Notes under the pieces: model-generated | Seen by the model: the letters and a program-made list of their open reading frames with translations, nothing else | The model's database searches: none | What the model was told of the DNA's origin: nothing | Made by a program: the position numbers and the translations under genes | Shown: positions 1-64,000 of the stretch, one piece after another | How the letters are laid out: every line of letters starts with the position of its first letter | Position numbering within the stretch: position 1 is the stretch's first letter | Origin: Pseudomonadota bacterium | GTDB lineage: Bacteria > Desulfobacterota > Anaeroferrophillalia > Anaeroferrophillales > Tharpellaceae | Length of the DNA stretch: 64,000 bases | Assembly: GCA_011049115.1 (NCBI GenBank) | Contig: DSCM01000133.1 | Span: 6,849 to 70,848, forward strand | Direction of reading: 5' to 3'

Positions 1-1503
1 CCTGGGCCAGGGCGATGCCATCGCCTTCAACCACGATATCGAGATCGAGATTGGGCCGCCGCAGAAGAAGATCGCGCACCACCCCGCCGACCAGAAAGAT
101 ATTAAGCTGGAGCTCGTCGGCAAGGCTTCCGAGGCGGGACAGAATCGACAACAGCGCGGCCGGAAAACTTTCCTGCAGCAACCCCTTGACATTCTTCCGG
201 CGAAGTTTGCGCACCGCCTCAGGCTCCCCGGCAAAAAAACCGCCACGGTCTTCTTCCTGATCATACAAGGCCCGCAACAGGTCCTTGCGGGTAATCGCTC
301 CGATAATTCTGAGCTGCCCATCGACCACCGGCAGAAAACGCTGATTACGTTCAATAATCAGCTCCTTAATTCGATTAAGATCATCTCCCGGAGCGATGGG
401 TTCGTAATCGGTGGTCATATACTCACTGACCGCGAGCTGCTGTAAACCATGATACAGGGCCTTTTCCACCACCTGACGGGAAATAATTCCGGCCAGCCGG
501 GTACTTTTTTCATCGATCACCGGCAGAACATTGATATTGTAGCGGGTCAGCAACGATGCGGCTTCAGCCAGCGGGGTGGCTAATTTAATTGATAACACCG
601 GCGCAGTCATCAGATCGGCGGCGGTCAGCGGAGGCACCACCTCCACCTGCAAAAGCTCGATAAGTTTTTCGCGGCACTGAATCAAGGTCTGCTCACGGGT
701 CACGGCGGACGCCGCCGAATGGTGACCGCCGCCCCCGAAATGACTTAACAGACGCCCCATGTCCAGAGCCGGGCTGCGGCTGCGACCAATCAGATAAACC
801 TTGTCATCCAGCCGTAACAGGGCGATCACCACCTCCAGTCGTTCAATCTCTCTCAGCCGGTGAATAACCATGGCGACATCGGCCACGTAATGATCCCGCC
901 AGGCTTCGACCAGCACCACTTTCAGACCACGAGGATAGAGGGTTTTCCGGGAGAGAAGCAGATCGTTGAGCAGAGAAACCTGTTCCCGGTCCAGGGGACT
1001 GTTGACAACCTCGGCCACGGTTTCGAGGTCCCCCCCCTGTTCCAGCAACCAGGCGGCCGCGGCGAAATCGCGGGTCGTCGTATCACGAAAGGTCAGGGAA
1101 CCGGTGTCTTTATAAAGACCGATCATCATGACCGTCGCCTCGTCGGCCGGAAGCCGAATACCCTGTTGCCGTAATTTTTCAACCATCAGGGTGACCACCG
1201 CGCCAACCTCGGCCAGCTCCAGGCGGGCCGGGTTTTCAAGGTCGTCGGAGCTCGCGGGATGATGATCAAAAACCACCACCTCAACCCCAGGCCGGGCCGC
1301 GACCTCGGCAAAAGCCCCGATCCGGCCTTTTTGGCGGGTATCGACCACGATCAGTTTGCCGATCTGAGCCGGATCGATATCCTTGAGTTTTTTAAAGGGA
1401 TAGGCGTAACCGCAGGAATTGAGAAAAAAATCATGCAGACTGCGCTCGGGACTGCCGGACAGGACCATCACGGCTTCAGGAAAGAGATGCCGCGCGGCCA
1501 GCA
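1..1503 (-). CDS. DHH–DHHA1–CBS pair–poly(A) polymerase/CCA-type nucleotidyltransferase multidomain protein; N-terminal ~500 aa in window, gene continues upstream past position 1
   Basis: Manual minus-strand translation from ATG (rev-comp of cat at 1501-1503): MLAARHLFPEAV...VVFDHHP (DHH), GGGHHSAASA (DHHA1), two CBS-like segments, then LVGGVVRDLLL (GG-VRD head motif of poly(A) polymerase/CCA enzymes); open frame to window edge. Not in ORF track because it is truncated by the window. Confidence 0.7.
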
Positions 1504-1563
1504 TGGCGGCCAGACCGTCAAAATCGGTATTGATATGGGATGTGATCACGGTAAGCAAACTTT

Positions 1564-2493
1564 TTACCCTTCAGCCCGGGGATGATAGCGCCGATAGACC
1601 TCCTTGAGACGCTCGGCATCAACCTGAGTATAAATCTGGGTGGTGGAGAGATCGGCATGCCCCAGCAGAGTCTGGACAACCCTGAGATCGGCTCCGCCGG
1701 AAAGCAGATGGGTCGCGAAGGAATGGCGCAGCAAATGTGGATAAACCTTCTGACGAATGCCGGCTTTACGGGCATAGCGGCGAATATTTTTCCAGAAACC
1801 TTCACGACTCAGGGGCCGCCCTGAACGATTGAGAAAAACATAGGGTGAAAGCATGCCTTTAATCAGTTTTTCCCGGCCCTTATCGAGATAGACACGCAGA
1901 CTGGCGATAATCGGTTGCGGTAAGGGCACGATCCGTTCCTTGTCGCCCTTGCCCAGAATCGTCAGAAAACCGAGATTGAAATTAACCTGTTGCAACTCAA
2001 GAGCCACCAGTTCACTAACCCGCAGCCCGGCCCCGTAAAGCACCTCCAGCATCAGGCGGTCACGCTGCCCCAGAACCGTCGCTGAATCCGGGGCCGCCAG
2101 CAGCTTTTTGATCTCGACGACGCTCAGCACCTCGGGCAAATGCCGATCAATCGCAGGCAGGCTGAATCCGGCCAGCAGTTGCCGCGAAATCTCACCCCGG
2201 ACCAGAAGAAAACGAAAAAATGAATTCAGCGCCGAGAAACGTCGGCGAATCGTCCGTCGGGCATACGTCTGTCTGAGCAGGACCAGATATTCACTGATCT
2301 GGTAAGCGGACAGGTCCGCGACCGACGGAGCCGCGATCGACCCCAGATAAAGTCCGAAATGCTCCAGATCAACCCGGTAGGCGGCAATCGTCGGCGCCGC
2401 TAGGCCTCTTTCAAAAGCGATATGATCGAGAAATTTTTCGATTTGTTCGCGGTAAACCGATACCGCCTCGCTCTCCGCTGTCATGTCCGTCAA
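1564..2493 (-). CDS. xerD: Tyrosine site-specific recombinase XerD/XerC family
   Basis: 309 aa; N-terminal SAM-like domain, C-terminal catalytic residues (RHSFATHLL...LLGH...TQIYT) typical of Xer recombinases. Confidence 0.85.
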   Translation of the reverse strand: MTDMTAESEAVSVYREQIEKFLDHIAFERGLAAPTIAAYRVDLEHFGLYLGSIAAPSVADLSAYQISEYLVLLRQTYARRTIRRRFSALNSFFRFLLVRGEISRQLLAGFSLPAIDRHLPEVLSVVEIKKLLAAPDSATVLGQRDRLMLEVLYGAGLRVSELVALELQQVNFNLGFLTILGKGDKERIVPLPQPIIASLRVYLDKGREKLIKGMLSPYVFLNRSGRPLSREGFWKNIRRYARKAGIRQKVYPHLLRHSFATHLLSGGADLRVVQTLLGHADLSTTQIYTQVDAERLKEVYRRYHPRAEG

Positions 2494-2738
2494 TGTTTCT
2501 CCTCCCCAAAATCCCGCATGGCCGGAGCATCCTGCTCTGTCGGAGTCAGCATGGCGACCGCATGTTTGTAGATGAGATGGCTTGTGAAATCGTCATTTAA
2601 AATCAGACAATGGCCGTCAAAGCTGCTGATCCTTCCCTCACGGGCAGTGCCGTTTAAAAGTTCAATACTGACCCGGCATTTTTCGCGCCGCAGCCGGTTC
2701 AAAAACTGTTCCTGGACGTTTGCCTGATGTCGCGTCAT
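2490..2738 (-). CDS. hfq: RNA chaperone Hfq
   Basis: Sm1/Sm2 motifs: FLNRLRREKCRVSIELLNGTAREGRISSFDGHCLILND...YKHAV; likely start MTRHQ (ORF-track start 2759 is probably an upstream extension); stop overlaps xerD start by 4 nt. Confidence 0.8.
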   Translation of the reverse strand: MTRHQANVQEQFLNRLRREKCRVSIELLNGTAREGRISSFDGHCLILNDDFTSHLIYKHAVAMLTPTEQDAPAMRDFGEEKH

Positions 2739-2950
2739 GGTTCCCTCACTCGTCCGCAAAGGTAAGCGGAGGTTTATCTCCGTAAGTTTCAGTGCGACTA
2801 TCTAACACTGTGCTCGGCGTTTTAGCAAATAATTTAGTAACGGTTCCGCCATTTTTCCGTGTCGATGGTTCAGATGGTGTTCCGCAACGCCTCGCAAAAT
2901 TTCGTTGTTGAAGGTTACGTGATTCATACCTATTTTAAAAAACGACAGTG

Positions 2951-2970
2951 ACATTTTCAGCTGAAAATGT
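2951..2970. promoter_or_regulatory. Perfect 20-bp palindrome ACATTTTCAGCTGAAAATGT in hfq / moxR-like divergent intergenic region; candidate operator
   Basis: Read directly: acattttcag|ctgaaaatgt is its own reverse complement; located in a 417-bp noncoding region. Confidence 0.3.
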
Positions 2971-3176
2971 TAAATCAACCAGATCCCTCGGATTCGCGCC
3001 CCTGCGGGGGGCAAACCCCGTAGCCCCGGATCGAAGATTAGGGCCCAAAGCTGAAGGCTCTCCCGAGAATCGCAGCAAAGTACTCGCACCAGATCATGGC
3101 CCGTTTTTTTTAAACCGAAAATGACTTGTGAGTCGTCAATCAACTTCTAAACCTTACAGGGACCAGAGAAAAGCTC

Positions 3177-4037
3177 ATGCAAGATTTCAACCGTTATTCC
3201 GGAACCAGCGACTACATTGTCTCCGAAGACCTGCAAAATGATGTCAATGTGGCGATCGCCCTCGGCCGCCCGCTGCTGATCAAGGGCGAGCCCGGCACCG
3301 GGAAAACCCTGCTGGCGCAAAGCGTGGCCCGCGACCTGAAGCGCAACTTGTTGATCTGGAACATCAAATCGACGACCAAGGCCCAGGACGGTCTCTATCT
3401 CTATGATACCGTCCAGCGGCTTAACGATTCCCGTTTCGGCGGCAACGATGTTTCCAACATCGAAAACTATATCAAACTCGGCCGTCTGGGCGAGGCTTTT
3501 GCCGCGGATGAACCAGTAGTCGTACTGATCGATGAGATCGACAAGGCCGATATCGAGTTTCCCAACGACCTGCTGGCCGAACTCGACGAGATGCGTTTTT
3601 ATATTCCGGAAACCAAAAAAACCATCGCTGCCCGGCAGCGACCGGCAATCATCATCACCAGCAATTCGGAAAAAGAGTTGCCCGATGCCTTTCTGCGGCG
3701 TTGCGTTTTTCACTATATAGAATTTCCGCAGCCGGAATTGATGAGCCGCATCGTCCGCGTTCATTTTCCCGATCTTGAGCAACAACTCATCGAGGAGGCG
3801 ATGGCGGCCTTCTACCAGCTGCGCGGACTTGAGGGCCTGCGCAAAAAACCCTCGACCAGCGAACTGATCGACTGGCTTAAGGCCCTGCTGGCGGCCGGTC
3901 TCGGCGGCAAGACCGACCTACAGAAGGAGCTCCCCTTTCTCGGAGCCCTGCTTAAAAACGAGAATGATTACGAGGTCGCCGCCAGACAACGCAGCGCCTA
4001 CCAGCGACGCGGCGCCCTGGCCTCCTTGCGGCGCTGA
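3177..4037 (+). CDS. MoxR-family AAA+ ATPase (CoxD/AAA_5-like)
   Basis: 286 aa; Walker A GEPGTGKT, Walker B VVVLIDEIDKA; size and motifs typical of CoxD/MoxR chaperone ATPases. Confidence 0.75.
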   Translation: MQDFNRYSGTSDYIVSEDLQNDVNVAIALGRPLLIKGEPGTGKTLLAQSVARDLKRNLLIWNIKSTTKAQDGLYLYDTVQRLNDSRFGGNDVSNIENYIKLGRLGEAFAADEPVVVLIDEIDKADIEFPNDLLAELDEMRFYIPETKKTIAARQRPAIIITSNSEKELPDAFLRRCVFHYIEFPQPELMSRIVRVHFPDLEQQLIEEAMAAFYQLRGLEGLRKKPSTSELIDWLKALLAAGLGGKTDLQKELPFLGALLKNENDYEVAARQRSAYQRRGALASLRR

Positions 4038-4149
4038 AATCCGTCTCGACCAGCGCCCTACCATCATTCGGCCGGGCTTTGAGCCCGGATAAAACCCATC
4101 CTTTTTCAAGGGCAGGTGGACAGCGTCCGCCGCGCACCAGTGACACAGC

Positions 4150-5319
4150 ATGTTTACCGGTTTCTTTTTTTGCCTTCGAGCCCACAAAATCATGGTCACC
4201 CCGACGGAATGGCTGGCTCTGATGGAAGCCTTAAGCCGGGGTTTCGCCGGCTGCAGTCTGGTTTCATTTTACCACCTGAGCCGGGCCCTGCTGGTCAAAA
4301 GCGAAGCCCTGTTCGACCATTTCGATCTGGCTTTTCGCGAATTTTTCACCGGCCTCGAAGTTCCTCAGGAAATTTTTGCAGAACTCTGGCAATGGCTGGG
4401 GCAGGAAAATCTGAAACGAAAGCTTGCCCCCGACGCGCTCAAGGACCTGCCCCAATACAACTGGGAAACCGTTAAAAAGATGTTTGCCGAGCGGCTTCAG
4501 GAACAAAAGGAGGAACATCACGGTGGTAACCGCTGGATCGGCACCGGCGGCACTTCACCTTTCGGCCACGGCGGCTATCATCCCGGAGGGTTGCGGGTAG
4601 GAGGCGAAGCCGGCGGCGGCATGGCCATTAAAATTGCGGCCGAAAGACGTTTTCAGGGTTACCGCCGCGACGTCACCCTGGATATTCGCCAGATCAAGGT
4701 CGCCTTAAAGAAACTTCGTCACTTGCGCCGCACCGGCAACCGCTTTGAACTTGACGTGGATAAAACCATCGACCGGGCCTGCCGCAACGCCGGCGAGATT
4801 GATCTGGTCTTCAGCCCGGAGCACAAAAACGATGTCAAGCTCCTTTTGCTGATGGATGCCGGAGGTTCGATGTATCCTTACGCCAAGCTGGTGGACCGGC
4901 TCTTTTCGGCCGCCAACTCGGTCAACCATTTCGCCGAACTCAATCATTATTATTTCCATAATTCGATCTACGATTATCTCCGTCCTGAAATCGACAGCCG
5001 GGAACGGGTGCCGACCGCACACGTGCTCAAAGAGTTGAACCCCGATCACAAGGTTATTCTCGTCGGCGACGCCAGCATGGCTCCGTTTGAACTGTTCATG
5101 GAAAACGGAATTATCGACTATTACGACAGCAATCAGACGGCAGGGATTGTCTGGTTTGAAAGGATCGCGGCCCATTTTCGCCGCTGCGTCTGGCTCAACC
5201 CGATACCGCAACGCTACTGGGGCCATCCGACGATCAGCGCCATCGGCCGGGTTTTCCCGATGTTTCACCTCTCGCTGGAGGGGCTGGATGAAGCGATTCA
5301 GAAACTGACGGCTTTCTAA
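4150..5319 (+). CDS. VWA domain-containing protein (CoxE-like partner of MoxR ATPase)
   Basis: 389 aa; C-terminal VWA-like region (KVILVGDASMAP...); immediately downstream of MoxR-like ATPase, the classical MoxR–VWA pairing. Confidence 0.65.
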   Translation: MFTGFFFCLRAHKIMVTPTEWLALMEALSRGFAGCSLVSFYHLSRALLVKSEALFDHFDLAFREFFTGLEVPQEIFAELWQWLGQENLKRKLAPDALKDLPQYNWETVKKMFAERLQEQKEEHHGGNRWIGTGGTSPFGHGGYHPGGLRVGGEAGGGMAIKIAAERRFQGYRRDVTLDIRQIKVALKKLRHLRRTGNRFELDVDKTIDRACRNAGEIDLVFSPEHKNDVKLLLLMDAGGSMYPYAKLVDRLFSAANSVNHFAELNHYYFHNSIYDYLRPEIDSRERVPTAHVLKELNPDHKVILVGDASMAPFELFMENGIIDYYDSNQTAGIVWFERIAAHFRRCVWLNPIPQRYWGHPTISAIGRVFPMFHLSLEGLDEAIQKLTAF

Positions 5320-6071
5320 AGACCAGCTCCGCGCCGCAGCAGATTATCGATTAGGCTCATCAAACCGCGGATAATCCGCACTTCACGGCTGGTCATTGCC
5401 GCCCGTCCGAAAAGCCGGCGCAGATATTCAAGTAAATGATCGGGATTACTGCGATCAAGAAAACCGGCAGCACTTAAAGTCCGACGCAGATGCGCGTACA
5501 TCCCCTGCAATTCAGTATGCGCCGCCAGAGCGGCAACTGCGGACTCCGATCTTCCTGGCTGAGCTTCGAGGCGACTGAGCTCGTAACCGTACAGAAGTAC
5601 GGATTGCGCCAGGTTGAGTGAGGAAAATTCCGGATTGACCGGAATCGAAGAAAGCATATGACTGTGGCGGCGCTGTTCGCGGCCCAGACCGAAATCCTCC
5701 CGGCCAAACATGATGGCCACCGGCACTCGGGTCCCGAGTTCAGCAATCTTACCCGCCGTCTGCGCCGGAGTGAACACCGGACGACAATATTTGCCGAGGC
5801 GGGCGGTGGTCCCGACCACCAGTTTAAAACCGGCCAGGGCTTCTTCCAGATTATTAAAAACCCGGGCTGCTTCCAGGATGTCATCCGCTCCGCAGGAAAG
5901 CGCCCGAGACTTGTCGGACAGCGGGTCACAGCTCGGTGCCACCAGAAACAAACGCCCAAGATTGAAATTTTTCATGGCCCGGGCCACAGCCCCGACATTT
6001 AAATCAAGTTTCGGTTCGACCAGGACAACGGCCAGCTCCGGCCAGAAATTTTTCACGAGAAAATCAGACAT
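5316..6071 (-). CDS. trmJ: SpoU/TrmH-class tRNA 2'-O-methyltransferase, TrmJ-like
   Basis: LAVVLVEPKLDLNVGAVARAMKNFNLGRLFLVAP motif typical of TrmJ N-terminus; start trimmed to MSDFLV (cat at 6069-6071); the ORF-track start at 6185 gives an implausible Cys-rich leader. Confidence 0.7.
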   Translation of the reverse strand: MSDFLVKNFWPELAVVLVEPKLDLNVGAVARAMKNFNLGRLFLVAPSCDPLSDKSRALSCGADDILEAARVFNNLEEALAGFKLVVGTTARLGKYCRPVFTPAQTAGKIAELGTRVPVAIMFGREDFGLGREQRRHSHMLSSIPVNPEFSSLNLAQSVLLYGYELSRLEAQPGRSESAVAALAAHTELQGMYAHLRRTLSAAGFLDRSNPDHLLEYLRRLFGRAAMTSREVRIIRGLMSLIDNLLRRGAGL

Positions 6072-6211
6072 GGCAGACCTGGCGACGATTTTTGCCCCCT
6101 GAGCGTTCAGGGCCGGCGAAATAATTTTGCCGCGCCAGAGGCAGGAACAGAAAGATCTCGCCGTCAGCGACGGGAAAACAACCACCAGGCAACCCTTTCA
6201 CGGCCGAAAAC

Positions 6212-7003
6212 TCAGCTCGAAAAGGGCTCATTTTTAATCCGGCGGCAGCGCTTGATTTCAAACAGGGCGACTGCCGCAGCCACCCCGACATTAAGTGATT
6301 CACTCTCCCGGGACAACGGAATGGAGACTTGAAAATCGCAGGCCCGGTTAATGATCGGCCGCAGACCCTTGTCCTCCGAACCCAGCACCAGAACCAGCGA
6401 GGCCGCCCAGTCGACGGCATAAAGGTCGTCGCCGCCGGAAGCGGCGGCGCCATAGATCCAGAAACCAGCCGCTCGGCATTGCTGCAGGGCGTCGGCCAGA
6501 TTAACCACGCGACAAATGGGCAGTTTTTCCAGGGCTCCGGCCGCCGTCTTGGCGGCCGCCGGGGTTATCGCGGCGCTGCGGCGCTCGGGCAGCAGCAAAC
6601 CGGCGACTCCGGCGGCGACCGCGGTCCGAATGATAGCGCCGAGATTACGCGGGTCGGTTACCCCGTCCAGCGCCAGCAACAAAGCCCCCGATGGCGCTTG
6701 CGCGCAGGTTCTGAGCAGCTCGACCAGCGGCGTGAAAACAAACGGCGCCACCTGGGCCGCGACCCCTTGATGCCTGATTCCGCTCGCGAGGCGATCCAGA
6801 GCCTTTCCCGGAACTATCTTAACGCTGATGCCCTGATCACGGGCGCGTTCCCCAAGGTCCTTCAGCCGGCGGCCTCCTGTATCCAGCAGATACAGGGTCA
6901 AAATCCGCGATGACCGAGCCAGAAGTTCAGTTACGGCATTGATGCCGCAAACTAGATCTTGACCACCATCCGCCTTCGAGATAGCTGAAGCCATGAAGAT
7001 CAA
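6212..7003 (-). CDS. rlmB: 23S rRNA (guanosine-2'-O)-methyltransferase RlmB (SpoU family with N-terminal substrate-binding domain)
   Basis: 263 aa; LLLALDGVTDPRNLGAIIRTAVAAGV...LVLGSEDKGL...IPLSRESESLNVGVAAAVALFE SpoU motifs. Confidence 0.75.
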   Translation of the reverse strand: MIFMASAISKADGGQDLVCGINAVTELLARSSRILTLYLLDTGGRRLKDLGERARDQGISVKIVPGKALDRLASGIRHQGVAAQVAPFVFTPLVELLRTCAQAPSGALLLALDGVTDPRNLGAIIRTAVAAGVAGLLLPERRSAAITPAAAKTAAGALEKLPICRVVNLADALQQCRAAGFWIYGAAASGGDDLYAVDWAASLVLVLGSEDKGLRPIINRACDFQVSIPLSRESESLNVGVAAAVALFEIKRCRRIKNEPFSS

Positions 7004-7671
7004 TGGCCAAAGATTCGAAAGTTAATAATTTTCGACCACCCCGATTCGGTTTCAACCCCGGCTTCCGGCGCCACGATACAGGCTGTGCCGGATGAGGGGG
7101 CGGCGGTCAAAACCTTTGCCGGGGTGGACGGAGTCGACGAGGCGATCGGCAAAGACATGATCATTCGCGATTGCGGGCAAGCCTGAGGACAGGGCGGGCA
7201 AAGCAGCCGGCTGGACTGAAAATTTCGCGGTGCACTCCCGGCAATTTCCTCTTCCAGTTTTTTCTGTTCGGCCCCCAGGGATTCGACCAAACCATCAACC
7301 ACAGCTCGCAAATCCTGGTTGTCATTCAGTAAATCCTGCAAATCAAGCAGGTTCCTGACCGACGCGCCGATCTTCTGCACGCGCCGCTTCAGCCCCCAAA
7401 CCACCATTTCATCCTCCAGGGCCAGCAATCTTGTACCGGTTTCCGCCTCCGCCGCCTCCAGGGAGACAATTTTACGATTAACCTCAACCAGCTGTTTGCG
7501 AAGTTTCTGATAATCAAGAAAACCCAGCCCGGAGGCTACAACCAGCAGAAGAAAAACCGCTGTCGACACAAAAAGAAAGAGACCACCTTTCTTCTTCTGC
7601 ACGCCGCCATGATTTGCGACCACGGAGGCACCACCCAATTCTTTTTCGTTTTTTTCTTCCGTCACATTCAA
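7000..7671 (-). CDS. Hypothetical membrane-anchored coiled-coil protein
   Basis: 223 aa; one N-proximal hydrophobic helix (LFLFVSTAVFLLLVVASGLGFL) followed by heptad-like LEAAEAE.../QKKLEEE region; no recognisable enzymatic motif. Confidence 0.45.
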   Translation of the reverse strand: MNVTEEKNEKELGGASVVANHGGVQKKKGGLFLFVSTAVFLLLVVASGLGFLDYQKLRKQLVEVNRKIVSLEAAEAETGTRLLALEDEMVVWGLKRRVQKIGASVRNLLDLQDLLNDNQDLRAVVDGLVESLGAEQKKLEEEIAGSAPRNFQSSRLLCPPCPQACPQSRMIMSLPIASSTPSTPAKVLTAAPSSGTACIVAPEAGVETESGWSKIINFRIFGH

Positions 7672-7955
7672 TCTCCTGGAAATCGTTTACAGTCTCAGAA
7701 CCTTCGGTTTAAATTCCGGCCTTTCGGCAAAAAAGATGGCGATGAAAGCTGAATATAACCTTTCCCGGCGGCAGGGTCAAGCTTCAGGAGGCGACCGGCT
7801 CAAGCAAAGGATATATAAATCTTTTTCTCCGATTCGTGTTTTCGTGTCGGGCGCGGGCGCTCTTTTATTTCACATCAGTTAAGGTTCTCGGTCATGTCCA
7901 TGGCGGGGACAAAAACCGGCGCCCGGGTCTGGCTTTCAACCACTTCAAGCGCCGG

Positions 7956-9348
7956 TCAGGATTCGCCACCCGGGCCTTTTTCCTCCCGCAGCAAGGCCAG
8001 AATCGTCGCGGTCCGTTCCTCCAGCAGAGCCTGATTTCCCCGGCTCTCGACATTAAGGCGCAACAAAAACTCGGTATTGGAGGAACGCAGGTTAAAACGC
8101 CAGTCGGCAAATTCCAGGGTCAGACCGTCGACGCAAAAACTGCGCAGCACCTTTTCCCGCTCCCGGAAATACTTTTCAACCCTGGCGATTGCCGCCGCGG
8201 GATCGGCCGGAGAGCAGTTGATCTCGCCGCTGACCGGATAGAGCCTGATTCTTTCATCCACCAACTCAGACAGTCGCCGCCCGCTGCGAGAAAGCAGCTC
8301 CAGGACCAGCAACCAGGGAATCATGCCCGAGTCACAATAGGAAAATTCCCTGAAATAGTGGTGGGCGCTCATCTCTCCGCCATAAAGGGCGTCAAGTTCG
8401 CGCATGCGCTCCTTGATGAAAGCATGACCGGTTCGAGAAACCACGGCCTCGCCCCGCGACTTGCCGACCAGATCAATCGTATTCCAGGTCAGACGCGGGT
8501 CGTAAATGATTTTGGCGCCGGGATGCTGCTGCAGACGAAGCTGAGCCAGCAGACCAACGAGATAATAACCCTCAAGAAAACGACCCGTCTCATCAAAGAA
8601 AAAACAGCGGTCAAAATCACCATCCCAGGCCAGACCGATATCAGCCCCCGCTCTGATCACCGCCTGACTCGTCAGGGAACGATTTTCCGGCAGCAGAGGA
8701 TTGGGAATACCCTGCGGAAAAGTTCCGTCCGGCTCATTGAGCAGCTTGATAAAGGTAAAAGGCAGACGGCGTTCAAGCAGGTCCAGGACCGGCCCGGCGC
8801 AGCCGTTACCTGCATTGACGACGACTTTCAGGGGGGCTAAGCCGGGACAGATCGATATAACTAAGCAGATGCTCAATATAGTCATCGCGAAAAGTCAGGG
8901 ACCGGCGTTGCGCCGCCCGTGCCGCCCGCGCGGGAAAGTCCCCCCCCGCAACCAGTTCTCGAAGTTGAGGCAAACCGAAATCTCCATGTAAAGGGCGAGC
9001 TTGCGCGCAAACCAGTTTCATTCCGTTATAATCAGCAGGATTATGACTGGCGGTGACCATGATACCACCGTCAAGCCGATAATGGAAAGTCGCGAAATAA
9101 ACCTCTTCGGTGCCGCAAAGACCGAGCTCCAGGACCTCGACTCCGCCCTCGCTGAGCCCCCGGGCCAGCGCCTCGGCCAGAGCCGGACTGGAAAGTCGCA
9201 CATCCCGACCAACAGCAACCCGGACCGGTTTAAAGAATGCGGCGTAAGCCCGCCCCAGACGCCAGGCCAGTTCCTCGTTAAGCTCGTCCGGAACCCGCCC
9301 GCGAATATCATAAGCCTTGAAACAGGCCGTAGAGATGGTTTCAGTCAT
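7956..9348 (-). pseudogene. manB: Phosphomannomutase/phosphoglucomutase (alpha-D-phosphohexomutase family), interrupted by a +1 frameshift at a C6 (minus-strand) / G6 (plus, 8831-8836) homopolymer
   Basis: ORF 8806..9348 carries FKAYDIRG and TASHNP active-site serine motif; ORF 7956..8885 carries [10 protein letters not shown] and C-terminal domains; the two frames rejoin to ...[18 protein letters not shown] if one C of the run is removed. Confidence 0.8.
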
Positions 9349-9351
9349 CAG

Positions 9352-10431
9352 TCAAGTTCCTTTAAGATAACTCGCGTAGGCCGCATGAATCCCTTCCTTA
9401 AGTGTAAACCGCGGCCGCCAGCCGAAACCATGCAGACGACTGGAATCCAGCAACTTGCGCGGCATGCCGTCCGGATGGGTGGCGTCAAAAACAATCCCCC
9501 CGGTATAACCGACGATTTCCCGAACAATTTCCGCCAGTTCGCGAATAGAATGCTCAACCCCACTGCCGATGTTAAGCAGTTCTCGTGCTTCATACTCGTT
9601 CATCACAAAGAGCAGGGCCGAGGCCAGATCATCAACATATAAAAATTCCCGCCGCGGCTGCCCGCTACCCCAGAGCTCGACCGCCGTCGTCTTGGCAAGC
9701 GGCGCGTTGCCGACGGCGTCCCCCTCTCGAAAAGGGAGCCTGCGCCCATGCGCCGCGGCGATGCGCCGCAGATTGGCATAGAAAGCATCGGGAATCACCC
9801 CATATCGCCTTTCATCCGCCGCCAGGGCTGCGGCATTGCCGGCCGCCGCCAACTTCGCAAGATGAAACTTACGGATCAGGGCCGGTAAAACATGGGAACT
9901 CAAAAGATCGTAATTATCGTTGGGACCATACAGATTGGTCGGCATCACGGGGACGAAATTGGTTCCGTACTGCTGGTTAAAAGAGTTGCACATCTCTATG
10001 CCGGCAATCTTGGCGACCGCATAGGCGGAATTGGTCGGTTCCAGAGGACCGTTGAGCAGATATTCCTCTCGGATCGGCTGGGCCGCCAGACGCGGATAAA
10101 TACAGGAGCTGCCCAAAAAAATCAGTTTTTTGACCTGGTTGAGCGCCGCCGCCCGCAGCACATTGGTCTGAATCATCAGATTTTCGTAGATGAAATCAGC
10201 CGACTGGGTCAGGTTGGCATAGATTCCACCCACCTTGGCCGCGGCCAGAAAAACATAATCGGGTTTTTCCCGGGCGAAAAAAGTCTCCACCGCCGGCTGC
10301 CGGGTCAGGTCGAGCTCAGTCCGGGAAGGCAGCAGAAGGTTGTCGTAGCCCTCCCGCCGCAGGCCCGCGACCAGAGCCGAGCCCACCAGACCGCGATGTC
10401 CGGCGACATAGATCTTATCGTTTTTTTGCAT
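9352..10431 (-). CDS. fcl: GDP-L-fucose synthase (GDP-4-keto-6-deoxy-D-mannose 3,5-epimerase/4-reductase)
   Basis: 359 aa; KIYVAGHRGLVGSA, YLAAAKVGGI, FLGSSCIYP, PTNLYGPNDN motifs colinear with E. coli Fcl; contains a ~45-aa Ala/Arg-rich insertion between the FHLAK and WGSG segments. Confidence 0.85.
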   Translation of the reverse strand: MQKNDKIYVAGHRGLVGSALVAGLRREGYDNLLLPSRTELDLTRQPAVETFFAREKPDYVFLAAAKVGGIYANLTQSADFIYENLMIQTNVLRAAALNQVKKLIFLGSSCIYPRLAAQPIREEYLLNGPLEPTNSAYAVAKIAGIEMCNSFNQQYGTNFVPVMPTNLYGPNDNYDLLSSHVLPALIRKFHLAKLAAAGNAAALAADERRYGVIPDAFYANLRRIAAAHGRRLPFREGDAVGNAPLAKTTAVELWGSGQPRREFLYVDDLASALLFVMNEYEARELLNIGSGVEHSIRELAEIVREIVGYTGGIVFDATHPDGMPRKLLDSSRLHGFGWRPRFTLKEGIHAAYASYLKGT

Positions 10432-10690
10432 CTTTCAATCCTCGATTTAAACTTCGCCGACAACCCTTGGCCCAGCAGGAAAGAAACCGGCTCCCCGATA
10501 AAAACCGACAGGCCTAAAACAAAGGCCAGGCAAAAGGGCCTAAACCAAGGTTATTAACCTATTGCGGCGCTGCAGACAAGTAAGAAATGATAAAAACAAC
10601 AGAACAAATCCCCACGCGAAAATTTTTCGAGCAAGAAAAAGTTCTCTGGATTTACGGCCGCTACCCTGCTATACTCAAAACTTAGGGAAC

Positions 10691-10731
10691 AAAAAAAAGG
10701 CGCCCCATCAACCAGGATGGAAACGCCTTTA
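10691..10731 (-). terminator. Putative rho-independent terminator downstream of tRNA-Phe
   Basis: On minus strand: aaaggcg ... cgccttt stem followed by T8 (plus-strand A8 at 10691-10698). Confidence 0.4.
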
Positions 10732-10742
10732 ATTTGAATTGC

Positions 10743-10818
10743 TGGTGCCGGGGGACGGAATTGAACCGCCGACACGGGGATTTTCAGTCCCCTGCTCTAC
10801 CGACTGAGCTACCCCGGC
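10743..10818 (-). tRNA. tRNA-Phe (anticodon GAA)
   Basis: Reverse complement reads GCCGGGGTAGCTCAGTCGGTAGAGCAGGGGACTGAAAATCCCCGTGTCGGCGGTTCAATTCCGTCCCCCGGCACCA: canonical cloverleaf, anticodon loop CTGAAAA, encoded CCA. Confidence 0.9.
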
Positions 10819-10880
10819 TGACCAAGCGAGCGCCTAGATAGCTCAAAGAGCCGGTCTTTGTCAAGCGTATTTTTTAATCT

Positions 10881-11252
10881 GTGGGAGATATTTTCATGGT
10901 CAGCCGTCTTGATGCGTCCCTGAACGCCGTCCACAACCATCTTCAACGTCTGCAGACCAGCACGACCAACATTGCCAATCTCAATACCGACGGCTATCAA
11001 AGCCTGCGACTGACCATCAACGAGGGTCCGACCGGGACAACGACCACGACCCTCAGTACCGAGACCACTCCCGGCCCCTTACGCCAGGAATTAAACCAGG
11101 ATGGCGGCATGGTTGAAACCCCAGGCTCCAATGTCGACCTGGCCGGAGAATATGTCAAGATCATGACCTCGACCCAAGCCGTCAAAGCCAATCTCAAGGC
11201 CGCCGCAACCGTCAGCGAGCTTCTGGGTGAGGTTATCGACACCCTGGCCTGA
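10881..11252 (+). CDS. Small flagellar basal-body rod-like protein (FlgB/FlgC-type N- and C-terminal motifs) with Thr-rich linker; orphan
   Basis: N-terminal rod signature NIANLNTDGY and C-terminal VDLAGEYVKIMTSTQAVKAN match the Flg_bb_rod / rod C-terminal motifs; central GPTGTTTTTLSTETTPGP low-complexity segment; no other flagellar genes nearby. Confidence 0.55.
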   Translation: MGDIFMVSRLDASLNAVHNHLQRLQTSTTNIANLNTDGYQSLRLTINEGPTGTTTTTLSTETTPGPLRQELNQDGGMVETPGSNVDLAGEYVKIMTSTQAVKANLKAAATVSELLGEVIDTLA

Positions 11253-11307
11253 ACCGCGAACGCACGACAAGCAGACCGCCGAAACCTTTAGTGATTATCG
11301 ATTATCC

Positions 11308-11343
11308 GCCCGCCTGGGTTTAAACCCGCCGGCTATTTTTTTT
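11308..11343 (+). terminator. Putative terminator after rod-like gene (12-bp palindrome GGGTTTAAACCC plus GCCGGC, then T8)
   Basis: gggtttaaaccc at 11316-11327 is a perfect palindrome, followed by gccggctattttttttg; the T-run also encodes the Lys-rich C-terminus of the convergent ehr small-subunit gene. Confidence 0.4.
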
Positions 11344-12109
11344 GCCGGCCCTTGATTCTGCCGACCAGTCGCAACAGACCGTCCAGAATCGTCAGTGGAT
11401 GCGGCGGACAGCCGGGAATATACAGATCAACCGGCAAGAGGAAACCGGCGCCGTCATTAACCTGCTCATGCCCCCGGTAAGGCCCCCCACCAATCGCGCA
11501 GGCCCCGACCACAATCACGATTTTCGGCTCCGGCACCGCCTCCCAGGTTTTTTTCAGGGCCAGTTCCATGTTTTTCGTAACGGGGCCGGTAATCAGAAGG
11601 CCGTCGGCATGCCGGGGAGAGGCCACGAACTGAATCCCAAAACGCCCCAAATCCCAACCGATCGTACATAACACGTTCACATCCGCTTCGCAGGCGTTAC
11701 AACCACCCGCACTGACCTGGCGCAGTTTCAGGGAGCGGCCGAAAAGCTTTTTCAGACGCCGATCCAGCTCGGTCGCCAACCGGATTTCCATCTGTTCAGC
11801 CGTGACCTGCAAATCCTCGCGCCGACGAACCGCGAGTCGGTAATCCTCGGAAAAAGAGATGGCTTCCCGAGGACAGGCCGTCATGCAATCGGTGCAGAAA
11901 AGACATTTGCCCATATCCAGGCTTTTGTTTTCGACGTCGATCGCTCCCACCGGACAAACCTCCGCACAAATCCGACAGCCGGCCTCACATTTATCCAGGG
12001 CAAACAATAGGCGTCCGCGAAAATGCGGCGGCAGCAGCGGAGGCTTCCCTTCCGGAAACTTGATGGTACGATAGCCCTGTTTGAAACGGGAGACGAATTC
12101 CTGATACAT
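11333..12109 (-). CDS. Ehr/group-4-hydrogenase-type small subunit (NuoB/HycG-like) fused to an N-terminal 2x[4Fe-4S] ferredoxin (HycF-like) domain
   Basis: Two CxxCxxCxxxCP motifs (CEAGCRICAEVCP, CLFCTDCMTACP) then GGCNACEAD, VASPRHADGLLITGPVT, VGACAIGGGPY, IPGCPPHP (NuoB N2-cluster cysteines retained). Confidence 0.8.
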   Translation of the reverse strand: MYQEFVSRFKQGYRTIKFPEGKPPLLPPHFRGRLLFALDKCEAGCRICAEVCPVGAIDVENKSLDMGKCLFCTDCMTACPREAISFSEDYRLAVRRREDLQVTAEQMEIRLATELDRRLKKLFGRSLKLRQVSAGGCNACEADVNVLCTIGWDLGRFGIQFVASPRHADGLLITGPVTKNMELALKKTWEAVPEPKIVIVVGACAIGGGPYRGHEQVNDGAGFLLPVDLYIPGCPPHPLTILDGLLRLVGRIKGRQKK

Positions 12110-12127
12110 GTTTATATCCTTAAACTT

Positions 12128-13660
12128 TTAAAGATCATGCCCACAATAGGAAAGATTGAAACTCTTGTTGCACAAGGGAAAATCGGAAATTTCCTGCCGC
12201 CGCAAAACCTGAGCCAGAGCAAACCAGTTGTGAAAAGATGGATCGACGATCTTGTAGCGGGCGAAACTGCCGCCCGCATCGGTGATGCCGACATGGCAAA
12301 TTTCACCCCGCCAGCCTTCGCAGAGGGCCACCGCCAGGGAATCGGCCTGCAGCGGAGCGGAAGTAACCCTCACCTTGCCGGAGGGCAAATGTTTCAACTG
12401 TTCCTCGATAAAAGCAAGGGACTGCTGAATTTCCAGCCACCGAACATAGGCCCGCCCCAGAACATCCCCTGAGTCATAAGTGGAAATCGGAATCTGCGCG
12501 AAACGATAAATCCCCGTGGGATGGTCGTAGCGCACATCCCGCGGCAGACCACAGGCGCGCGCCGCCGGCCCGACAATTCCCAGGGCGACGGCGGTCTCCC
12601 GGGCCAGACGACCGGTGTCCTCAAAACGGGCCATCACCGACTGATTCTCCCATAAAAGATTAATCGCCTCGCTCGATTCCTTTTTCAGAATGCGCAGCCG
12701 GCGCAGTAATTCCTCGATCCCACTCTGGTCGACATCAAACCCCACTCCGCCCGGTTGAATCAGCCCCCGCCCGAAACGATTGCCGCAAAGATAGGCGGTC
12801 AGGTTTAAAAACTCACCCCGAATGCGACCGCAATAACTTGCGGTCGGCAAAAAACCGACATCTCCCGACAAGGCGCCGAGATCGCCCACATGATTGGCCA
12901 GCCGCTCAAATTCCAGAGCAATGCCCCGCAGGGCCTGGGCGCGCACCGGTTTTTGTATATGGGCAAAACCTTCAAACACCTGACAATAAGCCAGGCTGTG
13001 ACCGATCGTGGTATCGCCGGCCAGGGTTTCCATAAAATGCAGGGTTCTGGCATTCGGTCCACCGGGCAGAGCTTCTTCCACCCCACGATGCTGATAGCCC
13101 AGCGCGATCTCCAGATGAAAAACCTCTTCCCCATGACATTGAAAACGAAAATGCCCCGGTTCAATAACGCCGGCATGAACCGGACCGACCGCCACCTCAT
13201 GAACCTGGTCCCCGGCAATCCGGTAAAAATCACCGACCGCCGGCAATATCGGTTCACCCGCCGGCCGCTCCCAGGCATCCCGGCCCGTCCAGGATGGGCG
13301 GTAACGCACCGGCTTAAACCAGGGATGAGACCGGGCTTTGAGGCCGAACTGCTCGGCAATTTCCCGCTCAAAGAGCTGAACCTGGTGACAGTTCGAAGCC
13401 AGGGAGGGAAAACTCGTTTCCGTCACCTCGCTACGGCCGACATAGAGATGATTATCCTCATCATCGGCCAGGACAACGTACAGAATCGTGTTTGCTTCCG
13501 ACGGCGAAGGCGCAGCGAACAGGGCGCTCACCCTTTGGCCCCGCTCAACCGCGGCGCTGATGGTCTGCATAAAATCATCAACCGCCAAACCAGGGATATC
13601 CTTCAGAGAAACAACCCCACCGTTGGCGATGGTCGCAAGTTTGGTCGACATGGGCATCAT
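12128..13660 (-). CDS. Ehr/group-4-hydrogenase-type large subunit (fused NuoC–NuoD / HycE-like) lacking canonical [NiFe]-ligating CxxC motifs
   Basis: 510 aa with NuoC-like N-terminus and NuoD/HycE-like body; no CxxC pair anywhere; C-terminus ends NLSYCGHDL rather than a DPCxxCxxR-type motif. Confidence 0.8.
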   Translation of the reverse strand: MMPMSTKLATIANGGVVSLKDIPGLAVDDFMQTISAAVERGQRVSALFAAPSPSEANTILYVVLADDEDNHLYVGRSEVTETSFPSLASNCHQVQLFEREIAEQFGLKARSHPWFKPVRYRPSWTGRDAWERPAGEPILPAVGDFYRIAGDQVHEVAVGPVHAGVIEPGHFRFQCHGEEVFHLEIALGYQHRGVEEALPGGPNARTLHFMETLAGDTTIGHSLAYCQVFEGFAHIQKPVRAQALRGIALEFERLANHVGDLGALSGDVGFLPTASYCGRIRGEFLNLTAYLCGNRFGRGLIQPGGVGFDVDQSGIEELLRRLRILKKESSEAINLLWENQSVMARFEDTGRLARETAVALGIVGPAARACGLPRDVRYDHPTGIYRFAQIPISTYDSGDVLGRAYVRWLEIQQSLAFIEEQLKHLPSGKVRVTSAPLQADSLAVALCEGWRGEICHVGITDAGGSFARYKIVDPSFHNWFALAQVLRRQEISDFPLCNKSFNLSYCGHDL

Positions 13661-15090
13661 CCTCGATTCTCCAGAAAGCTGACGGCGTTATTGAGCATGG
13701 ATTGCAGAAATTCCGGAATGTACAGGCCCAGCAGCAAGACGATTGCCATAAAAGCCAACACCGGCGCCGCCGTCAGGAAAACATCCCGGTAACCGGAGCC
13801 GATCACATCCGTGGGAACTCGACCCTGCACCACGCGTAAAACCGTGATCCCCATGCCGATAAAGACCAGGAACAGAAATACCAGGAAGAGCCCTCCGGCC
13901 CAGAAACGCCCGGTGCTGAAAGCGGCGTCAAGAATCGAGAATTCACTGATAAAGGGAGCGAAGGGAGGCGATCCGGTAATCGCCAGGAAACCGGCCAGAA
14001 ACAAAGCCCCAGATAACGGCAGACGCCGGAGAGCGCCGCACACCTGATCGGTATTCTTGCTCGCGTAAGCCCGGTGAATATTGCCGGCCGAAAGAAACAA
14101 GACCCCCTTGGTCATGGCATTATTGATCATATGCAGCAGGGTTCCGAACAGGGCCGGGCCGCCGATTCCCAGGCCCAGAACCAGGATCCCCATATGCTCG
14201 ACGCTGGAATAGGCCAGCATGCGTTTGAAATCACGCTGGCTGAGCATGAAAATACCGGCGACCGCCATGGAAAACAGGCCCATGAAAACCAGCAGTTTCG
14301 CCATAAATTGCTGTTCCCCCGCGGCAAGACCGATCTGATAGATCCGCAGCAAAGCGAGAAAGGCGCCGCTGGTAATCCCGCCGGCAAAGATACAACCGAC
14401 CACGCCGGAAGCTTCACCATAGGCATCGGGTTTCCAGGTGTGCATGGGAGCCAGCCCCATCTTCGTCCCATAACCAACCAGAATCAGGATGAACGCGGCT
14501 CGCAACCAGGGTTTCGCCAAGCCCGGTCCGTTCTCAAGCAGCTCGGTAAAACCCAGAGTCGCTTCCATTCCTCCCTGCAGGGAGGAATAGGCCAGGAAAA
14601 AGGTTCCCAACAGGGCCAGCGCGATACCCACGGATCCGACCAGCAGATATTTCCAGGTGGCTTCGATACTGCGCGGGGTATGATTGAAATAGATCAGGGG
14701 AGCCGTAACCAGGGTGGTGCCCTCGATCGCCACCCATAAGAGTCCGAGATGGTGAGCCCAGGCAACCAGGGTTATCAGCCCGAGAAAAGCCAGCAGACAA
14801 GCAACAAAGATGCGATTGGGCCGTTCCTGTCTGAATTTAAGATAGCCCACCGTGTAAAAAGACGAGAACAGATACAGCAGGGTTATGGTCAGCAGAATGA
14901 TCGCTCCGACCGGATCCAGCACGAGCCAGGGCGTCCGGCTTCCCCACTGAGGGAAAATAAGCACCAAAACAGTACCGGCGGTATGCGCCAAGGCCGTCAC
15001 CGGCATGAGCCAGGGACGCCAGTAATTACTGGTCACCACCATGGCCAAAGCGGCCATGGCCAGAGGTAACAGAATCAGGGCCAGGGCCAT
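13657..15090 (-). CDS. NuoN/NuoM/HyfF-like proton-pumping antiporter subunit
   Basis: Polytopic membrane protein with GTKMGLAPMHTWKPDAYGEA (NuoN/M signature around conserved Lys/Glu); start trimmed to MALALILL to give 4-nt overlap with upstream gene. Confidence 0.7.
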   Translation of the reverse strand: MALALILLPLAMAALAMVVTSNYWRPWLMPVTALAHTAGTVLVLIFPQWGSRTPWLVLDPVGAIILLTITLLYLFSSFYTVGYLKFRQERPNRIFVACLLAFLGLITLVAWAHHLGLLWVAIEGTTLVTAPLIYFNHTPRSIEATWKYLLVGSVGIALALLGTFFLAYSSLQGGMEATLGFTELLENGPGLAKPWLRAAFILILVGYGTKMGLAPMHTWKPDAYGEASGVVGCIFAGGITSGAFLALLRIYQIGLAAGEQQFMAKLLVFMGLFSMAVAGIFMLSQRDFKRMLAYSSVEHMGILVLGLGIGGPALFGTLLHMINNAMTKGVLFLSAGNIHRAYASKNTDQVCGALRRLPLSGALFLAGFLAITGSPPFAPFISEFSILDAAFSTGRFWAGGLFLVFLFLVFIGMGITVLRVVQGRVPTDVIGSGYRDVFLTAAPVLAFMAIVLLLGLYIPEFLQSMLNNAVSFLENRG

Positions 15091-15094
15091 GAAA

Positions 15095-15736
15095 TTACTC
15101 CTTAAGAGAAGAAAGATGGCGCGTATCCAAAGAGGAAAACGTGCGATTGATTTGGTTGGTAATGATTGAAACAATGAAAATACTGACAAAAAGGTCGAGC
15201 AGCATCCCCATTTCCACGACCAGTGGAATCGCCTCCATCAGCAGCAGGCTGAACATATAGATGCCGTTTTCCAGCACCAGATAACCCAGCACCTGAGTCA
15301 ATGATTTCAGCCTGGTCGTCAACAGAATAAACCCCACCAGGACGACCGTGATCGCGGTTGGAATAATAAGCGACTCAGACTGTCCCGGCACCTGCCCGCG
15401 CCCGCAGATCAGAAATACCGCCGCCGTCACCAGGGCGCCGATGATCGTCGACGGCAGCAAACCGATAATGGGTTCAACTTCCCGTTTGATCTGCACATCG
15501 CGCAGAGCTTTGATCATAATTGCGGGAATAACGATCCCCTTCAGGGAAATGGCCGCCAGTGAAGCCAGAATTGTGGCAAAGGAGAGATGCGAATGGATGA
15601 ACAGAGGTAAAAACCCCATCAGCACCCCCTGTAAAGCCACGATGCGAATCACCGAAATGATGCTCGCGTTGCCGAGGGCAAAAAGATTAAGCGCCAGAAT
15701 GAGCATGAAAATCGCATTCATTAACTGATCCATCAA
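15095..15736 (-). CDS. HyfE-like small hydrophobic subunit of complex I / hydrogenase-4 type
   Basis: 213 aa, ~6 predicted TM helices; position and size match HyfE in hyf/ehr-type operons. Confidence 0.55.
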   Translation of the reverse strand: MMDQLMNAIFMLILALNLFALGNASIISVIRIVALQGVLMGFLPLFIHSHLSFATILASLAAISLKGIVIPAIMIKALRDVQIKREVEPIIGLLPSTIIGALVTAAVFLICGRGQVPGQSESLIIPTAITVVLVGFILLTTRLKSLTQVLGYLVLENGIYMFSLLLMEAIPLVVEMGMLLDLFVSIFIVSIITNQINRTFSSLDTRHLSSLKE

Positions 15737-15737
15737 A

Positions 15738-16649
15738 TCACCTCAACAAAACCACAAAGGCCGAACCGCATAAAAGAACGGAGACGATCAATAAGGACGG
15801 CACTCTCGACATCCGCAGGCGGGCCATGATCGATTCGATAACCCCGACCGAAACCGCAAGCCCAAGCAAACCGGTGATAAAGATCAGCCAGTCCAGCCAG
15901 ATTTTTCCGGAAGCTGCCGGCAGCACGAGATTAAGAAAAACGGAACCGAGAACCATGAACTTTAACGACGAGGCATATTCAATCAGGCCCAGCAGAGGCC
16001 CACTGTGATCAAGCACCATAACTTCATGGATCATGGTCAATTCAAGATGGGTATTGGGGTCATCCACCGGAATACGGCTGTTCTCGGCCAGGAAGACAAT
16101 ATAAAAACCCAGGGCGATCATGACGATTGAAGCCGCACTGCCCCGATGAAAAAGAGAAACCTCTGGATCGTGCAGCATGCCGGCAAGAGAAAGTGAGCCG
16201 GAAAGTTTGGCCAGCACCAAAAAAGCAAAAAACATCGCGGGCTCGGTCAGGACCGCGAACGTCACCTCACGGGAAGCCCCCATACCTTCAAAGGCTGAAC
16301 CGGTATCCAGGGCGGCGGCGGTCGTAAAAAACCGGGCCAGGCCGAAAAGGTAGGCAAACAGGAGAAAATCCCCGGTAAAGGAGACCAGGGCCGGAGAACT
16401 GCCGAGCGGAATCAGGACGGCGGCGGCCAGCACCGCGATCAGCGTGATAATCGGGCCGGCCTGAAAAACCCAGGTGGTGGTTCCGCTCAGAACCAAACCC
16501 TTACGCATAAGCTTGAAAAGATCATAGTAAAACTGAAAAAAAGGAGCGCCTTTACGTCCGGCCAAAAAAGCTTTAGTTTTATTGACCACTCCCAGTAAAA
16601 TTGGCGGTAAAACCAACAAGAGAAACAGATGCACCGGCAGATTGATCAT
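15738..16649 (-). CDS. NuoH/HycD/HyfC-like membrane subunit
   Basis: 303 aa polytopic protein; position and size typical of the NuoH homolog in group-4-type clusters. Confidence 0.7.
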   Translation of the reverse strand: MINLPVHLFLLLVLPPILLGVVNKTKAFLAGRKGAPFFQFYYDLFKLMRKGLVLSGTTTWVFQAGPIITLIAVLAAAVLIPLGSSPALVSFTGDFLLFAYLFGLARFFTTAAALDTGSAFEGMGASREVTFAVLTEPAMFFAFLVLAKLSGSLSLAGMLHDPEVSLFHRGSAASIVMIALGFYIVFLAENSRIPVDDPNTHLELTMIHEVMVLDHSGPLLGLIEYASSLKFMVLGSVFLNLVLPAASGKIWLDWLIFITGLLGLAVSVGVIESIMARLRMSRVPSLLIVSVLLCGSAFVVLLR

Positions 16650-18644
16650 AAACCACCTCCCACGCCGCCGAAGATAAAGAGGCCCAAAGTCATCAACAGG
16701 ACGTAGAGAACATAGATATGCGTCCAGCCATGCTGAAGGATGTAGATCTTGGGCACAACTCGACTTGCCATTTTAAATGCCGGCAAAACCAGTCTGTCCA
16801 AGACGGTGTCCGGCATGACTTCCTGAAATTCAGTTTTTTGCGGAAAAGGTGAAAAGGTCAGCGCGGGAAAACGAATCATGGGCCATAAGACAAAACCGAA
16901 AAGTTTGCTAAGCGGCTGGGTAAACGAAGTCCCCGTGTACTGCATTTTTGCCGCAGGTTGCGAATAACCACAATCCCAGGTCGGCCCCGAGCCCACTATT
17001 TTTTTCTTCCGCGCGCGCAGATACCAGGCCCCCGCCACAAGCAAAGCGATCAAACTTATACCGTTACAAGAGGCCAGTCCTGAAGGTGAGGCCAAAAGGG
17101 CAAGCTTCTGGGCCGGATCGAGCAGGGGCATCCAGCAACGCACGGCTTTCTCAAACAAAGGCGACACCGCCATCGGCAGCAGGCCGATGAAAAAACAACC
17201 GCCCGCCAATAAAAACATAGGCGCCAGCATGCTGATTTCGGGATCATGCGCCGCCGCGGAAGCCGACGAGCGTGGAACGCCCAGGAAAATGGCGCCATAG
17301 AGTTTGACAAAGGTGACGACCGCCGCCAGAGCGCCGATCGTGGCCAGGGCCACGGCACCGGCACCCGCCAGGGCCAAACTCGCTTCCGGCGTTTTCGTCG
17401 CGAGGGTTTTAAACAAACCCAGATAAATAAACCATTCGCCGACAAAACCGTTAAGCGGCGGCAAGGCGCAGATGGCCAGTGCCCCAACCAGAAAAAGAGC
17501 CGCGCTCACCGGCATTTTTTTAGCGCCCCCCATTTGTTCGAGATCGCGAGTGTGCCCGGCATGAATAATCGCCCCGGCATTGAAAAAGAGCAGGGCCTTG
17601 AACAATCCATGATTCCAGACATGGAGCAGGGCACCACTCATTCCCAGGAGCACCAGTCCCGGGCGGGCACAGGTCCGGCCCAGCAGGGCAGCCCCACCCC
17701 CATGGTTATAATACCGACGTTTTCAATGCTGCTGTAAGCCAGCGCCCTTTTCAGATCACGTTGACTTAAAGCGAAAACAATGGCGAATAAACCACTCAGC
17801 CCCCCGGTAACCAGCAACAGGATACCCCACCAGGAAGCGCCACAGGAAAACAGACTGGAGATTCGCAGCAGGCCGTAAATACCCATTTTCAGCATTACTC
17901 CGGACATCAGGGCCGACACATGACTGGGGGCGTTGGCATGGGCTTCCGGCAGCCAAACATGCAAGGGCATGAGACCGGCCTTACAGGCGAAACCCAGAAG
18001 CACCAGAACAAAAATCAAGCCCGCGCCGAACAACGGCACCGTCGCCGGGGCCACCAGCAGGGAAAATGAACCCGTGGCCTGGTGCCAGAGAGAAAACATG
18101 GCGATCAGTAACAAGGTGCCGACATGAGTGGCGACCAGATAAATCCGCCGGCCTGCCGAACCTCGAGAAGATCATCCTCAATCGTGGCGGCAAAATAGGC
18201 CGAAACGGCCATAACCTCCCAGACCAGCAGAAAAAGAACGCCATCCCGGGCAATCACGACCAAAGCCATGCTCCCGGCCAGCAAGCCGTAGAAGATCCCC
18301 AGTTTCTTTCCATTTTCCGGATGCTCAAGCTGTTTCCAGTAGCTCAGGCTATAGACTGAACCAAGTGCGGCAATCGTGAAAATCAAGCTCAGGAAGAAAG
18401 CGCTGAGCGCAGCGACGGCCACGGTAAAGCTTCCCCAGGGCAAACACCAGGGCAAGGACAGGACCGAAACCTCGGTACCGCACCAAGACCATCCCGTACT
18501 CAGGATGCCCAACAGGCTTCCGGTCAGCAGCAGACTCACTGTCAAACGCTGCCCCGCCGTCGGTCCGAGCGGCAACAGACTCGCCGGTAAACCGCTGAAA
18601 AGCAACAACCCCAGACCCCAAAACACCAACCCAAGCCCTTCCAT
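16646..18644 (-). pseudogene. HyfB/NuoL/MrpA-like antiporter subunit paralog, split in three ORFs by two -1 frameshifts
   Basis: ORFs 18105..18644, 17638..18114 and 16646..17653 align colinearly to N-terminal, middle (GLMPLHVWLPEAHANAPSHVSALMSGVMLKMGIYGL) and C-terminal parts of the intact downstream paralog; junction 1 near 18150-18160, junction 2 in a run at 17691-17705 (plus strand gccccaccccc, i.e. minus-strand G5-T-G4 atgggggtggggctg). Confidence 0.7.
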
Positions 18645-18812
18645 CTTTTTTTAAACCTCTCAACAAAATCTACAGAATTAACCAACCCCATGCAGGCCGG
18701 CTGACATTTTTTCTTTTGCTTACCCCAGGCGTCTGATGACCGTAAACCAAACGCAGAAAACCGGACACATTCGCGTCCGGCATAAAGAAAGCACCTATCT
18801 GATTCTTCGCTC

Positions 18813-20825
18813 TTAAAGCAGGCCGGCGAAGATCTCGGCAAAAGGAAGCAGGGTCGTCAGCATGAGTAAAACGGCCACGACGACATACAGAACATAGAGA
18901 CGCGTCTGTCCCTGCTGGAAACGATAAAACCAGCGCAGCTGCCTTTTGAGCCGACAGAAACCCGGAATCAGCGCCCGATCCAGAACCAGCTCGGCGACAT
19001 GGCTATGCAGACGGCTTCTCTCCGGCATTACGCCTCTGATTTCAGGCCCCCTGACTTCAGGTTTGAGAACCCAGACGAACAAGCCCAGTAAAGTCCGGGC
19101 AAACGATGAGGCCGTGTATTGCATCCTGGCCGTCGGCGCGGCGTAACCACAATCCCAGGTGACCACTTTGCGCCGCGACCACGGCTTGCGACAACGGCGA
19201 AAGCAAAGAACCGGAAGTAAAACCAGGCTCAGCAGAAGAAACGCCGACCAACTGATGGCGGAAAAGGGAATCAAGCCCGCCAGGGTCGGACTGTAGGTCG
19301 ACAACGAAACCGGCAACCAGGCGGCGATAGCCTGCTCAAGCACCGGAACCATCAGCCCCGGCGCCAGGCCCAGAACCAGACATAATCCGGCCAGAACCAG
19401 CATGGAAGCAAGCATGACGCCGGGCGCTTCAGGGGCCGACGCCGCCGCCGGACTGCGCGGCGTCCCCAGAAAAACCGCGCCATAGACCTTGACGAAACAA
19501 GCTATGGCCAAGGCCCCGATCATGGCCAGAACCGGAGCTGCGACCCCCACCATCAAACCAGAATTTCCCGGAACCATAAAGGTTTTAAAAACCCCCAGAT
19601 AAACAAAAAACTCACTGACAAAACCATTCAAAGGCGGCAGACCGCAGATAGCCACGGCCCCGATCAGAAAGAGAACCGCCGTCCAGGGCAGGCGTTGCGC
19701 AAGCCCCCCCAGCTGATCGATGCGGCGGGTATGAGTCGCGTGAACAATCGCTCCTGACCCCAGAAACAGCAACGATTTAAAAAGACTGTGGTTCCAGATG
19801 TGCAACAGACAGCCGGCCATTCCCAGCATAATCCATTCCGGCCGGCCATAGCTGCGGCCGAGCATGGCCAGTCCCAGACCCAGCAAGATAATGCCGATAT
19901 TTTCAACGCTGTGATACGCCAGCAGGCGCTTCAGGTCATGCTGAGCCAAGGCAAAGATAACCCCCAATAAACCGCTCAGGGCTCCGGCCGCCAGAATGAA
20001 CCAACCCCATAAGGCCGGAGGATCAGGCAGCAGGGAAAGGATGCGAATCAAGCCGTAAAGCCCGATTTTCAGCATGACTCCGGACAAGACCGCCGACACA
20101 TGACTGGGCGCGTTCGCGTGCGCACCGGGCAACCAGAAATGCAGCGGCATGATTCCAGCTTTCAGACCAAAACCGACAAAAGCCAGAAAAAACAGGATAT
20201 GGCTCTGCAACCTCGAGACGCTCCCGAGCGCCGGGGAAAAAAAAGCAAATGATCCAGTCAGATGTCGCCAGAAAATAAACAAGCCGAAAAGCACCAGGGT
20301 CCCGAAATGAGTGGCCAGCAGATAAACCAGGCCGCTCTTTCGACATTCTTCAAGCTCGTCTTCCGTCGTAACCAGAAAAAAGGCCGAAAGCGCCATCACC
20401 TCCCAGCCCAGCAGAAAAGCCAGAGCATGCGTACTGACCACCAACAAGGCCATCCCCGCCAGCAAAGTGCCCCAGAAGCAACGCAACCCGGAAGCGTTGT
20501 GTTGGTTTTTCTGCTGCGGCCAATACCCCAGACCAAAGACCGCTCCCAGAAAACCCATCACAAAAATCGGCACCAGGAAAAAGGCGCTCAGAGCGTCAAG
20601 CCCCAGACAGGAACCGCCGGCGGGCGGCCATGGGAAAGCGTGAGCGGTCGAAAAAGCCGACAGGAAAAAAACCCGACCGCTGCCGATCAAACCGGACAAG
20701 GCTCCAAGTCCCAGCAGGAAAACCGCGCTCCGCTCCCCCCAGACCGAAGTCCGCGGCAGAAAAAGCCCGGGCACCCCACTACCGGCCACCAGAATCAGGG
20801 CCAGATTCAGCAAAAAAAAATTCAC
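18813..20825 (-). CDS. HyfB/NuoL/MrpA-like antiporter subunit (intact)
   Basis: 670 aa; IMPLHFWLPGAHANAPSHVSAVLSGVMLKIGLYGLIRI signature of NuoL/MrpA family; first gene of the ehr-like operon. Confidence 0.75.
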   Translation of the reverse strand: MNFFLLNLALILVAGSGVPGLFLPRTSVWGERSAVFLLGLGALSGLIGSGRVFFLSAFSTAHAFPWPPAGGSCLGLDALSAFFLVPIFVMGFLGAVFGLGYWPQQKNQHNASGLRCFWGTLLAGMALLVVSTHALAFLLGWEVMALSAFFLVTTEDELEECRKSGLVYLLATHFGTLVLFGLFIFWRHLTGSFAFFSPALGSVSRLQSHILFFLAFVGFGLKAGIMPLHFWLPGAHANAPSHVSAVLSGVMLKIGLYGLIRILSLLPDPPALWGWFILAAGALSGLLGVIFALAQHDLKRLLAYHSVENIGIILLGLGLAMLGRSYGRPEWIMLGMAGCLLHIWNHSLFKSLLFLGSGAIVHATHTRRIDQLGGLAQRLPWTAVLFLIGAVAICGLPPLNGFVSEFFVYLGVFKTFMVPGNSGLMVGVAAPVLAMIGALAIACFVKVYGAVFLGTPRSPAAASAPEAPGVMLASMLVLAGLCLVLGLAPGLMVPVLEQAIAAWLPVSLSTYSPTLAGLIPFSAISWSAFLLLSLVLLPVLCFRRCRKPWSRRKVVTWDCGYAAPTARMQYTASSFARTLLGLFVWVLKPEVRGPEIRGVMPERSRLHSHVAELVLDRALIPGFCRLKRQLRWFYRFQQGQTRLYVLYVVVAVLLMLTTLLPFAEIFAGLL

Positions 20826-20848
20826 TCGCGGTTCCTTGGTCTATCGAT

Positions 20849-21538
20849 TCAATTTCGCGCTGGAATTTCACCTTCAATCAGAGTCAGCAGGGCCAGCAGC
20901 TCTTGTTGCGATGCTTTTTCATGTAAGGCATCCTGCAGACGTTGATTGTGTAAAACATAACTGATTCTTGACAATAAATGCAAATGAACTCGCGTCGTCG
21001 TACTGATCAGGGTAAACAGGACGTTTACGGGCTTTCCATCCAGAGCCTGGAAATCTATGGGTTTTTCTAAAAAACAAAGGGTTACCGAAGGCTTTGCGAC
21101 GTTCAAGACCACGGGATTGCGCACATGGGGGATGGCGACTCCCCCCCCGAAACCGGTTGAACCCAGACTTTCCCGCGCCAGAAGCACTTGATAAAGGAAC
21201 TCACGGTCGACCGTTTCGGGCAAATTTAGGAGGGCGACCATCGACCGCAGCACCGACGCCGAATCGTTGCCGGGCAGTTGATAGATTACGCCTCCGTGAC
21301 TAATCGCCTCCACCAAAGAGGGCAGAACCGTCGAACCGTTGCGTCCTTTCTCCAGAAAGCTATCCGGCGCCAACTTCATATGCCGGGCGTTGGCCCATTC
21401 CAGAATCTCGCTGCGCACAAAACGATATTGCTCGTTGATTTTGCGAGATGGAATGATTGACTTTTTAATCCACCGATGAATCGTGTCCTCGGAGACGTTA
21501 AGCAGTTGCGCGATGTCCTGAACCGACAAATTCATCAA
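20849..21538 (-). CDS. Transcriptional regulator: N-terminal excisionase/MerR-like HTH fused to PTS EIIA(Ntr)-type (PtsN-like) domain
   Basis: N-terminal LSVQDIAQLLNVSEDTIHRWIKKSIIPS (HTH_17-like), C-terminal GGGVAIPHVRN... (GIAIPH-type EIIA-2 phosphorylation-site motif); 23 nt upstream of ehr operon, same strand. Confidence 0.65.
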   Translation of the reverse strand: MMNLSVQDIAQLLNVSEDTIHRWIKKSIIPSRKINEQYRFVRSEILEWANARHMKLAPDSFLEKGRNGSTVLPSLVEAISHGGVIYQLPGNDSASVLRSMVALLNLPETVDREFLYQVLLARESLGSTGFGGGVAIPHVRNPVVLNVAKPSVTLCFLEKPIDFQALDGKPVNVLFTLISTTTRVHLHLLSRISYVLHNQRLQDALHEKASQQELLALLTLIEGEIPARN

Positions 21539-21603
21539 TGAAACTCCTTGAAAAAAATAACCATTTTTTTACTCCGCGGATATCGGGCAATAAAAATCAG
21601 CTC

Positions 21604-22815
21604 TTACTTCGGGGAACGGATATCAAAACGGGGAGCGGCCAGCATTCTGCCGATCTGCTCTTTCAAATCCGTCTGATCCGGGTTTTCACTAGCCTGTTCC
21701 TGCAACAGGTTAAACAAACGACTCTGCTCCAGCGGATGAGCATAGGCTTCCGGAGTGCCGTCCTTCAGTTGAATATGGGCGGCCCAGGGAACAAAATAGG
21801 TGGTTGCCGGAAACCCCTGATACTCGGAGATGTCTACGTTGAGACCCGCCACATAAAGCAGATTTTTATCGGCATACTCATTCCCCCGACGAATGGACTC
21901 CACCGTCCGGGCAAACTCAAGCTGGATATTGATCTTGGCCGCTCTCAACGCCGGGTTGGGAGCGGTGACGATCGTGGGCATGAACTCGATCAGAGATCTT
22001 TCCAGCAGGATAGACTCATCGGTTTCATGGAAAGCTTCCTGAAAAAAGAAAAGGTCATCATACAGATATTCACCGATCGCTTCCCCCTCTCCCCCCTTCC
22101 ACACATAACCTGCGATCTCAAGACGCCGGCGAAAGGATTCGGAAACCTCGTAAGTCTGGCTCGTGGAAAGGGCCGCTATCGGATTGATCCGACCGGCCGC
22201 GTCAATTCTGGCGATGTTCTCCAACCGCAGGACCAGGCCGCTTTTCACCGGATGCAAGGGGAAATCGACAAATGAATTCTTAACGGTTATCAGGTGCCGC
22301 CCCGCATCTTCCCGCCGGAGAAAGATGCGATTTCGGGCAAAATGATATTGTTCGAGATAGGGCGTGATCACATGCGTGATCTTGCCGCAGGAGTTGGAGC
22401 TGCACGAACCTTTCATTTTGGGGCGCACCCATTTTCCGTAAGCACCGGTATGCGGGTCATAGCCCACATGGCTGGCCTGCACGATCAATGAATCCTCGCC
22501 ATGATGGGCATGCGGACCATGGCGGTCAATCGCGACGATGCCGCCCACCCGGCCATGATTAAAAGGAAAGGTGCCGAAATGCTTGGTCAACAGAATAATC
22601 GGCCAGCCCTGATTTTCATCGGAGCAAAAGGCCCGGGAAGGCATGATGTAACCTTTCCTGAACCCCAGGGTCATGCAGAGGTTATAAAGCTTGGGAACGA
22701 ATTCGGCATAGGGAATAGCCAGACCATCCACCGCGAAAGGCGCCAAGGTTCTAACAATATATGGTTTCTGATAAAAATTCGGCATTGATTGAACCTCCGG
22801 TAAGCTAAACCGCAA
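21604..22815 (-). CDS. Conserved hypothetical Cys/His-rich protein
   Basis: 403 aa; segments FCSDENQGW, HGPHAHHGED, GSCSSNSCGKITH suggest metal binding; no confident family assignment from sequence alone. Confidence 0.5.
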   Translation of the reverse strand: MRFSLPEVQSMPNFYQKPYIVRTLAPFAVDGLAIPYAEFVPKLYNLCMTLGFRKGYIMPSRAFCSDENQGWPIILLTKHFGTFPFNHGRVGGIVAIDRHGPHAHHGEDSLIVQASHVGYDPHTGAYGKWVRPKMKGSCSSNSCGKITHVITPYLEQYHFARNRIFLRREDAGRHLITVKNSFVDFPLHPVKSGLVLRLENIARIDAAGRINPIAALSTSQTYEVSESFRRRLEIAGYVWKGGEGEAIGEYLYDDLFFFQEAFHETDESILLERSLIEFMPTIVTAPNPALRAAKINIQLEFARTVESIRRGNEYADKNLLYVAGLNVDISEYQGFPATTYFVPWAAHIQLKDGTPEAYAHPLEQSRLFNLLQEQASENPDQTDLKEQIGRMLAAPRFDIRSPK

Positions 22816-22875
22816 CCTGCCTTATCCATGCCTTTCCTTATCTTTCGCCGAGAAAGGCCATGTCCTCGCCTTTTC

Positions 22876-22922
22876 GCAAAAAAGCAAAGTGCCCCTTCTT
22901 AAAAGAGAGGGGCACTTTGCTT
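22876..22922 (-). terminator. Rho-independent terminator downstream of ssb
   Basis: Perfect 15-bp stem aagcaaagtgcccct / aggggcactttgctt with 10-nt loop; A6 on plus strand (T6 on minus transcript) immediately 3' of the stem. Confidence 0.6.
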
Positions 22923-23019
22923 GAGCAACCAGCTTATATAACCAGCCGTTCCTGCATGATCTTTTTCATATCACTCCGTGGCCGCCACTACCCGATTCGA
23001 AGTTCGTTCGGACTCTGAA

Positions 23020-23514
23020 TCAGAAAGGAATATCATCAGGACCGTTGTCGGGAATTGAAGAATGACCATAAGGTGCTGAATTTTCCGCACTCGACTGACC
23101 CCCGGAACCGAAACCACCGCTCCCGCCACCGGCAAAAGCTCCACCTTGGCCGCCACCGGCCGACTGACCGCCGTCCCGCCCCCCCAACATCTGCATGGTG
23201 CCGGCCACGATTTCCGTAGTCCAGCGTTTAACCCCATCCTGTTCCCAGGAACGGGTCTGTAATCTTCCTTCCAGATAAATCTGTTTACCTTTATGAAGCC
23301 ATTTGGCGCAGATTTCAGCCAGCTTGCCGAAAGCGATAATGCGGTGCCATTCGGTTCTTTCCTCCTTTTGCCCGTCCTTAACCCAGCTGTCGGTCGTAGC
23401 CAGGGTGAAAATCGTAAAGGGGTTACCGCTACTCCCATATTTCATTTCGGGATCACCGCCCAGATGCCCGACCAGAATAACCTTGTTTATTCCCGCCATC
23501 CTCTCGTCCTCCAT
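23020..23514 (-). CDS. ssb: Single-stranded DNA-binding protein
   Basis: 164 aa; OB-fold N-terminus ([15 protein letters not shown]...), Gly-rich tail ending DDIPF. Confidence 0.9.
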
Positions 23515-23965
23515 GTTGAGCGCTTAAATCCACGCTGATTTTTCAATGCCGACAGCTTGAAGAGTTTAAAACTCCTTCGAGACAAACCAACCTGGAATAT
23601 AATTTGCAGACCGCAGACGACACCATTTCAAAAGTATATTACCACATCGATAATATATCGATTTCAAGGAAGACATCCTCGAAACAATATTTTTATATAC
23701 ATACGACTTTTTTTCCCATTAATCAAGCCGGAAATTTCGGGCAAAATAATATTGTGTTTTTTTATTCATTCTGGTAAGCCTTCTTTGATTATGCAAGGTT
23801 AAACATGCGTTATAAAATCGCCGTCAACCGGGAAAATCGGCGGGAATAAATAAATAATGAAGTTCAACAACCCCCGCGCCGACTTCCGTTTCTAATAAAA
23901 AAACGGTTTTCCAGAGCCGGCGGGGATCAAATCAGCAACGAGGTTTGCCAAGGAGAAATCAGACC

Positions 23966-25096
23966 ATGAGTGAGATCAAAACCGTGGGCGTGGTTGGTTT
24001 CGGCGTCATGGGCGCCGCCATCGCCCTGAATGCCGCCGGAGCCGGCTATCAGGTTATTTACAAGGAACTCAATGATGAACTAGTCGCCGCCATGTTTGAG
24101 CGCTGGGTGACCAAACCATTGAGCAAGAGAGTGGCCCAAGGCAAGATGAGCCAGGGCGAGATGGATGAACTGAGTGGCCGGATAAGCGGCACCAGTCTTT
24201 ACTCGGGACTGCGGGAATGTGATCTTGTCATTGAAGCGGCAATCGAAAAAATGGATCTTAAAATCGAGGTTTTTACCGAGCTCTCCAAGGCCTGCCGCCA
24301 AGACGCCATCCTCGTCAGCAACACTTCAACCTTTCTGATTGAAAAGCTCATGGCCAAAGTCGACAATCCGGGTCGCACCGCCGGCCTGCATTATTTCTTT
24401 CCGGCCAATATCAACCGTTTAGTCGAAGTCATCCGACAGAAGAAAACCAGCGACGACACCTATCACGCCCTAATGGAATTTGCTCGCAGAAACCGTAAAG
24501 TGGCCATCACGGTTAAAGATTTTCCGGGATTTGCCGTCAATCCCGTTTTTATCGCCAGCTATGTCGTTCTCGACAGTTTCCATGGGGATAAATTCAATGC
24601 CATCAGCCTCGAAAGCATTTCCCAGGAAACTCTGGGGCTTAAATTCGGCATCATGTGGGTCCAGAACGGAGCGGGTCTCGGCACCTGCTACCATGCCGGT
24701 GTTTCCATGGCCGCATACCTGCGCGCGGCAGATACCGGCTATCCCGCGATGTGCCCCCAACTGAAGAGTCAGTTTGAAAGCGGTCGTCCCTGGGATATTG
24801 AATCCGGCGTGATCATCGAAGATTCGGCCGCCCGGACCGAGGTCAGGGAACGACTTCTGGGAGCCATTTTTGCCATTTCCACCCATTTGATTGAACACGA
24901 GGTGGTAAGCCCCGACGATCTGGAGCTCGGCATCATCACTTCTCTGGCCTGGCCCAAGGGTCCCCTGACCCTGATGAACGAGCTGGGCATGGAGGAAAGC
25001 TCCCGTCTGGTCAAACTCGCGGTCGCCGCCGGAGATTTCAATCTGCCCCAAAAGTTCGCGGACAACGACCTGAGTCCCTGGAAGTTAAAAAAATAA
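23966..25096 (+). CDS. 3-hydroxyacyl-CoA dehydrogenase (NAD-binding)
   Basis: VGVVGFGVMGAAIA Rossmann motif, C-terminal 3HCDH domain; start set at ATG 23966 preceded by AGGAGA RBS (23951-23956). Confidence 0.8.
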   Translation: MSEIKTVGVVGFGVMGAAIALNAAGAGYQVIYKELNDELVAAMFERWVTKPLSKRVAQGKMSQGEMDELSGRISGTSLYSGLRECDLVIEAAIEKMDLKIEVFTELSKACRQDAILVSNTSTFLIEKLMAKVDNPGRTAGLHYFFPANINRLVEVIRQKKTSDDTYHALMEFARRNRKVAITVKDFPGFAVNPVFIASYVVLDSFHGDKFNAISLESISQETLGLKFGIMWVQNGAGLGTCYHAGVSMAAYLRAADTGYPAMCPQLKSQFESGRPWDIESGVIIEDSAARTEVRERLLGAIFAISTHLIEHEVVSPDDLELGIITSLAWPKGPLTLMNELGMEESSRLVKLAVAAGDFNLPQKFADNDLSPWKLKK

Positions 25097-25117
25097 CCCC
25101 TAAAAGTGCCGTCTTTC

Positions 25118-25167
25118 TTAAAGAGCGTGAAGAATCTTTAAACAAAAGATTCTTCACGCTCTTTAAA
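25118..25167. terminator. Bidirectional terminator hairpin between convergent 3-hydroxyacyl-CoA dehydrogenase and PfkB-like genes
   Basis: ~20-bp perfect inverted repeat ttaaagagcgtgaagaatcttt / aaagattcttcacgctctttaa with short loop. Confidence 0.6.
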
Positions 25168-26884
25168 TTTTGGCGTCAAATCTTCCGGTCGCAGCAGCAC
25201 CGTCAGCCCTTTTCTTGCGGGCAACTATCTCTTGGGCCAGCCTGAGAATTTCAGCAAAAGGATGGTGAACCTGCGTGGTATTGATGGTGATAATCGTATC
25301 GGTAATCGTGCCGTACCGGGTCGGATCTCCACTCTCATGAAGATGATGGGAAATTATATCCCGCAATTCGGTTTCCGTGCCCATCATGATATGGCGTTCA
25401 TTCTCGGCGATCAGATCTTTGATGCGAGGCCTCTGCCGGGTGCGAATAAAGAACTGGGCTCCCAGGGTGGCGGCTCGCAGGGCATGCCCGCTGTCCCAGC
25501 CAATCGCTTTCAAGGCAATGAAAATTCCGGCGAAGGTATCCCCGGCGCCCAGGGTTGACACCAACTCATCGACAAAATCATCCCCGCAGATAATCCGGCG
25601 ATCGGCATAACGCATGCGAAAAATCGTGTCTTCAGGCATGCGGGCCTTCCGCCAATAAAGCTGAGCCCGTGCCGGAGTCAGGCGCTCGGTATAACGAACC
25701 CCTTTGCTACCCTCGGTCAACAGCAAACGACCGCCCTTATTATTCTCTCCCTTTTTACCTTGATTCATCTGGCGCACAAGTTGACTGCAGGTCAAATCAA
25801 TCCCTCGCCGCCGAACCACGCTGTCCATAAGCAACAATTCATCGGTATTTAAAATCAGGTACTGAATAAATGGAATTATCGCATCATGAATAAGTTCCTC
25901 ACGGCTGTTGAAAAAACGTTCCTGACGCGAAGTATAGTAACGCGAAGCAACCAGCTCGTCCATGCAGCGGAACAAAGTTTTGGTCGGGCAGAAATACGTC
26001 TGTACGGCGCTGGCATACGCCGTATGCAGAAGTCTGCAGACCAGACGCAGTTCCTCCGGGTTGGTCAGCGAATTAACAATCAGATTGGTGTCGACGAACT
26101 CACTGTCTTTGCGCAGCTTATACTCAAGATCAAAATAACGTTGCGCCAGTCGTTCAACCGGAATGATCTCTTCGTTGGTCTGGTTAGAGAGCACGATGCG
26201 ATCCAGAGTCTTGCCCTCATCGTTCTCGATCGTTAAAACATAGCTCGTTCTGGGCACCAGATTTTCAACATGCATTTCCGGAATATCGCCGATCTTAACC
26301 TGATTATCCTGATAAAAGTTTTTCACAAGCTTGAACATGGGATTCTTGACATCAAAGAAAAACAGATGTTCGAACTCAATCGCCGAACTCTCGGCTTTAA
26401 GCTCAGCCGAGTTGTAAAGACAGCGAATTGCATCAATCAGGTTACGATTATTGCCCCCCAACTGCACCTTGGCCTTGCGCTTGACCAAAACCTTGTGCAG
26501 ATCCTTTTCCGTCCGAATAACGTCAGGATAAACAGCGTTAAGCCCCTTGAGCAGGGACGGCAGATCCGAAACCCGCAGATCGGCTGACTTGCGTTCCCCA
26601 TGCTTACCACCAAAAGCCATGGTATAGTATAATTTTTCATTAACCTTCTGCACTTCGCAGGCCGCCAGAGGGTTGACTATCAGCATTGCTTCGCGGCCAT
26701 CGACCTGACAACAGAAAACCGTTCCCAAAGGCAACAGTATCTTATCGTCAATCATGATAATATCATTATTGACGGCCGCCCGAATCTCCTCCAAAGAAGG
26801 TTCGATCATGTAATCGAAAACCGGAATTCCCCCTAAAAAAACAAAGCGACTTTGCGTTTTTTTATCAGCCATGACAATCCTCAT
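25163..26884 (-). CDS. Atypical PfkB-family kinase-domain protein with extra N- and C-terminal regions; low-GC gene
   Basis: 573 aa; PfkB anion-hole motif LGAGDTFAGIF near residue ~450; visibly AT-richer than flanking DNA. Confidence 0.55.
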   Translation of the reverse strand: MRIVMADKKTQSRFVFLGGIPVFDYMIEPSLEEIRAAVNNDIIMIDDKILLPLGTVFCCQVDGREAMLIVNPLAACEVQKVNEKLYYTMAFGGKHGERKSADLRVSDLPSLLKGLNAVYPDVIRTEKDLHKVLVKRKAKVQLGGNNRNLIDAIRCLYNSAELKAESSAIEFEHLFFFDVKNPMFKLVKNFYQDNQVKIGDIPEMHVENLVPRTSYVLTIENDEGKTLDRIVLSNQTNEEIIPVERLAQRYFDLEYKLRKDSEFVDTNLIVNSLTNPEELRLVCRLLHTAYASAVQTYFCPTKTLFRCMDELVASRYYTSRQERFFNSREELIHDAIIPFIQYLILNTDELLLMDSVVRRRGIDLTCSQLVRQMNQGKKGENNKGGRLLLTEGSKGVRYTERLTPARAQLYWRKARMPEDTIFRMRYADRRIICGDDFVDELVSTLGAGDTFAGIFIALKAIGWDSGHALRAATLGAQFFIRTRQRPRIKDLIAENERHIMMGTETELRDIISHHLHESGDPTRYGTITDTIITINTTQVHHPFAEILRLAQEIVARKKRADGAAATGRFDAKI

Positions 26885-27026
26885 CTAAATCATACTTGAT
26901 TTTCATTGTTGATTCGTGCTAAAGGGCACAGCCTCACTGAGGCTTTAACTAAACAGAGAGCATCGTTGCGCTTGAGGTTCTCTTAATATTTACGATAAAC
27001 CAGCCAATTCGACGGAGTATTTAAAG

Positions 27027-27212
27027 ATGGCCAGAGTCTGTGATATCTGCGGTAAAAAACCGCTTGTCGGCAATAACGTTAGTCATGCTCACAATAAAAC
27101 CAAAAAAGTCTGGCGGCCCAATCTGCAGGAAGTCAGGGCCACGATTGACGGACAGAGCCGCAAGATTAAAGCCTGCACCCGTTGTATCCGCTCCGGCGCG
27201 ATCACTAAATAA
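27027..27212 (+). CDS. rpmB: 50S ribosomal protein L28
   Basis: 61 aa [34 protein letters not shown] matches L28 N-terminal consensus (R-V-C-x-x-x-G-K...GNN-SHA-N-TKR). Confidence 0.85.
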
Positions 27213-27236
27213 TCCAAGCCTTATTTCGACCTCTGC

Positions 27237-27271
27237 AAAACCGGTACCGGATATCCGGTACCGGTTTTTTT
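27237..27271. terminator. Bidirectional rho-independent terminator between rpmB and relA
   Basis: aaaaccggtaccgg atat ccggtaccggttttttt: perfect stem flanked by A4 and T7. Confidence 0.7.
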
Positions 27272-27307
27272 GGGTTTATCCCGGGTTGCCGGCCACCGCG
27301 GCAACCG

Positions 27308-29458
27308 CTAACTGATCCGCACCACCTGATAAACCCCCTTCACGGCCCGCAGCGCCTGCTTGACCTTTTTGAGATGTTCCAGATCCCTGACCTTGACCTC
27401 AAAAAGACAAATGGCCTTCTGATCGATACTGGTTTTCAGAGAACCGCTGGCGATATTGGCCTCCTGACTACTGATCGCGGTTCCCAGAGCCACCAGCATG
27501 CCCTTGAGGTCCTCACACATGATTCGAATCTTGACTGAATGATAAGAAGCGCGCTCCAGATTCCAGTCAACCTCCATGTAGCGCTCCGAATCACCCTGAT
27601 GCACATGCCGGCAATTGCGCCGATGAATGGTCAGGCCTCGCCCTCGCGTAATAAAACCAACCACGTCATCACCCGGCAGAGGATTGCAGCATTTGGCAAA
27701 ACGCACCATCACATCATCGATATCCTTGATGGAGATTCCATCGCGAACGTTTTTCTTGGCGTTCTCCGTCTCTACTTTTTTGCTTTTAGGCTCAGGCTTG
27801 TCGCGCAAATCCGGAAAGATCCGATTCGCCACCTGTTTTGCCGAAATCTTACCGCGCCCCACCGCCGCCAGCAGTCCCTCGGCATGCCCCAGAGAGAACT
27901 CCGTGGCCACAGCCTGCATTCTGCCGCTCTTTAAAGCCTGATTCAAGGACAACTTGTCGCGGGAGAAGGCTTTTTCACAAAGTTCTCGACCCAGTTCTAT
28001 ACTGCGCCTCTCCTCCTCCTTTTTAACCCATTGTTTAATCTTGGCCCGCGCCTTGCCGGTTTTGGCAAAAGCCAGCCAATCCTTACTGGGATGCTGGCGC
28101 TTGGAGGTGACAATCTCGACCATCTCGCCATTTTTCAGCTGATAGCGCAAAGGGACAAGCTTGCCGTTAACCTTGGCGCCGCTGCATTGATCGCCAAGAT
28201 TACTGTGGATACTATAGGCCAGATCAATCGGAGTTGAACCGCTCGGCAGCTCCTTGACCTCCCCGGCGGGAGTGAACACATAAACAGCCTCGGAAAAAAG
28301 ATCAATCTTAACCGAATCAAGAAACTCTCCGGGATTATTAACATCCTGCTGCCACTCAATCATCTGTCGCAGCCAATCCATCTGTTTACGATCCTGATCC
28401 TCAAGCTGGTAGCCTTCTTTATAATGCCAGTGCGCGGCGATTCCCATTTCCGCGATCTGATGCATTTCATGCGTCCGAATCTGAAATTCGACATGGCGTC
28501 CTTCGGGACCGATTACCGTAGTATGAAGAGACTGGTACATATTGGCCTTGGGCATACTGATAAAATCTTTAAAGCGGCTCGGCACCGGCCGCCAGAGAGA
28601 ATGAATAATGCCCAGAACATTATAACATTCCGCCTTATCGTCAACCAGGACCCGAAAAGCAATGGTATCGTAAATCTGCTCAAAAGCAATATTACGCTGC
28701 ACCATTTTTCGATAAATACCGAACAGGTGTTTAAGCCGACCCGAAACCTGGTTCTGAACCCCATGATAATCCAGGTTACGCTGCAGCAACTTAATCACCC
28801 GATCGATAAAATCCCTGCTTTCCAGCTCCTTACGGGCGACCTTTTCCTCGAGTTCGCGATAGATTTCCGGCTGCAGATAACGCAGCGAGAGATCTTCAAG
28901 CTCCAGCTTCATCCAGGAAATTCCCAGGCGATTGGCCAGCGGCGCATAGATATCGAGAGTTTCCTGAGCGATAACCTCCTGTCGGGCCGGTTTCTGAAAT
29001 TCGAGGGTCCGCATATTATGAATACGGTCAACCAGCTTAATAATCAGCACCCGGATATCCTTGACCATGGCAAGGATCATCTTCCGATAGTTCTCGGCCT
29101 GGTGCTCACGGGAACTTTTAAATTTAATCTTGCTGATCTTGGTCAGGCCTTCAATCAGCGAGGTAATCTCGTCGCCGAAACGCAGGCTGAGTTCTTCAAC
29201 CGAGGTCAAGGGATCATCTTCGAGGGTGTCATGAAGCAGGCCGGCTGCGATACTGGCCACATCCATTTTCATATCGGCCAGTATGCTGGCGACCTCTATG
29301 GGATGAATCATATAGGGTTCACCGGAGAGGCGAAGCTGATTACGGTGGGCGTAGGCGCTGTATGCGTAAGCTTTGCGAATGGTATCGAAATCTGCCGCCG
29401 GATAATAGTCGGCTACCTTCTCAATAATATCATTCGCTCTGATCATACTGTCCGGCAA
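27308..29458 (-). CDS. relA: Bifunctional (p)ppGpp synthetase/hydrolase RelA/SpoT
   Basis: 716 aa; HD hydrolase domain (HPIEVASILA...HDTLED), synthetase domain (RLKHLFGIYRKM), TGS and ACT regions. Confidence 0.9.
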   Translation of the reverse strand: MPDSMIRANDIIEKVADYYPAADFDTIRKAYAYSAYAHRNQLRLSGEPYMIHPIEVASILADMKMDVASIAAGLLHDTLEDDPLTSVEELSLRFGDEITSLIEGLTKISKIKFKSSREHQAENYRKMILAMVKDIRVLIIKLVDRIHNMRTLEFQKPARQEVIAQETLDIYAPLANRLGISWMKLELEDLSLRYLQPEIYRELEEKVARKELESRDFIDRVIKLLQRNLDYHGVQNQVSGRLKHLFGIYRKMVQRNIAFEQIYDTIAFRVLVDDKAECYNVLGIIHSLWRPVPSRFKDFISMPKANMYQSLHTTVIGPEGRHVEFQIRTHEMHQIAEMGIAAHWHYKEGYQLEDQDRKQMDWLRQMIEWQQDVNNPGEFLDSVKIDLFSEAVYVFTPAGEVKELPSGSTPIDLAYSIHSNLGDQCSGAKVNGKLVPLRYQLKNGEMVEIVTSKRQHPSKDWLAFAKTGKARAKIKQWVKKEEERRSIELGRELCEKAFSRDKLSLNQALKSGRMQAVATEFSLGHAEGLLAAVGRGKISAKQVANRIFPDLRDKPEPKSKKVETENAKKNVRDGISIKDIDDVMVRFAKCCNPLPGDDVVGFITRGRGLTIHRRNCRHVHQGDSERYMEVDWNLERASYHSVKIRIMCEDLKGMLVALGTAISSQEANIASGSLKTSIDQKAICLFEVKVRDLEHLKKVKQALRAVKGVYQVVRIS

Positions 29459-29482
29459 AAAGATTATTGATTATTACTACAG

Positions 29483-30511
29483 TTACGGGGAGGAAACCAG
29501 TCGGGCATCATTAAAGCCGGCAGCCCTGATCCGATCAAGAACCTTCGGCAAATCGTCTTGAGACCGAAGAGGGTCAAGCGCCAGGACGGTCTGCGGCAAC
29601 ATCAAATTTTCCTTGCGGACCTGGGGATTTAATCCGGCGTCATGATACATATTTTCCCAAGCCACCACACTGCTCTGCAGATAAAATGAACCGACGACCA
29701 CCAGATAGGTCCCTTTTTCCATTTCAAGAAAAGGGTTGTCTCCAAGCTTGCGGGCCGCCGCCATCATCCGGAGCGCCTGCTGCCGCTCGCCAAACGGGCC
29801 CAGATAAATTCTCGTCATCGGGGTCTGACATTTCCGCCTGAAGCTTCTCACTGTAAAACCGAGTTTTTCAAGCTCAGATCGGGCTTTATCCGCAGATTCT
29901 GGCAAAACATAACTGCCGGCTTCAATGACCTGGAGCGGCCGCTCCGGAACGCCATCGCCTGCCGGCAAAGAGACCGACGAAGGCGTGGTGGAGGCGGCCG
30001 GCGGCGCCGGTGGAGTCTTTGTCCCGGCCGCAACCTCGACCTTCGGCAACACCGGGCAACCGGCTTCGACAGGATCCTGATCCACGACAATTGGAACCGC
30101 GGAGTCAACCGTCATGACGCTTGCCAGCCCAGACCTGGCTTCCGAAACCGCCCCAACCCCGGTTTCCGTTTTTGGCGCCGCCGGCTCCAGCGCCGAGCTA
30201 GCTGGAAGGACAGGCGACTCGACTTCCGTTTGAGCCTTCAAATCAACCCGGGAATCGACCGGCACCGCAACCGACCCGTCAGGCCCAGGCATGGGCGAAG
30301 GCTTCACACCCTGATTTATTGTCGGCAGCGCGGCCAAGGCCATCTGCGGACTGCGAATCGGCTTTTTCGGCATTCGCACCGGAGAAAACGAAAGAAAATA
30401 ATAAAGGCCGATCAAGACAAAAAGAACCACCACGATTTCAAAACGCAGAAGATTCTCCAGCCAGTGGTCCAAACCTCTTGCGGCCTGTTGCTTTTTTTTA
30501 CTTTTTACCAT
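29483..30511 (-). CDS. Membrane-anchored SPOR-domain (peptidoglycan-binding) protein with Pro/Ala-rich linker
   Basis: 342 aa; N-terminal TM helix, low-complexity P/A/T-rich middle, two C-terminal SPOR-like repeats. Confidence 0.5.
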   Translation of the reverse strand: MVKSKKKQQAARGLDHWLENLLRFEIVVVLFVLIGLYYFLSFSPVRMPKKPIRSPQMALAALPTINQGVKPSPMPGPDGSVAVPVDSRVDLKAQTEVESPVLPASSALEPAAPKTETGVGAVSEARSGLASVMTVDSAVPIVVDQDPVEAGCPVLPKVEVAAGTKTPPAPPAASTTPSSVSLPAGDGVPERPLQVIEAGSYVLPESADKARSELEKLGFTVRSFRRKCQTPMTRIYLGPFGERQQALRMMAAARKLGDNPFLEMEKGTYLVVVGSFYLQSSVVAWENMYHDAGLNPQVRKENLMLPQTVLALDPLRSQDDLPKVLDRIRAAGFNDARLVSSP

Positions 30512-30523
30512 CTCGATTCACGA

Positions 30524-32611
30524 TCAGTGCTCTTCCTTAAGATGTTTGGCTTCCTCGACAATCTTAGCCGTCAGATGACTAGGCAGTTCTTCATAATGAG
30601 AGAATTCCATGGTGAACATCCCCCGCCCGCCGGTCATGGAACGCAGATCCGGGGCATATTTCAAAACCTCCGACATCGGCACCTGGGCTTTGATCAGCTG
30701 GCTGTTGGCCATGGGTTCCACCCCATTGACCTTACCCCGGCGGCTGTTCAGATCACCGATGATATCCCCCATGTATTCATTGGGAACATTGATCTCCATC
30801 AGCATGATAGGCTCCAGTAGAACCGGTTTGGCCTCGGCCACCCCTTTTTTAAAGGCCATAGACCCGGCGATCTTAAAGGCCATCTCCGAGGAATCAACCG
30901 TATGGTAGGATCCGTCATAAAGAGAAACCTTGACGTCAACCACCGGATAACCGGCCAGCACCCCTCCGGCCATAGCCTCCTGCACCCCTTTTTCAACCGC
31001 CGGAATATACTGCCGCGGGACCACGCCCCCGACGATATCGTTGGAAAACTCAAATCCTCCCCCTTTGGGCAAGGGTTCAATCTTAAGCCAGACATCGCCG
31101 AACTGTCCCCGACCACCGGACTGTTTTTTATGGCGACCCTGCAGCGAAACCGTGCCGCGAATGGTTTCCTTATAGGGAACCCTGGGAGCATCCAGTTCCA
31201 CGTCAACCCCGAATTTACGCTTGATGCGGTCAACCGTCACCTCAATGTGAACCTGACCCATTCCGGAGATTACGAGCTCTTTCGTCTGGTCGTTACGTTC
31301 GAGATGAATCGTGGGGTCCTCAGCCATCAGCCGTTGCAGGGCGCTGCCCAGTTTTCCTTCATCGCCCTTACTTTTCGGCCGTAGGGAAAAAGAAATCACT
31401 GGGGCCGGGAGGGCCAGTCCTTTCAGGCGCAGCGGGAATTTTTCGCTGCACAAGGTATCCCAGGTTGAAGTTTCCTTCAATTTGGCCACCGCGACGATAT
31501 CACCGGGAATACATTTTTCGATCGGAACCTGTTTATTGCCCTCAAGTTTAAGCAGCTGTCCAATACGTTCCCGACGATCATGCGTACTGTTGAGACAGCT
31601 CGAATCGGACGCCAGGGTTCCACTGTAAACCCTGAAAACAGACAACTGCCCGGTAAAGGGATCGACGATGGTTTTAAAAACCAGGGCGACGAAAGGAGCC
31701 TCAGGACTCGGCACCAGATCCTCGGCGGATCCGCTGACCAGATTCTCCGCGATCTGGGTCGGCCGTTCCAGAGGAGAAGGCAGACAGCTGCAAATCAAAT
31801 CCAGCAGCGGCTGGACACCGATATTCTTCATCGCCGAGCCACAGACCACCGGAACGAATTTACCCGTCATGGCACCTTCGTGAGTTGCTCGACGGATATC
31901 TTCTTCTTTTATTTCTTCCCCTCCGAGATATTTTTCCATAAGCTCATCATCGGCTTCAACGGCCCGTTCTATCATCTCTTCACGCGCCGCTTCGGCCGAT
32001 TGCCGAAGATGCTCAGGGATTTCCTCAACCGTATATTTACCGCTTTGATCGTTACTGTAACGCAAAGCCTTCATGGTAACCAGATCAACCACGCCGACAA
32101 ATTCTTCTTCCTTGCCGAGAGGCAGCTGCAGAACCAAAGGGTGGCATTTGAAAACCGCTTCCATTTCGCCCACGGCCCGAGCAAAATCGGCCCGCTCACG
32201 ATCCAGCTTATTGATAAAAACCACGCGTGGAACCTCAAATTCGTCCGCGTATTTCCACACCGCCTCAGTCTGCACCTTGACTCCGGAAATCGCGCTGACA
32301 ATCACCACCGCCCCGCCTGAGATTCTCAGGCAAGCCTTGGTATCGACGATAAAATTGGCATAACCGGGCGTATCGATAACATTGACATGGCAACGCTGCC
32401 AATCCAGATGATGAACGGCGCTGCTCAGGGTTATTTTCCGTTTTATTTCCTCCGGTTCGGAATCAAGCACCGACGTACCATTATCAACACTCCCCAGACG
32501 AGCCGTGCTGCCACTGTTAAACAGCATGGCCTCAGCCAAAGAGGTCTTACCGGCACCACCATGAGCGATAATTGCGACATTCCTCAAATTTTCACTTGTA
32601 TATGGCTTCAT
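30524..32611 (-). CDS. Elongation factor G paralog (EF-G2-like translational GTPase)
   Basis: G1 motif AHGGAGKTS, DTPGYANF, NKLD; domains II–V colinear with EF-G; start trimmed to MKPYTS (ORF-track start adds 25 aa). Confidence 0.85.
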   Translation of the reverse strand: MKPYTSENLRNVAIIAHGGAGKTSLAEAMLFNSGSTARLGSVDNGTSVLDSEPEEIKRKITLSSAVHHLDWQRCHVNVIDTPGYANFIVDTKACLRISGGAVVIVSAISGVKVQTEAVWKYADEFEVPRVVFINKLDRERADFARAVGEMEAVFKCHPLVLQLPLGKEEEFVGVVDLVTMKALRYSNDQSGKYTVEEIPEHLRQSAEAAREEMIERAVEADDELMEKYLGGEEIKEEDIRRATHEGAMTGKFVPVVCGSAMKNIGVQPLLDLICSCLPSPLERPTQIAENLVSGSAEDLVPSPEAPFVALVFKTIVDPFTGQLSVFRVYSGTLASDSSCLNSTHDRRERIGQLLKLEGNKQVPIEKCIPGDIVAVAKLKETSTWDTLCSEKFPLRLKGLALPAPVISFSLRPKSKGDEGKLGSALQRLMAEDPTIHLERNDQTKELVISGMGQVHIEVTVDRIKRKFGVDVELDAPRVPYKETIRGTVSLQGRHKKQSGGRGQFGDVWLKIEPLPKGGGFEFSNDIVGGVVPRQYIPAVEKGVQEAMAGGVLAGYPVVDVKVSLYDGSYHTVDSSEMAFKIAGSMAFKKGVAEAKPVLLEPIMLMEINVPNEYMGDIIGDLNSRRGKVNGVEPMANSQLIKAQVPMSEVLKYAPDLRSMTGGRGMFTMEFSHYEELPSHLTAKIVEEAKHLKEEH

Positions 32612-33080
32612 TGCTCTATTCCTTGCCTGCAATCTAATTGAAGTTAACAGATAAAAAGAGCTTGCCCCATGTTCCCGAGAGTCCAAGACCTCGAAAGCAA
32701 AGGCCTGAAAGATGCAAATCCCTACTGTAAATCACCACTCATTGTCAAGCCTTTAGTAAATCTCCGTACTCCCAAGTCGACAAATCACCCAAAGCCCTGT
32801 AAAAGTCTTCAAGGGATGATCGCTTACGAATGCGGGTTCGGGCCCCGCATTCCGCAACCGGCGAGATTGTTTTTCAAACCGATAACAATTTGCTAAAGGT
32901 TCTAAGGCTCAGCGTGAAAAACAAAAAAGATCCGTTTTGCAGCCAATCCGCTTGTAATCAGGCCTGAAATATTGTAATGAACCTCTACGAAGGTAAAAGA
33001 ATTTTCCGAAGCCTCCTGACAAGCTCAAACAGCTATTTATTTCCCACAATTTTCACGAAGGCAAGTTTGGAGAACCAACC

Positions 33081-33377
33081 ATGAAAGTCAACCAGCAAGA
33101 TGACCAGGTCACAATCTTACTGTCCGGCGACTTGACCAGTGAAACCCTGAATGATCTCAGGGCAATCCTGCGCGAGAAGATAGACGCCGGCAATCGCTCC
33201 TTTAACATTGACTTTAAAAACACGCTGATCATCGATTCGATGGGGATCGGCTGTCTGGTGGCCACCTATAATACCCTCAAAATAAATGGCGGCTCATTGC
33301 AGTTAAGCAATGTCAGCGAAAATCTTAGAGAGATTTTCCAGATCATGCGTCTCGACCGTATTTTGACCATTGTCTGA
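33081..33377 (+). CDS. STAS-domain anti-sigma-factor antagonist-like protein
   Basis: 98 aa; SpoIIAA-like pattern; conserved phospho-Ser context DSMGIGCLV. Confidence 0.75.
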   Translation: MKVNQQDDQVTILLSGDLTSETLNDLRAILREKIDAGNRSFNIDFKNTLIIDSMGIGCLVATYNTLKINGGSLQLSNVSENLREIFQIMRLDRILTIV

Positions 33378-33412
33378 GACCGGCCAGAAGCCCGGAGCCC
33401 CATTAACCGACG

Positions 33413-36400
33413 TTGAGGAACCCCATGTCAATTTCAAATTTTATCGACGATGAAACCTTACAGGAATATATCAGCGAAAGCCTTGAACATCTTGCCGATA
33501 TCGAACAAGATCTTCTGACCCTTGAAGAAGGCGGTGCCGATATCGATGAAGAGGTTGTCAACCGGGTTTTCCGGGCGGCTCATTCCCTGAAAGGCGGCGC
33601 TGGTTTCCTGGCTCTGGAGACCATCAAGGAACTGGCGCATAAGATTGAGAACGTTCTCGACATGATGCGTAACCGGGAGATCGTCCCAAATCCGGAAACC
33701 ATCAACATCCTGCTGAATGCATTTGATAAACTGCGTGATCTGATTAACAATTCGACCACCAGCAACGAGGAAAACGTCGATGCATTCATCGCGGCTCTGA
33801 TCAACCTGACGACGGAGCATCTGGCTCCGGGTCAACAACAAAGCCTCTCCAACCTGATCCCGATCCGCAAGAGCGACGGCACGCTGATCTTTGAAGTTCC
33901 CGAAATCGACCTGGCTCAGGCGAAAAAAAATGCCCAGACCCTTTATCTGCTGGAATACGACCTGATTCACGATGTTTACCAGCATGGCAAAACCCCGATG
34001 GAAATCATCAAAAACGCCATGAACCTGGGCACCATCATCGAAAGCCTGATCGACATCGAACAGGTCGGAACCCTTGACGACGCTCCCATCAATAGCATTC
34101 CTTTTTACATGCTCATCAGTACAATCATCGAACCGGTGGTCGCGCCGGACTTCCTCGAGCTGCCTGAAAACAAGGTTCTTCTGATCGGCAATGACGGCAT
34201 GGAAATTAAACCCAGCCTCAAGATACCGACAGAGAAACCAGGCCCACCAAGCGCAGCCCAAGCCAGCCCTCTGACGTCGACGGCAACGCCAAAACTTCCC
34301 ACAGCGCCTCCGGCGCCATCCCGCGGCACGCTGACCGAACCCCCTGCGCCGGCAAATGCGGTCCGGCGCAGCGAACCTGATGCGATCTCAAAAGTGCCCC
34401 CTGCGTCCGAAAATTCTCGGGAAAACGCCGCTCAGACTAAGAATGAAACCACTTCAAGTCTGCGGGTCAATGTGGCCCTTCTCGAAAGCCTTATGACCCT
34501 GGCCGGCGAAATGGTGCTCTCCCGCAACCAGTTACTTCAGGCCATCAATCAGCAGGATCAGCACGGAATCAAACTTTCCGGGCAGCGCATCAATCTGGTC
34601 ACTTCCGAACTGCAGGAAGCCATCATGATGACCCGCATGCAGCCGATCGGCAGTATTCTCAACAAATTCCCACGCGTGGTCCGTGATATCGCCCAGAAAC
34701 TCGGCAAAGAGATCAACCTGTTAATCACCGGCAAAGAGGTTGAACTCGACAAAACCATTGTCGAAGGGCTTAATGATCCCTTAACCCACCTGATCAGGAA
34801 CTCAGCTGACCATGGCATTGAAAAACCGGAAGTCCGAGCCGCCCTCGGCAAACCCAGAGCCGGCAGGATTGAACTGAAAGCCTATCATGAGGCCGGCCAG
34901 GTCAATCTTGAAATTACCGATGACGGCAGCGGGCTCGATGCGGAAAAGATTGCCAACAAGGCCCTCGAAAAAGGAATGATTACGCCCGAGCAGCATAAAT
35001 CGATGTCCCGCAAAGAGAAGATGTCTCTGATTCTGCTTCCAAGCCTTTCCACCGCCGAGAAAATAACCGATGTTTCCGGACGCGGGGTCGGCATGGATGT
35101 CGTTAAATCAAACATCAGTCAACTGGGCGGACAGATTGAGATTGACTCGGAACCAGGCCGGAGCACAACCATCCGGATTAAGCTGCCGTTGACGCTGGCT
35201 ATTATCCCGAGCCTGTTGGTTACCGTTGGCCATGAACGCTTTGCCGTACCTCAGGTCAATGTCAGCGAGTTAGTCCGCATCGGAGCCGCCCAGGTGAAGG
35301 AGAGAATCGAAAGAGTCGGCGATTCAGAGGTCATGCCTTTGCGCGGGGAACTGATTCCGTTGATCCGTCTGGCCGCTGTGCTCGGTATCGAATCCCGAAT
35401 ACTTAACCCGGTCACGGCAGAAGAAATCACCGATCGCAGAAAACTTATCGCCGACCGGCGTTCGAAGGCCAGCTCCCTGGAGGGGGAAACCATACATCCC
35501 GGACCCAAAGACCAACCTCATATGCGCTCCGGTCAGGACCGTCGCTACAGGGCCGGAAGCGATCTCAACATTGTCGTGGTCTCCGCCGGTTCCTTTAAAT
35601 ACGGTCTGGTGGTTGATGAGCTGCACGACTCTATCGAAATCGTCGTCAAACCTCTCGACCGCCACCTCAAGCACCTGACCAGCTACGCCGGCGCCACCAT
35701 CATGGGAGACGGCCGCGTGGCTTTGATTCTTGATGTCGCCGGTATCGCCAGAATGGCGGAGCTGACTTCCATGGCCGGCAGCCAGCGGGCTCAGGAATTG
35801 GCCGAAAACGCCCAGGGCAGCCACGACAAGGATCGCCAGGCCTTACTGCTCTTTGGCAACGGGCCCGAAGAACCCTGCGCGGTTCCGCTCGACATCGTGG
35901 AAAGGGTTGAACAAATCGACTTCAAAGACATCGAAATCAAGAGCGGCCAGAAGGTCATCAAGTATCGCGGGGGCAGTCTCCCGCTCTTCACCTTAAATGA
36001 TGTCGCAAAAGTCAAGCAGCTTGATGCCGAAATGGATCTGGTGGTAATTGTCTTTACCGTCGCCGAACGTGAAATCGGCCTGCTGGCGTCGCAACCGGTG
36101 GATACGGTTGAAATCCGGGCGGCCATCGACCACGATACCCTGCGGGCCACGGGAATCATGGGCTCGGCCATCATCAAGGAGCAGGCCACGCTGATCATCG
36201 ATATTTACGAGCTGGTCGAAACCCTGAAGCCGGACTGGTTCAAACGGCTGCTGAAAAAAGAAAAACGCCATCAGGAAGTTCGGCGACAGGCTGAATCCGG
36301 GCACCAATCAAAATCCGCCCCCGCTATAAAACGAATTTTACTGGTTGAAGATTCTGATTTCTTTCGTTCACAGTTACAGAAATATATCGAGGATGAAGAG

Positions 36401-36691
36401 CGCCAGTGCGTCACGGCCGCCGATGGTTTGATCGCCTGGAACTGGCTTCAGGCAAATCCGGAAGAGGTCTCACTGATCATCACCGACATAGAAATGCCCA
36501 ATATGGATGGATTTGAGCTCTGTCGACGCATCCGCGATGATAGTCGTTTTGACCACCTCAAGATTATCGCGGTCACCTCCCTGGCGGCGGACGAACATCA
36601 GGCCAGAGGCAAAGAGGTCGGCATAGATGACTACCAGATCAAGCTGGACAAGGAAAAACTACTGGCCAGCATTGACGAAAACATCCTCTAA
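33413..36691 (+). CDS. cheA: CheA-type hybrid histidine kinase (Hpt–dimerisation–HATPase–2x CheW-like–REC)
   Basis: Hpt HSLKGGAGFLAL; HATPase LIRNSADHGIE...DDGSGLD; two CheW-like segments; C-terminal receiver KRILLVEDSDFFRS...TDIEMPNMDGFEL. Confidence 0.85.
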   Translation: MRNPMSISNFIDDETLQEYISESLEHLADIEQDLLTLEEGGADIDEEVVNRVFRAAHSLKGGAGFLALETIKELAHKIENVLDMMRNREIVPNPETINILLNAFDKLRDLINNSTTSNEENVDAFIAALINLTTEHLAPGQQQSLSNLIPIRKSDGTLIFEVPEIDLAQAKKNAQTLYLLEYDLIHDVYQHGKTPMEIIKNAMNLGTIIESLIDIEQVGTLDDAPINSIPFYMLISTIIEPVVAPDFLELPENKVLLIGNDGMEIKPSLKIPTEKPGPPSAAQASPLTSTATPKLPTAPPAPSRGTLTEPPAPANAVRRSEPDAISKVPPASENSRENAAQTKNETTSSLRVNVALLESLMTLAGEMVLSRNQLLQAINQQDQHGIKLSGQRINLVTSELQEAIMMTRMQPIGSILNKFPRVVRDIAQKLGKEINLLITGKEVELDKTIVEGLNDPLTHLIRNSADHGIEKPEVRAALGKPRAGRIELKAYHEAGQVNLEITDDGSGLDAEKIANKALEKGMITPEQHKSMSRKEKMSLILLPSLSTAEKITDVSGRGVGMDVVKSNISQLGGQIEIDSEPGRSTTIRIKLPLTLAIIPSLLVTVGHERFAVPQVNVSELVRIGAAQVKERIERVGDSEVMPLRGELIPLIRLAAVLGIESRILNPVTAEEITDRRKLIADRRSKASSLEGETIHPGPKDQPHMRSGQDRRYRAGSDLNIVVVSAGSFKYGLVVDELHDSIEIVVKPLDRHLKHLTSYAGATIMGDGRVALILDVAGIARMAELTSMAGSQRAQELAENAQGSHDKDRQALLLFGNGPEEPCAVPLDIVERVEQIDFKDIEIKSGQKVIKYRGGSLPLFTLNDVAKVKQLDAEMDLVVIVFTVAEREIGLLASQPVDTVEIRAAIDHDTLRATGIMGSAIIKEQATLIIDIYELVETLKPDWFKRLLKKEKRHQEVRRQAESGHQSKSAPAIKRILLVEDSDFFRSQLQKYIEDEERQCVTAADGLIAWNWLQANPEEVSLIITDIEMPNMDGFELCRRIRDDSRFDHLKIIAVTSLAADEHQARGKEVGIDDYQIKLDKEKLLASIDENIL

Positions 36692-36771
36692 AACAAAGCC
36701 GAGTCCCGCAAACCCAGAGGCGCGACCTTTTGCGACCTGCATCCCTAGACTGAATCCGGAGAACCCTGAAA

Positions 36772-37218
36772 ATGGCTGATACAACCCTGCAATTATGTTC
36801 CTTTCAACTAGCCGATGCGCTTTTTGGGCTCGATACTATGCTGGTCCAGGAAATCATTAAGGTTCCGGAGATCACCCGGGTTTACAAAGCGCCCGAAGAG
36901 ATTACCGGAATTATCAACCTGCGCGGTAAAATCGTCACCATCGTCGATCTCGCCATCAAGCTCAATCTGCCTACGAAAATGGAAACCGCCGGCCGCCGCA
37001 TTATTATCGTCGAATTCCAGAATGAACCCTTCGGCCTGATGGTTGATCGAATCAATGACGTCATCCATATCGACAGAGAAGCCTTGGGGCCGGCACCGGC
37101 CAACGTCCGCAGCCATCAGGGAAGATTTATCACCGGGGTCTTTCGCGACGATGAACAGCTGATCGCGATTCTCGACCTCGAAGGAATCGTCAACCAGGCC
37201 GAAAAGAAACTTGACTAG
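36772..37218 (+). CDS. cheW: Chemotaxis coupling protein CheW
   Basis: 148 aa single CheW domain. Confidence 0.85.
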   Translation: MADTTLQLCSFQLADALFGLDTMLVQEIIKVPEITRVYKAPEEITGIINLRGKIVTIVDLAIKLNLPTKMETAGRRIIIVEFQNEPFGLMVDRINDVIHIDREALGPAPANVRSHQGRFITGVFRDDEQLIAILDLEGIVNQAEKKLD

Positions 37219-37249
37219 CACCCACTGAAAAACCAGGTATGGAGACAAA

Positions 37250-38368
37250 ATGCCCATCAAGGTTCTCATCGTCGATGACACCATTCTTTACCGCAAGGTT
37301 ATTGGAGACATCCTTAAGAACGAAGCAGATATTGAAGTGATTGGTACGGCCAACAACGGCAAAACCGCAATTTCCCGAATCGAAAGTCTAAAGCCTGACC
37401 TGCTGACCCTCGACATTGAGATGCCGGTCTGCAACGGGCTTGAAGTTCTAGAATATCTGCGTGAACATCGCCTTTCCACCGGCGTCATCATGCTCAGCAG
37501 CCTGACTCGCAAAGGCGGGGAGCTGACCATGAAATCCCTGGAGCTCGGAGCTTTTGACTTCATTCCCAAACCTGAAGGCAGCAGTCTGGCCGAAAACCAG
37601 GCTTTCATCAAGGAAAACCTGCCTCCCAAAATCAAGGCCTACGCCCGCCGCCAGGCTTTCAGAAAAAGCCTGAACCGAACGCCGCAACCGGATCGGGGAA
37701 AAGATGAAACTCCGACAACCATGCCCGAAACCAGCCGGCAGCCATGGCCGCAAAAGACCGCTCCCCTCCCCCCACGGCGCCTTTTGCCATCAAGCATTAT
37801 CGCGATCGGCATCTCTACCGGAGGCCCTAACGCTTTAACCCGAATGCTGCCGATGCTGACCGCCCCGATCGGGGCTCCGATCGTCATCGTGCAACACATG
37901 CCGCCCCTTTTCACGAAGTCTCTGGCTGCCAGCCTTGACCACAAATGCTCGCTTCAGGTCAAGGAAGGTGAAGATGGAGAAACCCTGAAAAATGATGTCG
38001 TCTACATAGCCCCGGGCGGCAAGCAGATGAAAATCGTAGCCGATGCCAGCGGCCCCCACGGAAAAATCCGGCTCACCGACGATGCGCCGGAAAACAACTG
38101 CAAGCCTTCGGCCGACTACCTCTTTCGTTCCGTCGCCAGCCTTTATCGGGAACGGGTCACCGGCGTAATCATGACCGGCATGGGCAGTGACGGCTGTAAC
38201 GGGTTACGTCTGATCAAACGACATGGAGCCCCGGTAATCGCTCAGGACGAGGAAAGCTGCGTGGTTTATGGAATGCCGAGGGAAGCGGTCAACGCCGGGA
38301 TTGTCGACATTTCTCTGCCGCTTGACCTCATCGCCGCCGAAATCATGAAAACCCTCAGCAAACCTTGA
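37250..38368 (+). CDS. cheB: Protein-glutamate methylesterase CheB (REC + methylesterase) with extended Pro-rich linker
   Basis: N-terminal REC (VLIVDDTILYRK...LDIEMPVCNGLE), C-terminal CheB_methylest (GISTGGPNAL, HMPP, GMGSDG). Confidence 0.85.
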   Translation: MPIKVLIVDDTILYRKVIGDILKNEADIEVIGTANNGKTAISRIESLKPDLLTLDIEMPVCNGLEVLEYLREHRLSTGVIMLSSLTRKGGELTMKSLELGAFDFIPKPEGSSLAENQAFIKENLPPKIKAYARRQAFRKSLNRTPQPDRGKDETPTTMPETSRQPWPQKTAPLPPRRLLPSSIIAIGISTGGPNALTRMLPMLTAPIGAPIVIVQHMPPLFTKSLAASLDHKCSLQVKEGEDGETLKNDVVYIAPGGKQMKIVADASGPHGKIRLTDDAPENNCKPSADYLFRSVASLYRERVTGVIMTGMGSDGCNGLRLIKRHGAPVIAQDEESCVVYGMPREAVNAGIVDISLPLDLIAAEIMKTLSKP

Positions 38369-38469
38369 TGCCCCCAGATAAATTAATAAAGCAGGAAAAA
38401 CATCATCAATTTCAGACGGCTTACAGTCCCAGATAGTCATTACAAAAAACCGGGAAAACCATAACCGAC

Positions 38470-39309
38470 ATGATAAAAGTCTCTACCCAGGAATTTCAGA
38501 TCTACTGCAAATATGTGTACGATATCTGCGGTATCAACCTGGCCTCCAATCAAAGCTACCTGATCGAAACCAGGCTCGCTCCTCTGCTGAAAAAATTCTC
38601 CTGCAACAGCTTTACCGAGCTTTATAACCAAGCCCGCGGCGACCGCCTGAAAAAAATCGAGCAGGAAATTATTGACGCGATCACCACCAATGAAACCTAT
38701 TTTTTTCGCGACAAATCGCCCTTTGATTTGCTGCAATTTAAAATCATCCCCGACCTGATTGATAAGCGTTCAGGCCGTTCCGGTCTTCCGCCAAGCCTCA
38801 GGATCTGGAGCGCTGCCTGTTCTTTCGGTCAGGAAGTCTACAGCCTTGCCATCACCCTGCGCGAGCTGCTCGGCAACGATCTCGGGAAATTCCGGATTTC
38901 CATTATCGGAACCGACATCTCCGACGAGGCGATTTCACGTTCAAGTTACGGCCTTTATAACCAGTTCGAGATTGAAAGAGGCCTGCCCCCCGAGAAACTC
39001 AGGCTTTATTTCAACCCGGTGGATAATGGATGGCGCATCAAGGATGAGCTGCGGTCACTGGTTTCCTTTCGCAAGCTAAACCTTTTGCAACCATTTACGG
39101 CCTTGGGCAAATTCGACATCATCTTGTGCCGCAATGTGGCGATCTATTTCCCCCTGCCCGACAAGGTTAAACTTTATGAAAAGATTGCCTCATCCCTGGT
39201 TCCCGATGGTTACCTGATGATCGGAGCGCAGGAGAGCCTGACCGGCATCACCAGCCTCTTTGAACCCAAACGTTATCTACGCTCAATTTTCTATCAGCTG
39301 AAAAATTAA
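38470..39309 (+). CDS. cheR: Chemotaxis protein methyltransferase CheR
   Basis: 279 aa; CheR N-terminal all-alpha and SAM-MTase domains (ETYFFRD, IWSAACSFGQEVYSLA, DIILCRNVAIYF). Confidence 0.85.
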   Translation: MIKVSTQEFQIYCKYVYDICGINLASNQSYLIETRLAPLLKKFSCNSFTELYNQARGDRLKKIEQEIIDAITTNETYFFRDKSPFDLLQFKIIPDLIDKRSGRSGLPPSLRIWSAACSFGQEVYSLAITLRELLGNDLGKFRISIIGTDISDEAISRSSYGLYNQFEIERGLPPEKLRLYFNPVDNGWRIKDELRSLVSFRKLNLLQPFTALGKFDIILCRNVAIYFPLPDKVKLYEKIASSLVPDGYLMIGAQESLTGITSLFEPKRYLRSIFYQLKN

Positions 39310-39323
39310 ACTTGGACTTCGCA

Positions 39324-39360
39324 CAAAAAAAGGAGGCGCTGAGTAAGCACCTCCTTTTTT
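39324..39360. terminator. Bidirectional terminator between cheR and convergent HEAT-REC gene
   Basis: A7-aggaggcgc-loop-gcacctcct-T6 (stem with one C·A mismatch). Confidence 0.5.
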
Positions 39361-39385
39361 CGCACAATAGATTCCCCGCGATTTT

Positions 39386-41020
39386 TCAACCCAAATAACG
39401 GGCCAGGGCCACACCGATACTTTCCTGGGTAAACGGTTTATGCAGAATTTCATTGACCCCGGCCTCTTTTGCCGCCTCGTTATCATGATTGTCATTCTGC
39501 GTGGTCACCATCAGGATCGGCAATTCACTTTTGCTGAACGTTCGGCGTAAACGACGGGTCACTTCAATCCCGGTAATCCCTGGCATGTTAAGATCGGTCA
39601 GAACGGCATCGGGTTTGAGCCGGCAGACTTCCACCACCGCGCTTTCCGGATCCATAAAGACATAGGGCTCGTAGCCAAGGACATGAAGCATACTTCGGTA
39701 AATCCCCAAAATCATCTTGGAATCATCAATCGCCACAACCTTCTTTACGGTTTTGCCGGCGGCAATCCCAGGAGAAACATTTCCGAGTTCTTCCGCTTCA
39801 CTGACATAGCCATTAGCTTGAAGGACATTACGAAAGAATTCCAGCGTATCGGCATGAGCCTTTTGCGTAAGGTAGCGAAAGGCCTGCTCACGGAAAAAAT
39901 CAAGTTCGAGAAGATCAAGAAAGATGTTGCCGCTCTGCGTCGTGATAATCGTTTGCACAAGTCCCTGGGCTTCCCGATCCCCGGGCCTGACCATATTTTT
40001 AAGCCCGGCGGCAAGAATTTCATTATAGTTTCGGTCAATCGCGGCAGCCGCCGCCGAACGCACATTGGCAACCGGATCATGCAGACCTGAAGCCAGGGCG
40101 TACGCCCCTTTGGTCAAGGGCAGACGACCAAGGGTTTCGTAAGCGGCAAAGCGAACATTGGCATCCTGCGGCTGCTGATGAAGAAGTTTACGAATCGGGG
40201 CAATCGCCCCTTCATCCCCTATCTCACCCAGAACATTGAGCGTGTGAATAAGCAGATCGGGATCATTATAACGCAGATTTTCAGAAAGCAGCGGCACGAC
40301 CTTGCTCCCCAGCGCGACCAGTTTTTCCTTGCCCGCCGAGCGGATATGGGCGTACTGGGAAGTCAGGGTTTTATTGAGTTTTTCAAGCGCCTCCCGGCTT
40401 TGCACCGCAGAGAAAACCTCGAGAATGGCTGAATCAAATCTTTTTTCCCGACCCAGCTTTTCATCAAGACGCTGCATCGCGGTGGATGAGCCCAAACGTC
40501 CCAAAGCCTGAATGGCGGTTTCCACCAGAACATCATCCTCGGTGTAGAGCAGCTCGGCAATGTTGGAGACCGCGCCCACATCTCCGATATCACCCAAAGC
40601 CCTGACCACCCTTTCGATAATATCGTGATCCTTTTCGTTGACGAGCATAGCCATCAGAACCTGATAAGCATCATCAAACCCCATTTCCCCGGCCAGATCA
40701 ATCAGAAACCCGCGACAATTTACTCGAGAATCCTGAAGAAACTCAAGGTAGATTGCCGGAACCTCGAGAATCCTGGCGACCAGGAGCTCCTTGAACTCGG
40801 GTAAAGAATCCGTCAGATAGGGGAAACGATCAAGAACCAGGGCCAGCAGAGGAATTGCGAACTCAGCCGAACTCAGCCGGAAGAGCTCAAGAGCCTGTTT
40901 TTGCACCTCCAAGTCCATCTCGGCAAGATGAGAAAGAACAACGGCGGCTTTTACGGCATCGTTTTCAGCGATATTATTCCTGATTTCAGTTATAAACGCC
41001 GCAGGTTTGATCTTCGCCAA
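39386..41020 (-). CDS. HEAT-repeat (PBS-lyase-like) protein with C-terminal response-regulator receiver domain
   Basis: 544 aa; repeated ~30-aa alpha-helical HEAT-like units; C-terminal REC VVAIDDSKMILG...TDLNMPGITGIEV...KP. Confidence 0.7.
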   Translation of the reverse strand: MAKIKPAAFITEIRNNIAENDAVKAAVVLSHLAEMDLEVQKQALELFRLSSAEFAIPLLALVLDRFPYLTDSLPEFKELLVARILEVPAIYLEFLQDSRVNCRGFLIDLAGEMGFDDAYQVLMAMLVNEKDHDIIERVVRALGDIGDVGAVSNIAELLYTEDDVLVETAIQALGRLGSSTAMQRLDEKLGREKRFDSAILEVFSAVQSREALEKLNKTLTSQYAHIRSAGKEKLVALGSKVVPLLSENLRYNDPDLLIHTLNVLGEIGDEGAIAPIRKLLHQQPQDANVRFAAYETLGRLPLTKGAYALASGLHDPVANVRSAAAAAIDRNYNEILAAGLKNMVRPGDREAQGLVQTIITTQSGNIFLDLLELDFFREQAFRYLTQKAHADTLEFFRNVLQANGYVSEAEELGNVSPGIAAGKTVKKVVAIDDSKMILGIYRSMLHVLGYEPYVFMDPESAVVEVCRLKPDAVLTDLNMPGITGIEVTRRLRRTFSKSELPILMVTTQNDNHDNEAAKEAGVNEILHKPFTQESIGVALARYLG

Positions 41021-41133
41021 CCCAGAGCTCCTTCTTCAATCTACTGTAAAAGCCTTCGGACCCCATCACGGCAAAGCCTGCAACCGGGACGGTTCCGTTT
41101 ACAATTTTTCTGCAAGGATTTTCTCCGCAGGCT

Positions 41134-41316
41134 TCAGTCTTCATAGTAGCCGACATACCTTTTTTCAATCCACATGCCGACCAGCACCATCACGCCGCCG
41201 ACCCCGATCAAGAGGCTTGCCCAAAAATAGGAATTATGAATCAGCCACAGCGCGATGCCGCAGATAACCAGAAAGAAACCCAGCATTTCCAGCAGAGGTA
41301 TAAAAATTTTGTTCAT
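41134..41316 (-). CDS. Hypothetical small membrane protein (2 TM)
   Basis: 60 aa ORF with two hydrophobic helices; no homology recognised. Confidence 0.3.
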   Translation of the reverse strand: MNKIFIPLLEMLGFFLVICGIALWLIHNSYFWASLLIGVGGVMVLVGMWIEKRYVGYYED

Positions 41317-41408
41317 CGCTACATATAACCCCTTATGTGCATTAAAAAAATGAAGCTATCCCCGAAAAGCACTTTCTCGGTCCCTCTGCGACGAAGGTTC
41401 TGCGTCCG

Positions 41409-42149
41409 CTAACCGGTCTGAGGCAGCCACAGGTTAAGATAACGGGAAAAGATGGAGAGATAGTCGAAAACGAGCAGCAGACCAATGACAATCAGAAAAA
41501 TGCCGCTGACCAGGCTGACTACCCGCAGGTAACGGTTAAAACGGGAAAAGTAAGCAAGAAAACTATTAAAAGCCAGCGCCGAAACCAAAAAAGGCAGGCC
41601 TAAACCCAAGGAATATGCCGCCAGCAGAAAAATCCCGCCGGCAACATTTCCCGAAGTCCCGGCATACAACAGAATACTGGCCAGAATCGGCCCGATACAT
41701 GGCGTCCAGCCTGCGGCAAAAGCGATACCGACCAGGACCGAGCCCAAGTAGCCCAAGGGCTTGTCATTGAATTCAAAACGTTTTTCGCGCTCAAGCAACC
41801 TCAACTTGACCAGCCCGGTTATATGAATCCCGAGAAAAATAACAATCACTCCGCCAACCCGGCGAATCAACTCCTGATTGGTCTGAAAGAAACTCCCGAC
41901 AAAGGTCGCCGAAGCCCCGAGGGAGACAAAAATCAGAGTAAAACCGAGAATGAAAAAAAGAGAGTGCAGGATTGTCCGCTGGCGCACCGCGCGACTCCGG
42001 TTATCATCGACCAACTCATCAAAAGAGATTCCGGTGATATAAGTCAGATAGGAAGGGATCAGGGGAAGAACACAAGGCGAAACAAAAGAGAAAATACCGG
42101 CCGTAAAGGCAATCAGCAGAGATACGTTTGAACTCGAAGTTTCCATCAT
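41409..42149 (-). CDS. ccdA: Cytochrome c-type biogenesis / thiol-disulfide transmembrane electron transporter CcdA (DsbD core)
   Basis: 246 aa; FSFVSPCVLPLIP and GWTPCIGP cysteine-containing TM motifs. Confidence 0.75.
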   Translation of the reverse strand: MMETSSSNVSLLIAFTAGIFSFVSPCVLPLIPSYLTYITGISFDELVDDNRSRAVRQRTILHSLFFILGFTLIFVSLGASATFVGSFFQTNQELIRRVGGVIVIFLGIHITGLVKLRLLEREKRFEFNDKPLGYLGSVLVGIAFAAGWTPCIGPILASILLYAGTSGNVAGGIFLLAAYSLGLGLPFLVSALAFNSFLAYFSRFNRYLRVVSLVSGIFLIVIGLLLVFDYLSIFSRYLNLWLPQTG

Positions 42150-42256
42150 ATACTCAATGATTTAAAAGGGTTTCGTAACTATTCACCAACCCGAAACGCT
42201 GGGAACACGACCCCCCGATTTCTTGTTTTTCACGTCTCAATACAGGCTGAAATCAA

Positions 42257-43372
42257 CTACGCTGAATAAGTTACAGGTTTTTTACATCTGAGCAACTGTT
42301 CCCGCAACAGGCCGACATCGACCTTGTCCTCCAGATAAGGATCTCCAAGGCCGTGCAGAAGTATCATCGAAAGCGTCTCTCCCGCCTTTTTGTCTCGACG
42401 CATCAAGGCAATCAGTTCATCAACATCCGCATCTTCCGGAATCTGCATCGGCAGACCGTAGAGTTCAACCAAGCGCAGAGCTCGGGAAAGTGAAGTTTCA
42501 GGCAGGAACCTCATGGCGAAAGAAAGCGACAAGGCGCAAACCAAACCGACGGCCACCGCCTCACCGTGCGCCATCCCCCGGTAGTCATACATCTTCTCGA
42601 GAGCATGACCGACGGTATGTCCGAGATTGAGCGCCGCGCGCACGCCAAGCAGATCGAATTCATCACGAACCACGTAATCGGCTTTTATGCGACTGCAAAA
42701 ATGGGCCATGATCGCCAGACTGCGTGGATTGCGGGCCAGGATTTCAGCGCGGTTCATCTCCAGAAAGGAAATAAAATCATCGCCGGCCAGCAGGCCGTAC
42801 TTGACCACCTCGCCCAAACCGGACAAGACTTCGCGCTCGGGCAGGCTCTTGATAAAATCAACCTCCGAAATAACCACTCGAGGTTGATAGGTTGTTCCGA
42901 TCAGATTCTTGCCGACCTCCAGATTAAAACCGTTTTTACCTCCGATAGAACTGTCAACCTGAGCCAGGATGGTGGTCGGCAACTGAATTAAATCAAGGCC
43001 CCGCATATAGGTCGCGGCGGCAAAACCAGCCAGATCACCAACCACCCCTCCACCCAAAGCGCAGATAAAACCATTCCGCTGCAGACCGGCGGCATAAAGA
43101 TTCTGATACAAACGCAGAAGCACGGCGTGGTTCTTATACTCCTCACCGTCCGGCAAGACAATCGCGCTGCTTTTGTAACCCGCATCCGCAAGCCATGCCT
43201 GCACCTGACTAAGATAAAGCGGGGCAACGGTTTCATTGGTAACCACCACACCCTGGTGACCACGCAGCCGCGGCAACAAAAGGCTGTCGCCGCCGGACTT
43301 GATCAACCCGGAACCGATATGAATCGAATAACTCCTGGATTCAAGAGCAACCGTCAGTTTGTAAGCCACCAT
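42257..43372 (-). CDS. aroB: 3-dehydroquinate synthase
   Basis: 371 aa; GGGVVGDLAGFAAATYMRG, DSSIGGKNG, HTVGHALE metal-binding motifs. Confidence 0.85.
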   Translation of the reverse strand: MVAYKLTVALESRSYSIHIGSGLIKSGGDSLLLPRLRGHQGVVVTNETVAPLYLSQVQAWLADAGYKSSAIVLPDGEEYKNHAVLLRLYQNLYAAGLQRNGFICALGGGVVGDLAGFAAATYMRGLDLIQLPTTILAQVDSSIGGKNGFNLEVGKNLIGTTYQPRVVISEVDFIKSLPEREVLSGLGEVVKYGLLAGDDFISFLEMNRAEILARNPRSLAIMAHFCSRIKADYVVRDEFDLLGVRAALNLGHTVGHALEKMYDYRGMAHGEAVAVGLVCALSLSFAMRFLPETSLSRALRLVELYGLPMQIPEDADVDELIALMRRDKKAGETLSMILLHGLGDPYLEDKVDVGLLREQLLRCKKPVTYSA

Positions 43373-43375
43373 ACC

Positions 43376-44086
43376 CTAGAAATCACCACAAACCCGGCGA
43401 GAAATCTCAAGATAAGCTTCCTCAACCTTACCCAGATCTTGGCGGAAACGATCTTTATCAAGCTTTTCCAGGGTATGTTTGTCCCAGAGCCTGCAGGTAT
43501 CGGGACAAATCTCATCCGCCAGCAGTATCCCGCCCTGCCAGGAACCGAATTCAAGTTTGAAATCCACCAACAGAAGATCCCGGCTCAGCAGATAATCACT
43601 GAGAATGCGGTTAACCTTGAGTGCGGTCTCACGAATCTGGTCAATCTGCGCCGCGGTAGTCAGGCCAAAGACCAAAATATGATCGCGGTTGATCATGGGA
43701 TCGTTGAGGGCGTCATCCTTATAGTAAAACTCCACTATCGGCTGAGGCAGCCGCTCGCCCTCTTTCCGGCCCATTCTTTTCGCCAGGCTGCCGGCGACAT
43801 AATTACGAATAACAACTTCCACCGGAACGATATCAACCTTGCGCGCCAGCATTTCACGATCGGAAAACCGGCTGATAAAATGACTCTGGACGCCGTTTTC
43901 GGCAAGCAGGGTAAACAGTTTCGCTGAAACCCGGTTATTGATTACACCCTTGTCAAGAATGGTTCCCTTCTTGGCGCCGTTAAAAGCCGTCGCATCATCC
44001 TTGAAATAAAGAATATTCTTATCCGGATCATCCGTCGCATAGATGATCTTGGCCTTGCCTTCATATAGTTTTTCCCGCCGTTCCAT
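43376..44086 (-). CDS. purC: Phosphoribosylaminoimidazole-succinocarboxamide (SAICAR) synthase
   Basis: Near-colinear with E. coli PurC: LYEGKAK, VPVEVVIRN, LVDFKLEFG, RLWDKHTLEKLDKDRFRQ; start trimmed to MERREK. Confidence 0.9.
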   Translation of the reverse strand: MERREKLYEGKAKIIYATDDPDKNILYFKDDATAFNGAKKGTILDKGVINNRVSAKLFTLLAENGVQSHFISRFSDREMLARKVDIVPVEVVIRNYVAGSLAKRMGRKEGERLPQPIVEFYYKDDALNDPMINRDHILVFGLTTAAQIDQIRETALKVNRILSDYLLSRDLLLVDFKLEFGSWQGGILLADEICPDTCRLWDKHTLEKLDKDRFRQDLGKVEEAYLEISRRVCGDF

Positions 44087-44116
44087 AGACGCAATACCCT
44101 TTCCCGACAATTATCA

Positions 44117-45412
44117 TTAAGCCTCGAAAACCCGGGCAAAAATTTTTCCCACCTGGCGCAACTGATGTTCCAGGCTGAACCTTTCTTCTATTGCAGAGGG
44201 CTGCAGATAAAGCGCGATATCTTTATCCCTGAGCAGGTACTCCTTAAAGGAACCACCATCATTAAAGGCCTGCATGGCGTTACGCTGCACCCAGCGGTAA
44301 GCGTCCTCACGAACCACCCCGGCCCGGGCCAGGGCCAGAAGAATCCCCTGTGAATAGATCGTCCCGCCGGTTAATTCAAGATTATGAAGCATCCGTTCCG
44401 GATAAACCACTAGTTTTTCCATCATCGCGGCAAAACGATGAAGCATAAAATCAAGCAGGATCGTCGCATCCGGGGCGATTACCCGTTCAACCGAGGAATG
44501 ACTGATATCGCGTTCGTGCCAGAGTGCAACGTTCTCCATCGCCGCCAGCGCCTGCGCCCGCACCAGCCGGGCCAACCCGCAAAGATTTTCGGAAAGCACG
44601 GGATTGCGTTTATGCGGCATGGCCGACGAGCCCTTCTGCCCGGCATGAAAGAATTCCTCCGCCTCGCCGACCTCGGTTCTCTGCAGATGACGAATCTCGG
44701 TCGCAAATTTTTCAATTGAAGCGGCCACCAGCGCCAAGGTTGTGAAGAAAAAGGCGTGTCGATCACGCTGCACGATCTGGCTTGAAGCCGGGGCCGGCTG
44801 CAAGCCCAGACGCCGGCAGACCGCTTCCTCAATTTCCGGCTCGATATTGGCGAAGGTTCCGACCGCGCCGGAAATCTTGCCGACCGCGATATCAGTGAGC
44901 GCCGCTTCCAGACGGCGCCGCTGGCGCTGCATTTCATCATACCAGATGGCAAACTTGAGCCCAACCGTTATCGGTTCAGCGTGAATTCCGTGCGAGCGCC
45001 CGATCATGGGACAATCCTTGAATTCAAAGGCTCTTTTCCTGAGCGCTGCCATAACTTTAGCCAGACCTGCAAGCAGCAGTTCCCCGGCCTCTTTCAGCTG
45101 TAGGGCCAGGGCTGTATCCAGGACATCGGACGAGGTCAACCCTAAATGAATAAAGCGCGAGGCCGGGCCGACATGCTCGGCCACCGAGGTCAGAAAAGCG
45201 ATGACATCATGACGAACCTCGGTTTCAATCTGGTTGATTCGAGAAATATCAAAAGCCGCCTTCGCCTTGATTTCCTGCCACGACGCGGCTGGAATCTCGC
45301 CATTATCGGCAAAAACCTCGCACACCGCCAGCTCCACTTTAAGCCAGCTGCTGAACTTATTTTCTTCACTCCAGATTCGACACATTTCCGGACGTGAGTA
45401 ACGTTCAATCAT
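44117..45412 (-). CDS. purB: Adenylosuccinate lyase
   Basis: Fumarate-lyase signature GSSAMPHKRNP; N-terminal IERYSRPEM; start trimmed to MIERY. Confidence 0.85.
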   Translation of the reverse strand: MIERYSRPEMCRIWSEENKFSSWLKVELAVCEVFADNGEIPAASWQEIKAKAAFDISRINQIETEVRHDVIAFLTSVAEHVGPASRFIHLGLTSSDVLDTALALQLKEAGELLLAGLAKVMAALRKRAFEFKDCPMIGRSHGIHAEPITVGLKFAIWYDEMQRQRRRLEAALTDIAVGKISGAVGTFANIEPEIEEAVCRRLGLQPAPASSQIVQRDRHAFFFTTLALVAASIEKFATEIRHLQRTEVGEAEEFFHAGQKGSSAMPHKRNPVLSENLCGLARLVRAQALAAMENVALWHERDISHSSVERVIAPDATILLDFMLHRFAAMMEKLVVYPERMLHNLELTGGTIYSQGILLALARAGVVREDAYRWVQRNAMQAFNDGGSFKEYLLRDKDIALYLQPSAIEERFSLEHQLRQVGKIFARVFEA

Positions 45413-45469
45413 AATCAATAATCCTGATCCGGCCGCACCGGAACCCAAAAATCTAAAAAATAACCGCTC

Positions 45470-45967
45470 TCAAACAGAAGCGGTGGAGGCTTCTGCCAAA
45501 GGCTTACGACCACGTACCACCATCACTGAACAGCTGGAATTTTTAACCACGCTGTCAGCGACACTACCCATCAGAAACTTTTTAATCCCGGACCAGCCGT
45601 GCGAACCGACAAAAACCGCATCGAACCCGCCCTGTTCGGATTCATCGACGATCATCGAGGCGGGATGGCCCTCGATGATCCGACCCGTGACCTGAAAACC
45701 ACGCTTTTGCAGGCTGTCGATCAGCCCCGCCAGCTTATCTTGCAGAGCTCTCCGGCGTGAATCGTTAAAGCTCTGAATGGTTGCCAGATCATCAAAAGGC
45801 AGACTCATGCCGTCAAGACCTGACAAGGCGTAACCTTCTTCAAGAACGTTGATAAGCTGAAGCTCAGCCCCATAATTTTCCGCAAAGCGGGAGGCGACCG
45901 CGACCACATCGTCCGTCGCTGAAGAGAAATCAATCGCCACCAGGATTTTTTTAAAGCGTTCTGCCAT
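45470..45967 (-). CDS. Universal stress protein (UspA family)
   Basis: ~166 aa; KKILVAIDFS...GSHGWSGIKKFLMGSVA Usp motifs. Confidence 0.75.
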   Translation of the reverse strand: MAERFKKILVAIDFSSATDDVVAVASRFAENYGAELQLINVLEEGYALSGLDGMSLPFDDLATIQSFNDSRRRALQDKLAGLIDSLQKRGFQVTGRIIEGHPASMIVDESEQGGFDAVFVGSHGWSGIKKFLMGSVADSVVKNSSCSVMVVRGRKPLAEASTASV

Positions 45968-46039
45968 AGAACCTCCTCCTCGCAAGCCGCCTCCATTTTT
46001 TGGAGAAGCGGGTTCTCTACCATTGCACCAGGACGATTG

Positions 46040-48595
46040 TCAAGTTTTAAGCTGCAACCGGCTAAAATCCAGATCGCGGTAAACTCGTTTTCGCGTGTCA
46101 GGCCCGAGCTTTTGCGCCATCTCGCCAAGGTATTCTTCCCGGGTCGGAAGACGGCCGTAAAGAGCGCTCACCGCCGCCAGTTCGGCCGATCCCAGATAGA
46201 CCCTGGCGTCCTTGCCCAGACGATTGTCGAAGTTACGGGTTGAGGTCGAAAAGACCACGGCACCGTCGGCAACCCGAGCCTGGTTACCCATGCAGAGACT
46301 GCAACCGGGAATTTCAATCCGGGCGCCAGCCTTGCCGAAAATGGCATAGTAGCCTTCTTTTCTCAGGGCTTCGGCATCCATGCGCGTCGGCGGAGCCAGC
46401 CACAACCGCACCGGCACCTGTCCGGCATGCCGCAGGATTTCACCCGCCGCGCGGAAATGCCCGATATTGGTCATGCAGCTGCCGATAAAAACCTCGTCAA
46501 TCTCGCGCGGGCACTGAGCCTGTCCCAGCACCTGACTTAACGTGGCGACATCGTCGGGATCATTGGGGCAAGCCAGAATCGGTTCCCGCACCGAATCCAG
46601 ATCGATATCAATCTCCGCCGCGTATTCGGCGTCGGCATCGCCCCGCAACAGATGGGGATGCGCAAGCCACTCCCGCATGGCCTGGGACCGCCGGGCCAGG
46701 GTGGCGGGCGCGCCGTAACCTTCGGCCAACAGACGTTCAATCAAAGCCACGTTGGAGTTCAGGAATTTTTTGACCGGCTCAAGACCGAGCTGCACCGTAC
46801 AGGCGGCGGCGCTGCGCTCGGCCGAAGCGTCGGAAAGTTCAAAAGCCTGTTCGCAGGAAAGCTCTTCCAATCCTTGAATTTCCAGAATTCTCCCGGCAAA
46901 GATATTCCTTTTATTCTCCTTGGCCACCGTCAGCAAACCCATTTCCAGGGCGCGTAACGGAATTGCATTAACCAGATCGCGCAGAGTGATGCCGGGCTGT
47001 AATTGCCCGTGAAAGCGAACCAGAACACTCTCCGGCATATCCAGCGGCATCATCCCGGCCACGGCGGCAAAAGCCACCAATCCGGAACCGGCGGGAAATG
47101 AAAGCCCCAGAGGAAAACGGGTATGCGAATCCGCCCCGGTACCCAGGGTATCGGGCAACAGCAGGCGGTTAAGCCAGGAATGAATCACCCCGTCCCCGGG
47201 TCTCAGGGAAAACCCGGCCCGTTCCTCGATAAAAACCGGCAGGGTGCGCTGCGTTTCGACATCGACCGGCTGAGGGTAGGCGGCGGTATGACAGAACGAC
47301 TGCATGACCAGGTCGGCGGAAAAATTAAGCGCCGCCAGTGCCTTGATCTCATCGCGGGTCATCGGCCCGGTCGTATCCTGGCTGCCGACCGTGGTTACCT
47401 TGGGTTCGACATAGCTGCCCGGTCGCACCCCCTCACAATCACAGGCCCGACCGACAATCTTCTGCGCCAAGGTAAAACCGGCGGTTGACGGCGGCGGGGT
47501 CAGTGGGCGGGCAAAAAAATCAGCCACGTTCAAACCGAGAACCCGACGCGCCCGGGCTGTCAATTCCCGACCCAGCAATAACGGAATCCGTCCTCCGGCC
47601 CGATATTCGTCAGCCAGAGTATTGGGCTGCAGGGAAAAACGGCTGATCACCCGACCATTTTTAATAATTTCTCCGGCATCAGGACGCAGACTGATCAGAT
47701 CGCCGTCAGCCAGTCCGGTAACCGGCGCCACGATGGGTAAAGCCCCGGAATCCTGGGCGGTATTAAAAAAAATCGGCGCGATAATACCGCCGATCACAAT
47801 GCCGCCGCCGCGTTTGTTGGGTACACCGGGCAGATCGTGCCCCAGATGCCACTGCAATGAATTAATCGCTGATTTACGGCTGCTGCCGGTACCGACGACA
47901 TCACCGACGTAAACCAGCGGATAACCTAGTTCCCGCAGTGCAGCCATGCGGGCCAGAGGCTTTTCCATGCGGGCGGCGAGCATGGCCAGGGCATGCAAGG
48001 GAATATCACTGCGGCTGGCGGCTTCCGCAGCCGGTGACAGGTCATCGGTGTTGGTCTCGCCGGGAACCTTGAAAACGGTCAGTTTGATTTCCTCCGCCAG
48101 GGCCGGACGTGCATAAAACCACTCCGCTCGGGCCCAGGACTGCAACAGCTGCTCCGCGCCGGCGTGAGATTGCTTGAATTTCTCGACCACCCAGGCAAAG
48201 GCGTCATAGATCAGCAAGGTATGTTTCAGGGCGAAAATCGCCGCCGCCGCGACCTCGGCTCGTTCATCTTCGAGGGCCTCCAGCAGGGGCGTGATATTGT
48301 AACCGCCGCGCATCATGCCCAGCCATTGCACCGCTGTGACGGCGTCAATGCCGCAATCTGGAGCCCGTCCGGCGATGACCTCGGCCAGGAAGTCGGCCTT
48401 GACTCCCGCCGCTTCATCAACTCCGGGATTAACTCGTTCCCGCAACCAATAATACATTTCCCGCCGTTCGCCGTCAGAGCTGCCCGGCAAGCATTTAATT
48501 ATCGCTTTCACCTCTGCGGCGCTTAAGGGCAACGGCGGAATCCCTAATTGCTGCCGCGCCGCCGCCGCCTTTCGATAGGCTTCGAGAATCTCCAT
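46040..48595 (-). CDS. acnB: Aconitate hydratase B / 2-methylisocitrate dehydratase
   Basis: 851 aa colinear with E. coli AcnB (MEILEAYRK..., GETNTDDLSPA, GDVVGTGSSRKSA, SQDTTGPMTRDE, CSLCMGNQARV). Confidence 0.9.
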   Translation of the reverse strand: MEILEAYRKAAAARQQLGIPPLPLSAAEVKAIIKCLPGSSDGERREMYYWLRERVNPGVDEAAGVKADFLAEVIAGRAPDCGIDAVTAVQWLGMMRGGYNITPLLEALEDERAEVAAAAIFALKHTLLIYDAFAWVVEKFKQSHAGAEQLLQSWARAEWFYARPALAEEIKLTVFKVPGETNTDDLSPAAEAASRSDIPLHALAMLAARMEKPLARMAALRELGYPLVYVGDVVGTGSSRKSAINSLQWHLGHDLPGVPNKRGGGIVIGGIIAPIFFNTAQDSGALPIVAPVTGLADGDLISLRPDAGEIIKNGRVISRFSLQPNTLADEYRAGGRIPLLLGRELTARARRVLGLNVADFFARPLTPPPSTAGFTLAQKIVGRACDCEGVRPGSYVEPKVTTVGSQDTTGPMTRDEIKALAALNFSADLVMQSFCHTAAYPQPVDVETQRTLPVFIEERAGFSLRPGDGVIHSWLNRLLLPDTLGTGADSHTRFPLGLSFPAGSGLVAFAAVAGMMPLDMPESVLVRFHGQLQPGITLRDLVNAIPLRALEMGLLTVAKENKRNIFAGRILEIQGLEELSCEQAFELSDASAERSAAACTVQLGLEPVKKFLNSNVALIERLLAEGYGAPATLARRSQAMREWLAHPHLLRGDADAEYAAEIDIDLDSVREPILACPNDPDDVATLSQVLGQAQCPREIDEVFIGSCMTNIGHFRAAGEILRHAGQVPVRLWLAPPTRMDAEALRKEGYYAIFGKAGARIEIPGCSLCMGNQARVADGAVVFSTSTRNFDNRLGKDARVYLGSAELAAVSALYGRLPTREEYLGEMAQKLGPDTRKRVYRDLDFSRLQLKT

Positions 48596-48639
48596 GAAAA
48601 TTTTCTCCCTGAATCCTGCAATTAAACGTTCCCCTAAAA

Positions 48640-51600
48640 CTATTTGATTTTAATCTCAACCTCTCGACCGGCAACCGTTTCCGCCTCCGCAGCCGGCAAT
48701 TGCGGTTCCAGCAGAAAAAGGCGGCGGTTCTCAACCGGTCCCCGCTCCGCCAGATACGACATTACCGCCCGCGCCCGATGTTGCGCCAGCAAGAGCAGAT
48801 CGGCATCACTGACCTTGACAAAATCACGCAGTCGGGCTTCCTGCAGAAGCGCTTCAATCTTTTTGACCAGTCCCAGAAGATTCTTCTCCTTGACGAAAGG
48901 AGCGGTCTTGTAGGCCCGCCAGAGATAATGCTCGAATTCGGATTCAGTCACCACCACCTCCGCGAGCTCTGAAGCGCCCCCTCCACTGCCGCCTTTTTCC
49001 TTGAATTTTTCGGCTTTGAGCAGATGCTGAAAACGTTCCTCAGATAAAACCTGACGATCACTTACAGACGCAGCCCGGCCTTGAATCTCAACCTTGAGAG
49101 CGGGCCGCTGAAAAAGAACCGCGGCCAGCTTGTCTAGACGACTGCGGGCCATTTCGTCAAGTTCAAAGCGACCGGGCGCAAATTCAACCCGGTTAAGTTC
49201 CTCGCTATCCCCCACCAGGGCCCCCAGCAAAGAAAAGGGGGAGGTTACCGCCTTGGTCACCAGATTGACGAAAATCTTGAAAACCACCCCGCCCAAACTG
49301 AATTTCGGGTCATCCAGATCACCGCGAACCGGGACCCGCAGATGAATTTCCCCCTGCCGATCACGAAGCAGGGCGACCGCCAGGGTGACCGGCAGATTCA
49401 GAGACTGAGAGCTTTCCACCGCCTCGCCGAAAGCAAACTGATCCAGAAAAATCCGGTTGTTGGAGAACAGGTTACGATCTTCAAGCTTGATTTCTAGATC
49501 AAGCGACAGTTTCCCCTTGCCGATGGTCTGGCCGAGATACCTGCCCGAATAAGGAGTAAGTTCGGTCATGCCGAAATCCTGACAGCTGATTTTCAGATCG
49601 GCGAAGAGCTCTCGTCCCAGAGGATCAAGCTCGCCGGTAATCTTAAGCGGGGAATGATGATTCAGGCGACCGCTGAAATTCACGGTGGCCTCTTTTTCTT
49701 CCAGCGAATTCAAACCCTGCACCCTGCCGTTTAATTCATCCAGGACAAGTTCATAGTGCGGTTCCAGAGTACGGTCAAGGTAAAATAACGCGCTGTCCGT
49801 CAGGACTAATTCTTTGAGCTTAAACAAGGCTTCGTGGTTCTGTTCCTGTATCTCATCCTCAACCACCATGGGATTCGCGGCGGCCTTTTTCGATCGCAGA
49901 ACCAGCGCCAGAGAGTTGCTGCCATCCGGCTCTTTGACCAGGCTGGCCTTCAGAGCCTGAATCGACACCCGCTCCAGCTGCACCGCCAAAGGCTGGGACC
50001 TAAGGCTCAGGCCATCACAAGTCAACTTTTCAAGTTTAACGAATTCCTGCGCCTGGGAACCGGCAAGGGCTTGCAGATCGCGCAGTCCGGCGCCGCCGGA
50101 GAACGAGATTTCCGGACCGCTCTCAAGCCGTCGTAAACTCAGATGACCTTTCAACCCGGCCACGCCCCGAGTCAACAAAAGATCAAAATATCCCTGCAGA
50201 TAGGGTTGCAGCGAAGACAACGCCAGATTCTCCAGCCGCAAATCTAACTCAGCCCCGAGGGGATCGAGAACCAGCGGTCCCTGCGCTTTGAGAGTCCCTC
50301 CTGCGCCCAGCTGCAGAAACAGACGGGCGAAGCCTGAGGAAGGTTTCGCGCCAAAACCGACCTTTTCGAGCTCAAGATCCAGCTGTTTGACTTTCAAGGT
50401 GGCCCCGGCGGCCGGCATCAGGTCTTTGAAAACAGCGGTAAATTTATGCAGACCGGCCTTTTCCAGATAAACCTGCCAGGGCTCAGTCGCCCGGGAACCG
50501 TCAGCGACCGTCGGCGCCGAGGAAGTAACCGGAGGCAGCAACCCGGACCAGTCCAGTTCGCCATCACCATTCCGCAACAAATCCAGTTTTCCCCCGACGG
50601 CCTTGAGCGAATCAATCCGGACGGCTTTTTGCCGAAAATCAATCCGCCCTCCGGCAAGTTCGAATTCCGGCAGAGCAAAAACCTCACGGCCGGCTTCCGC
50701 GCGCAGCTGCAGATCCTTCATGCGCACGGCCAAGTCATTGAGCGACAACTCCTTTTCCGCGGCCGAAAAAAACAGGCCGCCGCCCAGATCAATCCGGCCG
50801 TCGACAAAATGCCCCCGAAAATAGTCATGATAATAAGCCCGATAACGCTCCGGCGACAGATTGCCGCAGGCAAAATCAAGCCGGAGCGCCAGTGGTTCAC
50901 TGTCCAGTTCTCCAGCCGCCACCAGGGTTTCCCCGGCACCACTGGTCAACTTGAGGTGATACTTGGCGGTCCGCTCCAATCCACTGGCGAAATTCTGCAG
51001 AGAAAAGTCAAGGTCATTAAATACGGCTGTAAAACCCGGGCTGACCCGCTCATCCCGAAGGTTAACCCGACCATGTTCAATCCACAGTCGGTCCAGAGTA
51101 AAAACCGGGACAGATTTATTATCCCGGTCATTTTGCCGGCCGGTTTCCGGGGTCCGCACCGCAGCCGGAGCCGCAGATTCACCGCCGGACATCGGTGCAA
51201 CGGAACCCTCACCACCTCCCGCCGCGCCGGAAGCCTTATCAACCAGCTGTAAGGAAGGCAACCGAAGTTCGCCATTAGCCTGAAGGCACAGATTCAGCTC
51301 CGGTTCTTTAAAACGCACTTCCCCGAGAAAAATCTCCCCGGCCAGGAGGTTTCCCGGCGCGATCCCGACGACGACTTCCGGCAATAAAAAGAAGCGCTGG
51401 TCTTGATTCTCTCCCAGCCCCCCCAAACTGAGTTCTTGCAAAATAACCGTGCCCTCCAGGCTGAGCCTGGCCGACTGGTTTTCAGACTGATTGAAGATCA
51501 GTTCCAGCCGGCTGGACAAGCGCCCCTGATGCAAAACGAAGTTCCGGGAACCCGGCAGATAAGCCAGATAATGCGGCAGATCAAGATTGTCGATATCGAT

Positions 51601-52290
51601 CTGAAAACGGGTTGCAAGCGAATCGGCGAAGGGTTTGATGGTGCCGCTCAAAACGAAAGGTGTGCCGTTAACCACCGCAGCGAAAGTAGGCTCCACATGG
51701 GTTTCAAGATGAATCGGCAAGTTGGAAATCCGCGGCAGATTGAGGTTGATCTGCTCGGCCCGATGCACAACCCCATGAAAATCGTCGCTGAATTCGATCG
51801 CCGCACCACTCAACCTAATATTATTTAAGGAGAAATGGAAAACGTCTTTGGCTCCGTTTTCCGGCGCCAAAGGTTGGAAGAATAGGGGGAAATCGGCAAA
51901 ATTATAACTGGCATCCTGATTTCTGACTATCCGCAGAAAGGCTCCCGCAACCGTCACCTCTTCCATGACCAGAGCCCGGTTGGCCAAGGACAGAAAACCA
52001 GCCAGATCAAATCTGAGTTGCTCAAACCTGGCCAACGGAATTTCCCCCTGCCGGGCCTCGATCTGCAACCCCTCGAGCTCAAGCAATAACGTAAAAGGAT
52101 TGAATTTTACCTTTTCGATCTTCGTTGAACGATCCAGTTGCAAGGTAAATTCCTTTTCCAGACGTGCATCGATCAGATGCGGCAGCAAGAAAAATCCCAG
52201 CAGGCTGTAAAGCGCGAGCAGAACGACCACGAGCCCGCCGAACCTGCGCCCGAAGAAGGTAATTTTATCTCGTTTTTTTGCCTCAGACAT
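48640..52290 (-). CDS. Giant AsmA/TamB-like (DUF748-type) envelope protein with N-terminal membrane anchor
   Basis: 1216 aa; single N-terminal TM helix then long beta-rich repetitive body typical of AsmA-like lipid-transfer proteins; family assignment is from architecture, not motif certainty. Confidence 0.5.
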   Translation of the reverse strand: MSEAKKRDKITFFGRRFGGLVVVLLALYSLLGFFLLPHLIDARLEKEFTLQLDRSTKIEKVKFNPFTLLLELEGLQIEARQGEIPLARFEQLRFDLAGFLSLANRALVMEEVTVAGAFLRIVRNQDASYNFADFPLFFQPLAPENGAKDVFHFSLNNIRLSGAAIEFSDDFHGVVHRAEQINLNLPRISNLPIHLETHVEPTFAAVVNGTPFVLSGTIKPFADSLATRFQIDIDNLDLPHYLAYLPGSRNFVLHQGRLSSRLELIFNQSENQSARLSLEGTVILQELSLGGLGENQDQRFFLLPEVVVGIAPGNLLAGEIFLGEVRFKEPELNLCLQANGELRLPSLQLVDKASGAAGGGEGSVAPMSGGESAAPAAVRTPETGRQNDRDNKSVPVFTLDRLWIEHGRVNLRDERVSPGFTAVFNDLDFSLQNFASGLERTAKYHLKLTSGAGETLVAAGELDSEPLALRLDFACGNLSPERYRAYYHDYFRGHFVDGRIDLGGGLFFSAAEKELSLNDLAVRMKDLQLRAEAGREVFALPEFELAGGRIDFRQKAVRIDSLKAVGGKLDLLRNGDGELDWSGLLPPVTSSAPTVADGSRATEPWQVYLEKAGLHKFTAVFKDLMPAAGATLKVKQLDLELEKVGFGAKPSSGFARLFLQLGAGGTLKAQGPLVLDPLGAELDLRLENLALSSLQPYLQGYFDLLLTRGVAGLKGHLSLRRLESGPEISFSGGAGLRDLQALAGSQAQEFVKLEKLTCDGLSLRSQPLAVQLERVSIQALKASLVKEPDGSNSLALVLRSKKAAANPMVVEDEIQEQNHEALFKLKELVLTDSALFYLDRTLEPHYELVLDELNGRVQGLNSLEEKEATVNFSGRLNHHSPLKITGELDPLGRELFADLKISCQDFGMTELTPYSGRYLGQTIGKGKLSLDLEIKLEDRNLFSNNRIFLDQFAFGEAVESSQSLNLPVTLAVALLRDRQGEIHLRVPVRGDLDDPKFSLGGVVFKIFVNLVTKAVTSPFSLLGALVGDSEELNRVEFAPGRFELDEMARSRLDKLAAVLFQRPALKVEIQGRAASVSDRQVLSEERFQHLLKAEKFKEKGGSGGGASELAEVVVTESEFEHYLWRAYKTAPFVKEKNLLGLVKKIEALLQEARLRDFVKVSDADLLLLAQHRARAVMSYLAERGPVENRRLFLLEPQLPAAEAETVAGREVEIKIK

Positions 52291-52513
52291 TAGACATTTT
52301 TCAACCTCCCTTCCTCTTAAATTAACTCCGGCAGATCACCAGCCCGTTTAACTCTCACAACTGAAATCGACAAAATTGATCAGACGCCCAGACCCACAGC
52401 CATCCTGCCAGACTGTCGTCTTGGCTTGGCCAAAAAAATTTGTTTCAAAACCGTTTTCAAGCATAACAATTAAACCCGGCAATGGCAACCTTTCTCACAG
52501 CTAAACCACATTA

Positions 52514-52547
52514 TAAATCATGGGCCCAGATAAATCATGGGCCCAGA
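52514..52547. repeat. Tandem direct repeat, 2 x 17 nt (TAAATCATGGGCCCAGA), in promoter region upstream of yfcH-like gene
   Basis: ataaatcatgggcccaga taaatcatgggcccaga read directly; each unit contains the GGGCCC palindrome. Confidence 0.5.
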
Positions 52548-52719
52548 GAGGAATACGGCCCTGCGCCAGAGACTTAAAAAAACCGCCTCGGCAAACATGC
52601 CAAACCGTTACTATTCAGATAAAAAAATATTCAAAGAATACAATTTGTAGTACTGAGATAGGTTATCGGGCCCGCCCAGCCAATATAAAGTGTAAGGTCT
52701 TGAGCAAGAGGAGAATGAT

Positions 52720-53649
52720 ATGAAGATTTTCATTACCGGGGGAAGCGGATTTGTGGGCCGGCACCTGACCCGCGAACTCTCCGCCAGACATCATCAGGTG
52801 ACGATTCTGACCCGAAGGCCGGAATCAGGACGGGGACTGCCTTTCGGAGTCGACTACTGCATCGGAGATCCCAATCTGCCGGGTCCTTGGCAGGAAAGTT
52901 TGAGTCGGCATGAGCTGGTTATCAATCTTGCCGGAGCTTCGATTTTTTCCCGCTGGACCGACAGTAAAAAAGCTGAAATCCGCGACAGTCGTATCCGCAC
53001 CACCCGCCATCTGGTTGACGGCATTGAAATGGCGACCGCCGCAAACCACAAGATCGCCCTGTTAAGCACCTCGGCCGTCGGCTACTACGGCAACCGCGGC
53101 GACGCAAAAGTCGAGGAAAACGACCCGGCGGGCGTCGACTTTCTCGCCCAAGTGGCAAGCGCATGGGAAAGAGAGGCTTTGCGGGCGGAAAACTTCGGGG
53201 CCAGGGTTGTACTCTGCCGTTTTGGTATCGTTCTGGGCCCCGACGGTGGGGCTCTGAGTAAAATGCTGCCCCTTTTCAGATGGGGGCTCGGCAGCCATGT
53301 GGCCAGCGGCCGACAGTGGTTCCCCTGGATTCACCAAAGCGAACTTTCGCGGATTTTCACTTTTCTTGTCGAGCAGACCAATTTAAGCGGAGTTTTTAAC
53401 TGCGTTACCCCAGAACCCGTTACCAACGCAGAATTTTCCCGACAACTGGCCGCCGCTCTACAACGCTGGACCTTGCCGCTGGGCGTTCCGGAGCTGTTCC
53501 TGAAACTGACCCTGGGCGAGATGGCCTCGGTTCTGCTCGGCGGCCAGCGCGTCAGCCCGACCCGTCTGCTGGCCGCCGGGTATAAATTCAGTTTTCCCAA
53601 CCTGAAGGAAGCCCTGGCCGACCTGCTCAGAGATCAATCGTTTAGATAA
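52720..53649 (+). CDS. TIGR01777/YfcH-family NAD-dependent epimerase/dehydratase-like protein (SDR39U1)
   Basis: MKIFITGGSGFVGRHL Rossmann motif; C-terminal DUF1731-like region; 309 aa. Confidence 0.75.
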   Translation: MKIFITGGSGFVGRHLTRELSARHHQVTILTRRPESGRGLPFGVDYCIGDPNLPGPWQESLSRHELVINLAGASIFSRWTDSKKAEIRDSRIRTTRHLVDGIEMATAANHKIALLSTSAVGYYGNRGDAKVEENDPAGVDFLAQVASAWEREALRAENFGARVVLCRFGIVLGPDGGALSKMLPLFRWGLGSHVASGRQWFPWIHQSELSRIFTFLVEQTNLSGVFNCVTPEPVTNAEFSRQLAAALQRWTLPLGVPELFLKLTLGEMASVLLGGQRVSPTRLLAAGYKFSFPNLKEALADLLRDQSFR

Positions 53650-55721
53650 AAAAAAGGCGCTTCCGGCTTCCCGGCCAGGGAAAAGGAAAACGTCTTTTCA
53701 GCGGCGACCACGCCCCGGAAATCAAGTTTTCGGCCGACGCTGTAATAGCGTCCGCGAGCCTGAAGCTCCGGACCGGCGCCGTTGATTTTAAAATCATTCA
53801 GGGACCAGACCTGTTTGCGCACGGAAAACCCTCCGGAACAGGAAGAAAACTCCTTCTTCAGAGCGCTCAGACCGGAGTCCTCGAGAAAACGGTTACCGGC
53901 CAGCCAGAGCGGCACTGCGGCAATCCGCCCCCGGCGCAGCTGCCATTTGCCGTTAAGATCCAGATTATCGTCAATCACGCCTCGCAACGGCAAGCGCCCC
54001 CCGCCGACCATGGCGACGTCCAAGATTCCGCTCAACGGCAAATCCGCTAAAAATTTATCCACTTCTATATTTTTACAAACCAGGGACGTGCGCCAGCGCG
54101 GTTCATGCAACAGCTCATCCAAAAGCAACGAAATGCGCAGTTCTCCCTGGCCAGCGCAGTAGACAATCAGACGTTCAATCTCAAGCTGGGCCAAGTCCTT
54201 GCGGCCGACCAGATTAAATTCGGAAAAGTCATGACCGGAAAGATGCAGCCGCCTGATGCTGCAGTTGCCATCCAGAAACCACCTCCAGCCCGCAGCCTGT
54301 TCCAGCAGCGTCGCGGCCGCCGTCAGATAATCCCTGCCGGAAAAAGGTGCGGCGGCAACCCCGCCCATCGGTTCCGGGTCTGTTTCTGAATTTTTCGCGC
54401 CGGAGCCAACCGGGTTTGCGGTCGAATCCTCTGTTGTGAGCTGTTCCTGATGCCGGTGCAGCGTGAGCGACTCGGAACTGAGCTCCACTTTCAGAACCGG
54501 AGTTTCAAAGGGATTGCCCACCAGTTTGCATTCCCCGGTCAGGGCACCCTGCAGGGAATAAGGCGCCAGACTGCGGCTCGGAACCCGAGCCAAAACCTGA
54601 GCCAGGCTTTCAACCCTGAAACTGCTGACCAGATCGACGAAAAAAGGTTCCCGAAAACGAATCAGTCCCCGAGTAAAAAAAGCCGCCGCACCGGGATAGG
54701 CAAAAGCCGCATTTTTCAGATTAAGATAACCTTCACGGCGCTGAAAGAAACCGGCAAAACCCACATTACAGGAACCGCTGGACCATATTTCTCCAGAGTC
54801 GGTTGCCGCCGGAGCAACAATCTGATGCTCCGCGGCGCGACAGTGACTATTAAAACGCAGGCCCGCCCGCGGGTCTCCGCTCAGATCAAACTCCAAATCG
54901 GCTTCGCTGAAATCCGCGCGCCAGAGCCCTGACTGAGTCGAATCCTCCCGGGAACTCAGGCCAAGGCTCACAGCCTGCGGCAGAGTGAGCTTATGCAGGC
55001 GGCAACTAACCTCCAAATGTTCATTCCCTTCCGCAGGTTGCGATGTTTCTGCAGACGACATCGCCTCCCCCAAGCGATAACGTATCAGTTTAAAGCTGCC
55101 CCGGCCACCCAGAAGAGCAGCGGTCGCATCGAGATTGACACTCTGATTACCAGGCCGCAAGTTCCAGCTGCCGGCACATTCGCTAAGCGTCAAAGGAAAG
55201 GTGAAACCGGGAATATCAGGCAGGCGAACCATCAGGTCATGCCACGACAAACGCAGAGGATCGCGGCCAAAATTCAGCTCTGCGGCGGAAAATAACTCAG
55301 CCATCCGCTCGAAGACGGTATCCGGCTCACTTCCGGCACCGTCGGCACCGTCTTCCGCGCCCCGCAGGGCTGCCCAGCAGACCTCGGCGACCCCATTTTC
55401 AAGGCTGATTTCTGAAAACCTGGGCGCCAGAGCCAAAAGGGAGGGCCAGGAGAAGTAAAACCTGAGAGAGTTGATTCTGAGATTGGAACCGTTGTTCGCC
55501 GCAGTACTTAAACCTTGTGCCAAGATCGCGGGACGCGGCAAAAGCGCAAGCCTTACCGACTCTAGGTGACAAGGCTGTCGCAAGCCTTGAGCCAGATCAT
55601 CGCTCAGAGAGCGACGCCAACCCTCCTGTGGAAACAAGGGGACGAGCAAGACCGCTCCCAGCAGCAGCGCCGGCAAACTCACCCACCCAGAGCGACGAAC
55701 CAAGAATTTGCCCCAGAACAT
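53634..55721 (-). CDS. AsmA-family protein (membrane-anchored, large periplasmic domain)
   Basis: 695 aa; N-terminal TM helix, beta-rich body; C-terminal segment resembling AsmA C-terminal region; assignment tentative. Confidence 0.45.
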   Translation of the reverse strand: MFWGKFLVRRSGWVSLPALLLGAVLLVPLFPQEGWRRSLSDDLAQGLRQPCHLESVRLALLPRPAILAQGLSTAANNGSNLRINSLRFYFSWPSLLALAPRFSEISLENGVAEVCWAALRGAEDGADGAGSEPDTVFERMAELFSAAELNFGRDPLRLSWHDLMVRLPDIPGFTFPLTLSECAGSWNLRPGNQSVNLDATAALLGGRGSFKLIRYRLGEAMSSAETSQPAEGNEHLEVSCRLHKLTLPQAVSLGLSSREDSTQSGLWRADFSEADLEFDLSGDPRAGLRFNSHCRAAEHQIVAPAATDSGEIWSSGSCNVGFAGFFQRREGYLNLKNAAFAYPGAAAFFTRGLIRFREPFFVDLVSSFRVESLAQVLARVPSRSLAPYSLQGALTGECKLVGNPFETPVLKVELSSESLTLHRHQEQLTTEDSTANPVGSGAKNSETDPEPMGGVAAAPFSGRDYLTAAATLLEQAAGWRWFLDGNCSIRRLHLSGHDFSEFNLVGRKDLAQLEIERLIVYCAGQGELRISLLLDELLHEPRWRTSLVCKNIEVDKFLADLPLSGILDVAMVGGGRLPLRGVIDDNLDLNGKWQLRRGRIAAVPLWLAGNRFLEDSGLSALKKEFSSCSGGFSVRKQVWSLNDFKINGAGPELQARGRYYSVGRKLDFRGVVAAEKTFSFSLAGKPEAPFFYLND

Positions 55722-56650
55722 CAGATTTTCAGTCTGTCAAGCAAAGCCTGAATCCCTAGCTGAGCCTTATCAAGGGCAGCCCGCTCCCGGGAATCAAGCT
55801 GCAACTCGATGATGCTTTCGCAGCCTTGGGCCCCCAGTTTCACCGGAACCCCAAAAACACAGTCCGAAATACCATATTCGCCCTGCAACAGAATCGTCGC
55901 CGGCAGAATCCTTTTACGATCCTTGATGATGGCTTCGACCATGCGACCAATAGCGGCGGCCGGGGCATAAAAGGCGCTGCCGGTTTTCAGGAAAGAAACA
56001 ATTTCGGCTCCGCCGTTACGGGTGCGTTCAACTATCGCGTCAATTCTTTCCTGGCTCATCAGGTTCGGCAGGGGGATTCCCGAAACCGTTACATAGCGGG
56101 GCAGGGGAACCAGGTTTTCACCCTGTCCACCCAAAACACAAGCCGTGACATCAGCAACCGAAACCTGAAGCTCTGCGGCAATAAAAGAACTCATTCGGGC
56201 GGCATCGAGAACACCCGCCATGCCCAGAACCCGATGGCGGGGAAGGCCACTCACCTGAGTGGCCACATAGACCATGGCCTCCAGGGGGTTGGTGACCACC
56301 AGCAGAAAAGCGTTGGGTGAATATTTGACGATCCTCTGGGTTACAAAAGAGATGATGGAACTGTTTTTTTTAAGCAGGTCATCACGGCTCATCCCCGGCT
56401 TGCGCGCCAGACCGGCAGTAACGATAACGACATCGGAGTCCGCCGTGTCGGCATAGCTGTTGGTGCCGGTGATCGAGACATCATACCCGTCCAGAGGAGA
56501 AGCCTCCGCCAGATCCAGGGCTTTACCCTGAGGCAGTCCATCAACCACATCATAAAGAACAATATCTCCCAGCTCGCGGGAGATCAGCCAGAGAGCGCAA
56601 GCGGCTCCGACATTGCCGGCACCGACGATAGTTATTTTTTTCCTATTCAC
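55721..56650 (-). CDS. Malate/L-lactate dehydrogenase-family protein (LDH-like MDH homolog) with substituted catalytic dyad
   Basis: 309 aa; ITIVGAGNVGAA NAD motif, GLARKPGMSRDDL substrate loop; but VVTNPLEAM (Asp to Glu) and VLGGQGENLVPL (His to Gln) at the Asp168/His195 positions. Confidence 0.8.
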   Translation of the reverse strand: MNRKKITIVGAGNVGAACALWLISRELGDIVLYDVVDGLPQGKALDLAEASPLDGYDVSITGTNSYADTADSDVVIVTAGLARKPGMSRDDLLKKNSSIISFVTQRIVKYSPNAFLLVVTNPLEAMVYVATQVSGLPRHRVLGMAGVLDAARMSSFIAAELQVSVADVTACVLGGQGENLVPLPRYVTVSGIPLPNLMSQERIDAIVERTRNGGAEIVSFLKTGSAFYAPAAAIGRMVEAIIKDRKRILPATILLQGEYGISDCVFGVPVKLGAQGCESIIELQLDSRERAALDKAQLGIQALLDRLKI

Positions 56651-56686
56651 CAGAGTCCCGTTCCCGATTCAGGCAAGATTCACCAG

Positions 56687-57163
56687 CTAAAACAATGCCG
56701 CCAGCCGCACATTGGCCTGGCGCAGACGCAGGAGCTGCAAAAAAGCCATTCCCCGCCACAAACGCGCGGCGGTTTCCGGAAAAGCAACTTCTAACGCCGC
56801 CGCCCCGACGCCATCCAGGGTCAACAGCCCGGCATCCGTAACCGCCCGCAAGGTGGTTGAATGACAACTTTCATCGGCAAAAACAAGTTCCCCAATCGTG
56901 GCCCCATCAGCAAATTCCGCCATGATTATCGGTTTATCCCACCCCGGGGTTTTTTTGACCGCCTCCAGCCGCCCATTGATGACACAAATCAACAGACTGC
57001 TCTTCTGACCCTCTTCCCAGAGAGTTTCACCGGCGGAAACATTTTGCCGGCTTGCGAACCCGGCGAAATTTTCCCAGTCAGGCAGCGTACAGAATCTGAA
57101 CAGAGGAGAAACCTGCCAGGCAAAAACGGAAACCAATCCTGCAACCACTTGAACCTCAGCCAT
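56687..57163 (-). CDS. Cyclic nucleotide-binding domain protein
   Basis: cNMP-binding-like beta-roll with GETLWEEGQ...GATIGELVF; start trimmed to MAEVQV. Confidence 0.5.
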   Translation of the reverse strand: MAEVQVVAGLVSVFAWQVSPLFRFCTLPDWENFAGFASRQNVSAGETLWEEGQKSSLLICVINGRLEAVKKTPGWDKPIIMAEFADGATIGELVFADESCHSTTLRAVTDAGLLTLDGVGAAALEVAFPETAARLWRGMAFLQLLRLRQANVRLAALF

Positions 57164-57785
57164 CACTGTCTTTTTCGTTTGCGGCAAGCTTTTCTTCCAT
57201 CTGGGCAACCAGGCCGGCAAAGCCCTTCTTTTTCACAATCGGAGCAAACTGACTGCGATAATTACGCACCAGGCTGACATTTTCAATGATGACATCATAC
57301 ACCAGCCAGCGGCCGGCAGTCCCCAATTGCAGTTTGTAACTCAAAGGAATTTCCCGGCCATTGCCGATGACCAGGGTCAGCACCTCGGCCTTTTCCCCGT
57401 CAACTATCTCCTTGACATAGACAACTTCTTCGTTGGCATAGCTGTCAATGGTTGCAATATAGCTTTTTTCCAGCAGTTTCCGGTAAAGCTCAATAAAATT
57501 ACGGCATTCATTCTCATGCAAATCATTCCAGTCACGCCCCAGCGAAAGCTTAGCCATGCGCGGCAGATCAAACTGAGTAAACACCACCTCGGTAATCCGC
57601 TGGCGACGGAGGACCAGGTTCTCGTCTCCCTTCAGAGCTTGATCCCGCAAAACCTCAAGGAGCAGGTTGATACTGGCCTCTAGCTGGCGCCGGGGACCGA
57701 CCTCTTCCCCGCCGAGCAGCGACTGCGGCAGAACAAAAGCCATCAAGCATAAAACCATGCCTAGAAAACGAACGCGGGCCATCAA
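57156..57785 (-). CDS. mlaC: Phospholipid-binding periplasmic protein MlaC (Ttg2D family)
   Basis: 209 aa with signal peptide; Ttg2D/MlaC-like core (FDLPRMAKLSLGRDW...ELYRKLLEKSY). Confidence 0.75.
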   Translation of the reverse strand: MMARVRFLGMVLCLMAFVLPQSLLGGEEVGPRRQLEASINLLLEVLRDQALKGDENLVLRRQRITEVVFTQFDLPRMAKLSLGRDWNDLHENECRNFIELYRKLLEKSYIATIDSYANEEVVYVKEIVDGEKAEVLTLVIGNGREIPLSYKLQLGTAGRWLVYDVIIENVSLVRNYRSQFAPIVKKKGFAGLVAQMEEKLAANEKDSDG

Positions 57786-57816
57786 AAAAACTCCGTAGGA
57801 TTTAAGACGTTAACGA

Positions 57817-58545
57817 TTACGGCAGAATTTCACGCCGATGTTGCTGAAAGGCATCGCGCACCGCAAGATACGGATCAAGCGCGCCACTGAGCATTTTCTC
57901 ATATTCACCCAAGCGGAACGAGGTCCGGTTGATGGCATTGGAACCCTGCACCGCGACCGCACTCACGGGGTTCTGGTAGAGGGCATAAAAAAGCGGCGAG
58001 GCCAGAGTATCTCCACCCAGACCAAGGATGCCGCGAAAATCATGCGGTCCCCAAAAAGGCAGGACCAGATAGGGACCGCTACCCATCCCGTAGGTCGCGA
58101 GGGTCGAGGCAAACTGATATTCATGGGATTTCAGGCCGTCATAGGAGGCTGGATCCATCAGTCCGCCGACCCCCACGGTACTATTCAGCATAAACCGTAA
58201 AAACGACTCTTCCGCGGCTTTGAAGCGACCCTGAAGCAGACAATTGATAACCCGGGTGGGTTCCAGCAGATTACTGAAAAAGTTGAGCAGGCCGGTACGG
58301 AACAAACTCGGGGTTACGATTTTATAGCCCCGGGCAACCGGTTCCAGAACCCAGAGCTGCAGACGATCATTAAAAACAAAGAACACCCGGTTTAAAACTT
58401 CAAGTGGATCTTTGACGGAAACCGCCTCGCCGTCATATTCAGCGAACTCATCCGTCTCTAGCCCCGGCGGTTGCGAAAATCCGGGAGTCATATTCCAGAA
58501 CAATAAAGCGACCGCCAAAAAAATCACCAGTATTTGCCGAGACAT
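57817..58545 (-). CDS. mlaA: Outer-membrane lipoprotein MlaA/VacJ
   Basis: 242 aa; VacJ signature LEVLNRVFFVFND...VARGYK...LNSTVGVGGLMD. Confidence 0.75.
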   Translation of the reverse strand: MSRQILVIFLAVALLFWNMTPGFSQPPGLETDEFAEYDGEAVSVKDPLEVLNRVFFVFNDRLQLWVLEPVARGYKIVTPSLFRTGLLNFFSNLLEPTRVINCLLQGRFKAAEESFLRFMLNSTVGVGGLMDPASYDGLKSHEYQFASTLATYGMGSGPYLVLPFWGPHDFRGILGLGGDTLASPLFYALYQNPVSAVAVQGSNAINRTSFRLGEYEKMLSGALDPYLAVRDAFQQHRREILP

Positions 58546-58557
58546 GTAAATCCCCTG

Positions 58558-59001
58558 TTACTCAACTTTACCAAAAACATATTTGCTGATCAAAGCCTCC
58601 AGATCGACGGCAGATTCGGTTTCGGTTATTTTACCGCCGTCCGGCAGAAAATCCTCCTCGGCTCCGGGTGTCAACTGCACGTACTTATCTCCGATTATAC
58701 CCTGGGTTTTAATGGAAGCAAAAACATCGCTGCCGATTTTTACTTCAGGCTTCACCAGCAGTGCGACCCGGGCTCGATCCTCATGCAGCGAGATACTTGC
58801 GACCTTACCGACTTCAACCCCGGCGATTTCAACCCGGGCTCCGCTTTTAAGGCCACTGACCGAGATAAAATCAGCATAAACACGATAATAATTTCCGCCG
58901 AAAAATTCAAGGCCGCCAAGATTAAGGGTCAGATAGGCGATCGCGAGCAGACCGACGAGCATGAAAGCCCCGACCGTTATCTCCAGATTAAATCTTTTCA
59001 T
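58558..59001 (-). CDS. mlaD: MCE-domain protein MlaD
   Basis: 147 aa; N-terminal TM anchor then MCE domain (YYRVYADFISVSGLKSGARVEIAGVEVGKV). Confidence 0.8.
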   Translation of the reverse strand: MKRFNLEITVGAFMLVGLLAIAYLTLNLGGLEFFGGNYYRVYADFISVSGLKSGARVEIAGVEVGKVASISLHEDRARVALLVKPEVKIGSDVFASIKTQGIIGDKYVQLTPGAEEDFLPDGGKITETESAVDLEALISKYVFGKVE

Positions 59002-59806
59002 ATGCTTCTTTCTCTGAATTCATAGAAGGATCAAACAGCTCATCCGCGGAACTGTACGCAGCCCCCATCACTCTCAGGATAAAGGCCCGTACAAAGGGGT
59101 CACGACTGCGCTGCAAGTCTTCCGGTGACAGACAGGCCAGGACTTTCCCCTCATGGAGAATGGCGATTCTGTCCGCCAGATTAAAAATTTTGGGAATATC
59201 GTGACTGACAATGACACAGGTGTAACCCAGTTGCTTTTGGGTTTCAAAAAACAAACGATAAACATCGTGACTTTTGACCGGATCCAGACCGGTGGTCGGC
59301 TCGTCAAAAAGCAGGATATCGGGTTCCAGTTGCAGGGCCCGGGCCAGTCCGACCCGTTTTTTCATCCCACCGCTCAACTGCGATGGGTACTTGTCGGCAC
59401 TGCCTTCCAGATCCATCTGGGCCAGGGCGGTGGCCACCCTCTCCTGAACGATTTTCTCCGGCAGCCGACTGCGTTCCCGCAGAGGCAGCGCGACATTATC
59501 AAAAACCGTCATCGAATCAAACAGGGCCACCCCTTGAAAAAGCACTCCGAAACGGGTGCGCATTCGACTCAGGGCCGCGCCGCGCAAAGCACAGATATCG
59601 GTGCCGTCGATCAGCACCTGCCCCCGGTCGGGATGGATCAGGCCGAGAATATGTTTAAGCAGAACACTCTTGCCCTGACCGCTCTCACCACAGATCACGG
59701 TGGTCGCGCCGCGCTCAATCTCGAGATTCACTCCACGCAGAACCGGCTGCGTCCCGAAACTTTTATGAATATCAATCAGCCTGATACAGGCATTGCCGCT
59801 TGCCAT
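58988..59806 (-). CDS. mlaF: ABC transporter ATP-binding protein MlaF
   Basis: Walker A GESGQGKS, ABC signature LSGGMKKRVGLARAL, Walker B ILLFDEPTTGLD; start trimmed to MASGNA just downstream of mlaE stop. Confidence 0.85.
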   Translation of the reverse strand: MASGNACIRLIDIHKSFGTQPVLRGVNLEIERGATTVICGESGQGKSVLLKHILGLIHPDRGQVLIDGTDICALRGAALSRMRTRFGVLFQGVALFDSMTVFDNVALPLRERSRLPEKIVQERVATALAQMDLEGSADKYPSQLSGGMKKRVGLARALQLEPDILLFDEPTTGLDPVKSHDVYRLFFETQKQLGYTCVIVSHDIPKIFNLADRIAILHEGKVLACLSPEDLQRSRDPFVRAFILRVMGAAYSSADELFDPSMNSEKEAYEKI

Positions 59807-59811
59807 GAGCT

Positions 59812-60597
59812 CTACATCATCAAAGAGGTGATCACATAATCGGCCACCAGAACAGCCACGGAAGAAACCACTACCGCCGAAGTTGTGGCCCGACTCACCC
59901 CCTCGGCGCCAAAGCCCCAAGCCCGGCGGGTAACCCAGAATCCATGCTCGGCACAGATCCAGACCAGAAGAAAAGCGAAACATAGCGATTTGACAAAACA
60001 CATTTTCAGATCAAGTGCGGTCACGCTGCCCTGCATGCTGGCCATGTAAGCCCCGCCATTGCCGTGCAGCAGGACCACCCCAACCATATAACCACCGAAA
60101 ACCCCAACCACATTGAAAATCGCGGTCAAAAGCGGCACCGAAAGCAGACCGGCGAACAACTTGGGGGCCACCAGAAAACGGTACGGATTGATAGCCATAC
60201 AATCCAGCGCGTCAATCTGCTCCGAAATCCGCATAATTCCCAGCTCAGCACACATCGCCGAACCGGTTCGGCCGATCACCATCAAAGCTGTCAGCACCGG
60301 ACCCAGCTCCCGAATCAAACTTAGAGCCACCGCCGCCCCCAAGGCGCTGGCCGAACCGTATTTACTCAAGGTATAATGCCCCTGCAGGCCGAGAACCATG
60401 CCGACAAAAGCTCCGGTAAAAAAGATCACCAGAAACGAGCCTGAACCGATCACCTTGATCTGGTACAACAGCGGCCTGATTTTATACGGCGGCTGAAAGC
60501 CGCCGGCCAGGGTCATGAGCAGAAAAAGGGCTGAGCGCCCCATACTTTCCAGACTCCCCAACCCCCAACGGCCAAATCTCTGCAAACTGTCAAACAA
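59812..60597 (-). CDS. mlaE: ABC transporter permease MlaE
   Basis: 261 aa; MlaE-family permease (GIMRISEQIDALDCMAINPYRFLVAPKL). Confidence 0.85.
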   Translation of the reverse strand: MFDSLQRFGRWGLGSLESMGRSALFLLMTLAGGFQPPYKIRPLLYQIKVIGSGSFLVIFFTGAFVGMVLGLQGHYTLSKYGSASALGAAVALSLIRELGPVLTALMVIGRTGSAMCAELGIMRISEQIDALDCMAINPYRFLVAPKLFAGLLSVPLLTAIFNVVGVFGGYMVGVVLLHGNGGAYMASMQGSVTALDLKMCFVKSLCFAFLLVWICAEHGFWVTRRAWGFGAEGVSRATTSAVVVSSVAVLVADYVITSLMM

Positions 60598-60861
60598 AAA
60601 TCAGCTCCCTTACGCCCTTCACCGGAATCGATAACCTTTCACGCCAAACAAATCCGCCTTATTTTCAAGTCCTGGCCCGCGGTAAACCACAAGACAACAA
60701 ATAGCTCTAAGATGACCGCCTGGCGCGAAAAAGGACTGATTTTAGTGCCCTCACACCGCCATCTCGACAACTCCGGCAGGCCGAAAATAAAACAACCCCT
60801 GCTGTTTTTTGAAGATCCGCCCCCTAGGGATATACTAATTTCTCTATATAGTCAATCAATT

Positions 60862-61821
60862 TTAAGCCCGATCTTCGTCCGCAAAGACGTCAGGATGCAG
60901 CCGCTGAAGCAGACTGCGGGAACGGCTCAACAATTCTGTCAGAGGGGCATCGGGCGTCAACGATAAAGTTGCCGCGGATTTCGGCTCAGGCAGTTCCAGG
61001 AGTTGCCGGCCATTGCGCGTCGCTATTTGAAAAATTTCCGCAGCCGGAATTCCGGCTGCGGAAAAAAGCTCCATCTCCCGTAAAAAGGCACTGCCGTGAG
61101 GCACGTTATAAGAACCGGAATCGGTGCCGATAGTCAAGCTGACCCCTTCTGCAAAGGCCAGTCCGATCATCTCCAGATGTCTTTTGTAGTTACGCTCGAT
61201 GATCCCAAGCTGAGTTTGCGAAAAACGTCGGTCCGGGTCTTTCAGCTGATTGGCCATGGCCGCCACCGTCGGAGCCCAGAAGACACCTTTTTCGGCCATG
61301 ATTTTCAAGGTCTCCGGAGCAATGAAATAGGCGTGTTCCAGACTATGCACACCGGCCGCCACCGCTTCACGACAGGCGTTGGCGGAATTGACATGAACCA
61401 TGACTTTTTTACCGACCGCCGCCGCCAGCCGGACGATTTCGCAAAGTTCGTCGAAACTCCACTGCTGCGGCCCGACTCGGCCATATTCATCAAAGGAAAC
61501 CATTCCGGTCAGGATCACCTTTACAAAAGCGGATGGCGTCCGGGCGATCTTTTCCGCCAAGGTGAAATCACGATTTTCTCCGAGAAAGGCACCGTACATA
61601 CCTTTTTTGAACAACGCCGGTCCGGTCCTGATTACCCGCAGAGCCTCGGGCAGGGATGCGCTTTCAAGCAGACCGTCCCTGTCCCCGGCATCGCGGACCA
61701 CGGCGATGCCGGCCGCCAGCTGGCGCCGGGCGTTATCCTCGGGGCTACCGCCCAGGCTCAAATGAACATGAGTATCCACCGGCAGCGGCAAGACCATTTT
61801 TTCATTTTGTTTTTTATTCAT
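60862..61821 (-). CDS. Amidohydrolase-family metal-dependent hydrolase
   Basis: VDTHVHL metal-binding His pair near N-terminus, later HVNS...SLEHAY and TDSG segments typical of amidohydrolase TIM-barrel; start trimmed to MNKKQN. Confidence 0.6.
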   Translation of the reverse strand: MNKKQNEKMVLPLPVDTHVHLSLGGSPEDNARRQLAAGIAVVRDAGDRDGLLESASLPEALRVIRTGPALFKKGMYGAFLGENRDFTLAEKIARTPSAFVKVILTGMVSFDEYGRVGPQQWSFDELCEIVRLAAAVGKKVMVHVNSANACREAVAAGVHSLEHAYFIAPETLKIMAEKGVFWAPTVAAMANQLKDPDRRFSQTQLGIIERNYKRHLEMIGLAFAEGVSLTIGTDSGSYNVPHGSAFLREMELFSAAGIPAAEIFQIATRNGRQLLELPEPKSAATLSLTPDAPLTELLSRSRSLLQRLHPDVFADEDRA

Positions 61822-61979
61822 AAGATACCACTCCGAGCCGGGTCGGGTCGGACCCGGCGGGCCGTTAAGTATGATTTTACACTTGAGCCGCGCCGGCAAC
61901 TGTGCTAACAGAGAACATTATATTCCGGACGCGGACCCGCGACAACTCTGTAACCATAAAAATCAGAAGGAACAAGACC

Positions 61980-62786
61980 ATGAGCTACGAATTTATGAAT
62001 CTGAAAACCAACAACGGTGTCGGCATTATCAGTCTGAACCGGCCGCCGGCAAACTCCCTGAATGTCGCTATCGTGGCGGAACTGGAGCGGGCCTTTGATG
62101 AAATGGCCGCGGCCGAAGCCGTCAAGGTTGTGGTTATCGTCAGTGAAATCCCCGGCTTCTTCGTCGCCGGCGCGGACATTAAAATGTTTAACAACATGAA
62201 CGCTTACGAAGCCTGGGAGATCTCCGGCGACCTCCAGAGAGTCAACCAGAAGCTGGAAGACATGCCGAAGCTGACCATTGCCGCGATCGGCGGTTACGCC
62301 CTCGGCGGCGGACTGGAGCTTGCTCTGGCCTGCGATTTCCGTTTCATGGCTGAAAGCGTTATCATCAAGGACAAGGAAAAGATTCCGACCGTCGGCCTGC
62401 CGGAAACCACCCTCGGCATTCTTCCCGGAGCCGGCGGCACCCAGCGCCTGGCCCGTCTCATCGGCGCCAAACGGGCTCTGTATTATATCGCCACCGCCAA
62501 GAATATCGGTCCCAAGGAAGCCCTCGAGTTGGGGATCGTCCAGGAACTAATGCCCGGAAACGAACTCAATGAAAAAACCATCGCCTTCGCCGAAAGCATG
62601 GCGACCAAGGCGGTCATCGGCATCGCCCAGGCCAAAAAGGCTATTTATCAGGGCTACAACCAGGAAAACGCCGTGGCCATGCAGATTGAGCAGGATGCCT
62701 TCATGAAGGCTTTCGCCAGCGAAGACGCGAGCGAAGGCCTGAAAGCTTTTGTCGAAAAGAGAGCGGCCGTTTTTCAGGGTAAATAA
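61980..62786 (+). CDS. Enoyl-CoA hydratase/isomerase (crotonase family)
   Basis: GFFVAGADIKMF and ALGGGLELALACDFR oxyanion-hole motifs; start at ATG 61980 (MSYEF) with upstream AGGAAC. Confidence 0.8.
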   Translation: MSYEFMNLKTNNGVGIISLNRPPANSLNVAIVAELERAFDEMAAAEAVKVVVIVSEIPGFFVAGADIKMFNNMNAYEAWEISGDLQRVNQKLEDMPKLTIAAIGGYALGGGLELALACDFRFMAESVIIKDKEKIPTVGLPETTLGILPGAGGTQRLARLIGAKRALYYIATAKNIGPKEALELGIVQELMPGNELNEKTIAFAESMATKAVIGIAQAKKAIYQGYNQENAVAMQIEQDAFMKAFASEDASEGLKAFVEKRAAVFQGK

Positions 62787-62870
62787 ATCTTCCCCTGCAA
62801 ACTCGCACCGTAAATAAAAAATCCCGGACTCGAGCGCTGAAACCGGCCCCACGAGGACCCGGGACTTTTT

Positions 62871-63620
62871 TTATTTACGGTTGATCAGGCCGGCCAGGTA
62901 GGCGGCGCCGAAACCGTTATCGATGTTGACCACCCCCACCCCGCCGGCACAGGAATTCAGCATGCCCAACAGGGCTGCCACTCCGCCAAAGGCCGCGCCG
63001 TAACCGACACTAGTCGGCACCGCGATCACCGGTCTTTCGACCAGTCCCGCCACCACACTGGGCAGCGCGCCCTCCATTCCGGCGATAACGATCAGAACCT
63101 CGGCCGCCATGAGTTTTTCCCGATAAGCCAACAACCGGTGAATCCCGGCAACCCCGACATCCACCAGCAGCTCACTTTTCTGGCCCAGCAGGCGCAGGGT
63201 GATTTCGGCCTCATAAGCCACCCGCAGATCCGAGGTTCCGGCGGTGACGATCATGACCGTTCCCCGCCCCCGATCGCAATCATGCCGCGCCAGCTTGAAC
63301 AGATAGCGGCCCCCGGCATGATACTCAAACTGGGGAAAACGCCGCCGCAAAACCGCGGCCTTTTCCAGATCCAGACGAGTCACCAGAATATTCTGCTCAT
63401 GTTCCAGAAGACCATCCAGAATGATCTCCAGATCGACGACCTCCTTGCCCAGGGCAAAGACCACCTCCCCCATCAGGGCGCGCAGACCGCGATGGGTATC
63501 GAGATGGGCGATGCCAAGATCACGAAAGGGCAGATGGCCGAGCATTTCAACCACCTCATCCACCTGAACACAGCCCTTTTGCAGCGAGATCAGAATTTCC
63601 TTTAACTGTGCCCGATCCAT
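62871..63620 (-). CDS. larB: PurE-like nickel-pincer cofactor biosynthesis protein LarB (pyridinium-3,5-biscarboxylic acid mononucleotide synthase)
   Basis: 249 aa; C-terminal AIR-carboxylase (PurE)-like fold (VMIVTAGTSDLRVAYEA...VLIVIAGMEGALPSVVAGL...PVIAVPTSVGYG). Confidence 0.6.
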   Translation of the reverse strand: MDRAQLKEILISLQKGCVQVDEVVEMLGHLPFRDLGIAHLDTHRGLRALMGEVVFALGKEVVDLEIILDGLLEHEQNILVTRLDLEKAAVLRRRFPQFEYHAGGRYLFKLARHDCDRGRGTVMIVTAGTSDLRVAYEAEITLRLLGQKSELLVDVGVAGIHRLLAYREKLMAAEVLIVIAGMEGALPSVVAGLVERPVIAVPTSVGYGAAFGGVAALLGMLNSCAGGVGVVNIDNGFGAAYLAGLINRK

Positions 63621-63670
63621 TTCACACCCAACTCAAATTACTACCGTAACCCTTTGTTTAAGACAAGTAA

Positions 63671-64000
63671 TCAAGGCAAAGGCCAGCCCCGCTCAACGAC
63701 CAGACAAGCCCGGGCCGCTTGGTTCCAGGCCTGCAGTCCGGCGTTGCGGGCCGCCTCGCGAATCATGGTCTTGCTCCAAGCACAGAGTCGCAACGGACTG
63801 ATGATCTCAAGTTCGTTCAGAGCTTGCATTCCGGGGCGACGTTTTGGCACATCGTCGGCATGAGTGCCGTCACAAAGGCTGATTCCCGGCCCGGCCAATC
63901 CTCGCAAGCGACTGAAAAGATGATGCTTACAACGATAACAGCGCCGCTCCGGGTTTCCGGCCCAGACCCGGGACATTTCAGCGACCGAGAAATCAATGAT
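63671..64000 (-). CDS. larE: PP-loop ATP-pyrophosphatase-family protein, probable LarE (C-terminal part; gene continues beyond window end)
   Basis: C-terminal segment with CYRCKHHLFSRL cysteine motif; reading frame stays open upstream of the ORF-track Met to position 64000; assignment supported mainly by adjacency to larB. Confidence 0.4.
   Translation of the reverse strand: MIDFSVAEMSRVWAGNPERRCYRCKHHLFSRLRGLAGPGISLCDGTHADDVPKRRPGMQALNELEIISPLRLCAWSKTMIREAARNAGLQAWNQAARACLVVERGWPLP

Follow-up and report, generated by a model that had tools for sequence, protein, structure and literature searches.

The operon at 11333-20825 on the minus strand of the 64,000-nucleotide window (the whole stretch of DNA that was analysed) belongs to Ehr, a widespread family of which it is a typical member, and represents a known kind of complex, not a new system. 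[quoted passage not shown] By analogy with related enzymes, Ehr probably transfers low-potential electrons via three Fe-S clusters to a remodelled pocket devoid of NiFe and couples this transfer to ion translocation. The family is present in at least 598 species genomes; its hundreds of host species span eight or more phyla, with Geobacter and Nitrospira among them. The literature found up to 2026 calls the function of Ehr unknown (PMC12342949, PMC10284858), and in one paper the complex is regarded as non-functional (PMC13194489). Once known, this function would supply a missing piece in models of energy conservation, both anaerobic and microaerobic, and in those of the route from hydrogenases to complex I.

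The ORFs of the operon are all co-directional and match profiles of the hydrogenase-4 subunits B, F and E, NuoH/HycD, NuoCD/HycE and NuoB (Table 1). Seven co-directional genes had been listed in the preliminary description; the profiles bear out the co-directional set, but the second NuoL/HyfB-like gene (hyfB2) is not intact. The remaining six structural genes are undamaged, as is the regulator. NuoL/M/N-like, NuoH-like and HyfE-like genes, the combination by which Ehr is recognized, are found together in one operon, one of the NuoL-like genes being frameshifted, and the order HTH-EIIA, B, C, E, F, L, S is conserved across related loci. The HyfF-like product is probably the 477-aa protein beginning at the ATG of Table 1, rather than at the TTG at 15189, up to which the ORF is open; the Logan gene call is also 477 aa long.

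Table 1. Genes of the Ehr cluster in the window, listed from the regulator to the small subunit.
Gene product	Positions	Strand	Evidence and remarks
HTH_17 (excisionase/MerR-like) + PTS EIIA(Ntr)-type regulator	20849..21538	-	Pfam, NCBIfam; first gene of the cluster
HyfB/NuoL-like antiporter subunit, copy 1 (EhrA-type)	18813..20825	-	670 aa, intact; NCBIfam
HyfB/NuoL-like subunit, copy 2	16646..18644	-	three ORFs, two 1-nt deletions; pseudogene as sequenced
HyfC/HycD/NuoH-like membrane anchor (EhrB-type)	15738..16649	-	303 aa; Pfam NADHdh 1.6e-30
HyfE-like small membrane subunit (EhrC-type)	15095..15736	-	about 212 aa; NCBIfam hydrogenase 4 membrane subunit 1.6e-19, full length
HyfF/NuoN(M)-like antiporter subunit (EhrD-type)	13657..15090	-	NCBIfam hydrogenase 4 subunit F 9e-91
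EhrL, fused NuoC + HycE/NuoD-like large subunit without [NiFe] ligands	12128..13660	-	Pfam Complex1_49kDa 9.5e-40
EhrS, 2x[4Fe-4S] domain + NuoB/MbhJ/HycG-like small subunit	11333..12109	-	Pfam Oxidored_q6 7.7e-25 + Fer4 families

Scans for promoters, terminators and sigma54 sites around the operon gave nothing exceeding shuffled expectation, and a downstream tRNA-Phe was the sole Rfam match in the same region. When the unassigned ORFs of 80 loci were clustered, no conserved partner enzyme appeared beside the Ehr clusters; all that emerged were antisense artefacts and GGDEF proteins of a generic kind, and the neighbours gave no support to an obligatory adjacent formate dehydrogenase. An Ehr cluster with no further conserved neighbour gene fits donors and acceptors of the pool type.

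In Geobacter sulfurreducens, Ehr is encoded by GSU0739-0745, corresponding to EhrA-1/A-2, B, C, D, L and S. The orthology with this type cluster is drawn indirectly, from the loci of Geobacter argillaceus, Geomonas limicola and Pelobacter; these loci have the same subunit set and order as the present operon, and their EhrL proteins are 56-59% identical to the one studied here. The earlier assignment to the Ehr class is upheld by these orthologs and by the ligand-less L subunit. Geobacter Ehr also has in common with the operon the ferredoxin-fused S subunit, two NuoL-like genes and the HTH-EIIA gene (PMC7894505, PMC4667449). Transcription of the HTH-EIIA gene and of one HyfB copy is divergent in Geobacter-type loci, whereas all genes run in one direction here, and the HyfC-proximal HyfB copy of the present operon is frameshifted.

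The large subunit contains ten Cys residues and not a single CxxC. In its alignment with E. coli HycE (7z0s_E, E=5.5e-41), RVCGICGFAH is replaced by TLAGDTTIGH (L1) and DPCYSCTDR by the terminal NLSYCGHDL (L2), and the HycE ligands C241, C244, C531 and C534 correspond to A214, T217, S504 and G507. Neither of the group 4 [NiFe] motifs, RxCGxCxxxH (L1) and DPCxxCxx(H/R) (L2), is present. The absence of CxxC, the NLSYCGHDL ending and the loss of canonical NiFe binding, all previously proposed from the letters of this DNA, are confirmed by the HycE alignment and by the closest homologs, as both Cys pairs are absent in all 120 of them. Among the best 150 cluster representatives, three carry all four Cys, and these are distant (34-35% identity). 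The former NiFe Cys sites are occupied in EhrL by an invariant motif, G-D-T/S-T/S...H, and by a C-terminal S-Y-C-G-H-D-L. Of the 120 homologs, 103 carry the identical tail CNKSFNLSYCGHDL, and about 150 columns are invariant in 48 sequences. The strict conservation of an alternative motif in the former NiFe pocket argues that the site is not degraded. The hydrogenase proton-relay Glu167 is kept, the Glu in the EPGHFR loop being invariant, and a Cys175/Cys497/Cys506 triad co-occurs in EhrL's own sub-clade and is absent from many Ehr-like clades. The AF2 model of EhrL (pTM 0.85) has HycE as its closest structure (TM 0.83), with low pLDDT confidence in the invariant active-site loops 158-170 and 494-510; the PDB matches include no solved Ehr structure.

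In EhrS, C137, C140, C204 and C234 align to the cluster Cys of MbhJ and HycG, and eight further Cys are located in the N-terminal NuoI/MbhN/HycF-like domain. Across 48 sequences, the four proximal (N2-like) [4Fe-4S] Cys are 96-98% conserved and all twelve cluster Cys 92-100%. The PDB matches of EhrS are MbhJ (3.9e-32), followed closely by HycG (1.2e-29), and MbhN (4.1e-16). The alignment and the Cys counts agree with the earlier reading of a small subunit that keeps four N2-type Cys and is fused to a 2x[4Fe-4S] ferredoxin. The same source regarded this fusion and the duplicated antiporter as a noteworthy architecture, a weaker point: 46 of 48 loci have the fusion, which is therefore usual in the family, the duplication recurs, and one copy is frameshifted here. 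The best solved relatives of the HyfC-like anchor are HycD (7z0s_D, 1.7e-25) and MbhM (7e-21), complex I ND1 being matched only at about 1e-5.

HyfB copy 1 matches the NCBIfam hydrogenase 4 subunit B profile over its full length (1.5e-172) and retains the TM5 Glu, TM7 Lys and TM12 Lys; the key Lys and Glu residues are also retained in the HyfF-like subunit. Copy 1 is the ortholog of the HTH-EIIA-adjacent copy in two related loci (L004, L005) and of the sole copy in another (L006). The second gene, hyfB2, is distributed over ORFs at 18105-18644, 17638-18114 and 16646-17653 (frames 0, then 2, then 1), matching positions 5-166, 179-321 and 335-662 of the hydrogenase-4 B profile. According to the alignment with intact orthologs, the lost bases are the T of a Trp codon and one G in CTG-GCC. 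Restoring a single base near 18146/18147 and another near 17688/17689 yields a 666-aa HyfB2 aligning without gaps to intact orthologs of 663-672 aa. As two 1-nt deletions split it into three frames, hyfB2 is a pseudogene as sequenced. Both frameshifts recur in an independently assembled Logan contig (L001) that is 99.995% identical. Read errors in G-run homopolymers were considered as a cause and ruled out by the alignment to intact orthologs. The neighbouring phosphomannomutase gene is also frameshifted, and that frameshift alone sits in a C6 run; together with the broken antiporter gene, it suggests that some decay in the genome is possible. The divergence of hyfB2 is not faster than that of hyfB1; relaxed selection is therefore undetectable, and any inactivation would be recent. 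HyfB is also present in two copies elsewhere, the Geobacter lineage included, and the loss of hyfB2 leaves the one-HyfB composition of most family members.

Among known systems, E. coli formate hydrogenlyase/hydrogenase-4 (Hyc/Hyf; PDB 7Z0S) provides the best solved relative of EhrL and the HycD-like anchor. The membrane subunits B, C, E and F and the hydrogenase-type CxxC of the small subunit are common to both. Unlike in Hyc/Hyf, EhrL lacks the four NiFe Cys and the L1 Arg, genes for HycB/HyfA, formate dehydrogenase, HyfD and the maturation protease are absent from the operon, and the HycF and HycG equivalents form one fused protein. A precedent for a group-4 relative that has lost NiFe and gained other redox chemistry is MBS. 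MBH and MBS/Mbx of Pyrococcus furiosus (PDB 6CFW, 6U8Y) exhibit a similar minimal peripheral arm, with an MbhN-like ferredoxin-entry domain, MbhJ and MbhL, but their Mrp-type multi-subunit sodium module and Mrp-type small subunits are absent from the present operon. The match to MbsL (6u8y_L, 5.5e-21) is weaker than those to HycE and MbhL, and the active-site replacement motifs are different. Respiratory complex I/NDH-1 has a homologous fold and module plan, and the fusion of NuoC to NuoD has its counterpart in E. coli NuoCD. However, genes for NuoEFG and NuoA/J/K are absent in and next to the operon, EhrL lacks the quinone-binding Tyr and His, and EhrS has a CxxC, whereas the complex I small subunit has a tandem-Cys motif.

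In the proposed mechanism, a low-potential soluble donor, most likely ferredoxin, would feed electrons into the exposed NuoI/MbhN-like 2x[4Fe-4S] domain of EhrS; in MBH (6CFW), MbhN is the ferredoxin entry point. Electrons would then pass to the proximal [4Fe-4S] cluster in the NuoB-like domain and end at the remodelled pocket of the HycE-like EhrL, whose turnover would be coupled to ion translocation by the HyfC/HyfE/HyfF/HyfB membrane arm. Reverse operation, driven by the ion gradient, may also be possible. The acceptor is not H2/H+ at a canonical NiFe centre. We infer the donor, direction, coupling and regulation of the complex, the donor and acceptor by analogy with MBH and FHL.

A rival proposal is that Ehr is a ferredoxin:menaquinone oxidoreductase, a minimal complex-I/NDH-1-like pump in which quinone is reduced at the EhrL/EhrS/EhrB interface. 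Its architecture parallels the ferredoxin-dependent NDH-1/Fpo-type complexes, which also lack NuoEFG, and most phyla hosting Ehr make menaquinone. In addition, EhrL Asp267 is aligned with Nqo4 Asp139, and the authors of the work on Hyq, a relative of Ehr in rhizobia, inferred a quinone site (PMC3357923). Quinone reduction is nevertheless unlikely. At the positions of Nqo4 Tyr87 and His38, which ligate the quinone, EhrL has Gly215 and Ile166; EhrL is much nearer to HycE/MbhL than to NuoD (5.5e-41 vs 1.3e-29), and HyfC is much nearer to HycD/MbhM than to ND1 (1.7e-25 vs 1e-5); HycE/HycD and MbhL/MbhM have no quinone site. Moreover, Riflemargulisbacteria possess Ehr, and a quinone biosynthesis pathway was not found there (PMC6349859). 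There is very little probability that Ehr is a functionless relic, a decaying hydrogenase minus its active site, as the published treatment of Geobacter Ehr as non-functional (PMC13194489), the two frameshifts in one HyfB paralog and that in the phosphomannomutase gene could suggest. The extreme conservation across phyla, the invariance of the motifs that replace the old active site and the purifying selection family-wide speak against decay, as do the full sets of Fe-S ligands and antiporter residues still present, the intact state of the other genes, the sufficiency of a single HyfB in most family members and the expression of the proteins in Geobacter, where Ehr subunits of G. sulfurreducens are more abundant on formate (PMC7894505). 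A bona fide [NiFe] group 4 hydrogenase, with the Cys loss a translation or frame artefact, has practically no chance: the EhrL ORF is unbroken and can be aligned over its whole length to HycE and the 120 Cys-less homologs, which refutes the frame artefact; an exact 507-aa copy is called in an independent assembly; and frame problems are confined to hyfB2 and the phosphomannomutase gene.

The rhizobial Hyq "endo-hydrogenase" raises another alternative, in which a ligand-less L subunit would still oxidise or evolve H2. Deletion of hyqRBCEFGI in A. caulinodans increased H2 evolution 10-15 times during N2 fixation and decreased it under microaerobiosis, and HyqG also lacks both CxxC motifs (PMC3357923, PMC2650096). 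Rhizobium HyqG has a fold-level alignment, the GD(S/T)T motif and the tail DFPLCNKSFNCSYSGHDL in common with EhrL. The H2 site could involve, e.g., Cys175/Cys497/Cys506, Asp216 and His221/His508, coupled to ferredoxin or quinone; the invariant proton-relay Glu and the co-occurrence of the Cys triad in the sub-clade are in line with it. This alternative is quite improbable, since Hyq is only 33% identical, has no ferredoxin domain and has an unrelated regulator, and the triad is missing in many Ehr-like clades. The Hyq data are indirect, being whole-cell gas measurements (PMC3357923), which altered electron flow to nitrogenase could explain. [quoted passage not shown] Low-potential electron transfer to a pocket without NiFe remains the preferred reading of Ehr.

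Judged by sequence, Hyq is a sister variant of Ehr and a separate family. The order regulator-B-C-E-F-G-I is the same, and HyqG is a ligand-less NuoCD-like protein with GD(S/T)T and a C-terminal PLCNKSFNxSYxGHDL (PMC3357923). In contrast, HyqI has 177 aa and no 2x[4Fe-4S] domain, and HyqR is a 104-aa HTH protein, for which no similarity to HTH-EIIA was found, in an operon under NifA/sigma54 control (PMC2650096). Genetic links to H2 exist for Hyq, and nothing comparable is known for Ehr. With its genetic H2 phenotype and a C-terminal signature common to Ehr, Hyq links two literatures that are usually separate. The connection of Hyq to H2 metabolism (PMC2650096, PMC3357923) had been missed in the preliminary description.

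The conserved HTH-EIIA gene had also been missed. Its product matches Pfam HTH_17 (2.5e-13) and PTS_EIIA_2 (2e-24) and is PtsN-like in NCBIfam. The gene heads the cluster, directly upstream, in 43 of 52 related loci from many phyla, and homologs that are 58-69% identical across phyla are found on the same contigs as EhrL matches. The phospho-acceptor His138 (AIPH motif) is invariant. Through this protein, the PTS(Ntr) phosphorelay is probably linked to the expression or activity of Ehr; the literature search found no paper linking PTS-EIIA regulators to Ehr or Hyf-like operons. A bolder proposal, which is a long shot, is that Ehr and Hyq carry a new non-NiFe catalytic site with fold-novel chemistry, possibly H2 turnover, switched across many phyla by a dedicated, PTS(Ntr)-phosphorylated HTH-EIIA. 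The site would comprise Asp216, Thr217/218, His221, Glu167, Tyr505 and His508, with Cys175/Cys497/Cys506 added in the sub-clade, and would adjoin the proximal Fe-S cluster; H2 turnover is suggested by Hyq genetics. Three experimental handles are available: the conserved replacement motif, the travelling HTH-EIIA(Ntr) with its invariant phospho-His, and the Hyq C-terminal signature. The regulator probably starts at the ATG at 21535, giving a protein of 228 aa.

A compact run of open reading frames (ORFs) on the minus strand, between positions 11333 and 20825 of the window, encodes the subunits of an energy-converting-hydrogenase-related (Ehr) complex, as detailed in the table. The HyfF-like ORF likely begins at a later start, which would give a product of 477 aa (13657-15090). 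Profile searches and alignments upheld the preliminary description with regard to the operon, the loss of ligands and the Fe-S cysteines; the second antiporter gene, which had been read as intact, is not.

Features of the Ehr operon and its surroundings (window positions)
Feature	Position	Strand	Support
HTH_17 + PTS EIIA(Ntr)-type domain protein (HTH-EIIA)	20849-21538	-	profile searches
Hydrogenase-4 subunit B/NuoL-like, 670 aa (HyfB copy 1)	18813-20825	-	NCBIfam, 1.5e-172
HyfB copy 2 (hyfB2), frameshifted	16646-18644	-	
NuoH/HycD-like (HyfC)	15738-16649	-	Pfam NADHdh, 1.6e-30
HyfE-like	15095-15736	-	profile search, 1.6e-19
HyfF/NuoN-like	13657-15189	-	profile search, 9e-91
NuoC + NuoD/HycE-like large subunit (EhrL)	12128-13660	-	Complex1_49kDa, 9.5e-40
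NuoB-like small subunit behind an N-terminal NuoI/HycF-like dicluster domain (EhrS)	11333-12109	-	Oxidored_q6, 7.7e-25
tRNA-Phe (GAA)	10743-10818	-	
Isolated 123-aa ORF	10881-11252	+	Flg_bbr_C, 1e-5
403-aa ORF	21604-22815	-	
573-aa ORF	25163-26884	-	
Phosphomannomutase/phosphoglucomutase gene	7956-9348	-	
Same, domain I ORF	8806-9348	-	
Same, domains II-IV ORF	7956-8885	-	
Apparent signalling cluster	33081-39309	+	by eye

In the alignment of EhrL to Escherichia coli HycE (7z0s_E, E=5.5e-41), the segment holding the N-terminal [NiFe] ligand pair (L1) reads TLAGDTTIGH opposite RVCGICGFAH of HycE, and the C-terminal segment (L2) reads NLSYCGHDL opposite DPCYSCTDR. The end of EhrL coincides with the mature C-terminus of HycE. 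As described earlier, both motifs are gone, and the ten cysteines of the protein form no CxxC. A translation artefact is excluded as the cause of this loss, since the uninterrupted ORF aligns with HycE over the full length, and gene calling on a contig from an independent assembly gives exactly the same 507-aa protein.

Database relatives of the large subunit number more than 8000. The best 120 are 64-79% identical to it and span Spirochaetota, Latescibacteria, Planctomycetota, Verrucomicrobiota-related groups, Deltaproteobacteria and further lineages; all 120 lack the cysteine pairs, and the tail CNKSFNLSYCGHDL is identical in 103. When one genome per species was scanned, at least 598 species proved to carry a homologue; among the matches listed are those of Geobacter argillaceus (59%), Geomonas limicola (56%) and Pelobacter (57%). 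Searching 1.84 billion cluster representatives exhaustively with HMMER yielded 894 matches at E<=1e-30. The best 150 of these contain approximately 105 full-length sequences, only three of which retain all four NiFe cysteines (ERxCGxCxxSH ... NLCYSCTDR); these three are 34-35% identical to EhrL, and every closer sequence among the best 150 is devoid of the four cysteines. Clustering of EhrL with ligand-retaining enzymes was not seen within these best 150 of the 894 representatives.

The proximal-cluster cysteines of the small subunit, placed by alignment to those of MbhJ (3.9e-32) and HycG (1.2e-29), are C137, C140, C204 and C234, the first motif being a CxxC of the hydrogenase type. The N-terminal domain contains eight cysteines and aligns with MbhN, NdhI, NuoI and HycF. 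The four N2-type cluster cysteines and the fused 2x[4Fe-4S] ferredoxin are thus present as proposed. All twelve Fe-S cysteines are 92-100% conserved, and in 46 of the 48 loci having a small-subunit match one alignment spans the whole fusion; judged by these sequences, it is a family trait and not a peculiarity of this locus.

The canonical order in 80 related loci is HTH-EIIA, HyfB, HyfC, HyfE, HyfF, EhrL, EhrS. Most loci have a single HyfB gene; a pair is present in L004, L005 and L019, the loci most closely related to that of the window, as well as in Geobacter and Pelobacter. The Ehr complex was first named in Geobacter (Coppi 2005, as cited in PMC7894505 and PMC13194489), and the subunits reported for G. 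sulfurreducens, EhrA-1, EhrA-2, B, C (HyfE-like), D, L and S (PMC7894505, PMC4667449, PMC13194489), match the window operon. In Geobacter-type loci the HTH-EIIA gene and one HyfB copy are divergently transcribed. The window operon is a genuine and typical Ehr cluster. The architectural features highlighted in the preliminary description are norms of the family, one of which is broken in the window. Paired Ehr/Hyf-like clusters lie side by side on some replicons, namely L083 (Variovorax sp. PBL-E5 plasmid 3; 2932-10216 and 13628-17455), L056 (13257 onward) and L055.

The broken feature is hyfB2, whose coding sequence is split over three frames (order 0, 2, 1) into ORFs of 179, 158 and 335 aa; in the hydrogenase-4 B profile these match positions 5-166, 179-321 and 335-662. 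Restoring one base at ~18146/18147 and one at ~17688/17689 yields a protein of 666 aa, 45% identical to copy 1, which aligns with intact orthologs of 663-672 aa at 99% coverage, without gaps at either junction and with a best identity of 63%. The deletions removed the T of a conserved Trp codon and one G of CTG-GCC, neither of them within a long homopolymer. A Logan contig (run SRR7787262) with 99.995% identity across 21.5 kb shows the same breaks; it is independent in its assembly but not in its data, as it may share reads with the window. Elsewhere in the window, genes as long as 1216 aa are unbroken, which argues against a generally error-ridden sequence. If real, the inactivation would be recent, because hyfB2 has not diverged from its orthologs faster than copy 1. 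Loss of copy 2 would converge on the common composition, since most loci keep one HyfB and the sole HyfB of the related locus L006 is the ortholog of copy 1.

Of the 52 loci whose flank is long enough, 43, from many phyla, have a homologue of HTH-EIIA immediately upstream of the Ehr cluster. These homologues share contigs with EhrL matches and are 58-69% identical across phyla, a conservation equal to that of the structural subunits. All 31 sequences aligned have the phospho-acceptor His138 (AIPH). We infer a putative control of the operon by a nitrogen-PTS phosphorelay through HTH-EIIA; a literature search found no paper on this linkage. No further gene family recurs beside the Ehr clusters in the flanks of related loci, and the operon has no adjoining gene for a partner enzyme.

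Several positions of the former active site are universal or near-universal in the wider ligand-less clade: Glu167, at the proton-relay position of hydrogenases, and His170 in the EPGHFR loop; Gly215-Asp216-(S/T)-(S/T) and His221; Asp267, aligned with Nqo4 Asp139; and Ser504-Tyr505-x-Gly507. In a comparison of representatives P0121-P0270, Cys175, Cys497 and Cys506 were found together solely in the sub-clade containing EhrL (45 representatives), which hints at a shared role; other ligand-less clades lack all three and have FRFSVA ... PLINKSFNLSYSG instead. The AF2 monomer model of EhrL (pLDDT 78.5, pTM 0.85) is of low confidence in the invariant loops 158-170 and 494-510, and its closest structure is HycE (TM 0.83, 28% identity); a structure search found no Ehr entry in the PDB copy used. 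The pocket is thus conserved yet chemically different.

The three-cluster electron wire is intact, as are the antiporter-type residues of HyfB1 and HyfF. By analogy with the Pyrococcus membrane hydrogenase (MBH) and E. coli formate hydrogenlyase, a soluble low-potential donor, e.g., ferredoxin, might dock at the NuoI-like domain, and the proximal cluster would relay electrons to the EhrL pocket, whose turnover could be coupled to ion translocation, possibly reversibly. A quinone is disfavoured as the acceptor: the Nqo4 ligands Tyr87 and His38 are replaced by Gly215 and Ile166 in EhrL, and the membrane anchor HyfC is HycD-like (HycD 1.7e-25 and MbhM 7e-21 vs ~1e-5 for ND1). Moreover, Ehr is present in Riflemargulisbacteria, a group in which no pathway for quinone synthesis was detected (PMC6349859). 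At residues ~190-210 of HyfC, PVDDPNTHLELTMIHE (PVDDPNTHLEL), highly conserved across Ehr loci, replaces the conserved PFDLAEAEQEL loop of HycD.

Canonical H2 chemistry is excluded, and a non-canonical hydrogenase resembling Hyq, the rhizobial "endo-hydrogenase", is improbable. The hyqRBCEFGI genes of Azorhizobium caulinodans have the same order, HyqG is without both CxxC motifs, and hyq deletion greatly altered H2 evolution (PMC2650096, PMC3357923); these H2 results are, however, whole-cell and indirect, and Ehr in Nitrospira was reported not to be H2-induced (PMC12342949). The HyqG ortholog on a Rhizobium plasmid (L082) is 33% identical to EhrL and has in common with it the GD(S/T)T motif as well as the tail DFPLCNKSFNCSYSGHDL. 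The HyqI of this plasmid, of 177 aa, is devoid of a ferredoxin domain, and its HyqR, an HTH protein of 104 aa, is unrelated to HTH-EIIA. A universal stress protein gene follows the L082 cluster and that of Variovorax (L083) alike, on the opposite strand.

The Ehr class is widespread and enigmatic. Papers as recent as 2025-2026 still call its function unknown (PMC10284858, PMC12342949), and the class has been viewed as a "non-functional relic" (PMC13194489), against which the strong sequence constraint speaks. The window locus alone makes the question no more testable than Geobacter does.

Just downstream of the operon lies tRNA-Phe, and between the two, on the opposite strand, the 123-aa ORF has a flagellar basal-body rod C-terminal motif. 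The 403-aa and 573-aa ORFs have no Pfam match; the former, directly upstream of the HTH-EIIA gene, is not found beside Ehr clusters in other loci. The phosphomannomutase gene is split by a +1 frameshift in a C6 run (8831-8836), identically on the Logan contig. The apparent signalling cluster comprises ORFs of 98 and 1092 aa, followed by ORFs of 372 and 279 aa whose N-termini resemble, by eye, a response regulator and a methyltransferase-like protein, respectively.

Follow-up and report, generated by a model that had tools for sequence, protein, structure and literature searches.

Directly upstream of an operon for an Ehr complex, the stretch of DNA analysed here (64,000 nucleotides, hereafter the window) carries two genes on the same strand as the operon, and the question raised by this locus is what their products are and whether they belong with the complex. 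The initial annotation had placed open reading frames at 20849..21538 (229 aa) and 21604..22815 (403 aa), with 23 nt between the first of them and the ehr genes and 65 nt between the two, and all these values were reproduced. As listed, both frames lie on the minus strand and begin with TTG. For the larger gene, ATG 22785, with GGAGG located 8 nt on its 5' side, is likely to be the true start, giving 393 aa, which is the length typical of the family and that of the public protein identical to it (P0001). For the smaller gene the true start is likely ATG 21535, which has AGGAG on its 5' side and gives 228 aa, as in the public protein P0271. The features of the locus are as follows.

22880 to 22925, minus strand: intrinsic terminator belonging to ssb, the gene upstream; hairpin AAAGUGCCCCU…AGGGGCACUUU with a U-run behind it
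21604 to 22785, minus strand: LCIB-like (theta/beta-type) carbonic-anhydrase homologue, 393 aa
20849 to 21535, minus strand: fusion of HTH_17 with EIIA(Ntr-like), leader gene of type-A Ehr, 228 aa
18813 to 20825, minus strand: ehrA-1, NuoL/HyfB-like antiporter-like subunit, 670 aa (Proton_antipo_M, 172 bits)
16646 to 18644, minus strand: ehrA-2, second NuoL/HyfB-like gene, with two frameshifts, in three ORFs
15738 to 16649, minus strand: ehrB, NuoH-like membrane subunit, 303 aa (Pfam NADHdh, 106.9 bits)
15095 to 15736, minus strand: ehrC, HyfE-like membrane subunit, about 212 aa, its position conserved in all Ehr operons
13657 to 15090, minus strand: ehrD, NuoN/HyfF-like antiporter-like subunit, about 477 aa (Proton_antipo_M, 153 bits)
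12128 to 13651, minus strand: ehrL, NuoC/NuoD-like large subunit without NiFe ligands (Complex1_49kDa, 136.8 bits)
11333 to 12109, minus strand: ehrS, NuoI-like 2x[4Fe-4S] ferredoxin domain joined to a NuoB-like domain (Oxidored_q6, 87.5 bits; Fer4)

The product of the larger gene had been described as Cys/His-rich and of unrecognised family. The cysteine part of this description did not hold (4 Cys, 1.0%); histidines number 15 (3.8%), and there is a single His-rich stretch, HGPHAHHGED. The protein can also be assigned to a family. Against Pfam LCIB_C_CA (PF18599) it scores 19.1 bits (E = 8.5e-4), which does not reach the gathering cut-off of 25, but P0124, P0127, P0136, P0138 and P0198, homologues at 29-47% identity, lie above that cut-off with 27.5-35.3 bits, and LCIB membership therefore holds transitively. 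Its best PDB profile match is PtLCIB4, with the CSDE and SHVG motifs aligned, so that C54/S55/D56 fall on C46/S47/D48, H92 on H88 and H106 on H102. For the AF2 model (pLDDT 92.3, pTM 0.89) the top eight Foldseek matches in the PDB all belong to the LCIB family (6kfs, 5b5y, 5b5z, 5b60, 5k5w, 5b5x; E from 7e-10 to 1.7e-4), with a target-normalised TM of 0.76-0.78 for 5b5y and 6kfs, and the first match beyond the family has E = 0.03. The lead towards LCIB or beta-carbonic anhydrases given in the initial annotation proved correct.

We take the zinc site of PtLCIB4 to consist of C46, H102 and C126 together with D48, a numbering which agrees with the titles of PDB entries (S47R, H88A). Given a 4-residue loop shift, C133-G134 of the window protein would correspond to C126-G of the diatom enzyme. 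In an alignment of 36 sequences that extends down to 25% identity, each of C54, D56, H106 and C133 reaches a conservation of 90% or more. Ser55 and His92 match the residues that mark PtLCIB4 as an active enzyme, and certain members of the LCIB family are inactive in vitro (PMC5876011). No transmembrane segment was found in the protein. On sequence and model, the 393-aa product is a soluble LCIB-family carbonic-anhydrase homologue with a predicted Cys-Asp…His…Cys zinc site.

In the 228-aa product Pfam recognises HTH_17 (50.5 bits, residues 4-52) and PTS_EIIA_2 (86.6 bits, residues 84-218), the latter with the phospho-histidine motif GGGVAIPHVRNP, and the HTH–EIIA(Ntr-like) architecture claimed for the gene heading the ehr genes was in this way recovered. 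Among 20 diverse homologues His137 (in GIAIPHVRNP), Arg121 and His184/186 are invariant. The closest solved structures are those of PtsN (E = 2e-20). Orthology with PtsN was considered and rejected: the NCBIfam equivalog cut-offs are missed (TIGR01419, 71 bits against 138.7; NF008145, 63 against 221), and PtsN is a single domain of ~160 aa, without the additional N-terminal HTH_17. A full regulator of the MtlR/LicR type was also rejected, as Pfam gives no PRD or EIIB match. Its family comprises over 4,700 proteins with 57-69% identity across phyla. The protein joins an HTH of the excisionase/MerR type to a PtsN-like EIIA domain in which the phospho-histidine site is intact.

The ehr genes themselves yield a consistent subunit set (Proton_antipo_M three times, NADHdh, Complex1_49kDa/30kDa, Oxidored_q6 with Fer4). 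The best NCBIfam match of ehrA-1 is hydrogenase 4 subunit B, under the cut-off of that model. In ehrA-2, homology to the intact protein of locus L088 spans three frames, with switches near 18145 and 17695, and on the public contig the gene is split into the same three pieces. The longest ORF of ehrD reaches 15189, the called gene being 477 aa long. [NiFe] hydrogenases bind their metals by RxCGxCxxxH and a C-terminal CxxC; the first position (L1) reads ETLAGDTTIGH in EhrL, and its C-terminus, PLCNKSFNLSYCGHDL, is without CxxC. Judged against what we take to be the complex-I motif, the aligned position of EhrL is also without the Tyr. EhrS contains two CxxCxxCxxxCP-type motifs and four NuoB-type Cys. 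No Pfam domain was matched in the ehrC product, whose counterpart in Geobacter has been called HyfE-like (PMC8691401). By its predicted products, the operon is a NiFe-less, seven-gene subunit set of the group-4-hydrogenase/complex-I type. The role of Ehr has never been investigated according to PMC7894505, which found all Ehr subunits increased in G. sulfurreducens grown on formate, and an FDH–Ehr pairing has been proposed (PMC6349859, PMC7894505).

The hairpin of the ssb terminator is strong (-31.4 kcal/mol, z = -5.4) and sets the 5' limit of the unit of transcription. No terminator-like site was seen on the coding strand at the junctions between the LCIB-like gene and HTH–EIIA and between HTH–EIIA and ehrA-1, and a simple promoter and terminator scan of 20700-23100 gave nothing exceeding shuffled expectation and nothing at the junctions. 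The region 5' of the LCIB-like gene (22786-22900) has no sigma-54 promoter match, window-wide counts of such matches being those of chance, and a scan of the region with Rfam returned chance matches on the terminator hairpin only. We infer that the LCIB-like gene, HTH–EIIA and the ehr genes form one transcription unit beginning past the ssb terminator. The remaining genes of the window are housekeeping ones (chemotaxis, aconitase B, aromatic amino-acid synthesis) and offer no carbon-fixation context; SulP, a type-B Ehr and a small leader ORF, which recur at the related loci described below, are absent from the window.

Whether the two genes are conserved neighbours of Ehr was followed for each of them separately. 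The closest relatives are found in Desulfobulbales and in Candidatus Tharpella MAGs, not in Desulfuromonadales, the group in which the initial annotation had suggested looking for co-occurrence. An LCIB-like relative is encoded by 383 GTDB species genomes, of which the best 80 of the 383 loci were examined and 66 were informative. In 49 of these 66 (best 80 of 383) a six-gene Ehr operon of the lineage here called type B directly adjoins the LCIB-like gene on the same strand, a count which shared descent inflates, since the Ehr-linked loci are confined to one bacterial order and its close relatives. Among the best 80 of 383, the gene lies upstream of ehrA in 44 loci and downstream of ehrS in 5; a third order, upstream of HTH–EIIA and a type-A Ehr, is that of the window and of locus L014. 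A small ORF precedes the LCIB-like gene in 12 loci (best 80 of 383), and the same ORF directly precedes ehrA in operons from which the LCIB-like gene is missing, so that the latter sits inside the operon. An orthologous SulP+STAS transporter gene occurs in 16 of the 80 loci (best 80 of 383), often directly after ehrS or adjoining the LCIB-like gene. Three of three type-B operons sampled from other Desulfobulbales have no LCIB-like gene next to them. In Desulfopila, genes for TrkA/TrkH follow the type-B operon. In Desulfobulbales the LCIB-like gene lies inside type-B Ehr operons or directly against them.

HTH–EIIA keeps different company. We assembled 83 of its loci, three inspected individually and 80 from a metagenome scan, and 76 were informative. 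An ehrA-like gene follows immediately in 70 of the 76, including all three inspected individually, at a fixed position with a spacing of 14-40 nt, and 18 of the 21 loci with enough flank have all of the Ehr genes. The LCIB-like gene occurs in none of the 83; the window and its relative L014 are the only loci with both. Neighbour clustering over 43 loci revealed no recurrent partner (carbonic anhydrase, FDH, SulP) of type-A Ehr. HTH–EIIA is the leader gene of the type-A (Geobacter-type) Ehr lineage in many phyla, and the LCIB-like gene and HTH–EIIA are conserved partners of two different Ehr lineages, a division which the initial annotation had not foreseen. As each is a conserved neighbour of ehr clusters, both genes withstand the refutation that the initial annotation had set for them.

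How both came to stand at one locus can be read from three relatives, L019, L023 and L049, which have the block EF-G–SPOR–RelA–orf573–HCDH–ssb–LCIB-like in common with the window at 74-87% identity (lower, 39-43%, for the SPOR protein). L023 also shares the downstream phosphomannomutase gene. Downstream of the LCIB-like gene L019 and L023 carry a type-B Ehr, and L049 ends soon past that gene. The window subunits are 57-86% identical to those of type A, a Spirochaetes MAG included, and only 34-50% identical to those of type B. The window is therefore a hybrid. Since close relatives share the flanks and the LCIB-like gene but carry the other Ehr lineage, the operon was swapped in place: a type-A operon, led by its HTH–EIIA gene, took the position of a type-B operon downstream of the resident LCIB-like gene, and the flanks on either side were conserved.

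We propose, with a probability of about 0.5, that the locus is one transcription unit for three things, namely a carbonic anhydrase, a regulator open to phosphorylation by the PTS, and an Ehr complex, and that the anhydrase probably serves inorganic-carbon handling by Ehr. The two would cooperate as follows. Removal of protons via the antiporter-like EhrA/EhrD would pull the hydration of CO2 in the cytoplasm. The energy would be drawn either from the proton-motive force or from electrons that enter at the three EhrS Fe-S clusters, and bicarbonate would be trapped or moved, possibly aided by the frequently linked SulP transporter. HTH–EIIA would regulate the ehr genes, its activity being set by phosphorylation of His137 from HPr/NPr~P, in a manner modelled on a minimal MtlR/LicR-type or a PtsN-type control.

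The alternative that survives best, doubtful as we consider it, is a soluble carbonic anhydrase co-expressed with Ehr but unattached to it, which equilibrates cytoplasmic CO2/HCO3-/H+. Such an enzyme could buffer protons handled by the redox/antiporter module of Ehr, or could act as source or sink of CO2 for a partner reaction (formate oxidation in an FDH–Ehr pair), or deliver HCO3- to SulP. PtLCIB4, matched by the window protein at Ser55 and His92, is active alone, and the window protein is without a membrane segment. The gap between the LCIB-like gene and ehrA is wide, typically 100-900 nt, and translational coupling is therefore not evident. The gene is solitary in 17 of 66 informative loci (best 80 of 383), for instance in several Electrothrix and in Desulfobacula, with no common neighbour except a LysR regulator in Desulfobacula; because of such copies, the protein can be said to function without Ehr. 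The proposed FDH–Ehr pairing and the induction of Ehr on formate (PMC6349859, PMC7894505) fit as well, but no FDH gene was found in the LCIB-like/Ehr clusters, and this explanation leaves unaccounted for an adjacency maintained through three rearrangements and one operon swap.

The cooperation of anhydrase and Ehr that we prefer would work as CupA does with NDH-1MS and DabA with DabB. The initial annotation had drawn an analogy with Cup proteins. Homology to CupA/ChpX, or to DabA, was not found, LCIB_C_CA being the only Pfam family matched and neither protein appearing among the top Foldseek matches; the analogy itself is hypothetical, and is considerably more concrete with the operon data. 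In its strongest and more tentative form, which we hold to be on the whole improbable, the LCIB-like protein is a peripheral Ehr subunit and the complex a third vectorial carbonic anhydrase after CupA/NDH-1MS and DabAB. That machine would be driven by ferredoxin or by the proton-motive force, and would trap bicarbonate in anaerobic Desulfobulbales and relatives of cable bacteria. In these sulfur-cycling hosts sulfate could be a substrate of SulP.

For the regulator, control of the complex by the nitrogen PTS had been suggested, and at this locus it is a prediction. A search of the 64-kb window for signature motifs of HPr/NPr, EI and HprK gave none that is relevant. At other HTH–EIIA loci phased GGACA/TGTCC sites accompany a sigma-70-type promoter, with a constant spacing to the start codon; this array is absent from the 65-nt spacer in the window and from L014. 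A lone GGACAT, 80 nt upstream of the LCIB-like start, was considered as an operator and taken as chance. It is possible, if unlikely, that HTH–EIIA, rather than binding DNA as a transcription factor, works on the Ehr complex as a PtsN-like protein-protein regulator, or is even a peripheral subunit of it, and switches its activity according to phosphorylation state. E. coli PtsN works by binding TrkA, KdpD and other proteins, a precedent which the TrkA/TrkH genes behind the Desulfopila type-B operon recall. Identity of 57-69% across phyla is unusually high for a regulator, the gene lies 14-40 nt before ehrA, and in the window it is intact although the operator-like array is missing. Against this, the HTH_17 domain is fully conserved among the homologues, the TIYRWI recognition region included, and in many loci the GGACA/TGTCC array overlaps the sigma-70-type promoter, as autoregulation predicts.

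It is very improbable that the adjacency of both genes to ehr is nothing more than synteny inherited in one clade, without functional meaning. The linked LCIB-like loci do come from one order-level group, and both partners are also found apart. Yet the LCIB-like gene adjoins Ehr in 49 of 66 loci (best 80 of 383) across species with LCIB-like proteins as far apart as 66-80% identity, it does so in three independent gene orders, it has its place between the small leader ORF and ehrA, and it was kept through a non-orthologous replacement of Ehr; the HTH–EIIA link, in turn, is seen in 70 of 76 loci and spans phyla.

Some enzymes of the beta-carbonic-anhydrase fold in sulfur bacteria and archaea hydrolyse COS or CS2 and retain an identical Cys-His-Cys-Asp site, so sequence alone does not discriminate. 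That the window protein is one of them, with Ehr linked to sulfur rather than carbon metabolism, is the least probable of all these explanations: the hosts are indeed sulfur-cycling Desulfobulbales and SulP may carry sulfate, but the closest structures are all LCIB-family proteins of CO2-concentrating mechanisms, and no COS or CS2 hydrolase is among the top 50 structural matches.

Ehr complexes are widespread relatives of complex I, first described in Geobacter, and an LCIB-family gene that forms part of Ehr operons in dozens of species, and that was kept when the Ehr operon itself was exchanged, provides a testable hypothesis for the work of at least some of them. Our literature search met no report linking LCIB, or HTH–EIIA, with Ehr. 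If the proposed cooperation is true, the principle of a proton-pumping module joined to a carbonic anhydrase, known from cyanobacterial NDH-1MS and from DAB of chemolithoautotrophs, reaches sulfur-cycling anaerobes, among them relatives of cable bacteria, with a bearing on the LCIB mechanism in algal CO2-concentrating mechanisms. In the strongest form, with the LCIB-like protein as an Ehr subunit, Ehr complexes would gain their first assigned function, and a bacterial model would become available for the energy-dependent, one-way CO2 hydration proposed for algal LCIB. The HTH–EIIA leader would then tie the type-A Ehr machine to the carbon/nitrogen status sensed by the PTS; this unnamed, highly conserved family hints at control of a respiratory-like complex by PTS-type phosphorylation.

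Compared with the LCIB family (PtLCIB4, Chlamydomonas LCIB/LCIC), the window protein has the same fold, the CSDE and SHVG motifs and the predicted Cys-His-Cys ligands with Asp, and Ser after the first Cys is common to it and the catalytically active PtLCIB4. It differs in being bacterial and cytoplasmic and in exceeding the crystallised core of LCIB by ~150 residues. We know of no linkage of algal LCIB to a complex-I-like operon, whereas the LCIB-like gene of the window lies in or beside one.

Two vectorial carbonic anhydrases are known, NDH-1MS and DAB (PMC13144422). Like cyanobacterial NDH-1MS (NDH-1_3/4) with CupA/CupB (ChpY/ChpX), the Ehr system is a complex-I-like module without NADH-input subunits, in which NuoI/NuoB-type Fe-S clusters and NuoL/M/N-like subunits are genetically joined to a zinc CO2-hydrating accessory, here a putative one, and in both cases the core complex is also found without the accessory protein. 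Unlike NDH-1MS, Ehr belongs to a branch related to group-4 hydrogenases, its hosts are anaerobic Desulfobulbales, and physical attachment and energy coupling are hypothetical here. With DabA/DabB it has in common a beta-CA-like protein encoded beside a NuoL-like proton-conducting subunit and a proposed use of proton flux for one-way CO2 hydration (PMC13144422); in contrast, the LCIB-like protein has no homology to DabA (DUF2309) and no transmembrane helix, and Ehr has six or seven subunits with an Fe-S arm, DAB two. Pairs of SulP (BicA-type bicarbonate transport) and carbonic anhydrase genes are resembled by the SulP+STAS genes recurring beside LCIB-like/Ehr clusters, although not in the window.

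The Ehr operon of Geobacter sulfurreducens (GSU0739-0745) has the same ehrA-1, ehrA-2, ehrB, ehrC, ehrD, ehrL and ehrS genes and is likewise NiFe-less (PMC8691401, PMC6349859), an equivalence based on gene order and names; in the window, by contrast, ehrA-2 is frameshifted and an LCIB-like gene stands ahead of the operon. The EIIA_2 domain of the leader protein is closest to PtsN structures and keeps the phospho-His, the Arg and the second His. With MtlR/LicR it shares the combination of HTH and EIIA, but not PRD or EIIB, and unlike PtsN and MtlR/LicR alike, HTH–EIIA of the window type is dedicated to Ehr operons.

The genes considered here are all encoded on the minus strand of the window, in the following order.

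23020-23514, minus strand: ssb, first gene in the listed order
about 22925-22880, minus strand: strong intrinsic terminator (-31.4 kcal/mol, z = -5.4)
21604-22815, minus strand: 403-aa ORF (LCIB-like)
20849-21538, minus strand: 229-aa ORF (HTH–EIIA)
18813-20825, minus strand: 670-aa NuoL/HyfB-like gene
16646-18644, minus strand: second ehrA (NuoL-like), in three ORFs owing to frameshifts at two places, near 18145 and 17695

The intergenic distances reported in the initial annotation, 65 nt between the 403-aa and 229-aa ORFs and 23 nt between the latter and the NuoL/HyfB-like gene, were confirmed. The likely true start of the LCIB-like ORF is ATG 22785, since GGAGG is located 8 nt upstream, its homologues are 393 aa long and the identical public protein P0001 also has 393 aa. 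HTH–EIIA likely starts at ATG 21535, which AGGAG precedes and which agrees with the 228 aa of the identical public protein P0271.

After the first NuoL/HyfB-like gene comes the second NuoL-like one, then genes for a NuoH-like protein, a membrane protein of 213 aa, a NuoN-like protein, the NuoC/D-like large subunit and the NuoI+NuoB-like small subunit. Large subunits of [NiFe] hydrogenases carry RxCGxCxxxH. At this position the window protein has ETLAGDTTIGH, and a C-terminal CxxC is absent from it. The small subunit retains two ferredoxin-type motifs and four NuoB-type cysteines. By these sequence features the complex is no hydrogenase but of the Ehr type. The seven-gene layout agrees with that of the named Ehr genes of Geobacter sulfurreducens, GSU0739-0745 (PMC8691401), the equivalence being drawn from gene order and names alone.

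The product of the 403-aa ORF had been described as Cys/His-rich and of unrecognised family, with a comparison to LCIB/beta-carbonic-anhydrase-like proteins suggested. The 393-aa protein contains 4 Cys and 15 His, so the description does not hold for cysteine, and a search for membrane segments found none in it. Its sole Pfam match is LCIB_C_CA at 19.1 bits, below the cut-off of 25; exhaustive search for relatives yielded 320 clusters, and several distant members of the family pass this cut-off with 27.5-35.3 bits. The top PDB sequence match of the family profile is PtLCIB4, with CSDE aligned to CSDE and SHVG to SHVG. Using PtLCIB4 numbering fixed by PDB entry titles (S47R, H88A), window residues C54/S55/D56 correspond to C46/S47/D48, H92 to H88 and H106 to H102, and C133-G134 fits C126-G only with a short loop shift. 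C54, D56, H106 and C133 show at least 90% conservation in a 36-sequence alignment reaching down to 25% identity. The first AlphaFold model, built on a shallow alignment, had a poor conserved core; a diverse alignment gave pLDDT 92.3 and pTM 0.89. All eight top PDB structural matches of this model are LCIB-family proteins (6kfs, PtLCIB4 and its mutants, Chlamydomonas LCIB and LCIC), with E from 7e-10 to 1.7e-4 and TM up to 0.78 on target, the next match having E = 0.03. Profile match, conserved residues and predicted fold thus gave a positive answer to the suggested comparison, and place the protein in the LCIB (theta/beta carbonic anhydrase) family.

Relatives of the LCIB-like protein were found in 383 GTDB species genomes, and the best 80 of these 383 loci were compared, with Ehr neighbours detected by tblastn using the proteins of the window. 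All 80 belong to Desulfobulbales, Desulfobacterales or related MAGs, cable bacteria among them. A six-gene Ehr operon lies directly downstream of the LCIB-like gene on the same strand in 44/80 loci and directly upstream in 5/80; of the other 31, the flanks are long enough to judge in 17. The gene is therefore a conserved ehr neighbour, a point that the initial annotation had put up for checking, in 49/66 informative loci among the best 80 of 383, the linked loci all coming from one broad clade, so that these counts are not independent. Their Ehr proteins are 34-50% identical to those of the window and their LCIB-like proteins 66-80%; we labelled this Ehr lineage type B. An orthologous SulP+STAS transporter is present in 16/80 loci, often just past ehrS or adjoining the LCIB-like gene. 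Two tandem LCIB-like copies, each 74% identical to that of the window, precede the type-B operon in one locus (L039, 5281-8368).

An adjacent LCIB-like gene is missing from 3/3 type-B operons sampled from other Desulfobulbales (Desulfosediminicola, Desulfopila, uncultured Desulfobulbus). At their head is a small ORF, or a pair of them, of 79-96 aa and outside any Pfam family. In 12 loci the same small ORF directly precedes the LCIB-like gene, which puts the carbonic-anhydrase gene inside the operon, between leader ORF and ehrA. The small proteins may represent an unrecognised Ehr-associated factor; L079 encodes two copies. These ORFs, and the consensus or near-consensus sigma-54 promoters (e.g. 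TGGCACGCATATTGCA) found about 70-80 nt 5' of them, are as follows.

L169 4041-4658; L170 4082-4738; L171 4514-4756; L008 9721-9945; and 11 other loci: small Ehr leader ORFs, motif GITQ…GPF.S…W…WYGF
L169 3973-3988; L171 4445-4460; L079 9288-9303: sigma-54 promoters

From these promoters, at least some type-B Ehr operons appear to be RpoN-dependent. In L169 and L171 the promoters adjoin a HisKA and sigma-54-activator pair. Directly 3' of the type-B operon, Desulfopila aestuarii carries TrkA/TrkH potassium-uptake genes (L171, 12538-15335), and a Hyb-type [NiFe] hydrogenase cluster lies 3' of that of the uncultured Desulfobulbus (L170, 13347-18895). Solitary LCIB-like genes have no conserved neighbours save in Desulfobacula (L067, L071, L075; about 8916-9806), where a same-strand LysR-family regulator gene located 5' recalls the LysR-governed inorganic-carbon genes of other bacteria.

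HTH–EIIA belongs to another Ehr lineage. Its EIIA domain is nearest to PtsN structures (E = 2e-20), and it scores far under the NCBIfam PtsN equivalog cut-offs. The fusion family comprises more than 4,700 matches, and its members share 57-69% identity although they come from groups as diverse as Spirochaetes, Latescibacteria, Phycisphaerae and Victivallaceae. Its EIIA domain is invariant at His137 (in GIAIPHVRNP), Arg121 and His184/186, and conservation extends to the HTH. The expected conserved neighbourhood with ehr was also found for this gene, an ehrA-like gene being directly downstream in 3/3 inspected contexts and in 70/76 informative loci overall, from these contexts and an 80-locus metagenome scan. 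The whole Ehr gene set is present in 18/21 loci with enough flank. No LCIB-like gene was found in 83 HTH–EIIA loci (0/83), and clustering of neighbouring genes revealed no other recurrent partner. HTH–EIIA is thus the leader gene of an Ehr lineage other than the LCIB-linked one, referred to as type A, to which the Ehr proteins of the window are 57-86% identical. The apparent RpoN dependence of type-B operons echoes this EIIA(Ntr)-like leader.

Two ehrA copies occur in 15/35 HTH–EIIA loci. As about 20/35 type-A operons are without any second ehrA, the split ehrA-2 of the window could be a real pseudogene, not an artefact of assembly. Neither frameshift is inside a long homopolymer, and the public contig has identical breaks. 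Phosphomannomutase (7956-9348, minus strand), in two overlapping ORFs (8806-9348 and 7956-8885), is the second frameshifted gene of the window, and here too assembly quality or real gene decay is in question.

Upstream of HTH–EIIA in other loci we noticed a promoter of sigma-70 type whose position is fixed, at about -76 relative to the start codon, and which is interleaved with GGACA/TGTCC sites. The array, of consensus aTTGACATTt..GGACAtt.....AtA.t.tcC.....TGTcCa, spans about -76 to -10. TTGACA-N4-6-GGA(C/T)A occurs in 18/70 HTH–EIIA upstream regions vs 0/57 controls, GGACA/TGTCC sites average 1.44 vs 0.26 per 150 nt, and the most frequent TGTCC-to-TGTCC spacing is 10 nt. The array looks like an autoregulatory operator. 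It is present at fixed distance in L087-L120 and others, which are HTH–EIIA genes from unrelated metagenomes, and absent from the 65-nt spacer of the window and from L014.

The history of the window locus emerges from comparison with homologous loci L014, L019, L023 (Candidatus Tharpella) and L049. An upstream block of EF-G, SPOR protein, RelA, a 573-aa protein, HCDH, ssb and the LCIB-like gene is common to the window, L019, L023 and L049 (identity 74-87%; SPOR protein 39-43%), and the downstream phosphomannomutase gene is also common to the window and L023. The 573-aa protein (25163-26884, minus strand), without Pfam family, sits between HCDH and RelA in the same place in L019, L023 and L049, with 74-78% identity. 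Between the common flanks L019 and L023 carry a type-B operon, while L049 stops just past the LCIB-like gene; the window and L014 have HTH–EIIA and type-A Ehr at this place. Judging by these flanks, a non-orthologous Ehr operon was exchanged behind the resident carbonic-anhydrase gene, and the window locus is a hybrid produced by in-place operon swap. This swap, together with three different gene orders that keep the adjacency, argues that the LCIB/Ehr linkage is selected rather than accidental, though every case stems from one broad clade.

On the established identities, operon memberships and swap we base the following scheme. The LCIB-like, HTH–EIIA and Ehr genes would be transcribed as a single unit, from a start no more than about 95 nt past the ssb terminator, as suggested by this terminator and by the lack of any coding-strand terminator-like site at the two junctions (LCIB-like/HTH–EIIA, HTH–EIIA/ehrA). 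HTH–EIIA would be a regulator switched by His137 phosphorylation through an HPr/NPr relay, acting on DNA or, PtsN-like, by direct action on a target protein. The role of the carbonic anhydrase would be to serve Ehr in inorganic-carbon handling, in the most specific version as a vectorial enzyme: zinc-bound hydroxide would attack CO2, the released proton would be drawn off via EhrA/EhrD, driven by proton-motive force or by electrons passing along the three Fe-S clusters in EhrS, and bicarbonate would be trapped or handed to SulP. The hypothesised one-way rehydration of CO2 by LCIB in algae (PMC5876011) fits vectorial operation, as does the increase of all G. sulfurreducens Ehr subunits on formate and in conditions suggesting autotrophy (PMC7894505). 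Against it we count that the LCIB/Ehr association is facultative in both directions, that no carbonic anhydrase gene accompanies type-A operons elsewhere, and that the LCIB-like protein has the look of a carbonic anhydrase of the active type, able to work by itself. A free carbonic anhydrase that is co-expressed with Ehr and no more is the chief alternative; we hold it less likely than a role in the service of Ehr, and about as likely as the vectorial version.

In the literature collection that was searched, no paper links LCIB-family proteins with Ehr or hydrogenase-like complexes, and none describes HTH–EIIA as a leader gene. Published work explicitly calls the function of Ehr unknown (PMC7894505, PMC6349859), and the LCIB/Ehr link makes this question directly testable. 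LCIB-family carbonic anhydrase, PtsN-like EIIA domain and Ehr complex each belong to known kinds; new are their combination and the two lineage-specific partnerships, LCIB-like with type B and HTH–EIIA with type A. The LCIB-like/Ehr pair would fall under a known kind, in which a complex-I-like module bears a carbonic anhydrase as accessory, and the model for the proposed vectorial scheme is provided by CupA on NDH-1MS and DabA on DabB (PMC13144422).

Follow-up and report, generated by a model that had tools for sequence, protein, structure and literature searches.

A probable lineage-restricted, highly divergent member of the ribokinase superfamily encoded between rpmB and an hbd-like gene in Thermodesulfobacteriota

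The closest described systems to the gene examined here are kinases of the ribokinase (PfkB) fold. Escherichia coli ribokinase, RbsK (PF00294), carries a collinear series of motifs comprising the β1 aspartate, GG-x3-N, a lid hairpin (T-x-h-h-h...G-x...), NxxE, TxGxxG, and GAGD-TF-x-G. Its lid is small and made of β-strands only, whereas adenosine kinases have a large mixed α/β lid, and the inosine-guanosine kinase Gsk (434 aa) shows that this fold tolerates large insertions. Another PfkB-fold kinase, aminoimidazole riboside kinase (Salmonella STM4066), contributes to the supply of a purine/thiamine intermediate, and plant fructokinase-like proteins provide an example of pseudo-kinases in which the fold has been retained. 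Here we describe a gene, referred to as X, from a 64,000-nucleotide stretch of DNA (the window). In our reading, to which we assign a probability of roughly 0.7, X belongs to the ribokinase superfamily as a member that is extremely divergent, restricted to one lineage, and inherited vertically.

The locus and its distribution

The 573-residue open reading frame reported in the initial annotation was recovered on the minus strand at 25163-26884; this is the maximal ORF, and residues of X are numbered on its 573 codons throughout. The true start is probably the ATG at 26872, which a GAGGA Shine-Dalgarno sequence (26878-26882) precedes by 5 nt; GAGG is kept in 12 species, the 98% identical relative has GTG in place of the more upstream ATG, and the homologue P0001 is 569 aa long. 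The dN/dS ratio against the closest relative is 0.27, indicating purifying selection. X is predicted to be a stand-alone transcription unit, divergent from rpmB and probably ending at a hairpin that it has in common with a convergent hbd-like gene:

23945..25096, plus strand: hbd-like gene of the 3-hydroxyacyl-CoA dehydrogenase family (Pfam 3HCDH_N, E = 9.3e-51), convergent with X
25118..25166, unstranded: hairpin (perfect 22-bp stem, 5-nt loop) at the convergent junction of X and the hbd-like gene
25163..26872, minus strand: X coding sequence, 569 aa from the ATG at 26872, a predicted PfkB/ribokinase-fold protein
26873..27026, unstranded: divergent X/rpmB control region, with sequence blocks (near-)invariant in 12 species
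27027..27212, plus strand: ORF of rpmB (ribosomal protein L28), the orthologue of which has Pfam Ribosomal_L28 in related loci; divergent from X

The hbd-like gene likely starts at an internal ATG giving MSEIKTV. Between this gene and X, the two 22-nt arms of the hairpin (25118-25139 and 25145-25166) are 100% complementary and overlap the X stop codon (25163-25165), with folding energies of -36.8 and -36.4 kcal/mol (z-scores of -9.6 and -7.8 relative to shuffled sequences). A perfect bidirectional terminator had been proposed at 25118-25167, and the stem is indeed perfect, but it lacks a proper U-tract: the plus strand continues AAAUUUUGG and the minus strand GAAAGACGG, leaving weak tails of UUUU on the plus strand and of UUU followed by purines on the minus strand, and a consensus terminator scan did not call the hairpin at 25118-25166. 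An Rfam search at permissive thresholds returned only spurious miRNA-type matches on it. The same junction in relatives holds unrelated hairpins, and several are classical bidirectional terminators of the A-tract/stem/T-tract type (loci L003, L012, and L017). The hairpin probably terminates transcription of both genes, the case being stronger for the plus-strand transcript of the hbd-like gene.

On the rpmB side, the plus strand of the control region carries CTTGATTTT at 26895-26903, with a -35-like TTGATT, and TG-C-TAAAGG at 26917-26925, which is extended -10-like; a Shine-Dalgarno GGAG for rpmB lies near 27011-27014. We infer from their sequence that the TTGATT and TG-C-TAAAGG blocks may form a promoter. 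The structured region that had been proposed upstream of rpmB did not materialize: the 142-nt X/rpmB spacer folds no better than shuffled sequences (z-scores of -1.5 and -0.9) and has no match in Rfam, and RNAalifold over 10 species gave no consensus structure for the region upstream of rpmB, with 0 pairs predicted. Conservation in this spacer lies in the primary sequence.

At the hbd–rpmB junction, X occupies the same position in all ~14 relative species with both flanks visible (61-98% protein identity), within the gene order EF-G, SPOR, RelA, rpmB, X, hbd-like, SSB, and in ~6 more loci it still adjoins the single visible flank. The convergent X/hbd pairing persists in every locus in which Hbd identity reaches 70% or more, and also in loci L005 and L021. 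No empty rpmB-hbd junction was found among 34 X loci and 62 metagenomic hbd-like loci, although Hbd orthologues below ~70% identity lie mostly in other contexts, making the empty-site comparison uninformative beyond the clade. Identities to the window copy for X, RelA, EF-G, and Hbd are 97/97/98/98%, then 78/85/87/86%, then 61/67/71/69%, and the divergence of X keeps step with that of these three neighbours.

Searches with a full-length profile of the X family gave 16 matches in 1.84 billion representative proteins, with no ordinary PfkB kinase among them, and the family was found in 25 of 185,579 species, all of them Thermodesulfobacteriota MAGs. These carriers are labelled Deferrisomatales, Desulfuromonadaceae, Syntrophales, Desulfobacterales, and Desulfarculales, and their X neighbourhoods are unrelated to one another. 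We found nothing in the literature on such a family. The group bearing X at this site is small and consists of uncultured sulfate/metal-reducer relatives.

With only 25 species representatives spread over several orders and unrelated neighbourhoods, the window's clade may have had X from its ancestor onwards while the different orders acquired it by old lateral transfers within Thermodesulfobacteriota, not by descent with many losses. We regard this ancient transfer as a tentative alternative on the unlikely side, since composition is fully ameliorated everywhere and no mobile-element genes lie beside X in any context examined. Vertical inheritance is the reading that we retain.

Predicted fold and extra residues

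An AlphaFold2 model of X built from a 53-sequence alignment reached a pLDDT of 90.5 and a pTM of 0.90. Foldseek recovered 207 matches to this model in the PDB at E ≤ 1e-3, the best 50 of which are all ribokinase-family kinases, mostly adenosine kinases, pseudouridine kinases, and ribokinases, with E-values down to 4.7e-13, a probability of 1.00, target TM-scores of 0.6-0.76, and alignments spanning 480-530 columns. The model shows a single compact, ribokinase-like three-layer α/β/α fold, in which a strand at residues 12-17 is followed by a β-rich segment (22-143) and a helix (145-157).

Sequence comparisons detect this relationship over part of the protein. The Pfam PfkB model matches residues 439-481 only (E = 3.1e-4; 20.6 bits, against a gathering cutoff of 25.8), while several homologues exceed the PF00294 cutoff (27-30 bits) and 39 of the 53 members match Pfam PfkB at E ≤ 0.01. 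Searches of PDB sequences using the full profile, the single protein, or a sub-profile of residues 128-300 returned chance matches or the GAGD helix only. With hhalign, a profile of seven E. coli PfkB kinases was needed, as neither RbsK nor Gsk yielded a useful alignment when used as a lone sequence; against this profile, residues 139-478 of the X family were placed on residues 37-284 of RbsK with a probability of 87% (E = 3.8e-6).

X has ~260 residues beyond the 309 of ribokinase, and the expectation of a sugar- or nucleoside-kinase-like enzyme of unusual architecture was borne out by these residues together with the predicted ribokinase fold and the full set of catalytic motifs. Relative to RbsK, the lid segment that runs from Asp24 to the GG hinge is longer by ~94 residues, four core loops are longer by 16, 41, 8, and 27, and the C-terminal end is longer by ~70. 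As modelled, these residues are insertions into one fold and not foreign domains, with the N-terminal part supplying strand β1 and a much expanded lid. The initial annotation had counted ~150 N-terminal and ~120 C-terminal extra residues of no recognised family; the first ~138 and last ~95 residues (1-138 and 479-573) do lack profile similarity to PfkB or anything else in Pfam, PDB, and hhalign comparisons, but the N-terminal part is not a separately appended domain in the model. The placement of both segments within the fold derives from one predicted model, with no sequence-level support.

These blank searches would also be expected of a two- or three-domain fusion, in which independent, unrelated domains with a novel fold had been joined to both ends of a PfkB core. 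We consider such a fusion improbable given that the full-length model is one compact unit, that residues 12-27 would form the β1-loop-Asp element opening every ribokinase fold, and that the Foldseek alignments, on targets of 300-345 residues, cover more columns than the 139-478 core would allow. Furthermore, the C-terminal 89 residues modelled poorly in isolation (pLDDT 65, pTM 0.33), too poorly for a fold search, and therefore no independent domain can be claimed there. A single enlarged ribokinase fold is the architecture that we favour.

We also considered an origin of the lid by internal duplication and found no support for it, an hhalign comparison of residues 26-128 with 129-245 having given an E-value of 0.27. 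Some local resemblances are present, with FGGKH (91-95) resembling LGGNN (142-146) and the hairpin at 50-73 resembling that at 210-237.

Catalytic motifs and candidate substrates

The GG, lid hairpin, NxxE, TxGxxG nucleotide-loop, and GAGD motifs of X are all in register with RbsK in the hhalign alignment. The PfkB catalytic motifs are invariant across the X family over 38-98% identity, including D449, G446/G448, N346/E349, G392/G395, and G143/G144. The principal elements are encoded as follows:

26813..26815, minus strand: Asp24 codon, in the β1 motif FVFLGGIPVFD; proposed match to RbsK Asp16 (substrate-hydroxyl binding)
26441..26458, minus strand: GG hinge G143-G144-N-N-R-N148, equivalent to RbsK G41-G42-K-G-A-N46 (hhalign); G143, G144, and N148 invariant
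25838..25849, minus strand: NxxE motif N346-T-D-E349, equivalent to RbsK N187/E190, the Mg2+/phosphate site (hhalign); N346 and E349 invariant
25538..25549, minus strand: anion hole and catalytic-base aspartate G446-A-G-D449, equivalent to RbsK A252-A-G-D255 (Pfam, hhalign); all four residues, A447 included, invariant

The LGAGDTFAG motif noted in the initial annotation is present, as TLGAGDTFAG at residues 444-453, and the NxxE region is also aligned by Pfam PfkB in the distant members P0108 and P0121. The proposed match of Asp24 was made by inspection, FVFLGGIPVFD24 resembling RbsK LVVLGSINAD16 with an offset of one residue, and was not recovered by hhalign; D24, G18, G19, and P21 are invariant in the 53 sequences.

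Because these motifs are collinear with those of RbsK and the fold is the same, the same catalytic mechanism is expected of X. The lid would close over a small, hydroxyl-bearing substrate, Asp449 would deprotonate the acceptor hydroxyl, and the transferring γ-phosphate of ATP would be stabilised by the backbone amides of GAGD and by Mg2+ bound at NxxE. X is most likely an active ATP-dependent kinase with a sugar- or nucleoside-like substrate, and the conserved constellation of Asp24, GG, and Asn148 suggests one of sugar or riboside type.

A census of neighbours in 18 unrelated contexts identified no partner conserved across clades. Genes related to nucleotide metabolism recur weakly near members of the family in unrelated contexts: NDK is encoded two genes upstream, NrdJ is encoded downstream, and an activase resembling NrdG lies close by. 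Other neighbours include Adk nearby and RelA/SpoT in the window's clade, and in one operon-like row an X-like gene stands between that of an IMPase-family phosphatase and those of a PurB-like lyase and ThiC. These recurring neighbours tentatively point to a (purine-related) nucleoside as the substrate, although this guess is weak and post hoc. It is also conceivable, if doubtful, that X founds an undescribed ribokinase subfamily whose active site is enclosed by a lid of ~120 residues and a conserved C-terminal clamp of 90, and which phosphorylates a substrate outside the known PfkB range, such as an AIR/AICA-riboside-like riboside of the purine pathway or some other metabolite that derives from nucleosides and is specific to anaerobic Thermodesulfobacteriota.

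X could alternatively be a pseudo-kinase or a regulatory or scaffold protein that has kept the fold and binds without phosphorylating. Its extreme divergence from active PfkB kinases fits this possibility, as does the lack of a confident fold in the isolated tail, and the large surfaces of the lid and tail, which are very strongly conserved (e.g. HIRMGTETEL...GDPTRYGTI...TTQIQHPF), could serve protein-protein contacts. Pseudo-enzymes usually lose catalytic residues, however, and every such residue expected here is invariant across the family, so that we assign this alternative a low likelihood and continue to favour an active kinase.

Base composition and comparison with known kinases

X had been described as AT-richer than surroundings of ~58% GC. 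It is AT-richer, but mildly so (49.1% GC for the ORF), and the baseline was wrong, as the window has 54.0% GC. Among the window's 41 long ORFs, X lies 1.8 SD below the mean GC of 54.4% and 1.4 SD below the mean in GC3 (0.561); four further ORFs are within 2 GC points of X, including the neighbouring relA (50.8%), and the AT-richest 1.7-kb stretch of the 64 kb starts at 25550. The synonymous-codon log-likelihood of X (-1.059, compared to a window mean of -1.100 ± 0.057) and its dinucleotide δ* (63 compared to 68 ± 19, rank 23 of 41) are within the norm of the window. The encoded protein is FYMINK-rich (0.283, rank 5) and GARP-poor (0.241), and this amino-acid composition, itself within the range usual for the window, accounts for the mildly low GC, not foreign origin. 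Across genomes of 44% to 69% GC, GC3 of X ranges from 0.46 to 0.96 and follows that of its neighbours in each.

No tRNA was found near X, the only one in the window being at 10743-10818, and the search for flanking direct repeats yielded only one chance pair (14 nt, 86%), of which one copy falls within the ORF. We detected no integrase or mobility gene next to X and no target-site duplication; a search for defence genes (PADLOC) came back empty, and one for phage genes (PHROGs) had no significant match. The initial annotation's proposal of a horizontally acquired insertion, taken as a recent foreign AT-rich cassette between hbd and rpmB, is therefore very improbable and fails the tests that the annotation itself had named, for while few ORFs in the window are as low in GC as X and its family is rare and patchy, its codon choice and dinucleotide signature are typical, its GC deficit is common to the core gene relA, its GC3 equals that of each host, no hallmark of insertion adjoins it, and it sits at the same site in all ~14 relative species with both flanks visible, down to 61% identity, where it has diverged together with the flanking housekeeping genes.

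The main value of these results is corrective, in that an AT-rich, hairpin-bounded, and seemingly unrecognisable gene appears here to be a core, vertically inherited one and not an island. The family indicates that the ribokinase fold can be inflated to 573 residues from ~300 with every catalytic residue kept. It escapes standard family models, and most MAGs label X a 'hypothetical protein'. For the uncultured Thermodesulfobacteriota of sediment and groundwater, in which the family marks a putative, unassigned kinase activity, knowing what X phosphorylates would close a small gap in metabolic reconstruction.

Compared to known kinases, X shares the predicted fold and, with the β1 aspartate as a proposed match, the collinear motifs of RbsK with ~18% identity over the aligned core, and has Asn145 in place of Lys43 after the GG pair. 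Its best structural matches are the adenosine kinases of Trypanosoma brucei (4n09), Schistosoma (3uq6), and human (1bx4), with E-values of 4.7e-13 to 6e-11 and target TM-scores of 0.66-0.73; like X as modelled these have a large mixed lid, but identity is 9-13%, X is ~230 residues longer, and the relation is detectable in sequence at the GAGD helix only. The pseudouridine kinases PsuK/PUKI and the inosine-guanosine kinase Gsk, ribokinase-fold nucleoside kinases, are also among the top structural matches (7c1x, 7vva, and 6vwo), although Gsk alone has no significant profile similarity to X, the lid of X is longer, and its C-terminal tail is absent from these enzymes. Lastly, X may tentatively be likened to aminoimidazole riboside kinase through the gene context of one distant homologue, which lies in the row with the phosphatase, PurB-like, and ThiC genes.

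Gene boundaries and flanking elements

The observations of the initial annotation are confirmed in part. Its 573-aa ORF is present on the minus strand, and this oversized PfkB-type gene (X) is flanked by the following features:

25163-26884, minus strand: X, called as an ORF of 573 codons
23945-25096, convergent with X: hbd-like 3-hydroxyacyl-CoA dehydrogenase gene (3HCDH_N, E = 9e-51)
27027-27212, divergent from X: rpmB
26895-26925, plus strand: CTTGATTTT-N13-TG-n-TAaAnn, kept in 12 species
27237-27268, between the convergent rpmB and relA/spoT: perfect 16+16-nt palindrome (AAAACCGGTACCGGAT/ATCCGGTACCGGTTTT) followed by a T-run

The genes past rpmB are relA/spoT, a SPOR-domain gene and an EF-G paralogue; on the other side, ssb comes after the hbd-like gene. 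Translation of X probably begins at the second ATG (26872), given that GAGGA lies 5 nt before it, that GAGG at this place is kept in 12 species, that the upstream ATG of the ORF is not conserved among relatives, and that a database protein 98% identical to X has 569 residues.

A structured region had been proposed upstream of rpmB, a description that did not hold up: the fold was no better than that of shuffled sequences, an Rfam search of the region gave no match, and no consensus structure was common to 10 species. Conservation here, read in the orientation of rpmB, concerns CTTGATTTT and, 13 nt further on, TGTGnTAaA. This block, which lies directly before the X start codon but on the other strand, is read as the probable rpmB promoter, with TTGATT as -35 and an extended -10 without the final T. 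The palindrome after rpmB is a canonical bidirectional terminator.

At the other end of X, the hairpin of the initial annotation is real, with perfectly complementary 22-nt arms (25118-25139 and 25145-25166), a 5-nt loop and a folding energy of about -36 kcal/mol (z = -9.6 and -7.8). It overlaps the X stop codon, and it was not called in a terminator scan because it has no good U-tract. At this junction the relatives have hairpins unrelated to it, and some of these are textbook bidirectional terminators, which makes a terminator role likely here as well. The X/hbd spacer of relatives is also an insertion hot spot, with palindromic or other inserts in four loci (L010 2247-2441; L013 7653-7820; L014 4657-4959; L016 7677-11299). 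The long palindromic inserts measure 166-301 nt, that of L014 folds at -159 kcal/mol and has sequence blocks in common with that of L010, and L016 carries a 3.6-kb insert with a 1127-aa ORF.

Composition and conserved position of X

X had been regarded as an AT-rich, probably horizontally acquired insertion. It is AT-richer than the window, though weakly so (49.1% GC, -1.8 SD among the 41 long ORFs of the window; GC3 0.561, -1.4 SD in the same set), and the window has 54.0% GC rather than ~58%. By the measures that reveal foreign DNA, X is ordinary: scored against the codon usage of the other genes, its synonymous choices have a log-likelihood of -1.059 (mean -1.100, SD 0.057), and its dinucleotide-signature distance ranks 23 of 41. 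Residues with AT-rich codons are abundant in the protein and GARP residues scarce (FYMINK 0.283, rank 5; GARP 0.241), as in the product of the neighbouring core gene relA (0.279 and 0.232; 50.8% GC).

The family is rare, occurring in 25 of 185,579 species representatives, and is confined to Thermodesulfobacteriota MAGs; all 107 full-length homologue clusters (38-98% identity) come from 'Deltaproteobacteria'/Thermodesulfobacteriota MAGs. In all of the roughly 14 relative species showing both flanks, X (61-98% identity) has rpmB on one side and the hbd-like gene on the other, in the order EF-G, SPOR, RelA, rpmB / X / hbd-like, SSB, now and then with a small extra gene or palindromic insert, and in about six more loci it adjoins the single visible flank. 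Measured against the window copies, X, RelA, EF-G and Hbd lose identity together (97/97/98/98, then 78/85/87/86, then 61/67/71/69), and in each genome the GC3 of X (0.46-0.96) is the same as in the genes next to it. Among 62 metagenomic loci with hbd-like genes, X was found wherever Hbd was at least 70% identical, no empty rpmB-hbd junction occurred, and more distant Hbd orthologues had unrelated contexts. No tRNA adjoins X, target-site duplications are absent, and nothing around it resembles phage or defence genes. A composition within the norm of the window, and the same position wherever a relative shows both flanks, are what the initial annotation had named as refuting its reading, and we reject a recent horizontal insertion. 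Old transfers within the phylum may have occurred, since distant members (38-54% identity) sit in unrelated neighbourhoods in several orders.

The hbd-like protein itself (23945-25096; loci L038-L093), with 3HCDH_N and a divergent C-terminal part of ~180 residues, belongs to a widespread, well-conserved family. Its members occur in ~56 metagenome contigs at 59-87% identity, for the most part in surroundings that have no connection with X. Compared with its orthologue in L001, a near-identical relative, the SPOR-domain protein (29483-30511, minus strand) has only 72% identity, with indels in a Pro/Ala-rich linker, whereas all neighbouring genes are 97-99% identical; this segment is therefore evolving fast.

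Neighbouring genes and substrate

No neighbour was conserved across clades of the X family. Genes of nucleotide metabolism do turn up repeatedly around its members, in contexts independent of each other. The window clade has RelA/SpoT, a Desulfobacterales-like clade has NDK two genes upstream, locus L034 has a class II ribonucleotide reductase downstream, a Deferrisomatales-like clade has an NrdG-like activase, and adenylate kinase lies near the homologue P0121. On a hydrothermal-vent metagenome contig (L103 277-5809), the distant X-like protein P0111 (584 aa, profile E = 7e-47) is encoded in a tight same-strand row of IMPase/HisN-like phosphatase, X-like gene, PurB-like lyase and ThiC, suggesting a link to purine/thiamine riboside intermediates. 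As a post-hoc pattern, these neighbours weakly point to a slight preference for a nucleoside-type substrate.

Elsewhere in the window, a minus-strand row (11333-22815) is headed by a conserved 403-aa protein (21604-22815) with a weak LCIB-type beta-carbonic-anhydrase-like match (E = 8.5e-4), and encodes an HTH_17+PTS_EIIA_2 regulator, three Mrp/complex-I antiporter-like subunits, and NuoH-like, fused NuoC/D-like and NuoB-like (with Fer4) subunits. The row resembles a group-4-hydrogenase-like energy-converting complex that may have a partner in CO2 hydration.

Fold and motifs of the X protein

Sequence searches recovered little of X: Pfam PfkB matched residues 439-481 only, under threshold, NCBIfam and PDB searches gave nothing beyond the same GAGD helix, and a full-length family profile had 16 matches among 1.84 billion representative proteins, none of them an ordinary PfkB kinase. 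An AlphaFold2 model built with 53 homologues (pLDDT 90.5, pTM 0.90) matched ribokinase-family kinases throughout its top 50 PDB structures, led by adenosine kinases (E = 4.7e-13) and followed by pseudouridine kinase, ribokinase, sulfofructose kinase YihV and guanosine kinase, with target TM-scores of 0.6-0.76 over 480-530 alignment columns. A profile built from seven PfkB kinases of E. coli aligned with the family across X 139-478 and residues 37-284 of E. coli ribokinase (RbsK) at 87% probability (E = 3.8e-6), and the following motifs were in register:

Motif correspondence between X and RbsK
LGGNNRN: X G143, G144, N148; RbsK G41, G42, N46
Lid hairpin: X PRTSYVLTIENDEGK, from ~211; RbsK STGVALIFVNGEGE
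LILNTDE: X N346, E349; RbsK N187, E190
LTEGSKG: X T390, G392, G395; RbsK T223, G225, G228
LGAGD, the anion-hole motif already recognised in the initial annotation: X D449; RbsK D255

Apart from T390, the X residues named in this list are invariant in the 53-sequence alignment. By inspection, the N-terminal FVFLGGIPVFD24 appears to correspond to RbsK LVVLGSINAD16, a correspondence that hhalign did not recover. X is under purifying selection (dN/dS 0.27). We conclude that it has a single, enlarged ribokinase fold and most likely works as an ATP-dependent kinase by the usual PfkB mechanism. Because Asp24, GG, Asn148 and Asp449 are retained, its substrate may be a sugar or a riboside. The earlier reading of an atypical PfkB-like kinase is thus borne out and sharpened to a single inflated ribokinase fold with its catalytic apparatus intact. 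The C-terminal tail is very strongly conserved and, modelled alone, gave no confident fold. Compared with RbsK, and counted between anchors, the lid of X is longer by ~94 residues, four segments of the core by 16, 41, 8 and 27, and the C-terminus by ~70.
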